Below, in pieces: positions 1 through 64,000 of a DNA stretch of 64,000 nt. The stretch is from contig OZ024741.1 in the NCBI GenBank assembly GCA_964016885.1, positions 42,780,001-42,844,000 on the forward strand, in the 5' to 3' direction. The position numbers and the translations under genes were made by a program. The notes under the pieces were generated by a model that did no database searches, was not told the DNA's origin, and saw only the letters and a list, made by a program, of their open reading frames with translations. Within the stretch, counting starts at the first letter, position 1, and the number at the start of each line of letters is the position of its first letter. The DNA is from Eledone cirrhosa. Lineage: Eukaryota.

Positions 1-32
<32 letters not shown>

Positions 33-224
33 ATATATACATACATATATATATATACCCACATACATACTTACATGTGCATATACCTACAGACGCACAC
101 ACCACAACAAAAACGTGTGGCCCATATTTAGGTGTGCAGACTACTGTGACCTCCGTAAGATCACAAGGGAAATCTCTAATTCAAACCAAGTTCAAAAGAT
201 TTTCTTTTGTTTTTCTTTTCTCTA

Positions 225-900
<676 letters not shown>

Positions 901-1029
901 CGTGCATCTGTGTACGTGCGTGTGATATTTATGTGTGTAAAAGTCTTTTATGTATTTAACCATATGTACGGATTGTTGCCATATTACGGAAACCGCAAAT
1001 GGTCCACAGTAATATCGATATTCCTGGGT

Positions 1030-1303
1030 ATACGAGGGTCGGCTGAAAAGTTCCTAGGCCAATTGATTATGAAGAATTGATGTAAGGCTGTGGAATCTTG
1101 CCTGCATTAATTCCGAATCTTCTTATTAATAGCTGCCTTGTTTCTTTCCATGAACTATGTTGAAAAACACACCTCATTTCGTCATTCCATGAGATTAACT
1201 TGATCAGCTTATGAAAGACTGATGCTAGTGAATATGTTGAAAAATAAACCCCATTTGGTCATTCGATGAGAGTATCTTGGTCACCCTATCAACTTTTCAG
1301 TCG
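1030..1303. mobile_element. Degenerate mariner-type MITE
   Basis: Begins TACGAGGGTCGGCTGAAAAGTT; partial inverted end AACTTTTCAGTCG near 1291-1303; related copy at 45662-45838. Confidence 0.6.
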
Positions 1304-1526
1304 TTATCCATGGCTTCTACTTAGAGGCCGTTAAGAATCGAATAATCAACCTTCATAACAAATCATACCGATCGATTCTTTAAGACCTTCACAGGGATAC
1401 ACCCTTGAAAATGGGTTTTTAAACACGTAAGTAATTGGGATAATTAAATTTGCTAAGGTAAGATTCTATTGTTATCTTGGCACGTTTAATTTTCTAATAC
1501 ATATTATGTTTTTCAAAATTATTTAA

Positions 1527-1560
<34 letters not shown>

Positions 1561-1563
<3 letters not shown>

Positions 1564-1680
1564 CCTGATCACCTTGACCGACCAGTCTGTCAGGCGCCAT
1601 TCGGCGCCGCTGGTCACAGCACGTGCTGTTTTAGCCATACGATGACGCCATCCCACTGGCTGGGCGGGCAGGCCGGAGAA
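1561..1680 (-). mobile_element. Unclassified GC-rich retroposon/SINE 3' fragment in (TA)n
   Basis: 120-bp GC-rich insert bounded by (TA)n on both sides; no ORF. Strand is tentative. Confidence 0.35.
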
Positions 1681-1700
1681 TATATATATATATATATATA

Positions 1701-1853
1701 TTTATTAAAATAACAGATTAAAGTTTAAGCAAAGAATCGCTGCTTTCACCCTTAACGGGATCTTCTGAAACTAACCTTAAGCAGCGATACGTTGCTTAAA
1801 CTTTAATCTGTTATTTTAATAAATATTTGCTCTACGGTTCAAATGTATTATGA

Positions 1854-1857
<4 letters not shown>
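1701..1857. mobile_element. Fold-back Penelope-like remnant in (TA)n
   Basis: Inverted arms 1701-1745 and 1779-1823, a short unpaired tail, and a hammerhead motif. Confidence 0.65.
1722..1772 (-). ncRNA. Type I hammerhead ribozyme motif with one core substitution
   Basis: agttt-CAGAAGA-tccc gttaa gggt-GAAA-gca...tgc-TT-aaact. Stems I-III can form; CUGA reads CAGA. Confidence 0.55.
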
Positions 1858-1896
<39 letters not shown>

Positions 1897-1899
<3 letters not shown>

Positions 1900-2135
1900 T
1901 TGGCACAAAACAAAGAAAAAAATCCCCAGTCACTGAAACGGTCACAGAATGTGTGACGAAAGAACTTTGACAATATATGAACAACCGTCCGGTTGTGGAA
2001 CCAACCAACCAACCAACCAACCGCAAATTTATAAATTCTTAAATTTATAAATTGAATTTATAATAAATTGGAGTGAAAGAAATTGGTGCGTGTGGTTTCC
2101 CATTGGCAACATGACCCTCCCAAAGTATAACAATA
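1897..2135 (+). mobile_element. Penelope-like pLTR remnant with degenerate hammerhead (1929-1971)
   Basis: gtca-CTGAAACG-gtcaca gaatg tgtgac-GAAAGAACTT-tgac. The GAAAGAACTTTGA motif and the 3' end ATGACCCTC..AAGTATAACAATAT are shared with the element at 46372-46898. Confidence 0.5.
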
Positions 2136-2164
2136 TATATATACATATACATATATATATATAT

Positions 2165-2380
2165 TTCTAACGATCGACTTTCGTTAAATCGGACCGTGGA
2201 AACAGTGTTTCTATTGGTCTTTCCAATTGCTAATACTATCTATCGGTCGCAACTCCAGGTAGAAGGAGAAACGTGAAATAAAGTGTCTTGCTCAAGGACA
2301 TAACGCATCGCCCGGTCCAGGAATCGAACTCTCAACCTCACGATTGTGAATCCAGTTCTCTAACCACTCAGCCATACGCC
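2165..2380 (-). mobile_element. tRNA-derived SINE (TGTCCTTGAGCAAGACACTT central domain)
   Basis: Minus strand has A-box TGGCTGAGTGG and B-box GTTCGATTCC. Related copies at 17545-17860 (+), 51235-51510 (+) and ~53280-53430 (-). Confidence 0.75.
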
Positions 2381-2496
2381 ATATATGTATATCTATATAT
2401 CTATAATTTGTAATACACGAAGCCAAATTTTACATATTTAACTTAATTATTTTATATATAATATATATATATATATTTTATATATAATATATATAT

Positions 2497-2706
<210 letters not shown>

Positions 2707-2714
2707 CGTGTGTA

Positions 2715-3014
2715 TAATGGTAGCTATGGTGCTTCCATAGGCGGTATGCCAAATTTAGCACTCAATATTCTTACAGAGCAGAGTGTAAATAGTATAAGAA
2801 AACGAAAAATCACTGATGCACCTGGACTCAGTTTATTGCGTGTTACTTTCGCCGGCATGTAGCTCGAGACTTGATCACTGTATGGATTATTGTATGGATC
2901 TAGCTGAATCAGCTAGATCCATACAGTGATCATGTCTCGAGCTACCTGCCGGCGAAACAATTGTAACACGCAATAAACTGAGTCCAGATAGCTCACTAAT
3001 TTTTCGTTTTTTTA

Positions 3015-3018
<4 letters not shown>
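2715..3018. mobile_element. Fold-back Penelope-like remnant in (TA)n
   Basis: Imperfect inverted arms centred near 2905; hammerhead 3' half GAAACAATTGTA at 2954-2965; homologous segment at 17235-17400. Confidence 0.55.
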
Positions 3019-3071
<53 letters not shown>

Positions 3072-3213
3072 TATTTATTTGTGTGTATATACATAAGAAG
3101 AAAAACAGAGAGATCGAGAGAAAGGAAGAGAAAGAGAGTGAGAAACGAAGTGAGAGAGCACATGAAAGAGAGAGAGGAAAGGACAATTAGAGAGTTAGAG
3201 AATGAGAAAGAGA

Positions 3214-3307
<94 letters not shown>

Positions 3308-3494
3308 GTGTGTGTGAGTGTGTGTGTGTGTGTGTGTGAGGATGTGAGAGAGAGAGAGAGACAAAGTATCCACTGAAGCCACGCTAATGATAGAATTAAC
3401 GAATAAGGAAATGAATGTTATTAAAACATAAATACATAAAAACAATCGGAAACGAAGATCATTACCCTAACAATAACTACAAGAACAATACTTC

Positions 3495-3960
3495 CACCAT
3501 CGCACCAGCACACTACAATTGCACCACCACACCACCATCATTACCGCTTCCACCACCATCACTACCACTTCCACCACACCACCATCATTTACCATTTCCA
3601 CCGAGTTACTACCACTGCCACACCACCATCGCTACCACTTCCACCACTGCACTACCATCACTACCACCATCGCACCACCATCCCTACCACCGCACCTCCA
3701 TCCCTACCACTTCCACCACCATCCCTACCACCGCATCTCCATCACTACCACCGCCACACCATTATCCCTACCACTGCACCACCATCATTACTACTTTCAC
3801 CACTATCACTACAACTTTCACCAATATCTCCACCACCGCACCACCATCATTACCACTTTCACTACCATCACCATCTCCACCCCACCATCACTACCATGTC
3901 CACCACCATACCCCAACCCCGCCACCAACATCAACAACAACATCAACATCAACAACAGCA
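3495..3960. repeat. Degenerate CAC/ACC-rich minisatellite
   Basis: Variants of ccaccatcactaccacttccaccactgca; produce Pro/Thr/His-rich pseudo-ORFs. Confidence 0.85.
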
Positions 3961-4659
3961 TTGCATTTCGAAATGTCGGTACACAAACTATAATTGTGTT
4001 AGGATGGTTTGGAATCGATTGAGTGTAAGTCAATCGAACGTTGGTTACAACAAAACATGTTACCAACCCCAGAATCAAGATTTCCAGATCTACTAATTAA
4101 TACTAAATTTCATGTTGCCTGCCTCACAGAAAATATAAACAGCGAATTAACTCCCAACTCATACTGCTACTAACACCGGAAAATTACCAACACTGTATAC
4201 TATCAAACACTTGGATGTTTCAGCTATTTAATTATTGTAACATCTGCATCGAGTTAGTTGGTAAATATATAGGAAGGCTCTCGATGAGGCGGATCTATTG
4301 GGGAGGTACACTCACTAGTGCACACACAGAGACAATTACACATATACACATAGACACTCACACACATACATACCCTCTTACAAACACATACACGCACACT
4401 GTTACTTGTTCACACACACGCAAACGACACACCCCCTCTTCGCATATGTTATCGCGGGTTAAACTTTACAGTGGCACTTTGAAAAGGTTACTTCTATTAT
4501 AACCTCGCTTTGCCTACTGTCTTGTGAGAGAATTTTGATAGACGCAAACTGTACAAAGACTGTGTGTGGCTTTCTCGATACAACAAGCTGCTAATTTGAC
4601 CCAATTATATCTCTCTAGCTAATGTGTAAAAGAGGACTCCACTACCACCACCAACAGCC

Positions 4660-5279
4660 GTGGAGTACATATCCCTCCCAGACGCCACAGAATCCGACAT
4701 GGAGTTTGAGGCGGGAGTGAAGTGGCAAACGGTCTGCCACAGAAAACAAAAAAGAAAAAAACCCTTAGATTCACCCTCCAAAAGCGAAGGCATACAAAGG
4801 GGGGTAAAGGCAGCAAGGAAACTTGCAGCAACACCACCACCCTCACCACCACAAGCACCACTGACAACAACAACCACACCACCACCAGCATCACCAAAAA
4901 CACCAACAACGCAAACACAACAAGACACACACACCAAGGAGCAACAAGAAGAAACAGCAACAAAATCACCCCTCCCCCCTAAAAAGTACACAGCCATAAA
5001 CATGGCAAAAAAAGAACTCATACAATATATAAAGCAACACACAGACATCACAGGAAAAAATTACTACACACCACCAACAGCAAGAACTCTCCCGACAAAA
5101 ATAAGCATCATCGAAATTTCAATAGAACAGTACAAACCTTTAAAACAAAAATTCCCCAACGCAGTTGGAGACTTCAGAGTGTCGGTTACCAAGAGGATAT
5201 ACACTGACATCCTCTTGTAAACACCCATGACCAGCGAAAGGGACGGTTCTACTGTCCCTTCACCACACGAACAAGGTAA
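4660..5279 (+). pseudogene. Tx1 ORF1 C-terminal part
   Basis: Aligns with ORF1 of the minus-strand copies (W-x-T-V..KKK, YTA.N, KFP..GDF); internal stop at 5218-5220. Confidence 0.75.
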
Positions 5280-5315
5280 GTGACCCTTTCTCACTTGTCC
5301 TGTTTCTCATCCAAC

Positions 5316-8300
5316 ATGGCCGTACTCAGAATAAGCAGTATAAATGCACGTGGCCTGGGGTCATCTTGGAAGCAGGGTAATCTGCTCAACGACCTCAGGT
5401 CACTAAACATAGATGTGGTGGCCATCAGTGAACCAGAATCTCCGAAGCACAAGCCTTCGCACCGATATTCGGCGGCTACGATGTATACGCATCTCCCAGC
5501 TGTCCAGGATCGGGAGAGGGGTTGCCGTCCTTTTTTGGAGAGGCTTGGATCTCGCGATACGGGCCATCTTCCTATACCCGGAAGATAAGTCGGTGGTGCT
5601 GGACGTGACCGGCAGCGAAGGCAATGCTTTCAGGCTAGTAGCCGTCTACGCCCCAAAAGGGGCAGGACGGCTAGATTTCTTCAGACGTCTAGAGCCCTTT
5701 CTTGGAACGTCCCGCTCTTTAGTGTTAGTGGGCGACTGGAACGGTATCTTGGATGCACGCTGGTATCGTGTGGGGCTAGTGGATAGGGGAGGAGGGTGCA
5801 AGAGCCTCACCAACCTGCTCAGACGTTTTGAACTTTCTGACAGGTATCGACTGGATCAGCCAAATGTGCCAATGTGGACATGGAAAAACCGCATCCGGTC
5901 ATCCAGATCGTATCTCGATAGGGTATTCTGCAGAGAACTAGATAAGGCTAGTATAAGTTGTCCACAATTTAAAATAGTCGACTACACAGACCATAAATTT
6001 TGTGATCTGTGAGATCGACATAAACAGACTTCATAGACAAGGGCCTGGTTACTGGAAGCTGAGCGCGTCTTTCCCGGCGCTTAAAGCCTACAGAGACCGG
6101 ATTAGCGTATTAGTTAAGCGGGCGTTGACGGGAGCGGTCGTCAACAACAGGTGGTGGTTCGCCCTGAAAAGGGCAATTAAAGTAGAGTCGATTAGGTTTA
6201 GCAAAGGAGTAGTTATAGGGGAAAATAGAGTAGAGGGAGAGCTAGTCAGAAAGCTAGAAGAGGCGTTTAGGACAGGCATCGCAACCGACGTGCTTGCGGC
6301 GAGATTGGCACTCGACCAATTCTTCAACGCAAAACACGAAGGCTGCGTTGTCAGAGCTAGAGCGCGTGCTCTGAAACACGAGGGGACAAAAGCCGTCCAA
6401 TGGGCCCGGGTGGCAGAGGCGCGACGTTGCAACAAAGCCACAATTCGGTCTTTGTCTGACCAAAACGGGTGCGTGATGCTTGAACCCTAGCGGATGTGTG
6501 AAGCTTTTCCGCAGCACTTTGCTGAACTGTTCGGGAGCGGCGGCTTCGCTGACCGGGGCATGGACTTCAGTGCATACCTCGACGGACTGCCTCGGCTCTC
6601 GACGACCGCAGCACAGTGTTGCGAAAAGCCAATAACAGCCAGTGAAATACGGGAAGCGATGGCTAACTGCACAAGGGGTAAATCGCTAGGTTTCGATGGT
6701 CTGCCCTACGAGCTTTATGCATTTATGCCAGACTTGTTCGGTGACATCTTGGCAGCCGTCTACTGCAACTGGCAGCAGAACGGGAGCATTCCCAGTTGTG
6801 TGGGCCGGGGAGCAGTGGCGCTGCTGAGAACAGACCCGAACAAGGGGGATGTTATCGATAATTTCAGGCCCATAACCCTGCTAAACGCAGTGTTCAAGAT
6901 TTTGGCCAAGGTGTTAGCAACGAGGTTGGCGCTTGTCGTCAAGGGTCTGGTGAGAGAGGCGCAGACATGCGCCATTCCGGACAGATCCATACACGACAAC
7001 CTCCACCTCATGCGATAAATCATAGAGAGGCTGGTTAAGGAACCTGGCACGGGTGGGGCCCTGGTCAGCTTGGATCAATCCAAAGCATTCGATAGGGTCG
7101 ACCTTCGGTACCTGGCGGCGGTCCTCGAGGCAGCCAGTTTCGGATCCTTTTCAGGAGCTGGATCGCAGCAATGTACAGCGACATCTGCTCAGTTGTGAGG
7201 GTGAACGGTCACCTGTCGCAGCCGTTCAGCATCATGCGCTCTGTCCGCCAGGGTTCTCCCCTCTCGTCCCTCTTGTACGTATTGGCTCTCGAGCCGTTAC
7301 TGCACAAACTGGGGGCGATGAGGGGCGTCCCACGCGAACTAGGATGCGGGAAATCCGTGTCGGCTTACGCTGACGACGTCACCGTGGTGGTGTCGAGCAC
7401 CAGACACGTCCAGATGCTCGGCACCGCTCTCAAGGAATACGAAGCGGTGACAGGAGCAATTATAAACCAGGAGCAAATATAAACCAGGAAAAGTCGGTGG
7501 GCTTGCAGCTCGGCACCTGGAGAGAAAAGTCCATGCCGTCCGACAGTGTCGTGGGGCGTTGGACGGACGGACCGGTTAAATTGCTTGGAGTCTGGTTCGG
7601 ACCGGACCTCCAGATGGAGAAAAAGTGGAACGAGGTGACGTGCAGGGTGGCCTCCCTCACCCAGAAATGGGCTGAAAGGACGGGCGGAGGTGGCGAATGC
7701 GTACATCGCATCCGTCATCTGCTACCGCTTCACCGTCGTCCCTTGCTCCAGCCCAACTCTCACCAAAATGGAGCGCCTCCTCTTCCGCTTTTTGTGGAAG
7801 GGACGCGCTCCCATGGTCAGACGATCCATCTGCTGTCAAAACCCGTTGCGTGGAGGACTGGGCATGCCATGGCTGATGATGCGCAAACATGCGCTGAGGC
7901 TGCGACATCTCTGGTGCTTACTTGATGGTGAACAGGTGTGGTCCCCGTTCGCCAGGCACGTTTTCCCACAGCACATCTCCTTGACGGAGCTGCAGTCCTG
8001 GGTCAGAAAAAGACCGAGGGATAGCGCTTGGAAACTGGAATATCTCCAGGCGCTCACTGCCCTCTGCCAGCTGGGCATCAGTATCGGTTGAACATCCACC
8101 TCGGCGTTCTATAGAGGACTAGTGGAGGGGAAGAGCGACGACATTCTCGGAGGGATCCTGGGCGTCGAAGAAGATCAGCTGTTTTCTCTCTTCCGGAGAA
8201 CTTTCAGCCCGGGGCCTATGGATACATCCCTGGCCTGGCAGTGCTACCGGGGAGCGCTGCCGGTTCGAGATAAGCTCTACAGGTTTTTCAAGTTTCACTT

Positions 8301-8463
8301 GAAGAGGAAAATCATGGTGGAGAGGCAAGTGCTGCCTTCTAGCAAGTTTGTTGAAATGTGGGTGAATGTAGCGAGAATGGTCCGAGTGAACGGGACCGCT
8401 CTGTATATACGTCTGAATATACGTCTGAATATATGTCTGAATATACTCTGAATATACGTCTGA
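5316..8463 (+). pseudogene. Tx1 ORF2 (AP endonuclease + reverse transcriptase), disrupted
   Basis: SINARGL, VYAP, GDWN, YLDR, TDH (APE); FRPITLLN, KAFDRV, RQGSPLS, YADDV (RT); several frameshifts and stops; zinc-finger region deleted near 8283. Confidence 0.92.
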
Positions 8464-8820
8464 GAAATGGAAACATTGAGAGAGGGCGCTTGCCCTGGTG
8501 GTCAGGGTGGCCGTGGTCTTCTGTGTGGTTTTCGTCACGAGTAACCCTCGGAGGTTTTCCCCCTGTTGGGGAATTTTTCATTGTTTCAATTTTCATTTTT
8601 ATTGTTTATATATATGTTTATATGTCCTTTTTTTTCTTTTCTTATATAAATAATAAAAAAATATTTACACGCACAAAACCCACATCGTACCGTCCTGTAC
8701 CGTCCTGTGCCGTCTGTAATGTTTTTCTTGATGTCAGCCCTTGTGGCCAATAAAGAAATCATTATTATGATACCACCCTAATAATAATAATAGTAAAGAA
8801 ATAATAATAATTATCATTAG

Positions 8821-9045
8821 GGCGGTGGATTGGCAGTATCGGTAGAACGTCGATTTGCGGCATGGAGTTACGGTCCTTTATGATCCGTGTTCAAATCCTG
8901 TCAAGGTTAGCTTTGCCTTTCTTCCTTACGGGGTCGATAAAATAAAGTACCAGTAATGCACTGAGGTCGATTTGATCGACTTTTCCCTCCCTCCAAAATT
9001 GTTGGCCTTGTGCCTCAATCAGAAATCATTACTATTATTATTATT
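8821..9045 (+). mobile_element. tRNA-derived SINE with Nin/Deu-like domain
   Basis: B-box GTTCAAATCC; GCCTTTC.TCCTTACGGGGTCGATAAAATAAAGTACCAG core; 3' CCTTGTG-N8-AGAAATC then (ATT)n. Confidence 0.8.
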
Positions 9046-10078
9046 TAATAGTTTAATCAGTGGGAGAAGGGCTTCATCCATGATCACCTTTAGAGCCTGC
9101 GAATCTGCTGGAGGCAAATTATCTCCATATCTGAGAAATGGTTCAAATGCTTGTAAAGATTTGGCCTGTACGAAGGTACCAAATCGGCCAAGATGTCATG
9201 CTATACCAGAAAAAAATGAGTTCAATTTACACCCAATTTACTACCAGGACTACTAATACCACTATTTGTTGAAGTAGTTTTGTTTCTATTAGTCATTGTT
9301 GGTGTAGATATAGAGCAGGAAACTAAACGTTTTAGACCATCGACCCCATCATGGAATACTTGACCGCTCATTGACCCCTGGCATGTACAAAAATAAATAA
9401 GTAAATAACATCAGTAAACAGAATATAAAATAAAAAGAGACTTTAAAATCTAATTATATATAAATCGGAGACCTGTATCATCAAGATGTATTTTATTGTA
9501 TCATTTTAAATATATTCATCTCTTATCCTAATATCAGGCTTTAGTCCAATTGTTCAATCGACACCTTGGGTAGAATTATCGATTCCTGAGGCTCGATATT
9601 AACTTTGGATATAGCAGATATGGAGTTACTGAAACTGTTTTGTTTTTTTATTATATAATCCTGTAATTTTCACATTATTTATGTTAGTTTGAAACACTGT
9701 GTCTATATGAGCAGCGCTAGATATTTATTATTCATTATTTAGTCATAATTCCCAAAAGAGAAGAGCGTACTAATTCGAGATGGTAATCGTTGAAAGAATG
9801 TGACAGAAATGGATTGATGGGTTTTAATTTGTTGTGAGATTCGCTCTATTAAACATTGTTTGTGTTAATTATTTGAGTGTTTATCAATTTACTGTGACTG
9901 CTCGCGCTAATTATAGTGTGGACGATGCAAAAGAAGGTGATATATTGATATTATCATTATCATTAACAACATTATTATCACCACCATCACTGCTACCATC
10001 TTCATCGATACTACTAAATATAGCGCCAATATTTTTTTCTGTAAATGTATTTCTCGTATAGTCACAGTAACTAATTCA

Positions 10079-10640
10079 GTGGATATCAATGGCTTTTCTT
10101 CGCAACGTCGTTTCGCCATCTTATCCACGTATAGCCCTGGGTGCTCTCTTCAGTTACATTCCCGCTATTTTATCGTCGGAAATCAATGGTTGTCCTTCCT
10201 CTGCGGCAGCATGTCCGTCATTATATCTGGATATTGCCTTTTTCTTCTCCACGGCAACGCTTGCACTATTATATCCATGGATATTGCTATCTATTCTCCG
10301 TGGTAACGTCGTATCAGCAGATATCACTGCCATGGCAATATTTCCGTTACCATACCAACGAATATCAATTGCTGTGCTCCGTGGCAACGTTTTCATTATA
10401 CTATCTGTGCATATCACTGGCTGTTCTCCACAACAACCTTCCCGTTATCTTATGCGTGGATATCGCTAGCTCTTCTCCTAAGAAACCTTATCGTTATCTT
10501 TTACGTGGATATCGCTAGCTCTTCTCCGCAGAAACCTTCCCGTTATCTTATTTGTGGATATCGTTAGCTGTTATCCGCAGCTCTTTTCAACATGTTATCC
10601 GTAGATATTACTTACAATCTTCCGCGTCGACATTTCTGCC
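10079..10640. repeat. Degenerate ~48-50 bp minisatellite, about 11 units
   Basis: GTGGATATC recurs (e.g. ~10457, ~10505, ~10554), each time followed by variants of gctagctcttctccgcagaaaccttcccgttatct. Confidence 0.8.
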
Positions 10641-11392
10641 ATTATGCCCGCAAGTGTAGCTAAAATACGTTGTCCAGCCATTTTGTTTTTATTTTTTATT
10701 TGTCTTACATTTAATTGTGTTTCAGGAGTACCAAATATAAATTTTGCAATTTCATCAGAATTATTAATACCAGCTTAAATTTCCTTCACTTTTATCTAAA
10801 AATTCCAATTTCAATTCATGAAAGCATCTCAATTTTATTAATCTGAAATTGTAAACTAAAGAAAACAAATTTAAAAAAATGGAAACATAAAATCGGTCAG
10901 CGCAATATGCATCATATGCATCATTGGCAAATCGAACATCGATATTAAAAACCCCGTCATTAAAATTTATCAAACACCTAAATTTCGTTTGGCATCCATA
11001 AATATTGACGTTTCTTAACGATATTTGAACTATGAACCACAGCATAATACAATTCCTTACGCTAAGTTAGCATCATGTAAACAGGTCACCTGACGCGAGA
11101 GTAAGCAGGTTCAATGAAAAAAAATATATATATGATGAAATACAATAAGAAAATCAAAGTAAAAACGGACTCAAAACTCCCCAATTTAAGACCGAGTTCA
11201 TATAACGTTATGAAGAAAAGATCTGAGTATTTGACAGATATGGGGAAAAATATTATCTATGATCATTGATAAATTCATTATTATTGTTTTGGTAATGTTG
11301 TTGTTGGTATTGTAGTTGTTGTCACTATTATATCTATACACATATATACGTATATATGTGCCAAATGTGTTTCACACATCAATAAATATAAT

Positions 11393-11578
11393 TGTTTCTA
11401 CTTTTTGGCACACGGCCAGCAATTACCCAGTACATTACTAGTACTTTATTTTATCGACCCCGCAAGGATGAAAGGCAAAGTTAACCTCGGCGGGTTTTGA
11501 ACTCAGATCATAAAGGGACATAACTATGCCAGAAAACATGGCGTCTGACCCTCTACCGATACTGCCAATTCACCACCC
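11393..11578 (-). mobile_element. Nin-like SINE
   Basis: Same core as 8821-9045; flanked by direct repeat AAATATAAT. Confidence 0.8.
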
Positions 11579-11671
11579 AAATATAATGAAGATCTCGCAC
11601 CTCGTCCTATTTATTATATATACATACAAATATATATACATATATATATATATATATGTGTGTGGGTGTGT

Positions 11672-11753
<82 letters not shown>

Positions 11754-12689
11754 CATGCGGATATATATATATATATAAATATGTAGTGATAGATAGATAG
11801 ATATGCATGATTTCTTCTGCCCTTTTTGTAAAAGACAATAACTTATTTCGTGTGAACTAATTTGTTTTCTTCGTGTTCTCCATGAATATATCTCCATGAA
11901 TATATTAAGGAACCGTAGGTGTATTTTCAAATCTTTAGTACATTTCATATATATATCAAATCGTCGAAACTGCAGGTGGTCTGAAAGCTGATGAGTGTAT
12001 TTAAAAATTTGTAATCTCCTATCATGAATTCTATATCTTCCTTCCTATCAATTCTTCGACCCCTCCTTCCTTTCAATTCACTTTGAACTGCTGATGTCCA
12101 TCCCCGGAGGTAATATTTTACGCAACGTCGTTTCGACGGCATTTTTCTGTTTTAAGAGCTTCCTTACGCCGAGTGTTTCTATTTTCATACGAATTCTAAT
12201 ATACTGGATATTCAAAACTCGACATTCGAGTTAATTTTATTTATATTTTTTTTTTTCCACATGTGCGTTTATTTTAATAACCACGCATGATGTTAAACTA
12301 ACCTGCTTCTAAATTCCCTTTTTGGCATATTACCAGTGAGACCTTGGTTACCATGTTGAGCTCTGCTGATGAACGAAATCCAACCGTGACCATCCCCACT
12401 GAAAGTTTTCGTGAAATAGTCTGTTCAAGACTATACAGAGCATTGGAAGTTGTCCCAAATTGAAGGTTGAGTACTTTAGCTTTGTTTTATCATGAGTTAA
12501 GGCTCTATTGATTTTTCCCTGGATTTCTCTAAATTCTGTTGGATAAATCTATATACTGATTCCTTTTGAATTGAGTCTGAATTATTTTTCCCATATCTTA
12601 TGCTAACTATTTTCGCATTTTGACGCTATAGTCACATATATGTTATGGAATACTGTTAGCTTCTCGCTACAGCAATTTCTATACTTTTC

Positions 12690-12783
<94 letters not shown>

Positions 12784-12890
12784 TCATGACCCCGACGGCT
12801 GAGCTCCAGCCTATTACCAACTCTACTACTCTAAGTATCGAGTACTCTGGTGCGTTATGGTCTACTTGGTATCCTAACACACCTTCTTTG

Positions 12891-12994
<104 letters not shown>

Positions 12995-13050
12995 ATGATT
13001 TTTGATTACACTGGGTGAGTCTTATAGATTTATATTTCATTTTAAGATGG

Positions 13051-13108
13051 CCGAACTGAGGAGATGAGAGGGTCTATAATACTCAGCTAGTGAAACACGT
13101 GTATTTGG
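13051..13108 (+). ncRNA. Minimal type I hammerhead ribozyme motif
   Basis: ccgaa-CTGAGGA-(weak stem II)-GAAACACGTGTA-tttgg; palindromic stem III, GUA site; inside a ~210-bp insert between microsatellites. Confidence 0.6.
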
Positions 13109-13231
13109 AAAATATACTGGTGAGATAATAAAAAAAAATATGTAACACAGCATGCCCCACGGTTTAAGAGCTTTACCAGCTTTGGGTATTTATTACGAAA
13201 TTCAACTACACTATATATATATATATATATA

Positions 13232-13805
13232 TGAATGTATATATAGTGTATTTTGCAATACACTGTATGCTTAATTAAAAGCATTTTGAAGACCCTACGC
13301 TATTGATTTAAAGTAGCGACATTGTCGCTTACTTAAATTTTCGGCAGACAGGGGGAGATAAGTTGACAGCGCTATTTCGTACTAATTGGTACTTGTCAAA
13401 AATCAGTACTCTCCCCGTCTGCCGAAAATTATGTGTGTTGGATTCTTATAGAATTTCAGTAACAATGAGGAACTGATTTTACAGAGCGTTCTCCGGCCCA
13501 GCAGAAATTGAAAATTAGAATTGGTGCTCTAAAATAGCGATATATATATGAATGTATATATAGTGTATTTTGCAATACACTGTATGCATAATTAAAAGCA
13601 TTTTGAAGACCATACGATACGCTATTGTTTTTATAGTAGCGACATTGAGTTTTGACAAATTTAAGTAAGTGACTATGGCGCTACTTTAAAACAATAGCGT
13701 ATGGTCTTCAAAATGCTTTTAATTAAGCATACAATGTTTTGCAAAATACACTATATATACGTTCATATATATATATCGCTATTTCAGAACACCAATTCTA
13801 ATTTT
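13232..13805. mobile_element. Penelope-like pLTR remnant with direct plus inverted repeats
   Basis: 13232-13325 is repeated at 13550-13647 and inverted at ~13660-13805; degenerate hammerhead on the minus strand at 13361-13404 (TTGACAA gtac..gtac GAAATAGCGCTGTC). Confidence 0.6.
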
Positions 13806-14291
13806 ATATATATATATAGGATACAAGTTATCGTTATAGGTAATCCAGTTAGAGGTTGTGATTACCCTGCGTCGTGGATAGATTTAACGTACGGCTTTGT
13901 TTGACTCAACAAGATGCTTCCATAGTTATGCAGCGAGGTCGCGGTGATTCCTACACAGGTTATACTTGGAGTAATAATAGTGAAAGAATGAAGAGTAACA
14001 TGGTTGGCTGTACAATAACGGGCTTTATTTTAAGTATTGACAATTGTTTCGTTGATCAGGTGAGTCTAGACAATTGTTTCGTTGGTCGCTTGACGTTGCG
14101 TCACTCGATCTCCAATACATTATTTACATCTGGTCAACACATCAGAGTAGGTAGATATGAAAATAATTCACTCGAAGCAAGACATATATAGAAGAATAGC
14201 GTATAATCAAAACAATAACATCAATAATAAAACATATATGGTAAATAGGTATAGAACTTGCAGATGTAAAATGTAAAAAGTAAAAACCTCA

Positions 14292-14717
14292 AATTGTAAT
14301 TGCCACCTACCGGATAAGTACCCACTACAGAATAGATGCCTGGATTCGAGTATGGTATACCTGTGTACTGTAGATTCATGCAACTCTACTTGGCACTACA
14401 TAGGTTCCACGGCTGGGGAGTTCAAGAAAAGGTGGTATGTCCACAGATACTCCACAAACCGTACACTGGAGAACTCTACGACGCTCGCCAATGAAATTTG
14501 GCAGCTTAAAAACAAAAACCTAGAATATAAGATTAGCTGGTCAAAATTATCGGTAGCAAGAGCCTACAGCAATGGAATGTTCCACTGCGGACTTTGTAAT
14601 TTAGAACTACTTCATATTTTAAGGTACGATGGGATACTGCTTAACAGCAAAATAGAAAGATCAATTTTCTGTAGGCATAAAATAGCTACCAGATTCACAA
14701 ACTTCAACCCACCATGA
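14292..14717 (+). pseudogene. GIY-YIG endonuclease domain of a Penelope-like element (Naiad-like motifs)
   Basis: NCNCHLPDKYPL..C, VY..YIGST..FKKR..H, IW.LK, CGLC..E, LNSK.E, CRH; the RT domain is absent. Confidence 0.85.
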
Positions 14718-15340
14718 TTTGAACCAGCAATCCCAAAATTAGAACTAAACCACCTAGATTTTAGTATATAGAATACACACCATCGCACTGCTATTAGCTG
14801 TCAAACGGCCAACTGGTCACTGGATCATAAATCTCTGAACATCTCTTTCACCCTCTCTCCCTGAAACAGCATCAACCCCATTAAGATAGAATAATCAGCA
14901 AAACATTTACAACAAACGTTTGTCAAACGTTCCTTCACCCCTAGCCCGTAAATCTCATACATGTATCCCCCATTTAATCTCTAATTTATTGCTTTTTATT
15001 CTTTTATCTGTCACTACATCAGACTCTCTACACGTATCTATGCATAACTCGAATCTGGTTTTTTATGTTAGCACTAAACCCACCAAGGAATCCTTATAAT
15101 AATATTTACTCACCACTACTACAAATGCTCTCACATATCCTTATTTATTTCTTTATATTTTCCATTCTCTCATTTTCTTACTTTTTTAATGTATCCTATC
15201 TTATCTTTTACTTTTTACTTTTTAGATCTGAAACTTCTCTACCTATTTACCATATATGTTTTATTATTGATGTTATTGTTTTGATTATACGCTATTCTTC
15301 TATATATGTCTTGCCTCGAGTGAATTGCTTTTATATCTAC

Positions 15341-15448
15341 GTACTCTGAAGTGTTGACCATAGGTAAATAATGTATTGGAGATCGACTGACGCAACTTCA
15401 AGCGATTAGTGACCTCTAGACTCACCTGATTAACGAAACAAATAGTAC
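15341..15448 (+). ncRNA. Hammerhead motif with long stem II in the pLTR (inverted copy 14034-14150)
   Basis: Consensus of the two arms: gtact-CTGANGT-gttgacca...tgatcaac-GAAACAATTGTC-agtac; each copy carries lesions. Confidence 0.55.
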
Positions 15449-15530
15449 TTAAAATAAAGCCCCTTATTGTACAGACAACCATGTTACTCTTCATTCTTTC
15501 ACTATATATATATATAGATATATATACATG

Positions 15531-15775
15531 TAGGGTAGTAACATGTGGCTACGCAGTATTTGACTAAATAGAATTACTCTGTTAGTTGGTATTTTGTAAA
15601 ACCCTCTGAATGGAAAAAAGGATGAATATTGACGTACAAGGGACACAGACCCACATCTTTGGTTTGCCGGACCATCCCAACTAACAGACTAATTCTATAT
15701 TGTCAAATACGGTGTAAGCACATGTTACTACCTAATCTTCAAGTTCACTAAACAAAGCCTGCTTTGCGTCTCCTT
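15531..15775. mobile_element. Fold-back element in (TA)n with tRNA-like spacer
   Basis: Imperfect arms 15531-15589 and 15677-15734, followed by a tail. Confidence 0.5.
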
Positions 15776-16604
15776 ATATAAATATATATATATATATTTG
15801 GTCACTGCGGCTGGCTTACCTGTCGCTGTCTTCAATTTGCAAAGCTGTCTAAACGTAATGTTATAACTCTAAGGTAAACTACCTTATTGAGTGCTTAGCT
15901 GCACATTCCAAATGCATTTGTTAGCTTAGCTGCAGGCAGAGCTTCGAATATGCTGCACTTCCATTTGTATATATATATATACATATATATATATATCCTG
16001 TATCTCATATCTGTTATTTTGCCTGAGAAAAATCTCTATGTGTCCTTAAACAGTACACACATATATTTATTTTTTCATATCCAATTGAGTTCTTCGCACG
16101 AGGCTTGAATTCTTGTCAGAGTTCAATGACCTGCGTGTGTATTATTTTTCACGGTAGCCTCTTCCCCCCATTTTGGGGACAGTGTGAGATTTTCTTTCGA
16201 ACTGCTGGACTTACAACTTAACAGCTCCTTCTAGCACTGATGGTGATTATCGCTAAATATTGATGTTGATTTAGCTATTATTGGGCACCCACTGAAGATT
16301 TGTAAGAGCCCACTTGCATAATAATCCATTGTTCTTATACAAGTTTCTACATAGCTTGGTATAATTTCACCCACCATGTAGAAATCTTACCATGAAACGA
16401 TTCGTTTGGGAAATGAGATCTTTAATATATCTCATATAAAATAATACAGCCAATTATCCACACAATACAATATAGTTAGCACTCCAAACGTTTAATTGGG
16501 AATATACTCCGGTATTTCCTAATGTTTGTTGAGTGAGTTGGAAATTGGTCGGAGTATCGCTAATAGCTTTCTACGTTTATGTAGTTATATATTTATATAT
16601 ATAC

Positions 16605-16649
<45 letters not shown>

Positions 16650-16652
<3 letters not shown>

Positions 16653-17177
16653 AATGAGATATTATTTTGGGCTACCTTAGTCCTTAGTTCAGGTTTGGAT
16701 TAATCTGAACGGAGGAGTATTTCAGTGAAAAGTGGGATTTGGCTCAACAGGATATTTACTTAGTTAGATTGTTCGAAGGGTGCGATCAGTATTTTTTGGA
16801 GTAGTTGTAGCAAGTAAAAAAAGGATTAACACAGATAAGCGATATAATAGGGTTGATTTCCAGCATTAACATATGTTTCATCGCCAGTTTAACAATGTTT
16901 TTTTTTTGTCATTAAACAGCTATCATCAATCATCGATTGACAATTGGGAAAACTCGATGTTAAATACATAAAATAATATAGCTTCGCCGGCGATGTTTCA
17001 CAATACAGTGTCAGAGATTATTGTCGTCGCATTTGATACAAAAATAATACGAACATCATTGATGATGATAGTTTCAAGAGAAAATTCATTTGTTAACCTG
17101 GTGATGAAACATATGTTAATGCTTGAAATAAAACCTATTATATCGCTTATGCTTGTTAATCCTCTTTTTACCTATTG

Positions 17178-17180
<3 letters not shown>
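16650..17180. mobile_element. Old fold-back Penelope-like remnant
   Basis: Inverted arms ~16817-16930 and ~17059-17170; degenerate TTGATGA...GAAACATATGTT. Confidence 0.5.
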
Positions 17181-17230
<50 letters not shown>

Positions 17231-17544
17231 GTGCAGTAATGTTGCTTGGATGCGTCCATAGGCGTTATGCCGGTTGAGCACTCTATGCTCCTTCGCAGCA
17301 GAGTATAATAATGTGGAAAACGAAGAATCAGTGATGCATCGGAACACAATTTATTAACGTATTACAATTGTTTCTCCGGCCAAAAGTTCGAGGTGCGATC
17401 TATTTATGGATCGAACCTGACTCTGGATTCGCAAGTTTCGCAGATACGTCTAGTGACTTCGAAGCAAATCTTCTGTATATATACATAATAGGGATGTATA
17501 TGGAAGTATATATTATATGTATATATAAGTATATATATTGTGAA

Positions 17545-17860
17545 GGCTCATGGCTTAGAGGTTATAGTATTGAGCTTGCAATTGAGAGGATATGAGTTTG
17601 GGTCGGGTACTCGAGGAAGACACTTTATTTCAAGTTGTTTTAGTTTACTCAGCTGTGGAAATGAGTTGCGAAGTCACTGGTGTCAAACTGTATCGGTCAT
17701 TGCCTTACCTTGGACAACATTAGTGGCGTGGAGAGAGGGGAGACTGGTATCCATGGGCGACTACTGGTCTTCCACAAAACAAACCTCGTCCAGGCTTGTG
17801 CCTCGGAGGGAAACTTTCTAGGTACAAAACCATGGTCATTCGTGACTGAGTGGTGTCAAT
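17545..17860 (+). mobile_element. Degenerate tRNA-derived SINE
   Basis: TGGCTTAGAGG A-box-like head and AAGACACTTTATTTC domain. Confidence 0.55.
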
Positions 17861-18734
17861 GAGATACATATGCACTAACAATATGGGAGCCTTGCTATCG
17901 TAACGAAAAAAAGAACTTTACACGAGTGGAAAGCCCTAAAGTGATACCCAAGTACATGAACAATATTCTATTCGTATTAACAACAGATTTACTACGTTTC
18001 GTCAGATACAACAGTAAAGGATTATCAGAACTTGATACAAGCAAACAATGAGAAATATAAGCAATATGAGACACCTTCCCAAACATCCCCAAGTCAAATT
18101 TTGTTGATGTCAATACAAGGTACCTTCACCGATTATCAGAAACATCCAAATGAGGAAAGTTTCAATACATGAAGAAAGAGAAACTAAATCTGGAGGTAGC
18201 TGACAATCGCTTGAAAAAGAACTTAATATCATGATTGAGAGAATTGAGCCTACAGGAACGAAATACACACACGGAGAGTGCTGGAAGTTTGTATTTGAGA
18301 ATAGTGGCAGGAAAAGTATTAAGAAGGGTACCTATTAAGCAGGAAAACTGCCAAATATGTACAGCAAAGTAACAGTGACTTTTATGCTTTCGTGAATTAC
18401 TTCGAAAGGCACATAGCATCATAGTTAATGAAGACGAAAAGTTTTCCATATTTTATCAGATTTGGGAGTAAGCACATAACTTTTCACTGTGGATGAAAAG
18501 TATAATATTTATGCCAGGTCAGTTATTTACAAGTAGCTATGAATAACAAGATTAATTTATAAAACATCCCCAATGGGAAATCTTGTTAATTTCCATCGTA
18601 ACAAATCATTATGTTTGACGGATATTTGCCAGCTGATGGATTTTGGCGAGCTTTGCTACGATACGGAAATTATATATACATACATACAAACATACATACA
18701 TACACACATACATATGCACTTAAACACACACACA

Positions 18735-18775
<41 letters not shown>

Positions 18776-18987
18776 CATAGCACGTAATACATGTAAATGT
18801 ATACAGATATGAAATTGACTTGGCTCTGCAGAGAAAGAGAGTTTGTTGAACAGGAAACACAGGAAAGAAGTGAAGAAAAGAGAACGTGTGATTGGATGAG
18901 GCGCATGTATACATCCACGCAGACACACACATCATATATACCTACGCACATGCACACATCACACACACAAACGCACACACAGAAACG

Positions 18988-19023
<36 letters not shown>

Positions 19024-19521
19024 TATGTATTTAAAAGACAAACAAGCAGTTTGAGATGATTATTTTTTCTGTTTTCCTCTTCTTCTATATTTACACACAT
19101 AAGCAGTGGTAAAACACCAAAAGAAATTATTAGTATAAATGTAAAACGTATGTAAATATATAAATACTATCCAATCCCACCATCTTCCTTTGTAAACTCA
19201 CTCATACACACAAGTAAATATGCAAACACGTATATACAGTAAAATCTACAGAATCTGGAAAATGATGAAAGCGACCTTTCATCAAGAATTCCAATCTCAC
19301 CAATCCCGTTTACTCTATTCAATATAAGGAACCCCAATAATTATCCCAAATACTAGCCCTTGTTGCAGCAATGTTTGACAGAATCTTCTACAGCCTTCGA
19401 AGCAGAGAGATATACAATTTGGTATCAAAAGCAAAACGAGTCATATTTACAACTACATAAAGTTCACGTCAATCACAGAAGGCATAAAACTATTCAAAAC
19501 GATTATCATTTATTTTTCTAT

Positions 19522-21118
19522 TTCTTCTTCTTGCTCTTGCTCGATAAGACTGGGGTCATCCTATGTCCAAGATAAGGTGACGTTGAGCCTCCACAAATTT
19601 TCCTTGACGACATCCAGCTATTTGGTGCGGAGACTGTCGCTGTGTCTCTTTCAGCCCGTAGCTGCTGCATCGAAAGACAATAAGGACTTGCTAGGAAGTT
19701 CTGTTGGGAGGCAGAGGAAATGTTCGCACCAGTGGATGCGGCGGATAGCTATGAGGAGGGAGTCTGCGGACTGATATGTGTGACGCAACATGGGATACCA
19801 ACTGATGGTCCTCAGGGTTCTGCTATCTAAGTCGTCGATCCACTTTGTCCGGGTCATTTTGAGGGGCCACGTTTCTGCTCCACAGAGGAGATCGGAGAGG
19901 ATCGAAGCGTTGTAAATACAGAGTTTCATCTTTCCGGAGATAACACTGTAGCACCAGGCAGACCACTCTCACCCTGTTGTTGATGGATGGGGATCCAGTC
20001 AGAGCTATTCCTGTTCACCTGCAGGAAACTCGTGGCATTGCTACAGAGGCGTTGGCGTAGGGATGCGATCTTGAGAGGCGCGCCGATGAGTTTGACAATT
20101 TTCCAGATGGATGCGTTGTTGACGGAAGCTGCTTTGAGGAAGACGAATGAGGCGGAGGTCAGAAATGTGGTCGGTGGTAGATCAATTTGGCATGAATCCA
20201 GCTTCTTGTGGGCGGTCTACCTCTAATAGCGAGAAGAAGACGCCTGAGGTGGATTTTGGTGCTGAGCTTACTTAGGCGGGAGAGGAGGTTGATGCCCCTG
20301 AGGTTGAGGGAGACGAGTTTGTCGCCCCTCCGTTTCCAGAATGGGAAGATAATGCCCTGGATCCATTCATTTGGGAACCTATTTGATACCTACACATAGG
20401 TGATCATGCGGTTAAGCCAACAAAACTAAGATTGCAGTCGGAACCTGCTACCAAGTACCATCCCTGCCTTCACTCATTCTGTATTCGAGATACCAACATC
20501 GACTCTGCATTTGCGTGTTCCATCCCTGATCGCTGCAGTGTCCTGGTCGAGGATCTGACTGACAAATGGGAGATTTTTAAATCAAGCGTCAACCAGTCTG
20601 CATGTGACGTCCTGGTAAATTCAAGATTTCTTACCAAACGCTACTGGATTTCACAGCAGACCCTGGAGACAATCAACTGCCGCCGCAAGGCTCTCTTTCG
20701 TGGCGATATGAATGAGTACCACCGCCTCAACCGGATTAGTAAGAAGAACATCACGCATCATCGGGAGAAAATTGGGTCGGAAGAAGCTTAGAGGAAACGG
20801 CAAGGAACAACAACCTCAGCCATGTGTTCAACACGCTTTGCAGAGTCCGTGCCGGTTCCCAGACCAAGACAAGCCCGGGTGAAGGATACCAAATGGCAAC
20901 GTCTTTACCACAGAAACTACCTGACTCAAACGCTAGAAGGACCATTTCAGCCTTCTTCTCCATCATCCGCCCGTCGCAATCGATACTTTCCTAACCTTCA
21001 GATACAGTTGCAGCCAATGACACTTGCAGACTCGATCCTGTCACATCCTTTGAAGTGAGAGCCTCTCCTGAGAAGCAAAGACGCTGGAATCTATATTATC
21101 AATTTGAGTTAAGAAATA
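19522..21118 (-). mobile_element. Degenerate RTE-clade LINE with inverted 5' segment
   Basis: Minus strand 20400-19530 encodes PNEW..LRGINLLS..QEAGF..STTDHI and KLCIYNA..LCGAETW, with a (GAA)-like tail; plus strand 20402-21118 encodes the APE end and linker (DH, WISQQT). Confidence 0.8.
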
Positions 21119-22325
21119 CTAATTCTTGTAAACTAAATTCAGAGAATCATAATAACTAGAATAGCTTCCCAATCGTTATGTCTACGAACAAATTATCTCA
21201 TAAATTACTGTCGCTAAACAACTGCGAGTCAACTACAAGAAATGCCTAAGAAACTGCATAAAGTAACAACCGCTTTAGCTTCTATATGTGTAATAAATAC
21301 GCAAGTCATCAATCCATTCATCAATACAGGAAAATGGTTCCATAGATTTAATAATGATACAGCTCACACATATGTAGGTTTAAATTGCCTTCAACGAAGC
21401 TGCATCTGCTGCATTTCATAGAATATTCCTCGGATACTTTAAAGATGAGGCTCCAGTCCTATAATGTAAATCTATATGAAATAAATCGCCTTCCTGGAGT
21501 AGAGCATGTGCCACTCGGTCGAGAAATCAAATTCACTACTTTATGATTGTGTGTCCAACACACGCTAAATATTAAACCACGTTCATACATTGATTACATG
21601 TGTACGAGATTGGAGTGCTGAACAGACACAACCCATCTCTTTCACCTTTGTTCAATATTAACTATGATCCAACAGGTGTCAGATGAAACATAAATATACA
21701 TGCACGCACACACATAAACACACACACGCACACATATATATCACACATACGCTTTCTCTCTCTCTATATATATACATACACATACTCTGACGAGTGACGG
21801 ATTCACCAAGTTTCTCCCTCTCAGCTACCTGTAGCTTACTCTTCTTATCTTGACCTGATTTGCGTGTACTACAAAGAAACTACACCCCCCCCCCCTGTCA
21901 TTTTCTCTCTCTCTATTTGATGTGGCTGCAAACTGTACTAAGAGCATTGCAATCGCTTGTCAGATTACAGAAAATAGTACACTTTTAGGCTACGGCCAGC
22001 CACACGAACCTGTAACATCATCCTGAACAAGCAATGCCTGTGATTTGAAGGTTTTTTTAAAGTGGATAACGGCCATGCACTCGACCAATCCCACTCTCTG
22101 AGCATCGAAAACACTACCCAAAAAGGAGAACTGGTCAAGATGATCGGATGCTTCCGAAGCCGCAGGTTTTTTTTTCAGAGTTCCCTTCTCCTAGAAAGGT
22201 ATTGTGACAACGACTGGGGGCCTTTCACTCTCAGTTGAAAAAAAACAAACCTACTATTTGGGTGGCCGTTGATTCTGCTGAGTTCCTCCGCCCTTTGCCG
22301 GGTCTTGTATTTCATCTCCAAATTT

Positions 22326-22406
<81 letters not shown>

Positions 22407-22417
22407 GTATATAAATA

Positions 22418-22450
<33 letters not shown>

Positions 22451-22612
22451 TTATTAGGTATAGGATTATCCAAGATGTAGTAATGGTTAATTACTACACT
22501 GGATATGGTTGACGTACGGTGAGAGGTTACTCTACGAGTTATGGAAGAATTGTTGAAGAAACTTAGTTCCTGATCCTTCTGTATTCCGGAGTGTATATAA
22601 AGAATAAATAAT

Positions 22613-22740
22613 TGTTTCTACTTTAGGCACAAGGCCAGCAATTACCCAGTGCATTACTGGTACTTTATTTTATCGACCCTGTAAGGATGAAAGGCAAAGT
22701 CAACCTCGGCGGGATTTGAACTCAGATCGTAAAGGGACGT
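22613..22740 (-). mobile_element. 5'-truncated Nin-like SINE
   Basis: SINE core; 16-bp TSD ATAAAGAAT(A/G)AATAAT at 22597-22612 and 22741-22756. Confidence 0.85.
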
Positions 22741-22793
22741 ATAAAGAATGAATAATAACAGGTAGACATCATAAAAAGGTAATTTATTCCGTG

Positions 22794-22905
22794 TGCTTAC
22801 AAATGTTTCCACGGTGGTACTACAGCCTAGTTATGCTATGTGCAAATTTACAAATATTTGCAGAACTCAAATATCCAATGCTGTGACCACTGTATCCTCA
22901 GAGCA
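22794..22905 (-). ncRNA. Type I hammerhead ribozyme with long stem II insert
   Basis: tgct-CTGAGGA-tacagtgg...ccaccgtg-GAAAC attt GTA-agca; core intact. Confidence 0.68.
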
Positions 22906-23068
22906 GAATCATTTGAGTTCTGCAAATATTTGTAAATTTGCACATAGCATAACTAGGCTGTAGTACCACCGTGGAAACATTTGTAAGCACACGGAATAAA
23001 TTACCTTTTTATGATGTCTACCTGTTATTATTCATTCTTTATATATATATACATATATACCTATATAT

Positions 23069-23176
<108 letters not shown>

Positions 23177-23618
23177 GTATATATATAGGATCATGTCCAA
23201 GCAGATAAACCTCCTCCACAAACGCGAAAGGGGAGAATTTAGAAAGACGATGAGATCAGGCTAAAGAAATAGTTAATGGACACAAAACCGCTTTTGAATG
23301 GAAATCAAGAAATACACTTGAATAGAAAGCAAGAAATACAAGAAATACACTTATCAACCCTTATAACATTAATAAGGATGTTTTTAATGTTCCCTAAAAA
23401 CCTGACTGTTTACACAATAGAAGACTGGAAAGTACGACTTTTATTCGCTTTCATCGAGAACATAAATGGAGTGGTGACTATGGAAACACGATTATTTATT
23501 TAGTTTCTAGAAGTAATTACAATAACAAAGTTGACAAATATTATAGAAATAGAAATAACAATGATTATTTTTATTGTGAGAAACCCGCTAACTGAGAATT
23601 TTTGCTGCTACGATAGTG

Positions 23619-23749
<131 letters not shown>

Positions 23750-25171
23750 ATTGACACTGGGTCTAATATAGATTATAGTGATAAGGAGTAGGTTAGATGA
23801 AATCAACTCTATTTCATGACTAACAGTTATCTACCTCAACAGACTGAAGGGCAAAGACGCCAAATGCAACATTTGAAATTAAAAGAGAGAGACAAAACAT
23901 AATGCTCGAAGTCATCGTTCTGGTTTGTCTAACATGACTTTATCATAAGAGCCATGGCACAGCCTATGATTCTTCGCAATCACCAAGATTCCTGATGAAA
24001 GTATGAAGGAGTGAAGTAATCACCAGACCGGAAACCGAGCCCGAATGTACGCCATAACAGACTGTATTTCACTAAATATCCCCAAGGGATAGGTTGTGGT
24101 GTTAAAGCCGTCGACTGGTTATGGCTACCAACGCCATTATTGAGCCTAGCTAGACTAAAAAGTGGGTCATCTGTGAATTTACAGTTAATAGTCAATTAGA
24201 TATAAAATGTTCATGTATAATTTGTATTGAATCGGCATTCCAGGAGGATATCTATTTTTCATCAATGGCATACGCCATAATAAACGATTGTAGAATTAAC
24301 TAAAATAATAATTACGAAATCACTACTACCACCACCACCACCACCACCACCACCACCGACAACAAAAACAGCAACAACAACTAAATATCAATAAATAATC
24401 ATTAGAAATCACCGTAACTTTAACAAACATGAAATGTTTCAAAGAAAACAAATAGAATTGAACGAACTATTTTTCAAAAATGACAAGAAGTGAAGAAAAA
24501 TAAAAACAGAATACAGCAAAACAATTTTCAGACAAATGTCGAGACACCGCATTCTTAAATCAATGTAAAGTTCGTCTATTTGAACCAAATTCTAATAGTG
24601 AAAGCAAGTCTTTTGAAAATCTTTTTTGTTGTCATTATTTTTTTTATTATATATGTTTTTAAAAATCGAGTCTGCCGTCAAAGAAAGAGAATCTTTTATC
24701 AGGATTGATATATAGGATATTATCAAGTGACAAAAGTGGTATCATATCCCGGAGAAGAAAATAATAAAAAAAACGAATAAAGAGAAAGTATAGAAGATAA
24801 CAAAATATAACTTTTAACAATGATTCAACAAAGAAAAAACAAATTGGTTGTACATCAGCTGCAAATATATTTAAAATAAATGGATCTGAATTGTGAAAAC
24901 TTTATTCCAAAAATAATACAATAAATACTATCTTATCATATATTTAGAGACAATAAAACGTTCTGATATCAGAATATACAAGAGTTTCTTTATTTTTCTA
25001 TATTTTTATATTATTAATGAATTATTGAGTTTCATGTTTATATTTATAGGCAATTGATCAAAGTCGCTTTACGTTGTTGGAAAGAAAAAAAAATGACACC
25101 ACTCTTGAATTTCTTTTTTATTGTAATCTTAGTTACACATATGTTGAAAGATGCATTTCTGTTGGGGAAGC

Positions 25172-25436
25172 GAATTACACTCTTAGTTGTCGTAGTTGCT
25201 TGAATCAACATAAAATGGTGGCTTATTACTAAGACTATACAACATCAGATTGTATTTACTCGGTGTTGTTAGATTGCTTCCCCTGTCGCAGAGAATTACA
25301 CTCTTAGTTGTCGTAGTTGCTCGAATCAACATAAAATGGTGGCTTATTACTAAGACTATACAACACCAGATTGTATTCATTCTGTGTTGTTAGAATGCTT
25401 CCCCATCTCTGAGGCAGGGAAGCATTCTAACAACAT
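25172..25436. repeat. ~121-bp tandem duplication ending in a hairpin
   Basis: 25172-25283 is repeated at 25293-25404; followed by TGTTGTTAGAATGCTTCCC / GGGAAGCATTCTAACAACA inverted repeat. Confidence 0.8.
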
Positions 25437-25668
25437 GCTACTTCGTTCATCTCTGAGTCAAAAACATAAAAACACAATTTTTGGTCTATGTTTTTTTTTC
25501 TTAATTTGTTTCCTTAAAGTTTGCCATCATTCCGTTGATATACACCTATTACCCGATTTATACATGGAGATACCACTGGGTTCTTACACAACCTGGCCAC
25601 TGAAATGTGCATAGTGTTTACAGAAATAAATAATTAAGAGATTTCAACATATTTGGCCACCTGACATT

Positions 25669-25740
<72 letters not shown>

Positions 25741-25769
25741 AATGACATGTGCCCACAAAAAAAATCCAC

Positions 25770-26578
25770 GGTTACCATGACGGCTAGGGCAAGCGCGCTC
25801 TTTCAGTTTTCCACGGACGATGCTACAGGCACACGCTCAGAGTAGGCCCATTTACACAGGCCATTCTTGCCTCTCTCACTCACCTTTCAACAAACTGGCT
25901 GGACGGCACCACTTTCCTCTCCAACATGATTTTCCTTTTCATGTGAAACCTGAAAAAGTCAATGAGGGCTACCCCCGAAGAGGAAAGTGCCAGTCTTCAA
26001 ACCTTTCAGACGCATCCACCATACGATCTCTTCTACCATGTCCACCAGGAATATAAAAACTGCCTGCACCTCCTGTTTAAAGGAGGGCGGCGGGATAATC
26101 TTCACGATGAACCCAGCTGATAGCCGGATCCGTCCTACACGCAACAGCAGATGTTTGACATAAACCCACAAGTCAGCGATGCTCGGACACTGGACGTGCA
26201 GGACGGTTTCGAATCCCCTGCGCGCATCTTGGACATGCCCGGCTGACGGCACTTCCATGCCTGTAGAGCTTATCCCGAACTGGCAATGCTCCTCCGCAGC
26301 ACTGCCAGGCCAGGGATTTCTAGAAGTTGCCCATCGGCCCCGGTCCGAAAGTTCTCCCGAAGAGATTGGCTAGTTGATTTTCGTCGAGGCTCAATGTCTC
26401 CCCAAGGACGTCGTCATAATCCCCCCTCCCCCTCACACACACTAACCCGCCAGAGAACGCCAAGGTGGAGTTTTCATCGATCGCATTGCCCGATGGTTGA
26501 CGACTGTAAGCGCCTGAAAACATTCGTGTCTCTAAGCGCTCTCTCTCGGTCTTCGCTTGACCCAGGACTGCAGCTACG
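25770..26578 (-). mobile_element. Tx1 LINE 3' fragment (ORF2 C-terminus)
   Basis: Homologous to 27417-28150 (ETVLH..QCPSIADLW). Confidence 0.88.
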
Positions 26579-26591
26579 TTTAGGAAAAATA

Positions 26592-26645
<54 letters not shown>

Positions 26646-27074
26646 GAAAACGATCAAGTGAAGGTGCTCTGGGATTTCAGGATACAGACAGACCAGAAAT
26701 TAGAACACAATAGGCCTGACCTGGTGGTTTTTGACAAGGAAAAAAGATCGTGCCTGATTGTAGATGTAACCTGCCACTTTGACACAAGAGTGCTAGAAAA
26801 GAAGGAGAAAATTAACCGATACCAAGATTTAAATTCGGAGTTAAAAAGGATTTGGAACTGTCATAAGATCAATGTCTTTCCGATTGTTATAGGAGCACAA
26901 GGATAGCTAAAGAACATTAGTCCATCCCCCTTTTTTGGAACACGTCAAAAGGCATGCTTACTTGGAACAGCAAGAACCATCTGATAAGCCCTGAATATCT
27001 GAGGCTGCAGGTAGCGGCTTGATATTCATTTGAACAAACTTTTCAGTTAAATAACATCAGTGACTGAGACGCCA
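26646..27074 (+). mobile_element. R4/Dong-clade 3' fragment (RLE domain and 3' UTR), family A
   Basis: WDFRIQTD..HNRPDLVV.D..DV..D..EK..RYQDL..PIVIGA; lies between (AAT)n and (TAC)n(TAA)n. Confidence 0.88.
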
Positions 27075-27075
27075 A

Positions 27076-27173
<98 letters not shown>

Positions 27174-27416
27174 TTTTCTTAATTAATTACAAGGGTTTAC
27201 ATAAAGTAGACATTAAGGACAGTACAGGACAATACAGGACGGTACAAATGGGCATTTCTGCATGTAAAAAAAACAGAGGATGTAATAAAATAACAAAGAA
27301 AGATTCCCCAATAGGGAGGAGACTTCCGAGGGACATTTGTGGAGAAAGCCCATTAAAAGACCACAGTGACCCTGACCACCAGGGCAAGTGCCCTCTCCCA
27401 GTTTTCTACCTTTAAA

Positions 27417-30400
27417 TTACAGACACTTACTCAGAGTAGGCCCATTCACTCGGGCCATACTTGCCTCTCTCACCCATCTTTCAACAAAATGCTGGGAAGA
27501 GAGCACTTCCCTCTCTATCCTGATTTTCTTTTTCAAATGAAATTTGAAAAAGTTAATCAGGGCATCACCGGAGAGGTAAGTGCTCGTCTTCAGCCCTTTC
27601 AAACGTGTCCACCATACTATCTCTTTCGCCATGGCCACCAGACAGATAAAAACTGCCTGCTTTTCCCGGCTAAAGGAAGAGGGCGGGGCAATCCTTACGA
27701 TGGACTCAGCTGTTAGCTGGATCCGTCCTACACGCGACAGCATATGTTCGACATAAACCCACAAGTCAGCAATGCTCGGACACTGGACGAGTGCGTGCAG
27801 GACGGTTTCGTGGCCCTGCGCGCATCTCGGACATGCCCGGCTGACGGCACCTCCATGCCTGTAGAGTTTATCCCGAACTGGCAAAGCTCCCCGGTAGCAC
27901 TGCTAGGCCAGGGATTTCTGGAAGTTGTCCATAGGCCCCGGCCCGAAAGTTCTTCCGAAGAGATTGGCTAGTTGATATTCGTCGACGCCTAGAGTTTCTC
28001 CAAGTACGTCGTCGCTCTTCCCCTCCACTAATCCTCTATAGTACGCCAAGGTGAAATTTCCACCGATTACATTGCCCGATTAGTCAAGGGCTGTGAGTGC
28101 CTAAAAACATTCCAGTCTCCAAGCGCTCCCTCTCGGTCTTCGATTGACCCAGGACTGCAGCTCCGTCAAGGAGACGAGCTGGGGAAAGACGTGTCTAGCA
28201 AACGGCGACCACACCTGATCACCGTCGAGGAAGAGCTGGAGATTCGTAGCCTGAGCGCGTGTCTGCGCATCATCAGCCACGGCATGCCCCGCCCTCCACG
28301 TAGCGGGTGTTGACAACAGATGGACCGCCTGACTATCGGAGCGCGTCCCTTCCACAAAAAGCGAAAGAGCAAACGCTCCAGTGCAGTCAGGCGGGGATTA
28401 GGTCAAGGTACGACGGTCAGGCGGTAGTAGATGACGGACGCGATGTACGTGTTAGCCACCTCCGCTCGACCTTTCAGGGATAGCTTCCTCTCCGCCCATT
28501 TCTGGGTGAGAGAAGCCACCCTGCTCGTCACCTCGTCCCAGTTTTTGTCCGTCTGGAGGTGCAGACCGAACCAGGCCCCTAGCGATTTAACCGGTCCGTC
28601 CGTCCAGCGCTCGACGATGCTGTTGGACGGCATGGACCTGCCTCTCCAGGTGCCAAGCTGCAGGCCTACTGACTTTTCCTGGTTGATCATTGCTCCTGTC
28701 ACCGCTTCGTATTCTCTTAGTGTAGTGCCGATCGCCTCGATGTGTTTGGCGTTCGACACCACTACGGTGACATCGTCCGCATATGCTGACACGGATCTTC
28801 CGCATCCTAGTTCGCGCGGGATCCCCCTCAATGTATCCAGTTTGTGCAGTAATGGCTCGAGAGTCAATACGTACAATAGGGACGAGAGGGGACATCCTTG
28901 GCGGACCGAGCGCATGATGTTGAACGGTTCCGAAAGGTGACCGTTCATTCTCACCACAGAGCAGATGTCGCTGTGCATGGCAGCGATCCAGCCTCTGAAT
29001 ACGAGCCCAAAGCCAGCCGCCCTCAGGACTGCCGCTAGGTAACGATGGTCGACCCTATCGAATGCTTTCGACTGATCTAAATTTATCAAAGACCCACCCG
29101 TGCCAGGTTCCCTAGCTACCCTCTCTACGATGTATCGCATGAGGTGGAGGTTGTCGTGGATGGATCTGTCGGGAATGGCGCATGTCTGTGCCTCTCCCAC
29201 CAGACCACCAACGACAAGCGCCAACCTCTTTGCTAGCACCTTGGCCAAAATCTTGAACTCTGTGTTTAGCAGAGTTATGGGCCTAAGGTTATGTATGTTA
29301 TCCTCCTTGTCCGGATCCTTTCTCAGCAGCGCCACCGCTCATCGGCTCACAGAGCTGGGAATTATCCCGTTCTGTTGCCAGTTGCAGTAGACGTCCGCCA
29401 AGTGGCCTCCGTACAAGTCTGGCATTTGCACGTAAAGTTCATAGGGCAGAACATCTAAACCAGGCGATTTACCCCTTGTGCAGCCAGTCATTGTCTCCCG
29501 TACTTCAGCGGCTGTTATCGGCTTTTCGCAACACTCCGCCTCAGTGGCCGAGAGGGGCGGCAGTCCGTCGAGGTAGCCACTAAAGTTCATCCCTCGATCC
29601 GGCCCATCGCTGTCCCCGAACAGTTGAGCGAAGTGTCGCTGAAAAGCTTCACACATTTGCCCGGGATCGAGTAGCATGCGCCCGTCGTGGTCCACCAAAG
29701 ACCGGATCGTGGCTTTGTTGCCACGACGCGCCTCCGCCACTCGGGCCCATTGAACGTCTTTCGTCCCCTCGTGTCCGAGAGCACGCACCCTAGCTCTGAC
29801 AACGCAGCCTTCGTGCTTTGCATTGAAGAATTGGTCAAGGGCCAATTTCACCGCAAGTACGTCGGTCACGATGCCTTTGCAAAGCGCCTCGTCTAATTTT
29901 CTAACTAATTGTCCCTCTGCTCTATTTTTTCTCTAATCCTAAAGCCTTACTAAACCTAATGGACTCTATTCTAATTGCTCTTTTCAGAGCAAACCACCAC
30001 TTGTTGTTGACGATGACCCCCGTCAACGCCCGCTCAACTAGTTCGCTAATCCGGTCTCTGTAGGCCTTGCGCGCTGGTAAGGACGCGTTTAGCTTCCAGT
30101 AGCCGGGTCCTCGTCTATGAAGCCTATCTAAGTCAAGCACACAGATCACAAATTTGTGGTCCATGTAGCTGACTATCTTGAATTGTGGACAGCCTATGCT
30201 AGACCTATCTATTTCCCTACAAAATACTCTATCTAGATATGATCTGGATGACCCTATGCCATTTGTCCAAGTCTACATTGGTACATTAGGGAAATCCAAT
30301 CGGTACCTGTCAGACAGTTCAAAACGCCTGGTGAAACTCTTGCACCCTCGTCCCCTATCCCACACAGTCCCAGCGTGCATCTAAGATCCCGTTCCAGTCG

Positions 30401-30590
30401 CCCACTAACACTAAAGGGCGGGACGTTCTAAGAAAGGTATCCAGACGCCGGAAGAAATCAAGCCGCCCTGCTCCTGTCGGGGCATAGCCGGCCAATAACC
30501 TGAAAGCTTGCCCGTCTCCGCTGGTCACGTCCAGCACCACCAACTTACTTTCCCACGCGCATTTATGCTGCCTATTCTGAGTGAGGTCAT
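27417..30590 (-). pseudogene. Tx1 ORF2 (APE-RT-zinc finger), disrupted
   Basis: RPITLLN, DQSKAFDRV, RQGCPLS, YADDV, CPRC..ETVLH...C. Confidence 0.93.
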
Positions 30591-30624
30591 GTTGAAAAGG
30601 AGTGGAAAAGATGGGAAAGACCAC

Positions 30625-32569
30625 TTACCTTACTTCTCGTAGGGGAAGGACGGTTTTTCCATCCTTTTCACTGCTTGTGGCCTCCTCAGAAAGGTTGTCC
30701 TTATAAATCCTCCTGGAGAGTGCTTGTCGGAAGTCTCCGATGTCTTTGGGGAATTTTTGTTTTAGTGTCATGTACGTTTTCTGTGTGATGCGAGTGATTT
30801 GTATGTGTGGAGGTGGTGTGAATTTTTAGGTTGTTGGGTAGTCCTTTTCTGTGATGCTGGTGTTGTGTTGGATGTAGTGTAATAATTGGTTGTTGTTCAA
30901 ATTTAATGCTGTATAGTGTGTACGTTATGGTTGTTTTGTTTTGTTTGCGTTTGTTGTGGGTTTGTTTCTGTTTCGCATTTTGGTGACTTTTGTGGTGTAG
31001 GTGATGGTGGTGTTGGGGTTAATGATGGTGATGGTGTTGGTCTTTGGGTTGATGGGGTTGGTGATGCTGGTGTGGATGGTGGCATATCTGTCCTAACTTT
31101 TTTGTTTCTTAATTTATTTGTTTCCCTCTGTATTTTGTTTTTGGAGGTGGAAGTAAGAGAATTTTTTCTTTTTTGGTTTCTTTTTTTCTTTTTTCCTGAT
31201 ACCGTTTCCCACTCCTCGTCGCCACAATCTGCCTCCATTTGTGATAGGCCGGGGAGTGGAAAATCCTCCACAGGCGTTAGTTTTGCTTGTGGCGTGGTGG
31301 ATGGTGTAGGCGCTGGTGCTAGTTCTGAAGCGTTGGGTGGTGGTGGTGTTGGTTTTGCTGGTGGTGGTGGTGTTGGTTTTGCTACTGTTGCTGGGGTTGT
31401 TATATATTGCTTCTGTTGTTGCTGCTACAGTTGTTGCTGCCATCCCTGCTACTGGTGGTGTTTATTGTTGAGTCACTGGGGCGGGTAGGAGAGGTGGCCT
31501 CAACCTTTTAGCCTGAGGGTAGAAAGCCCTTAGGTGGGTTCCTTCCCCACAAATGACACACCTAGGTCTTCTGCCCTCGACAATTATCGTGAGGTGGCTG
31601 CCGTCAGTGAGGTCTATTACCTCTGGGATCTCCTCAATGCTTTTTTGGTCCGCTTGGATCAGGAGGTCCATCCCAGTTCCGGACCAGTTCTCCTGCTTTT
31701 CTTTTGATATTGCTATTATCTTGGTGTTGGCTTCGATGCCGGCGAGAACGGCCACTATTAGCCAGGGAATTTCGATGGCCGGTGGAACGTGGGTCACCCT
31801 GATCTTCACGAGTCTCTGGCCACAATAGCTTGGGACGAGTGTGAAGTCGTCACTTCTTAATGGGGCCATGGAGTGTTCTCTAGCCTCCTCTGGTGTTTCA
31901 AAGAACACGTCCACGGTTCCATACTTCTGCCCACGTCTGATGTGGGTTTTTCTTGCCCACACATGTCCCAAAGCTTTTTGGATTTGGGACTCGGATGCCC
32001 GTTCCACTCGGCGCGATTTTACATTAATTGGTCGATACGACACGGTGCATAGGCGCCGATGCTCCATTTTATTAGGTGTGTGTGACATTTTCTAATTCCT
32101 CCTGAGTTATCGTAAATGTTTCGCACTGTTTTGCTACTCTGGCAAAACTCAGGGTGATTTTTTTAATGTCATTGTTTATGTTGTTGTTATCGTTATTTTT
32201 GTTATTATTAATTTTACTTTCAGTTGTGGTGGTGGTGACGTCAGTGGTGTTCGGTGTGGAAGAGTCCATTTTGGTTGAAAACATTTCGACATCACGAGTT
32301 GATTTATTTTTTCCTTTTGTTTCTGTTGTCGCGGTCGTGGTGGGGGTGGTGGTTGACGCGGTGGTGGTGGTGGTGGTGGTGGCGGCTTTAACACCTGCAG
32401 TCATTGGTAATGGCGGGAAATGAATGTCTGCCTGAGACAAATTTAAAATATTGCTACTGATTAAATTTTTAGTGTTGGCAACCGTAGTAATATTTACAAT
32501 GGTGGTGTCGGTGTGAGGTGTTAGTTTATGAGGAAGGCTGTCAGCTTCGTGTGGCTGTGAGACTTCCAT
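30625..32569 (-). pseudogene. Tx1 ORF1, disrupted
   Basis: LSFARVAK motif, putative RRM-like region, zinc knuckle CVICGEGTHLRAFY; frameshifts. Confidence 0.85.
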
Positions 32570-32779
32570 GTTTTTTTTCAAAGAAATTTTTTGATAATTA
32601 TAAATGTTTAAATTTTGGGCACAAGGCCCCAATCTTTTTGGGTGTCCTTTTCGGAAAACAATGTATGTGCGCTTATAAACAGTTAACAACAAAATTTTCC
32701 ATAAATGGCAATTTTTAACAAACGGAAATAACAAACCTTTGCGAAGCTCACGATGATACGATTTACTACGTAGGTCGCC

Positions 32780-32843
<64 letters not shown>

Positions 32844-32844
<1 letters not shown>

Positions 32845-34290
32845 GGAGGAACCACCCGAAGCAGACAATGATCTGAATGCTGAAATAAATAATTGTTTTT
32901 AGTTTTGGCACAAGGCCAGCAATTATTCCAGTATATTATTGGTACTTTATTTTATCGACCCCGTAATAAATAATACCTGGAACAAAGATACGGCCATTGA
33001 GGAGATGAATGCTGACGGGCTATGACAAGATTTGGTTGATATCCTAAACTTAGCGGTAGATGAATTGAACAATGATAGTGGGAAACCTATGAACCTAAGA
33101 TTTGTAGACAGGAAAAAGTTAAAAGAAACAACAGCTAAGGTAAACAAAGTCATCCCATACCTTGAGGCGAGGAGCCTTCACCAGTGCAACAATATCCTCA
33201 AAGCAACAGCAAATGAGGTGAGGAAATTACATAGCATAAAAGCGAGAGGAAACAACAAGCAAGAAAGATCAGAACCTTGTGGGAAGAAACGACTGAATGG
33301 TCAAATCAGGGAAATGAGAAATGACATTGGAAATCTTGAGTCCCTACTGAATGGGACACTAAAAAACATAGACACTAAAAATAGACTGGAAATAAAGTAC
33401 AACACTAGGAGTAAAAAGCTAAATATTATCATTGAGCAACTGAAGCAACGCATTGTAGCAAAGAGTGCACAAATTAGGCGATACGAGAGCAGAGTCAGTC
33501 AGTATAGACAGAACCGCATGTTTGACAACAACCAGAAGATGCTGTTTGGACAGTTTGAAGGGAAAGAAAGAGGCAACGACTTGATCCCTGAGGCGGAGCA
33601 AACTAAGACATTCTGGAGAGGAATATGGGAGCAGGATGTTAAACATAATGACCAAGCAGTGTGGATTGAGACAGTACAAAAGGAGATTAGTGAACAGGCA
33701 CACCAACAGACTGATTTGAGTATCACAGTTGAAACTCTTAAGGGGCAGGCCAAAAAGCTCACCAACTGGAAATCACCAGGCCCAGATGGTGTGCAGGGGT
33801 ATTAGATTAAAAATATAACATCCCTCCACTCGAAACTGACAACCATGTTCAATGACTGCTTGATGTCAGGTGAGGTACCAGAGTGGTTGACAAAAGGTAC
33901 CACAGTTCTGGTAATGAAAGACCGAATCAAGGGTAATGATGTTACCAACTATAGACCTATCACATGTCTGTCCGTCATGTGGAAACTGTTGACAAGCATT
34001 ATGTCTGAGGAAATCTACCATCACCTCCAAATAAACAACTTGTTACCGGACGAACAGAAAGGATGCCGAAAGAAGTCCCGTGGTACAAAGGACCAGTTAC
34101 TTATTGATAAGATGGTAATGAGGAATTACAAGAGGAGACACACTGGTCTTGCCATGGGATGGATAGACTACAAAAAGGCATTTGACAAGGTGTCTTATTC
34201 TTGGATCACCAAAAGCCTGGAGATCTTCAAGGTGGCAGATAACATCAGACAGTTGTTGGGAAAAAGTATGAAGTCCTGGAAAACAGAGTC
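32844..34290 (+). mobile_element. R4/Dong-clade element, family A, pre-RT and N-terminal RT part
   Basis: KSPGPDGVQGY, PEWL.KG.T, NYRPITCL, EQKGC, DQLLID, WIDYKKAFD; starts after (AAT)n. Confidence 0.88.
32894..32964 (-). mobile_element. 5'-truncated Nin-like SINE nested in Dong
   Basis: 10-bp TSD AATAAATAAT at 32884-32893 and 32965-32974. Confidence 0.8.
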
Positions 34291-36706
34291 AAGGGAAGAT
34301 AATAAAGAAGTCCTTGAGGCTTTCTACACTGCCATGTACTACCCATCAAATACATCCAATACAGAACAGACATATATCAACTGGAAAAAGAAACATCCCG
34401 AAAACAGAGGCTATATTGACAGCAACAAACTAGACAATATACGAAGAAATATTGTAAAAAAAAAGTTACTAACTGATATAGAAATTGATCAGATCAAGCT
34501 ATTAGCACAAAGTCAGCGAAGGGAAAATGAAACATGTGTCAGTGAAAACGAGGTAAATTGTAACACTTCGAATCCCAGGGTTGGGGCGGAATCACTGGCA
34601 ACAGAACAAATTAAAGAAAGGATCGAAAAAGTGGAGGGAGTGCATGCTCAGGATGAAACTCCAAATGAAAATAACGAGATCGTAAATGATAAAGAAATGA
34701 ATGAGAATGAACTTGCCACCTTGAAGGATGAAATTATGATCGAATGGATGAAAATGAAAGAATCTGACATGGGGCAACGAGACACCCTCCCTAAGATCCA
34801 GAAATCCAAACAGAACCAAAATATAATACACAAGACTAACATAATTCTCAAAAACATTATCATCACAAACAAACTAAACATAACTGATTTAAATCATCTC
34901 TATTATGCATCGGCTAAAGTCACCACTCACTTATGTGGAGTGAAGATGAAAAAACAAAGGAATTCCCACAAGAAATCTACTTGGCAAGAGAACATCAATC
35001 GCCAAATAAACCTTCTCCGATCTGACATATAAATTTTAACAAACTATAAAGTAGGTGAACATGTTAAACAAACTAAACTTAGAAAATTGAAAAAAAAGTA
35101 CAGTATAAAATCAACAAGTGACATAGACATGCTGATAGAAATAATCAAACAAAAAGTGTCGGCCAAAGCTGCTCGTATAAGGCGCTTTGAAAAACGATCT
35201 AGATTCTATAGGGACAATAATATGTTCAAAACCAACCAAAGAAACTTCTACAGAAAAATTGGTAAGTCAACAATAACTGCTAAATCAATACCACCCAAGG
35301 AGGAAGTGCAAGAATTGTGGGAAAAGATCTGGGCCGAAGAAAAAGTTCATAACATACATGCCCCATGGATAGACAGACAAATGAAAGATACAGCTCACCT
35401 TGAGGAACAAATATGGGAAAATATAACAGTTGAACAGTTGCGCTTGGCTCTAAGAAAAACCAGCAAATGGAAATCCCCAGGAAAAGACAAAATAAAAAAC
35501 TTTTGGATAAATGCCTTCACAGAATCTCATGAGCTGTTAGCCCAACTTTACAATGAAATAGTTAAGGAGCCAGAAAAGATACCATCATGGCTAGTTAACG
35601 GCATTACATTCCTGCTTCCGAAGAATGATGAGACAAACAATCCCAAAAATTACAGACCGATAACTTGCTTGACCACAATGTATAAAATTTTAACATCAGT
35701 CCTAACTGAATACACATATGACCACCTAATAACAAATGACCTATTTCCCATTGAGCAGAAAGGGTGTAAACGAGGCTCATATGGCTGTAAGGATCAGCTT
35801 CTGGTTAACAAAATGATACTGGAAGATTGTCATAATAGACACAAAAATATATCGATTGCTTGGATAGATTATAAAAAAGCATTCGATAATTTGCCACACA
35901 GTTGGATTGAAAAATGTTTAGAGATTTTCAAAATATCCCCCGTTGTCAGGAGGCTTTTGTCATTCAGTATGAAGACATGGAAAATGACACTCCTTTTGAA
36001 TAGTGAAACAAAATCACTGGAAGCTGGAGAAGTTAATATTAATTGTTGAATTTTTCAGGGTGACTCTTTATCACCGCTTTTATTCTGCATCGCACTTATA
36101 CCATTAAGTAAAATGCTCAATGAAACAAAACATGGATATAAAGTCTATGACAAAACCATTAATCACTTGTTCTACATGGATGACCTGAAACTATTTGCAA
36201 AAAATGATGAACAATTGCAAGGGCTATTATCCACTGTGGAGCAGTTCAGTGATCATCTCAATCTTGTGGAACTTTAGCATCCAAACAGACCGAAAAATAG
36301 ATGCAAATAGACCTGATATAATATTGAAGGACTTTAAAAACATTTGAAAAATTGAGCAAGTATAAGGACCTGGAGATAGAAATTGGAAAAATGTGGAAAT
36401 TGAGAACTAAAACAATACCAGTGGTTGTAGGCGCTCTGGGAATGATACCTAGGGGGTCTAATGATTACTTATCGCAAATCCCAGGAAACTCGCGTATAGG
36501 AGAAATACAAAAGATAGTACTAATGGGAACTGCCCATATACTAAGGAAGATTCTGTCAATATAAGTACATCACAAGTCTAAACACTAAAGATGCATGTGT
36601 GAGTATTATGTTCTTTCTTGTACATGGCGGACCTTGTTGTCTCTTGAGGTCACTGGTTGTGACTTGGTGATAACTCGTATGAACATAAAGCAAGATAAAT
36701 GCAACT

Positions 36707-36708
<2 letters not shown>
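34291..36708 (+). mobile_element. R4/Dong-clade element, family B, degenerate
   Basis: N-terminal domain; RT (NYRPITCL, IDYKKAFD, QGDSLSP, YMDD); deletion near 36253; RLE (NRPDII, KYKDL, PVVVGALG); different 3' UTR; (TAA)n tail. Confidence 0.9.
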
Positions 36709-36761
<53 letters not shown>

Positions 36762-36763
<2 letters not shown>

Positions 36764-37400
36764 TGGAGAGAGAGAGGAGACTGTGGCTCACATTGTGTCC
36801 GAGTGTAAACACCTAGCCCAGACCCACTATAAGGGCTGGAGACACGATGTGATGGGCAGGGTGATCCACTGGCACCTGTGCAAAGTAAACAATCTACCAC
36901 ATTCTGAGAAATGGTATGAGCATAGGCCAGAGGCGGTGATGGAGAACAGTCAGGTGAAGGTGCTGTGGGATTTTAGGATACAGACGGACAAAAAACTGGA
37001 ACATAATAGACCTGACCTGGTGGTTGTGGACAAAGAAAAAAGATCGTGCCTGATTGTGGATGTGGCCTGCCCGTTCGACACGAGAGTGCAAGAGAAGGAG
37101 AGGGAGAAAATTAACCGATACCAGGACCTAAAGTGGGAGGTGAAAAGGATTTGGAACTGCCATGAAGTCAAAGTGATCCCGATTGTCATAGGCGCACTGG
37201 GGACTATCTCCAAAGGTTTCCAGGGATGGTTAAAGAAAATCGGCCCCTTCACGCTTTTTGGAACGCTTCAAAAGGCATGCTTGCTTAGAACAGCAAGAAC
37301 CCTCCGTTACGTCCTGAATATCTGAGGCTGCAGGTAGTGGCTTGATATTCAATCCAACGGACTTTCCAGTTAACCAACATCAATGACTGAGATTCAAGGA
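36762..37400 (+). mobile_element. R4/Dong family A 3' fragment (zinc motif + RLE)
   Basis: CGEREETVAHIVSEC, RHD, RPDLVV, DVACPFD, EKINRYQDL; (AAT)n on both sides. Confidence 0.92.
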
Positions 37401-37426
37401 ATAACAATAACAATAATAATAATAAT

Positions 37427-38783
37427 GGGATGGATAGACTACAAAAAGGCATTTGACGTGGTGCCTCATTCTTGGATCACCAAAATCCTGGAGATCTTCA
37501 AGGTGGCAGATAACATCAGACAGTTGTTGGGGTAAAGTATGAAGTCCTGGGAAACAGAGTTAACATCAACTGGAGAATCCTTGGGAAGCATGAGGATCAA
37601 GAGAGGTATCTTCCTGGTAGATAGTCTGTCCCCTCTGTTGTTTGTCCTTGCCCTGATGCCCCTGACCAGTGTACTGCGGAAAGTGAGAGCAGGATACAGG
37701 TTGGGAAAGGGAGGGCTTGCCATCAATCACCTCCTCTTCATGGACGATCTAAAGCTCTTCGGGAAGAGTGAGAAGGAGTTGGATGTGCTTGTTGACACTG
37801 TCCGTATTTTCAGCAATGATATATGTATGCAATTTGGTATTAGTAAGTGTGGAGTAATTGTGATTAGGAGGGGTAAGTTGAGCAGAAGTAACGGAATCCA
37901 GATACCAACAGGTGGAATGATAAAGTAAATTGACTCTGAGGAAGGATACAAGTATTTGGGCGTTCTGGAGGCTGACGACATCAAAAACAAAAAAATGTAG
38001 GAATTGATAAGAACTGAATACCTTCGGAGAGTAAGGAGCGTATTAAAATCACATCTGAACAGTAGGAATGCCATAAGTGCAGTAAATTCCCGAGCTGTGT
38101 CTATTATTAGGTACAGTGCGGGAATTCTGAGATGGAATGTTGCTGAACAAAAAGAAATGGATAGGAAGACTGGGAAGCTATTGACTATCTACAATATGTT
38201 TCACAAGAGGAGTGATGTCGATAGACTCTACTTAAGGAGATCTGAAGGTGGAAGAGGTCTTATCAGCATAGAGGACTGTGTTCAGATGGAGAAAAACAAC
38301 CTATACAAATACGTGACTGATAGTAAGGAGCCAATGCTCAGAACTGTACTGAAGGAGGGGACAATTGGCCAGGGGATGTCCAAGGAGGAAATAACATCAA
38401 GGAGAAAGAGCAGCCTTCAGGAAAAATCCCTTCATAGTACCTTCTTTGAGAAAACTGAATTTAGAGATCCACAGACATGGAACTGGTTGAAAAGAGGAGA
38501 CCCCAGGACTTAAAGTGGGAGGTAAAAAGGATTTGGAACTGCCATGAAGTCAAAGTGATCTCGATTGTCATAGGCGCACTAGGGACTATCTCCAAAAGTT
38601 TCCAGGGATGGTTAAAGAAAATTGGCCCCTTCACGCTTTTTGGAACGCTTCAAAAGGCATGCTTGCTGGGAACAGCAAGAACCCTCCGTTACGTCCTGAA
38701 TATCTGAGGCTGCAGGTAGTGGCTTGATATTCATTTCAACAAACTTTCCAGTTAACTAACATCAATGACTGAGACTCAAAGAG
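37427..38783 (+). mobile_element. R4/Dong family A 5'-truncated copy (RT C-half + RLE end)
   Basis: DSLSPLLF, HLLFMDD, YKYLG, RLYL.R.EGGRGL; deletion near 38503; (TAA)n tail. Confidence 0.9.
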
Positions 38784-38790
38784 TAATAAC

Positions 38791-38836
<46 letters not shown>

Positions 38837-39070
38837 TTTTCTTTATTAACCACAAGGGTTTACATAAAGTAGACATTAAGGACAGTACAGGACAATACAG
38901 GACGGTACAGATCGGCATTTCTGCGTGTAAAAAAAACAGAGGATGAAATAAAATAACAAAGAAAAATTCCCCAATAGGGGGGAGACTTCCGAGCGACATT
39001 TGTGGAGAAAGCCCATTAAAAGACCACAGTGGCCCTGACCACCAGGGCAAGTGCCCTCTCCCAGTTTTCC

Positions 39071-42000
39071 ACCTTTAATTTACAGACACATACTCAGAGA
39101 AGGCCCATTCATTCGGGCCATACTTGCTTCTCTCACTCATCTTTCAACAAAATGCTGGGAAAAGAGCACTTCCCTCTCTACCCTGATTTTCCTTTTCAGA
39201 TGAAATTTGAAAAAGTTAATCAGGGCATCACCGAAGAGGTAAGTGCTCGTCTTCAGCCCTTTCAAACGTGTCCACCATACTATTTCTTTCGCCATGGCCA
39301 CCAGACAGATAAAAACTGCCTGCCCTTCCCGGCTAAAGGAAGAGGGCGGGCAATCCTCACGATGGACTCAGCTGATAGCTGGATTCGTCCTACACGTGAC
39401 ATCAGGTGTTCGACATAAACCCACAAGTCAGCAATGCTCGGACACTGGACGAGTGCGTGCAGGACGGTTTCGTCGCCCTGTGCGCATCTCGGACATGCCC
39501 GGCTGACGGCACCTCCATGCCTGTAAAGTTTATCCCGAACTGGCAAAGCACCCCGGTAGCACTGCCAGGCCAGGGATTTCTGGAAGTTGTCCATAGGCCC
39601 CGGCCCGAAAGTCCTTCCGAAGAGATTGGCTAGTTGATTTTCGTCGACGCCTAGAGTTTCTCCAAGTACGTCGTCGCTCTTCCCCTCCACTAATCCCCTA
39701 TAGAAACGCCAAGGTGGAGTTTCCACCGATCACATTGCCCGATTGGTCTAAGGCTGTGAGCGCCTGAAGACATTCCAGTCTCCAAGCGCTCCCTCTCGGT
39801 CTTCGCTTGACCCAGGACTGCAGCTCCGCCAAGGAGACGAGCTGGGGAAAAACGTGTCTAGCAAACGGCGACCACACCTGATCACGGGTAGCGGGTGTTG
39901 ACAGCAGATAGACCGCCTGACCATCGGAGCGCGTCCCTTCCACAAGAAGCGAAAGAGCAAACGCTCCAGCGCAGTCAGGCGGGGCTTAGGACAAGGTACG
40001 ACGGTCAGGCGGTAGTAGATGACGGACGCGATGTACGCGTTAACCACCTCCGCTCGACCTTTCAGGGATAGCTTCCTCTCGGCCCATTTCTGGGTGAGAG
40101 AAGCAACCCTGCTCGTCACCTCGTCCCAGTTTTTGTCCGTCTGGAGGTCTGGACCGAACCAGACCCCGAGCAATTTAACCGGTCCGTCCGTCCAGCGCCC
40201 GACGACGCTGTTGGACGGCATTAACCTGCCTCTCCAGGTGCCGAGCTGCAGGCCTACTGACTTTTCCTGGTTGATAATTGCTCCTGTCACCGCTTCGTAT
40301 TCTCTTAGTGTAGTGCCGATCGCCTCGATGTGTTTGGCGTTCGACACCACTACGGTGACATCGTCCGCATATGCTGACACGGATCTTCCGCATACTAGTT
40401 CGCGTGGGACCCCCCTCAACGTTTCCAGTTTGTGCAGTAATGGCTCGAGAGTCAATACGTACAATAGGGACGAGAGGGGACATCCTTGGCGGACCGAGCG
40501 CATGATGTTGAACGGTTCCGAAAGGTGACCGTTCACTCTCACTACAGAGCAGATGTCGCTGTGCATGGCAGCGATCCAGCCTCTGAAGACGGGCCCAAAG
40601 CCAGCCGCCCTCAGGACTGCCGCTAGGTAACGATGGTCGACCCTATCGAAGGCTTTCGACTGATCTAAATTGATCAAAGACCCACCCGTGCCAGGTTCCC
40701 TAGCTACCCTCTCTACGATGTATCGCATGAGGTGGAGGTTGTCGTGGATGGATCTGTCGGGAATGGCGCATGTCTGTGCCTCTCCCACCAGACCACCAAC
40801 GACAAGCGCCAACCTCTTTGCTAGCACCTTGGCCAAAATCTCGAACTCTGTGTTTACCAGTTATGGGCCTAAAATTATCTATATTATCCCCCTTGTTCGG
40901 ATCCTTTCTCAGCAGCGCCACCGCTCCTCGGCTCACAGAGCTGGGAATTCTCCCGTTCTGTTGCCAGTTGCAGTAGACGTACGCCAAGAAGACTCCGAAC
41001 AAATCTGGCATTTGTACGTAAAGTTTATAGGGTAGACCATTCAAACCAGGCGATTTACCCTTTGTGCAACTAGTCATTGCATCCCGTACTTCAGCGGTTG
41101 TTATCGGCTTTTCGCAACACTCCGCCTCGGTGGCCGAAAGCTGCGGCAGTCCGTCGAGGTAGACACTAAAGTCCATCCCTCGATCCGGCCCGCCACTGCC
41201 CCCGAACAGTTGAGCGAAGTGTCGCTGAAAAGCTTCACACATTTGCCCGGGATCGAGTAGCATGCGCCCGTCGTGGTCCACCAAAGACCGGATCGTGGCT
41301 TTGTTCCCACGACGCGCCTCCGCCAATCGGGCCCATTGAACGGCTTTCGTCCACTCGTATCTGAGAGCACGCACCCTAGCTCTGACAACGCAGCCTTCGT
41401 GCTTTGCATTGAAGAATTGGTCAAGGGCCAATTTCGCCGCAAGTACATCGGTCGCGATGCCTTTGCTAAACGCCTCATCTAATTTTCTAACTAATTCTCC
41501 CTCTGCTCTATTTTTTCTCTAATCCTAAAGTCTTACTAAACCTAATGGACTCTATTCTAATTACTCTTTTCAGAGCAAACCACCACTTGTTGTTGACGAT
41601 GGCCCCCGTCAACGCCCGCTTAACTAGTTCGCTAATCCGGTCTCTGTAGGCCTTGCGCGCTGGTAAGGACGCGTTTAGCTTCCAGTAGCCGGGTCCTCGT
41701 CTATGAAGCCTATCTAAGTCAAGCACACAGATCACGAATTTGTGGTCCGTGTGGCTGACTATCTTGAATTGTGGACAGCCTATGCTAGACCTATCTATCT
41801 CCCTACAAAATACTCTATCTAGATATGATCTGGATGACCCTATGCGATTTGTCCAAGTCCACATAGGTACATTCGGGAAATCCAATCGGTACCTGTCAGA
41901 CAGTTCAAAACGTCTGAGCAGGTTGGTGAGACTCTTGCACCCTCCTTCCCTATCCACTAATCCCACACAATCCCAGCGTGCATCTAAGAGCCCACTAACA

Positions 42001-42409
42001 CTAAAGAGCGGGACGTTCCAAGAAAGGTCTCCAGACGCCGGAAGAAATCAGGCCGCTCTGCTCCTGTCGGGGCATAGACGGCCACTAACCTGAAAGCTTG
42101 CCCGTCTCCGCTGGTCACGTCCAGCACCACCACCTTACCTTCCGGGTCCAGGAAGATGGCCCGTATGGCAAGATCCAAACGTCTCCGAAAAAGCACAGCA
42201 ACTCCTCCCCCCAATCCCGGACGGCTGGGAGATGCGTACACATCGTAGCCGCCGAAGATCGGTGCGAAAGCCTGTGCTTCGGAGATTCTGGTCTCGCTGA
42301 TGGCCACTACATCTATGTTTAGTGACCTGAGGTCGTTGAGCAGGTGGCCCTGCTTCCATGACGACCCCAAGCCACGCGCATTTATGCTGCCTATTCTGAG
42401 TGAGGTCAT
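39071..42409 (-). pseudogene. Tx1 ORF2 (APE-RT-zinc finger), disrupted
   Basis: SINARGL, ISET, YLDR, TDH, KAFDRV, RQGCPLS, YADDV, CPRC. The 3' coordinate is approximate. Confidence 0.93.
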
Positions 42410-42443
42410 GTTGAAAAGGAGTGGAAAAGATGGGAAAGACCAC

Positions 42444-44438
42444 TTACCTTACTTCTCGTAGGGGAAGGACGGTTTTTCCATCCTTTTCACTGCTTGTGGC
42501 CTCCTCAGGAAGGATGTCCTTATAAATCCTCCTGGAGCGTGCTTGTTGGAAGTCTCCGATGTATTTGGGGAATTTTTTGTTTAGTGTCATGTACGTTTTC
42601 TGTGTGATGTGAGTGATTTGTATGTGTGGAGGTGGTCTGAATTTTGGGGTTGTTGTGTAGTCTTTTTCTGTGATGCTGGTGTTGTCTTGGATGTAATGTA
42701 ATATTTGCTTGTTGTTCAAATTTAATGCTGTGTAGTGTGTATCGTTTTGGTTGTTTTGTTTTGTTTGCGTTTGCTGTGGGTTTGTTTCTGTTTCGCATTT
42801 TGGTGACTTTTGTGGTGTAGGTGATGGTGGTGTTGGGGTTAATGATGGTGATGGTGTTGGTGTTTGGGTTGATGGGGTTGGTGATGCTGGTGTGGATGGT
42901 GGCATATCTGTCCTAACTTTTTTGTTTCTTAATTTATTTGTTTCCCTCTGTATTTTGTTTTTGGAGGGGAAGGAAGAGAATTTTTTTCTTTTTTGGTTTC
43001 TTTTTTTTTTCCGGATATCGTTTCCCACTCCTCGTCGTCACAATCTGTCTCCAGTTGTGATAGGCCGGGGAGTGGAAAATCCTCCACAGGCGTTAGTTTT
43101 GCTTGTGGCGTGGTGGATGGTGTAGGCGCTGGTGCTAGTTCTGAAGTGTTGGGTGGTGGTGGTGTTGGTTTAGCTGGTGGTGGTGGTGGTGTTGGTTTTG
43201 CTACTGTTGCTGGGGTTGTTGCTGTTATATTTGCTTCTGTTGTTGCTGCTACAGTTGTTGCTGCCATCTCTGCTACTGGTGGTGTTGATGGTTGTGTCAC
43301 TGGGGTGGGTAGGAGAGGTGGCCTGAACCTTTTAGCCTGAGGGCAGAAAGCCCTTAGGTGGGTTCCTTCGCCACAAACGACACACCTAGGTCTTCTGCCC
43401 TCGACAATTACCGTGAGGTGGCTGCCGTCAGTGAGGTCTATTACCTCTGGGATCTCCTCAATGCTTTTTTGGTTCGCTTGGATCAGGAGCTCCATCCCAG
43501 ATCCGGACCAGTTCTCCTGCTTTTCTTTTGCTATTGCTATTATTTTTGTGTTGGCTTCGATGCCGGCGAGGACGGCCGCTATTAGCCAGGTAATTTCGAT
43601 GGCCGGTGGACGTGGGTCACCCTGATCTTTACGAGTCTCTGGCCACAATAGCTCGGGACGAGTGTGAAGTCGTCACTTCTTAACAGGGCCATGGAGTGTT
43701 CTCTAGCCTCCTCTGGTGTTTCAAAGAACACGTCCACGGTTCCATACTTCTGCCCACGTCTGATGTGGGTTTTTCTTGCCCACACATGTCCCAAAGCTTT
43801 TTGGATTTGGGACTTGGATGCCCGTTCCACTCGGCGCGAATTTACATTTATTGTTCGATACGACACGGTGCATAGGCGCCGATGCTCCATTTTATTAGGT
43901 GGGGGGGGTGAGGCTGACCCTGTATCCATCTTTCTTTACCATTTGTTTGGCATTTTCTAAATCCTCCTGAGTAACCTTAAATGCTTCGAACTGTTTTGCT
44001 ACTCTGGCAAAACTGAGGGTGGTTTTTATAATGTCATTGTTGTTGTTGTTGCTATCGTTATTTGTGTTAATATTAATTTTAGTTTCAGTTGTGGTGGTGG
44101 TGACGTCAGTAGTCTTTGGTGGGGAAGAGTCCATTTTGCTTGATTTCATTTCGACATCAGGAGTTAATTTATTTTTTTCTTCTTTTGTTTCTGTTGTCGC
44201 GGTGGTGGTGGGGGTGGTTGTTGTCGCGGTGGTGGTGGTGGTGGTGGAGGCTTTAACACCTGCAGTCATTGGTAATAGCGGGAAATGAATGTCTGCCTGA
44301 GACAAATTTAAAATATTGCTACTGATTAAATTTTTAGTGTTTGGCAACCGTAGTAATATTTACAATGGTGGTGTCGGTGTGAGGTGTTAATTTGTGAGAA
44401 AGGCTTTCAGCTGCTTGGTGCAGAGATGAATTAGCCAT
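42444..44438 (-). pseudogene. Tx1 ORF1 with CCHC zinc knuckle, frameshifted
   Basis: CVVCGEGTHLRAFC fits C-x2-C-x4-H-x4-C; Thr/Pro-rich linkers. Confidence 0.87.
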
Positions 44439-44648
44439 TTTTTTTCAAAGAAATTTTTTAATAATCATAAAAGTTTAAAATTTTGGGCACAAGGCCCCAA
44501 TCTTTTTGGGTGTACTTTTCGGAAAACAATGTATGTGCGCTTATATATGGTTAACAATAAAAAATTTCCATAAATGGCAATTTTTAACAAACGAAAATAA
44601 CAAACCTTTGCGGAGCTCACTATGATACGATTTACTACGTAGGTCGCC

Positions 44649-44688
<40 letters not shown>

Positions 44689-45413
44689 GGAAGAAGCAAA
44701 AGAAGCAGAAGAATATAGTTTTCAGTTCTCTATGTAATCATTTAAAATGTCTAATGTTCTCCCATTTTTCCTCGATTTTATATAGTCTTCTTTTCCTTCT
44801 ACTTTGCCTATCATTACTCTGCACTCAAATTTTATGTAATAATTGATTGTAACTACTTCAAATTGTATGCTTTGCTGGAAGCTAGTACGTTTTTTTTACA
44901 ATATATTTCATTCTCACTGTCAAACTAAATTCGTATTACATTTATGTAAGTAAAGAATTAGTAGATCGATGACAATCTGTATTTCTATTAAATAAGAAGT
45001 GTGAAATATTGAATGTCAATTTTTCTGGTAAATGTGGTTTGGTAATTCTTCTAGAAATTGAGATTCATTGAACCATGTGGAAATAAGGTCACGAGATTTG
45101 GAAAATGTCTTGTTAGAGAACGCTTTTAATGAGCAGAAATAAATGTATCATGCAACGTTTATAAGTATATTTGTATATTTTCCAGCTGAGGTTAATAGAC
45201 ATCACATAATAATTGTTTTCCTAGAAACATCCTGTTTAATAGAAGCGAAATGTAAATGGTGTATCAATCAGCCTGAATATTTGACGTATCATTCACTCAA
45301 ACAGACCCTCCAGTGCGACTCATGCTACGTAGTTCTCTTAATTAATCTCTTTATTTTTAATGACGTTACAACGCTGTAACCGGCTCGTTACAGATTACAC
45401 AAGTTAAAATAAT

Positions 45414-45626
45414 GATTTCTAGTACAGGCACAAGGACAGTAATTTGGTGGGAAGGGAAAGTCGATTAAATTGACCCCAGTACGTTACTGATACTTTATTT
45501 TATCAACCCCGTAAGGATGAAAGGCAAAGTTAACCTCGGCGGGAGTCTAACTCAGACCATAAAGGGACGTAACTCTCTGCTGCAAACATGGAGTCTGACT
45601 CTACCGATATTGCCAATCCTCCGCCC
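45414..45626 (-). mobile_element. Full-length Nin-like SINE
   Basis: Perfect 18-bp TSD TACACAAGTTAAAATAAT at 45396-45413 and 45627-45644. Confidence 0.9.
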
Positions 45627-45661
45627 TACACAAGTTAAAATAATAGAATATAAACAAGTAT

Positions 45662-45838
45662 ATACGAGGGTCAGATATGATTCCATTGATGCTATGAAAT
45701 CTTGCATGCATCCACTCCAGCTATTCTTATTAATAACTGCACTATTTCTATCTATGGAGTATCCTGAAAAATAGACCTCATTTGCTAATCCATGACAGCA
45801 TGTTAGTCAGCCTATAAACCTTTCTGCTAAGCCTCATA
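45662..45838. mobile_element. Degenerate mariner-type MITE
   Basis: TACGAGGGTC start; internal similarity to 1030-1303. Confidence 0.5.
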
Positions 45839-46282
45839 ATTGGACGAAATCACAAGGTTCCGAGTTTGATCCCACTTACTCAAATGTAATTTACCATAGT
45901 GATTCAAACATTGAGAGTGAAATCGGATAGACGAACATTCTTGGATGGCCGTCGAATGAACTGAACATATGATCCAAATTCCTCTGATTATCTATAAGGC
46001 AGTTATATATGTTGATATAAAAATATACATATTATAGTTAATTATAAGTAATACATTACAATATTTCATAATTGATAACAATCATCGAGTTACAATTTGA
46101 GAGGACATCTCCATTTTGTTTTTAGTGTTGAAGGTAACATATAGGAGATTAAAAGACATTTTCTGTGTTCTGATAATGGAGAAAACAAAAAAGCGCTAAT
46201 ACCGTGGATACATAAATATACAAGCATACATGCATAAATACATACATACATACTCACACACACATATATTTATCTCTCTCTT

Positions 46283-46371
<89 letters not shown>

Positions 46372-46379
<8 letters not shown>

Positions 46380-46895
46380 ATACTTGGGGAGGGTCATATT
46401 TGTGTAATATTGCCAGAATTAATAACAGAACACACTCACTGTTTGTTTGGATTTCGCTTTTCGCTTCTGTGTCCTTTATATCGGTAATCTAATTTATTCG
46501 GTCCTCAATGTTGCCATTGACTGACCAACGGTAAAAAATACAGATATAATATAGACACAAACACATATATATAGTTTATCAAAGTTCTTTCGTTGCACAT
46601 CTGCAACATCGTCAGCACCACTTACGATGTTGCAGATGTGCAACGAAAGAACTTTGATAAACTATATATATGTGTGTGTGTCTATATTGTATCTGTATTT
46701 TTGACCGTTGGTCAGTTAATGGCAACATTGAGGACCGAATGAATTAGATTACCGATATAAAGGACGCAGAAGCGAAAACCAAACAAACAGTGAGTGTGTT
46801 CTGTTATTAATTCTGGCAATATTACACAAATATGACCCTCTCCAAGTATAACAATATTTGTTTCGACACACGATTTCATATCAAAAACCTCGCAA

Positions 46896-46898
<3 letters not shown>
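46372..46898. mobile_element. Fold-back Penelope-like element in (TA)n
   Basis: ~240-bp inverted arms (46372-46612 and 46624-46857), then a tail; hammerhead core on the minus strand at the centre (CTGACGA t gttgca gatg tgcaac GAAAGAACTT) with stem I unpaired. Confidence 0.75.
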
Positions 46899-46961
<63 letters not shown>

Positions 46962-47041
46962 CAATATGTTGAAAAAGTAACACACTAGAGAGAGATACAG
47001 TGCGCCATCAATAAGGCAGGGAAAAACCACCAGTGCATGGA

Positions 47042-47098
<57 letters not shown>

Positions 47099-47102
<4 letters not shown>

Positions 47103-47283
47103 GAGCTTCTACAGGACTAGAACTGTTTCATTCGTGAGAAATCATCAGGGCTTCCTGATGATTTCTCACGAATGAAACAGTTCTAGTCCTGTAGAAGCTC
47201 TTCTATATTAAAACTTTTATACTCTGCAATGTATTGAGTACCTTACTTACTGTGGTTACTTCCGATTCAACCCGGAATAACTT
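47099..47283. mobile_element. Fold-back Penelope-like element
   Basis: Perfect 51-bp arms (47099-47149 and 47154-47204), a 4-nt loop and a tail running to (TA)n. Confidence 0.75.
47148..47200 (+). ncRNA. Type I hammerhead ribozyme with intact core
   Basis: gggcttc-CTGATGA-tttc tcac gaat-GAAA-cag ttctagtc ctg-TA-gaagctc; predicted cleavage after GUA at 47193. Confidence 0.78.
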
Positions 47284-47294
47284 ATATATATATA

Positions 47295-47344
<50 letters not shown>

Positions 47345-47488
47345 ACAACTACTTATAACACAGCTGAATAACAATAAATGTAGTCTTAGTTTTTCGAATA
47401 CAAGAGCGAAAATGAGGGGCTCATTCTATTGACATATTGAAATGACTTATAGAAGAGGCTGTTTGCATAATTGCAAACCAATCCAATA

Positions 47489-49308
47489 TCTCTTTATAAT
47501 ATATAACCAGCAATTTCTCTGTCTGTCTGTCCGACGCGTAGAGAGAGAGTGAGAGTGAAAGAAAGAGACAGACTACAAGAGTGGGATAGCGGGAGGGAGA
47601 GAGAGAGACGCTGGAAGAGGGGAAGGAAAGCCATGTCTTGCTGTCTGCAATACGATACATATATATATACACACACACACTGAGCCCGTCATAATGACGT
47701 AATGCAGACAGCCAGACATACAGACAGATATTATAAGGGCGCAACGTTATATCTATGTATCTATCTAAAAAGAAAGACTAAGAATTATGTAGAGAGAACG
47801 TTAAATGGCCTAATGCGGTCCCTAGGGCATTGAAAATTTGAAATAATTTTTGCTCAAAACACTCACAGGATCATAAGTATTACATGGCTAAAGTTTGAAA
47901 ACAATCGGTTGGATGGTTCTCAAGTTTTAGTGAGCTGACAGACAGACAGACATTCTGTGTCCGGGTGGTTTTCTGCTAGTCTACTTATATATATAACCAG
48001 CAATTTCTCTGTCTGTCCGACAGTGGAAACACGTGCGTAGAGAGAGAGTGAGAGTGAAAGAAAGAGACAGACTACGAGAGGGGGATAGCGGGAGGGAGAG
48101 AGAGAGTGAATAGACGCTAAAACACGTGCTACAGAAATATTACTTTCCTCTTCCTTTATAGAAACATTACCTTCCCCTCTCCACTGTTTTGGTCACTGAG
48201 GCCGAGGGAATCGCTGGTTGCTATAGAGACACCTTGCACAAGCCAGAAGTAACCAGTTCGAGGCGGTTCTGACTTGACACCATGCGAAGAAGGTTGCCAT
48301 TGAATTTGTGGTTGTTGCTGCTGATAAAAAGGACCATTTGAAGAAGGTTGCTGCTGATGAGGTAATTTATTAATCAGATTGGGCAGTTCCATAACCTACG
48401 TTTGATTTGTTCAATTTTTTTCTTCAATTTTTTTTGTTGTTTTTTTTATTTCTTATTGAAAAAATATAAATAATAAAATAAGGTTAGAAATTTAAATACA
48501 ATTAAATACGATTTAATTTCCATTTCCAGCAACCAATGTCCAGTGTTCAATTTCATGAAAAAATTGGAAATAATTCAAAAAATTGGAGTTTAACTTTTGA
48601 ACATTTGATTTGACAATAAAAAAATATTTCCTTATTCACACCTAATGGGATGATTAAAATTTCATAGGAATATTTTTTTCTAACCGCCAGTTATTTATTT
48701 CTCCTTTTTCGTTTTAACATATATTTATTTCAAAGATTTCACCGTATAGATAACATATATATTTATACATGCATAAAAGACACACCGAGAGACGGTGAAC
48801 ATGTGGTGCCGAAAACATTTCTCATCCAAATCTCAACAATATCAGAATATACACTAGATTTGCTAGCAGAAAACCGCCCACCAGGTGGTTTTCTGCTAGT
48901 CTATATATATAAAACCGTCCGTGTGTGTGTGTGTGTGTGAATTTGAATCCCTAAAACTCGAGAAGTACCCAACCGATTGTTTTCAAACTTTACATGTGTA
49001 TTACTTATAATTCACGGAGTATTATGCACATAAAAAACTTCGTTACCTCTAGCCGATTTTTCCGAAATTTCAAGGCATATTATGCACATAAAAAAATTCA
49101 TTTTCTTGATCCCCTAGGGCCCACATTAGGTGAAAACCTGCATTTTTCCTGCTTCATCGAGGAAAATCTTAAAGATTATCCAGCCATCGGAATATTTGGT
49201 TTATTTTCTTTACATATTGTCCAGGCATGCAGTTTTTCCACGATTAGGTCTGTTGGCGGCCGCGTTCCAAAATACCTTATCCCTTGCAACGCCGGGTACC
49301 ACTGGTAG
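47489..49308 (+). mobile_element. Head-to-tail array of non-autonomous Helitron-like units
   Basis: Units start TC and end CTAG/GTAG; CTAG|TC junctions at 47979/80 and 48899/900; terminal GCAACGCCGGGTAC..TAG; outer A|T site. Confidence 0.7.
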
Positions 49309-49334
49309 TTATTAATAAAATTCGAAAAACTCAA

Positions 49335-49465
<131 letters not shown>

Positions 49466-49902
49466 CATACACACTCTGTATATATGCAGACACTCTCCGA
49501 CGGGTAACGGATTTGCCAACCCACCAATAATATAGAATAATATAGTTTTTTTAATTATTATAATCCGAAAGCGCTCACTATCAATTGAACAATACTAACA
49601 CACCAACAGGACCCGTAGACAGTAGCCGCCTGATAGTTCACGTTAAATATACTAACATTAATCCTAATTCTAATTCTAACTTTAACCTTAACCCTAATTT
49701 AACATTAACTCTCATACACTCATCTCTACCTTCACCAAAAGGCATATTAAAAGACCAAATATACCATGTTTTTTAAACAAGTTTTATCCGGGTTAGTTTT
49801 TTAATTATATTATATATTCACAGTTACTTATTACGTACTCTTCTTACCTTGCTCTGAACCGAATACACTATAAAAAAAATCAAAAAAAAATCTACACAAT
49901 CA

Positions 49903-49987
<85 letters not shown>

Positions 49988-50001
49988 CACACGCACACAC
50001 A

Positions 50002-50097
<96 letters not shown>

Positions 50098-51234
50098 GCA
50101 TATATATTTGTAATTTGGATTAGCATCTTTCGCCTATTATTTTACGACAGGAAATAAACTAATGATAAGGCATATAAGCCTACCGAAGGGAAACAATATA
50201 CCCTGTTATTAAACTATTTATATATATTCTTTACCCTTACCCTTACCTTTATCCATATATATTCTTATTTAGTTAGAATTGGTCAACGAGCTGTTTTCTA
50301 TATATTCTCTACCTACTCTATAATTTCGCCTATTATTTAGCTTCATCGTACATTTTTATCAACATTTGGCCATTTTTTCTGTTGTAAAAACATTTTTCAG
50401 TTTCAGATTTCTATCACGTCTGTAAAATTGAGTCAGTACTGAATTGTTTCTTAATCTACTTATGCCTGTTAAATGTTGTCCATGCAGCGAATTTTTCTTA
50501 AAAACATTTTATCTTGACATTTTGTAATTCCAATGTTCGTGTATTGTAGTGCTTTTAAAAGCAGTTTTTGTTTTTTCTGTTCGCAGTCATAATTATCTCT
50601 TACCTTTGCTGTTGCCTTTATACGTGTTTGTTCTCTTGAAGACTGGAAACATTTTACTTTTGTTTCATTCATTAAATTATTGTTCAGTATAGAAAGGGAC
50701 ATTGTTCTACACTTTTCTATGCATTGGAGATATTAGTAAGAGATAATGAACGAAAATATTACTTTATATACTAAATATATGTGTAGCTATACAGCGGATA
50801 TTTTATTATAGAATAATTCTTTATTGCAAAAGACATCTATTTCTTTGTATTCGAGATAAATATAATTTTCATACATCGAAGTTTTGATAATCTATCTTAA
50901 ATACAGACATTATTGTTTTCATGTCTAGACTTGTACAATCAGAATGATACCACTTGAGAAAGCTAACTAAAATGTATACCTATCACAAAGAATTGATACA
51001 TATCTCCTCAAACATGATGCGAAATAACAAAGACAAGGAAATAATCCACATCCTTGTATTATAGGTAAACATAAATTTTCTGTATCTAATTTTAACGTAA
51101 TTGTTTCCCTTGTTTTTGTGCCAAGTCGTTAATTTTGTATTCCACATGAATACACTATAATTATAACTTATTAAAAGTTAGAGTATAGATACCTATTTCC
51201 TCAGCTGTTGTCGCTTATATCTTCAGTAGTTAAA

Positions 51235-51510
51235 GGCGTGGCCTAGTGGTAAGTGTGTTGGAATTCCGATCATAACGTCGTGGGTTCGATTGCTGAGGTG
51301 GATAGTGGGTTGAGTTCTTGAACAAAACACTTCATTTCACGTTGATCCAGTATGCTTAGCTGGAAATGAGTACCAGCAATAGCTGGGGATTTAGCACTGA
51401 GATAGACTGGCGTCCTGTTCAGAGGATTATCTTGTGATCTCAGTCGTTTCACGCCACGAAACCGGAATAAGAACCGGCCTAACGAGTCTTCTAGATTCAG
51501 ACAGACTTTA
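51235..51510 (+). mobile_element. tRNA-derived SINE
   Basis: TGGCCTAGTGG A box and GGTTCGATT B box; same family as 2165-2380. Confidence 0.75.
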
Positions 51511-53039
51511 CTTCTTCATTAAGTATTGATTTGAGGATGCTGGCATTGATGAACTTCGAATAAGTTTTCTTCATATTCATGAAGGTTCGGGATCGATCCC
51601 AATGCACGGGATCATCGGCAAGTACATTTACCATAGCCTCATGATTGCTCAAGCTTTGGGAGTAAAGTCAAAGGTTCATCTTATCACAGTATCATAATCC
51701 AGGACGACTTGTACTTACATTTCAAAGAGCCAACCCTTTCACACACTCTGCGTCATGATACACGCCTGTGGAATGCTCGGCCACTTGCACGTTAATTTCA
51801 CGGTTAGGCCGTTCCATTGAAGAAACAACTGGAACATTCATCATCGACTCTCCATTCCAGTGAGAAGTTATCCAGCAATCGTTGAAATAGGTAGAAGATT
51901 AAAGGGAGAATATTTGATGGAAACCAAGGAACGACATACAGAGTGTTGAGTGGAAGATAAAAGAAAAAAAAAACAAAGAAAAACAAACCAAACGAGAAAG
52001 GAAAGAAGCTAAATGTAATAGAAAGGATAAGGGGAAATTTCTTAGAGAAGGAAAATGGTTGAGTGATGCCGAGTGGCTAAATACTTCCAAAAGAAAGGAT
52101 GAAACAGGTTTTCAGGTTTTACTGATTTTTCGTTTTTGTTGTCTTTGAACACTTATTTCCTTCAGAGAAAAGGAAAATAAAATATTGGGAGATAAGAGTA
52201 AGAAGAGAAATATGAATTATGTAAGAGCAAAGCAAAGGAAGGAAGAATGAAAGAAATCAATGGGATAAAGTAGTATGGCAGAAACGAAAGAAGAATGAAA
52301 AGATGAACACAAAGAAGGAGAAAACGAAAACACCAAAGGAACAAATTGTAGAACAACAACCATCCCACCAACCACCACCACCATCACCACCACGACAACC
52401 AACACCCCCATCACCACCATCACAACAACAACTACCACCATCACCACCATCACAACAACAACTACCACCATCACAACAACAACTACCACCATCACCCCCA
52501 CACACACACTACCACCACCACCAACACCACTACTACTACTACTACTGCTAGTTGTGATGCTAATAGAGAAACTAATAGGGGAAAGTTATCGTTGACAAAG
52601 GATGAGGTGAAGGTATTGGAGAGAAAGAGAGAGAATGAGAGTGATGGAGAGTAAGTGAAATAAGAAGAGAAGACATTCTATTAACATGAACAACTCTTGA
52701 GCACAAACATAAACACATAAATACTGTTAGAAAAACAATAACAAGCTGAAGCAGAAGATGTTACTGCAGTAAATATTGTTGGACCTCCGTCAGTTTCAAA
52801 GGTATGTTCCCTTAGTCGTTCGGTTAACAGAACCGTCTGCAGGCGAAAGTAAGATCCATGCATGGTCCCGTAAACTCCTGAGTGAGTCCTAGGGGCGCTG
52901 TATTGATATACGTAATTTCTGGGGCATTCTAGAACGTGGTGGAGCCCATAACTGTCCAGGTCTTATTACAACATATTTCTTCACGAGGGGAATAGAGAGT
53001 GAGAGAAAGGAAGTGAGAAAGAGATATAGATGAGGAAAC

Positions 53040-54852
53040 GACGTTAGTACTCGACAGGTACTTTTGTTATCAACATTGAATAGATGAAAGGCACAGTTGA
53101 CCTCGGTAGGATTTAAACTCAGAGAGCAGAGAACCGAAACGACTATCACCAAGTACTCTATCTACGTTCTAACGACATTGTTGATTCACTGCCTATGAAA
53201 GTAACATACAAATGACTAAAAGATTTCATACACTTACCGTAATACTCAGTGATAGAGCGCGACATTGTGTGAAAATGCTGGCTCTTTAAATTATTGGTAC
53301 AGCTTATGTTTTTCAGCTGAGTAGATTGGAACAACATTATATAAAATGTTTACCCCGAAAAAAAAAAGGCGGTGAGAAACAAACACATGATCTTATGCTC
53401 GTGAGCCCAAAACCCTAAACACCAAGACAGGAGCCCGCACTAACACATAACAAATGATTGTTTCTACTTTTGGCACAAGGCCAGCAACTATCCTAGTGTA
53501 TTACTGGTACTTTATTTTATCGACCCCGTAAGGATGAAAGGCAAAGTTAACCTCGACGGGATTTGAACTCAGACCATAAAGGGCCGTAACTCTTTGCTGC
53601 AAAGCATGGCATCAGACCCTCTACCAATACTGCCAATCCACCTTATATGCCAATACACATAACACATAATGATAAATGTAGCAGCAGCAACACTAGAAGC
53701 AGCGGCAACAGTAGCAGTAGTAGCAGCAGCAGTAGCAGTAGTAACCAAAGTAATTATGGTTTCTAATTTAGGCACAATGCCAACAATATTTTGTGGGGCA
53801 GGGGAAAGTTGATATAATCGACCCCTGGGTCTTACTGGCACTTTATTTTATCGACCACATAAGGATAAAAGACAAAACTAACCTCGACGTGATTTGTAAT
53901 CACTACTTAAAAGGCCGTAACTCTATGCCGCAAAGTCTGTTGCCCAACGCCTTACCGGTTCTGCCAATACATCACCCATGTAACCAAAGTAACAAAAACA
54001 GTAACTGTTAAACAATAACAACAAGAAGCACATCAACAATAGTAACAACAACACTAAGAAAATCTAAACAAAAAGAATAACAACAAAAATGACAACTTTC
54101 CTATCAACAAAAAGAGCAACAATAACAACAATGGCGACAACAACAACAATCGCAAGCATGGCGTCAGAATTTACATCATCAGCAATAATAATTGTTTCTA
54201 CTTTTGGCACAAGGCCAGCAATTATCCCAGTGTATTACTGGTACTTTATTTTATCGACCCCGTAAGGATGAAAGGCAAAGTTAACCTCGACGGGATTTGA
54301 ACTCAGACCATAAAGGGCCGTAACTCTTTGCAGCAAAGCATTGCGTCCGACCCTCTACCGATATTGCCAATCTACCGCCCTATCACCACCAATAATAATT
54401 GTTTACAATTTAGGTACTAGGCCAACACTATGGGATAGGGAAACGTCGCTTAAACCGCACCCAGTGCATTTCTGACACTTTATTTTATTGACCTGGTAAG
54501 GATGAAAAGCAAGGCTAACCTCAGTGAGATTTGATCTGAGAACGCAAAGGGCCGTAGGTATATATACAGCAAATCATGTTACCCGATGCTCCATCTATAG
54601 TGCCAATCCACCGCCAATACTACCAACAATAGTAAAGGTTTCTGATTTAGACACAAAGGCAAGAATTTGAGGGGAGTGGAAAGTCGATTAAATCAACCCT
54701 AGTGCATTACCAGTATTTTTTTTTATCGACCCTGTAAGGACGAGAAAACGAATCTAACATTGGCAGGATTTGAACTCAGAACGCAAAGGGCCGTAAGTAT
54801 ATATCACAAATCATGTTACCCGAGGCTCTACCAATACTGCCAATACATGCCC
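53040..54852 (-). mobile_element. Cluster of six co-oriented Nin-like SINEs
   Basis: Copies at ~53040-53190, 53457-53642, 53757-53977, 54192-54380, 54399-54615 and 54637-54852, separated by short AAT/CAA/GCA tracts or other sequence. Confidence 0.85.
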
Positions 54853-55261
54853 CTTACTACAAACAATACTAATGGCAACAGCAGCAAAAGGAACCGTAAA
54901 AATAACAAGAACAAGAACAACTGCAACAATAGTGATAACTAAAACTATCCTATTACAGACAAAAACCACGACAACGATAGAATCCATTTTATTGAGTAAA
55001 TTTAACAATTACCCGATTTAACTAAACATAATTGATTTCACAAATATGTTGAGGCTACTATACTACATATACCAATGACTTCTCAGATATTTTCTGACAT
55101 TGTTGAAGCTTCTTCCCTACGCTTTGAACTTTCTGTGTAGCGAATATGATTCCTTTTGACTGTTCTCTAGTTTATGTAATTATACGAGAGACAGTTTCTC
55201 TTTGAGTCAATGCTTCAAGAATATTTGCAATTCCTCTCAAGCCAACTCTATTTTCATTATT

Positions 55262-55334
<73 letters not shown>

Positions 55335-55360
55335 TATATATATATATGTATATATATATG

Positions 55361-55411
<51 letters not shown>

Positions 55412-55476
55412 ATGTATATATCTGTATATTTATATATCTATATCTATATATCTATATCTATATATATCTATTTCTA

Positions 55477-55563
<87 letters not shown>

Positions 55564-55790
55564 CCACTTTCTCTTACTTTACACAAATATACAAAAATAT
55601 AAACGTATATGTATCATGGACAAACACGTTAAAAATCATGTCTTTCTTTTCCTTTTTCATTATTTGAGCATTTTCCTATTTAATTATTAAGCTTGGCGAC
55701 CAATGTCTATGCTGCAATTGGAAAACGCATTTCAAATTTAATGACCAAATATTCAAAGACGCAAAGGCCGTTAAAATGTGCATTTTGTAT

Positions 55791-55862
<72 letters not shown>

Positions 55863-56224
55863 AGTGTATGTGTGTGGTGGTGTGCGTGCGTGTGTGTGGT
55901 GGTGGGGTGTGTGTGCGTGCGTGTGTATGTATTTGTGTGTGTGTGTGTGTGCGTGTATATATATATATATATATCCAAATATACAACACACGTACACACA
56001 TATCTGTGCATAACATGCATACATACATGTGTACATTGGTTTACATATGTCAATTTGTGTAGATGTGTGTATGAGTATATATACATGAATAAAATCTACA
56101 TATCATAATTATGTATATACCAGTACGTTAGTATGGAGTTGAATGTGTAAGAATATGTACGGTCGTAAAATATTCTTTCAAATCCGTCGCACGTCTCGCT
56201 TCATAATCCATGGATATATATATA

Positions 56225-56690
56225 TATATATGTAAAAGTTCTATTTATATTGTTGGGATACAACAAGCAAATATTTTTATAACTGATATAAAGCACTCAA
56301 CAAGTATTTGGAGTAAACATACGATATTAACAAATGGAAACTATATTTATAAAACCATATTTATTTCATTATACATATTTCAAGGACACCAAGTTAAATT
56401 ATGATGTGCTTTCATCAGACAAAATATAATATAGGTCAGTTTTATAAATAAATATTGACATACCCTTAAAAAATGCAACCATTACTGTGGGAAGCTCCCG
56501 GATAGTGGAGTTGTTTACTTATATTATTATTAGTATTGGATATTTTTATTTTTAAAATAAGCCGTTGGGTTACAGAGAAAGAAAAAGAAAAAGAAGGAGA
56601 GAGAGAAAAAGAGAGAAAGAAAGAAAAAAAAATGTATAATGAAATAAATATGGTTTTATAAATATAGTTTCCATTTGTTAATATCGTATA
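56225..56690 (-). mobile_element. Hammerhead-bearing fold-back element in (TA)n
   Basis: Arms 56318-56376 and 56632-56689; second copy of the family from 63563. Confidence 0.7.
56363..56425 (-). ncRNA. Minimal type I hammerhead ribozyme
   Basis: attttgt-CTGATGA-aagcacatca..tggtgtcctt-GAAATATGTATA-atgaaat; stem II covaries with 63697-63759. Confidence 0.72.
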
Positions 56691-57449
56691 TATATATATA
56701 TATATATATATATTCCAGTTGAGATTGGATATATAATATAATTTAAATCCTTAATCAAAGAAGACGATCCTAATTTAATATGATTTTTCTAAATTTTCAA
56801 ATGTTTTTGCAGGAGGTTTATAATTATGATATGAGTGTTACCGGCTATTCGATTCACCAGAAATAAAGTTCTTTGCTATTTCCTATTTCTCTCATCTGAG
56901 CTATTAAATTTGTAAATTTAATAAATGAAGCATAATTAGAAATATTAATATAATTAATAAAAAATAAAAATACAAAACCTTTCTCTCCATTGTTGAATCA
57001 GTTGAAACGAAATTTTTTGAATGGAAGTTGTCAGGTGATAAATTGTTGTCGCACTATTGCAGATTACATTAATGTGCCCTTGTTTATTTCATTACTAAAT
57101 ATCTGTGAGTCCTCTAGTTTGAATTGCGGCTACTCGGCAGCGATTTTGATGCACAGATTTGGATGTTTATGCAAATAGCAAATCAACTGGAAGTTTTCTG
57201 GAAGAAATAGATGTCGGATGCTTGAGAGACATTATCTTGGTTGTTCTATTCAGCCATACCATTTGCTGCTGTTTCAGAAGCCCTAAGCACTTAATATTAC
57301 ATAACACACTTCTTTAATTTTGATAGAGTCCATATCAAAATAAGAGCCAATTGTTGTTTTCAATAATACCGCTGCCATACTCATCGTGTTTGATCTAAAC
57401 TTTGAGAAGTACAAATAGTTCCACATCGCTGTGACACGTACTGATACAC

Positions 57450-57641
57450 CAGACCTAACAACTCTCCCCGTCCGACGAGATCTCCCACCCACTTTGGGGT
57501 GGGTGAGAGATGTCTTCTCTTGTGAAAATGGGTATAGCTTTCATTATAGAAAATCTCCCCATTTTGCCATATTTCTCCCCGTTTTCGGGCATTTTATTTC
57601 ATGATACTCTCCGTTTGGGTTTTTAGAGGTTAGCAGGTCTG
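57450..57641. mobile_element. hAT-like MITE
   Basis: Imperfect TIRs CAGACCTAACAACTCT and AGAGGTTAGCAGGTCTG; no clear TSD. Confidence 0.5.
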
Positions 57642-58136
57642 AATACTCTGTTATTTATTTCATTCATTCGACAAAATAAAAGAGACAGTAACTCATCCTC
57701 TATATTCTTCAGCTTCTTTGTGTAGCAGATTCGAACTTCATTTGAATTTGTTTACAAAACATTCTCTAAAACTTACAGCAATTATCTTTCGAGCGGCATG
57801 CCATACATAAACAGTTATATATATATAAGTTAATATATATAATTTGATTAATTATTGTTCAGAAAGACAAAATGGTTGGCAGACTGAATTGTGTCTGAAA
57901 TATTTTCGTATGATCTTTTAATAACATAGAAAATGAATATTTGGAACAATAAATATATTCGGAAAAAAATTGATTTATTGTCTCATTAAACTCTCAGACA
58001 CTTCATGAATATGACCTAACCAAATTCTAGAGTAGAAAACCAGCATGCGTTAAATTTGAATCAGAACACATAAAAGTATCACACATAGACACACACATAC
58101 ATATACACACAGTGACATAAACACACCACACACACA

Positions 58137-58237
<101 letters not shown>

Positions 58238-60428
58238 ACACATATATTGAAAATGTACATATTAGATCATTGCGATGTTAGGATAAGTGTGTCGAACTCT
58301 TCTGGTGCATTTCTAGTTTCTATGTTAGTTTACATCGGTGAGGAACTGGAAGTGCGGTTCTTGGACGTCGTAAACTTTTAAGTGACGTAACACACAGCCC
58401 AAATCTGTCTCAATCATTTTAAAGATTATTGAACTGCAGCGTTGATTAGTACTAAAGTCGATTTGGGTGACAGATGGCCAATATGTTTCAAACATTATAA
58501 TGGATATCTCAAATGTCGAGAACTATTCTCTCTACTACTTCTGATCGAAATATGCTACAAGCTTCAACAGAATTGCCTTGGCATCCTCATAGATAATACC
58601 AAATATCCTATCAAGTGGACTTGTTAAATATTCTTGTAAATAGCAATTCTATGATCTTTGGTATTCATATTCTTAGTTATCAATATTAATCAACTGTTGA
58701 AGATCACATGACTTTATTGATATTTATCTTCAATTCCTTTTACATTTGAAGAGCTACAACAGTCAATTTGATAAAGTGCTGATGTTTTGACCGATAGATT
58801 ATCATGATATATCCAGGCTGTGACAGTGTGTAGCTTATTGGTTTGGGACCTTGGCAGGAAAGGTCCTGAGTTTGATTTCCCCTCAGCTGGCAAAAATGAC
58901 TTGTAACTGTTGTCAGCGTTGCTACATGCTGTATTATGCTGAATCGCCCTGAGAACTCCGGTAAGTATATATGTGTCTGTTGAATACTCATTCACTTGCA
59001 CGTTAATTTCACGAGAAAGCTGTTTCGTTGTTCGAAAACTGGAAAACTCGTCGTTGGAAGTGATAGAGGCCCAATAAATACACACTCATTTCCACATTAC
59101 TAGTAAAATATTCTTTAAATAAACAAGGCAACCGCGTACAATGTCTGTGATTTATGTAGCTGAACATGTTTTAAAGAGAAAATGCCAGTCGATATATTAT
59201 TAATCATACAGCTTAATGGATAAATGGTTCAAGGAATTTGAAGGAGATCTTCATGAGTGTGGGTATGCAGTGCAGAAATCTATCGGCACCTAAAGTGCTT
59301 AGTACATATGTGGAGCAGTTGTAGCAGCAGCAATATTAAATGAAGTTATTACTGTAAAAATAAATAGCGAAATTTCTGAGTTGAACTTGTTTGAGAGCTG
59401 ACATGATTTGAGATAGTTTAAACTGAAGCAATTACTTCGTGGAATATTTATGTTATCCATTCAAGAAAGGCATACACACAAGTTGTTAAATTTAATTTAG
59501 ATTCATAATGTTTTCCTCACCTTGACAGTCTCGCTGCAATTTAGTTGTACAAATAAATAAATAAATATAAATTAAATTTCAGAGTTTTAGCGTGTTTTCG
59601 AATGGGTAAATAACATTTCCACGATATACCTGAAATAGTGAAATATTTAGTTGTCAGATACATCCTTTCCTGTGTGCCCCCTTTTCTCCTATCACTTGTG
59701 AAGCAGAGAAAATATCTTAAGTTGAACATAATACAAGTGGCATATCCTATAGGTTGCTGTTAAAGTGAGAGTCATGATATATGCATAGGGTTAGATAAAG
59801 TCTCCTACTCATCAGGAAGATTAAGGATAGTATTAGGTAGACAGTTAAGGTAATAAACAATACTGCTTTACATAACTATCCTTTTCAGTAGCTTATGGAA
59901 ATAATTCGGTCTGAAATTAATGAATAAAACTAGAAGACTTTCACGACGTTGCAGAATATATAAACCTTTCTCTTACTCTTTTCAACTCTTTTATATTTTG
60001 AAAACATAACAAAGCATCAATTAGCTTTTAAGGTTTAATTATAAAAGTGAACGCTTCTACAATTCACTATCATCAATTCTGAGACTAATAGCTTGTCTCT
60101 GACTATAAATTCAATTGATCTCGTGAGAGAAAGAAGGGGAAAAATATTACTGACAACAAAATCAAAAATAATAATAGTTAACGCTATAGCTACGACAATA
60201 TTGAAGAAATTCCTGAATTTAATTAACAAAAAAAAAAAATGTATTTGTGAAAAATATTTGTGAGGCAGCTTTTTCTCCCTTTGAAAGATTCGTTAGATTT
60301 TTATGTTTGCAGATCAACGACGTCACAGCTCCCATAGATGATATTACTATGAGAAAAACAGCAGTGTCTGCATGCACACTTCAGAAACACACGGACTCAG
60401 AAATAAATAAAGAAAGAGAGAGAGAGAG

Positions 60429-60502
<74 letters not shown>

Positions 60503-60554
60503 ACAGGAAAATAATACAAAACTCTGCTGCTTTCAATTTTAACAGTTGCTTCTT

Positions 60555-60978
60555 TTAAACCCATACGAGTGAGATGGTACGCACAGTCGGTCATATATGT
60601 GACCTGGAATCACCGAGATCTTCGGCTTTTTCAACATTAGACACCTTTTTTCAGGCGTCAAAGCTGGTGTTGATCAGACCCCGACTTGCGTCCCCGCAGC
60701 ATCTTGCCACATATAAGCCATTTTCATCCTAAGTCACCCAGTGGTGTTCTCTGTGCCTCCGCTCTCGTATTCAGAACTCTCTTATTCGCTACTCCAGCAA
60801 ATACCATTCGATTAAGGTATTTGTAAAGTGACTGTCCTGCAAAGTCTTTACAGTCCATCTCCATGGACTCACAGTGTGTTTTCCAGCCTCTGTCGTGACT
60901 CTTTGCCGCCGATTTCTGGTACTTTGCATGGTTAATTTCATTAGCTTCTTCAATGGTTTTAAGACGAATATTCATCAT
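60555..60978 (-). mobile_element. HERO-like RLE non-LTR 3' fragment
   Basis: IEEANE..AKY..GW..EM.C..FAGQSL resembles a degenerate RLE C-terminus, followed by a 3' UTR. Confidence 0.6.
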
Positions 60979-61171
60979 TTTTCAACTGTTCAACAAAAGA
61001 GTAAAATGCCGAATAAACCCTTATAAAAATGTCAACTACGAAAAGACAGTACAAACCTAAGAGCATGTTAAAATTTTAAATTATAACACCAATTAATCTA
61101 CGAAAAGTGAAATTGTATGCATACAAACTGAATATAAATGGTAATAATTTTCAACTTTTCTGCCTGCTTCA

Positions 61172-61531
61172 GTGGGACTTCTCTCACATGTAGAGTGCAC
61201 TGCGAAAGGCGTCCTTATGAGGAGGAGTATCAGTCTTCGTAGCTCTGAATTTCATTCCTGCCGTGTAACGCTCGGCGGCAGACCCATCAAGAGCATGTCG
61301 GATTTCACCTTCTGGCGGGGTGTGTATTTCACAGCCGTGTTGAATGATATCCATGAGCTTGGCTGGTCAAGCTTGCTGATCTGACCGGACCCGCCGCTGG
61401 AAGGCATGCTTGAGGACTCTGCCACCACAAACCTCGCGGAAATAAGAGGAAGAAGAAGAAGAAGAAGAAGAAGAAGAAGAAGAAGAAGAAGAAGAAGAAG
61501 AAGAAGAAGAAGAAGAAGAAGAAGAAGAAGA
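61172..61531 (+). mobile_element. LINE 3' end (RTE-like) with (GAA)n tail
   Basis: GC-rich fragment ending in a long (GAA)n run; similar tail type to the 19522 element. Confidence 0.55.
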
Positions 61532-61544
61532 AATTTCAATAGTG

Positions 61545-61700
61545 ACAAACTTGCAGAGTCGTTAAGTCATCAGAAAGAATGAATGTGACAGTTGTTCCAT
61601 CTTCCTCTATTCTGAGTGCGAATTTTGGCGTTGTCAACTTTGTATCTAATCCTTTTGAGGTCTAAAAATAAAGTACCAGTCGAGGAACCACGGGTAGTGG
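61545..61700 (+). mobile_element. Old Nin-like SINE remnant
   Basis: ATCCTTTTGAGGTC..AAATAAAGTACCAGT core. Confidence 0.5.
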
Positions 61701-62443
61701 AAATATGAAAGTGTTAGATAAGGGGCTCTTTGTGGTATTTATTCTGGTTCAGGAGTCATAAATGACATATAGTATCAGCAATGGGAAGCTCAATGAAAGC
61801 TTTGTGTCCTGTTCCAATCTGAAGAGCAACTCTTTCTTTATTACATGATTCAGATAAGAATATCCAACACATTTCAAGCATAAATGTTTAGATACCATTA
61901 CCTTACGGCAAGCTCTTATAAAATAAGTAGCACACTTCCGTTAACAATACTGTTTCTTCTGTTTTCTTTACCTACAACAGTCTAAAAAGAAAGAAAATGA
62001 AAAAGAAGATAACAGATCTCCATCTTGCATTAAATGCTAAAAGCATATGTTAGAGGTAACATAATGGCTGAATTACTTCTATGAAGTAATTACTAAAATG
62101 CAGTATATGGGTGACGCTAAAGTTATTAAATCTACACACACTGGCTGGAGCCAAGACGTTGTGTCCTTAAATAAACTGTCTGTTTTTCTGACAGCTTCAG
62201 CCCTCAATGGCTGAAACATTGTGTAATAACAATTGTAACTGAATACTTTAACAGTTATTAGAAGGAAATAAAATAACGTCGGCAATTCATATGCAAATTG
62301 CAGTTTTAATGTTCTGTCTTAACTAAACTCGTTGAAATAATGGGTTATGTACACACGCACGCCCACACACACACACATATACATATATGCATAGAGATAT
62401 AAAACGCTACACTGTATATCTGTCCATCTCGCTTACTCTCTCT

Positions 62444-62649
<206 letters not shown>

Positions 62650-62656
62650 TGTGCAG

Positions 62657-63461
62657 AAGGTTCAATAAGTCCGAAGAAAACTGGTGAGAGTAGCAAAGTC
62701 AGCACTCGATGTAACACCTCCACTTTGTTCTTATAATATATAAATACAGTAAAGGAGGCAGAGGAGTTGATGCAGTGGGTGGAGACTGTGTCGAGAGTGT
62801 GGGGTTGAGAATGAATAACATGAAGACAAAGTATCTGATAGATAACTTTAAGAAGCCAGAGAAGATTATAAATGTAGGCAGGAAGCTGCTAGAGTTGGTT
62901 GAGTAATTCCTGTATCTGGGAGCAAAGATTGGAAACACAGAGGATGATGTGGTTGAGAGGAAGAGAAAAGCCTGGGCGGCATGTCACAGTTTGAGATCGG
63001 TGTGAAAGTCGCACTTTCGTAAAGATCTGAAGTTCCGTCGCTTCGTTGCTGTAGTGGAGTCTGTGCTACCGTACGGGTTTGAGACTTGGACACTGACCAA
63101 GACACTCACTCAGATGGTGGATGGGTGCTACATGAGAATGCTGAGGATAGCTCTGAACATTAATCAGTGTGCACTGAAGATGAAGAACTCAGATCTGTAT
63201 GGGAGCCTTCCAAAAGTCACCTCGAAATTAATACAAAGGAGAATGAGACATGTTCACCGAAATTCAGAGTTAACACTGCACCCAGTGCTCCAGTGGGAGC
63301 CCCTGGACGGACACGCTAGAAGATGGAGAACCAGATTCACATATATTGATGCCATAAGGACGGACACTGGTCTCCCGGAGACACAGGTCATGGCGGCGAT
63401 GATGAAGGACAGAGACCGCTGGAGAGGACTCGTCCATGGATCTCGGGAATTTTACACACCC
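62657..63461 (+). mobile_element. RTE-clade LINE 3' fragment
   Basis: FLYLG, ESVLPYGFETWTL..DGCY.RMLR, DRDRWR; flanked by (TG)n and (CA)n. Confidence 0.85.
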
Positions 63462-63488
63462 TACACACACACACACACACACACACAT

Positions 63489-63562
<74 letters not shown>

Positions 63563-63564
<2 letters not shown>

Positions 63565-63945
63565 GCAAAAGTTCTAATTAAAATTGTTGGGATACAACAA
63601 GTAAATATTTTTATAACTGATATAAAGCACTCGACAAGTATTTGGAGTAGATATGCGATTTTAATAAATGGAAACTATATTTATAAAACCATATCTATTT
63701 CATTATACATATTTCAGGGATACCAAATTAAATTATGGTATGCCTTCATCAGACAAAATACAATATATAACAGTTTTACAAATAAGCTTTGACGTACCCT
63801 TTTAAAATGCGACCATTATTTTTGGAAGCCATCTGGATAGGGAATTGTTTATATTATTTTAATAAGTCTTAGTGTTAAGGACAATTAGAAAAAGACGGAG
63901 AGAAAGAAAAAAGACGGAGAGAGAGAAAAAAGAAAAGAAAAAAAA
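63563..63945 (-). mobile_element. Second copy of the 56225-56690 element
   Basis: Colinear similarity over ~330 bp; starts at (TA)n. Confidence 0.75.
63697..63759 (-). ncRNA. Minimal type I hammerhead ribozyme
   Basis: attttgt-CTGATGA-aggcatacca..tggtatccct-GAAATATGTATA-atgaaat. Confidence 0.72.
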
Positions 63946-64000
63946 CGTGGAGAAATATCGGAGAGAGAGAAATGCATGGAGAAAAAAGGACGAGATAAAT

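Follow-up and report, generated by a model that had tools for sequence, protein, structure and literature searches.

The window analysed in this study is a 64 kb stretch of contig C2 from a genome of 3.0 Gb; it is rich in LINEs, in repeats of (TA)n and ATT, and in copies of a single SINE family. A first-pass annotation had proposed that this SINE is mobilized by a Tx1 LINE with which it shares a 3′ motif and an ATT target. The elements concerned are as follows.

4630–8760, plus strand: decayed family A LINE (L1 group, Tx1 type), aligning to 1664–5634 of a full-length family A copy
8737–8747, plus strand: predicted 3′ hairpin of this LINE (GCC, CTTGT loop, GGC)
8749–8768, plus strand: tail of this LINE, with AATAAA, GAAA and a short ATT
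8820–9030, plus strand: focal SINE, long subtype, with head, central domain and tail
8831–8842 and 8889–8898, plus strand: A-box-like and B-box-like sequences of the focal SINE, with the central domain at ~8904–8953
9004–9014, plus strand: predicted 3′ hairpin of the focal SINE (GGC, CTTGT loop, GCC)
9022–9025, plus strand: GAAA of the focal SINE tail, with ATT starting at 9028
11377–11582, minus strand: short-subtype SINE with a 9 bp TSD and a mutated loop
22603–22741, minus strand: 5′-truncated short-subtype SINE with a TSD
25753–26587, minus strand: 3′ fragment of a family A LINE
27173–32779, minus strand: full-length family B LINE with (ATT)n on both flanks and a mutated 3′ stem
32884–32966, minus strand: 5′-truncated SINE with a 10 bp TSD
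38836–44648, minus strand: full-length family B LINE with (ATT)n on both flanks and the 3′ hairpin AACC/CTTGT/GGTT
44485–44497, minus strand: second CTTGT hairpin (GGGC/GCCC), in the 5′ UTR of the family B LINE, with the stem polarity of the SINE
45408–45628, minus strand: long-subtype SINE with a TSD of at least 16 bp
53449–53642, minus strand: short-subtype SINE
54187–54828, minus strand: three SINEs head to tail (54187–54382, 54388–54615 and 54622–54828)

The focal SINE lies about 55 nt beyond the end of the family A LINE, outside its tail, and is without a clean TSD. The family B LINE at 38836–44648 (minus strand) interrupts a Dong-like LINE, lying antisense within its (AAT)n tail. Pieces of Dong/R4-like LINEs at 33026–38775 and 26646–27069 (plus strand) terminate in (AAT)n, and Tx1-type copies lying antisense in such tails recur across many retrieved loci. 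The 3′ end of an RTE-like LINE is located at 62790–63434 (plus strand), followed by (CA)n/(TA)n. The names CR1, Dong-like and RTE-like are assigned from motifs recognized by eye, together with RT matches.

The SINE is short, non-coding, dispersed, flanked by TSDs and present in high copy number, as is characteristic of a SINE2. Among 96 full-length copies, the A-box-like pattern was present in 70 and the B-box-like pattern in 75; neither Rfam (nothing above the gathering score) nor ARAGORN returned a tRNA match for the head, and the central domain is putatively Nin-like. Two subtypes can be distinguished, exemplified by 54187–54382 (short) and 8820–9030 (long), of which the short one is commoner and lacks ~25 nt upstream of the tail, including a small inverted repeat. 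In contigs of two other organisms, weak and fragmented evidence covered 29 of 29 bins of the SINE at 54185–54385, with no differences in the tail hairpin among those listed. The LINE hairpin lay outside the contigs obtained from four sequencing runs.

The shared 3′ end

All four of the Tx1 and SINE 3′ ends quoted in the first-pass annotation were found in the window sequence, in which the pattern CCTTGTG-N6–10-AGAAA occurs seven times against an expectation of 0.04 (0/100 shuffles reached seven). The two blocks and an 8 nt spacer had been described as the same in both kinds of element; the spacer is indeed 8 nt long in all seven window matches, whereas its sequence differs, with AATAAA occurring, among the window matches and the families, in the LINE spacer only. 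In family D LINEs the spacer is 9 nt, and the motif itself is mutated in the SINEs at 11393 and 32894.

The CCTTGTG block is most readily interpreted as a hairpin loop together with its closing pair. What the elements have in common is a predicted stem-loop with a CTTGT loop and a stem of 3–4 bp, followed by GAAA and ATT, in which the stem letters differ: GCC/GGC in LINE A, AACC/GGTT in LINE B, GGCC/GGCC in LINE D and TGGC/GCCA in the SINE. Across 14 ends, which were hand-picked representatives and form mutually related rows, 87.5% of the cells are paired, double changes occur at three of the four pairs, and the covariation score is 0.368, compared with 0.128 when shuffled (0/500) and at most 0.099 when slid. 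The double changes amount to about four events, just one of which separates the SINE from the LINEs; furthermore, the outer stem pair is broken in 7 of the 14 rows, and RNAalifold predicted the inner three pairs unaided. A lower stem appearing in folds of the LINE ends (TTTCTT/AAGAAA in A and CTTTAT/ATAAAG in B) is not claimed here, because the consensus fold retains just three pairs.

In primary sequence the likeness between the SINE and the ATT-LINE ends extends over ~20–25 nt, which is below that of bivalve-type pairs (35–61 bp at 72–95%; PMC11481361), and the invariant match is ~12 nt. Local alignment of the short SINE tail gave z values of 2.5, 0.7 and 1.9 against the 3′ ends of the ATT-targeting families A, B and D, respectively; those for the LINE ends of the TATC families were higher, at 2.1–4.2. 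The best alignment of all was to the hairpin in the 5′ UTR of LINE B (z = 6.9 for the short and 4.4 for the long SINE), which lies ~150 nt into the element and is exact in 22 of 33 family B 5′ ends, with variants in most of the others. A LINE 3′ end combining the stem polarity of the SINE with AATAAA was found in no family; the combination has nine genome-wide matches, of which the four identified loci are SINEs. Related palindromic hairpins were also observed at three loci ~130–190 nt from the start of the 5′ UTRs of families B, B2 and D, that of family D being a 12 bp perfect inverted repeat.

Genome-wide, SINE-type ends have 206,845 exact matches and ATT-LINE-type ends 14,139, with 0 for the control in both cases; these counts are lower bounds because the patterns require exact matches. 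The pattern CTTGT-N10–14-GAAA-NN-(ATT)5 has 25,095 matches, compared with one for its reversed control, and upstream of its first 30 loci lay the SINE in 13 and the hairpin-bearing LINE lineage in 15 (28 of 30 together), with two loci unassigned. The conservation of the motif that the first-pass annotation called for holds throughout the genome in both groups. Ends of the (TATC)n sister lineage number at least 9,136, and TATC follows 22 SINE ends. Several Tx1-type sister families with (TATC)n were seen, at 35 retrieved loci.

Insertion at ATT and the identity of the LINE lineage

The four SINE TSDs reported earlier were verified on the SINE strand: ATTATATTT for the SINE at 11393, ATTATT(C/T)ATTCTTTAT, with one mismatch, for that at 22613, ATTATTTATT for that at 32894 and, for that at 45414, a TSD of at least 16 bp that begins ATTATTTTAAC. 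A pattern demanding ATT behind the tail yielded 152 SINEs whose 3′ ends are intact; 61 of them have a TSD of at least 10 bp, compared with a mean of 10.3 and a maximum of 16 in flank-swapped controls. The TSDs are mostly 10–19 bp long, and 36 of the 46 that are not pure ATT begin with ATTA.

An ATT run of at least 6 nt lies within 25 nt upstream of 90 of these 152 SINEs, and of 19 of 32 in unselected DNA. Such a run precedes all 24 full-length LINEs, each of which has an ATT repeat of at least 12 nt at its 5′ junction, and 23 of 50 truncated LINEs, being absent from the other 27; this count leaves aside 33 of 108 ends whose 5′ flank lies inside a LINE, together with a single duplicate. Since background windows contain the run in 77 of 3000 cases, the truncated LINEs indicate that ATT is a target and not merely a tail. 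Runs of the opposite polarity were found at 9 of 152 SINEs and 3 of 50 truncated LINEs, and the earlier statement that SINE and LINE both insert at ATT in the same polarity is borne out. The median run is 6 nt at SINE sites, compared with 39.5 nt at the junctions of full-length LINEs. Several truncated LINEs likewise occupy short ATT sites, located within the tails of SINEs, CR1 elements or LINEs, and for this reason the long arrays before full-length LINEs may be partly element-derived. In RTE elements the beginning of the TSD is correlated with the repeat at the RNA 3′ end (PMC6007223), so that a common ATT is not proof of a common endonuclease. At six retrieved loci, an unclassified repeat ending in three ATT units beside (TA)n has received insertions of the SINE as well as of the LINE.

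A natural LINE copy has a frame of 1151 amino acids with the Pfam domains Exo_endo_phos (APE), RVT_1 and zf-RVT, and the closest solved structure to its ORF2 is human L1 ORF2p (187 bits, compared with 77 for R2). ORF1 of families A, B and D contains the CCHC knuckle CX2CX4HX4C, and the ORF1 frame of family B matched no Pfam family; a CCHC-type (type I) ORF1, rather than Transposase_22, is consistent with Tx1 in non-mammalian animals (PMC5203782). In a protein search of the genome, ORF2 was free of stops in 39 of 40 among the matches listed, and 28 of 30 retrieved ORF2 matches belong to family D. In a midpoint-rooted RT tree every sampled hairpin-bearing family falls into one clade (100/100), set apart from the RTE, CR1 and Dong-like rows; it comprises A + B and D, the latter with a TATC group nested beside it, from which ATT is likely to be the older target of the lineage. 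The protein searches returned no named Tx1 sequence, and the clade name is drawn from architecture and targeting. The preference for a target sequence by which the Tx1 clade is recognized is seen here for ATT, and the Tx1 label fits what is an L1-group element. Rfam gave nothing above the gathering score for four LINE loci and no ribozyme family at their 5′ ends.

In addition, near-identical LINE bodies were observed at five loci with several unrelated 5′ ends, as in 5′-UTR/ORF1 swapping; families B and B2 have their 3′ 3.7 kb in common at 93% and differ upstream. Head-to-tail LINE arrays with a spacing of ~6 kb occur on contig C1 at 11.27–11.30 Mb and 27.11–27.13 Mb.

Divergence from the majority sequence is 3.0–9.7% in 37 of 38 short SINE copies (21.7% in the remaining one), 0.9–11.1% in LINE B (n = 18) and 0–7.4% in LINE A (n = 8), with the caveats that mixing of subfamilies inflates the SINE values and that the compared stretches are unequal in length. 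Selected young SINEs diverge by 0.6–4.1% (n = 26), and long SINEs by 9.0–18.5% (n = 11), so that the long subtype looks older than the sampled LINE families. The comparison of ages suggested in the first-pass annotation thus came out in favour of the pairing for the short subtype, which overlaps LINE A and LINE B in these small samples.

The carrier of the SINE

Because the SINE ends in the same predicted hairpin as the LINEs and occupies the same ATT sites, it likely uses the copying enzyme of the LINE. Mobilization of this SINE, whose copies exceed 200,000, by the ATT-targeting Tx1-type LINE lineage appears likely; mobilization through the 3′ hairpin is also likely, with somewhat less assurance. 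In the proposed mechanism, RNA polymerase III would transcribe the SINE from its A/B-box-like head, and ORF2p would grip the CUUGU stem-loop of the LINE or SINE RNA, by analogy with L2 elements, for which binding of the 3′ stem-loop by ORF2 has been demonstrated (PMC4176376). The enzyme would then nick ATT-like sites, and the AUU behind GAAA would prime reverse transcription, a target-primed step the outcome of which is visible in the insertions and which would yield the TSDs of ~10–19 bp beginning with ATTA. Each insertion creates a fresh ATT site, and SINEs and LINEs consequently stack in each other's tails; both are also found, in antisense orientation, where Dong-like LINEs end in (AAT)n.

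The same lineage could instead mobilize the SINE in a relaxed manner, via the AUU tail alone, the hairpin having another job, such as LINE 3′-end processing or RNA stability, or being a relic in the SINE. Consistent with this, the hairpin stands directly 5′ of AATAAA in every LINE family, similar hairpins occur in the 5′ UTR of B and, as relatives, in those of B2 and D, the (TATC)n sister families keep the stem with variable loop positions 2–3, and mammalian L1 is itself relaxed (PMC3747384); the ATT tail by itself could bias priming. However, the SINE has no AATAAA and still retains the stem, the loop and the distance to GAAA. Its variants concentrate in the spacer (A/T 84/63 at +8; 19–21 alternatives at +10 and +12), within which its subfamilies also differ, whereas the 3′ stem letters vary in 1–5 of 148 copies, and relaxed mobilization is regarded as unlikely.

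Three groups of LINEs were considered as carriers and set aside. A CR1-like family with an (ATT)n tail has another hairpin, and of its 18 truncated copies (30 loci, less three without orientation and nine at the locus edge) one has a TSD of at least 10 bp and three have an ATT run. Dong-like LINEs, which are frequent landing sites, have a (TAA)n tail of the opposite polarity and no hairpin match, and the two RTE-like LINEs have ends followed by (TA)n or (GT)n and no match to the SINE tail. With regard to a better match in another clade, five families were compared (one CR1, two Dong-like and two RTE-like), and their 3′ ends aligned with the SINE tail no better than shuffles (z = −0.7 to 0.7) in a rival sample of 1.8 Mb that was partly selected and enriched for the focal families.

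A carrier from beyond that sample, namely an unsampled or extinct CR1, L2, RTE or Nimb element with an ATT tail, would make the common motif a product of convergence or of one template switch. The shortness of the invariant match, the (ATT)n end of the CR1 family and the enrichment of the sample all leave room for such an element, and other SINEs have been paired with such clades, those of bivalves with CR1-Zenon, CR1, L2 and Nimb (PMC11481361) and the Nin-DC SINEs of Nematostella with L2 and CR1 (PMC3747384, Table 1). However, the CR1, Dong-like and RTE-like ends sampled here resemble the SINE tail at chance level, the CR1 copies are without long TSDs, and the tails of the other two have the wrong polarity or repeat; such a carrier is considered quite unlikely. 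A separate matter is the origin of the SINE tail, which might derive from the 5′-UTR hairpin of a B-like LINE, or B might have captured the SINE tail. This hairpin is the top primary match, has the same stem polarity and is widely kept among B 5′ ends; however, the 5′ copy has no GAAA at the conserved distance, the 5′ UTRs of B2, D and A give z values of −0.6 to 2.3 against the SINE, and one compensatory swap turns the TGCC/GGCA of the TATC families into the TGGC/GCCA of the SINE. An origin of this kind is doubtful, and it is compatible with mobilization by the Tx1-type lineage, the enzyme of which may be used by mimicry of the 5′ copy.

Taken jointly, mobilization by the Tx1-type lineage through the hairpin leads to a more tentative picture, which may or may not hold in all its parts: an animal Tx1/L1-group lineage would have stringent, L2-style recognition of a minimal CUUGU stem-loop, the handle would have remained fixed while the (ATT)n target gave way to (TATC)n, and a SINE that ranks among the most abundant of octopods would ride on the lineage by a stem-swapped mimic, each copy seeding new landing sites. 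In this picture the presence of the same handle in the LINE 5′ UTR would suggest that full-length RNA is recognized at both ends.

Comparison with known systems

A pairing of a SINE with a Tx1 element by target has a precedent in the SINEU of crocodilians, which was assigned to Tx1-Mar by target and overlapping ages (Kojima, 2015; PMC4494074), and the present SINE is likewise linked to a Tx1-clade LINE by target preference and age overlap. In both systems the SINEs are looser than the target suggests, with 13–90% of SINEU in target. However, SINEU has snRNA heads, poly(A) tails and a Mariner target, and the available text of that paper describes it as having no 3′ similarity to LINEs, whereas the SINE described here has a Pol III-type head, a covarying predicted 3′ hairpin in common with its LINEs and an ATT target. 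Kibi (TC)n, Koshi (TTC)n and the crocodilian (TTCC)n/(TTTC)n Tx1 elements are likewise microsatellite-targeting L1-group LINEs of animals; the units here are instead (ATT)n and (TATC)n, in an octopod, and the same text gives a partner SINE for none of those elements (PMC4494074).

In having a putatively tRNA-type head and a short conserved body, the SINE is similar to Nin-DC, Deu and Inv and to the OR1 and OR2 CORE-SINEs of octopus, also a mollusc (PMC4824008, PMC4758252, PMC5804259). The partners given for Nin-DC SINEs in the available text are L2 and CR1, in contrast to the ATT-targeting Tx1-type LINE here. In O. vulgaris, Dong-R4, CR1, RTE and L1-Tx1 families have been recently active (PMC13282606, Table 1). 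A literature search, with Repbase and Dfam outside its scope, found no octopus SINE–Tx1 tail pairing in the available text of the papers covered (including PMC3531059, PMC5786205 and PMC10294476), and the SINE/LINE table of Ohshima, as available, gives L1-clade tail pairs in plants and an alga only, with Tx1 absent (PMC3747384). What appears to be new is thus a Tx1-type partner for a tail-sharing animal SINE, the pairing of a SINE with Tx1 by target alone being known from SINEU.

If true, the pairing would tell which LINE carries a SINE that exceeds 200,000 copies, within a group whose SINEs are mostly unclassified; in O. vulgaris this applies to 893 of the 900 SINE families with recent activity (PMC13282606, Table 1). 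The pairing would also bear on the question raised by Ohshima of whether the L1 group was ancestrally stringent, for which animal 3′ structures are needed (PMC3747384). With a tiny hairpin, many intact ORF2 copies and sister families of another target as a control, the pairing is cheaply testable.

The hairpin itself has counterparts in two groups of pairs. ZmSINE2/ZmSINE3 with LINE1-1_ZM (maize and sorghum) and SINEX-3 with L1-1_CR (Chlamydomonas) have an L1-clade 3′ hairpin in which, as here, the loop is conserved and the stem shows compensatory changes; they differ in belonging to plants and algae, in a homology of ~50–80 nt and, in the available text, in being without microsatellite targeting (PMC3747384), compared with an animal lineage, ~25 nt and a stem of 3–4 bp in the present case. 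The stringent L2 pairs ZfL2-1/ZfL2-2 (PMC4176376) and UnaL2/UnaSINE (PMC1636434) have a stem-loop before a short tandem-repeat tail, with a conserved loop and a variable stem, and are again similar; however, they are of the L2 clade and are backed by binding and retrotransposition assays, whereas the present pair is proposed from sequence evidence. In its working, it appears to resemble a stringent SINE–LINE pair with an unusually short homology.
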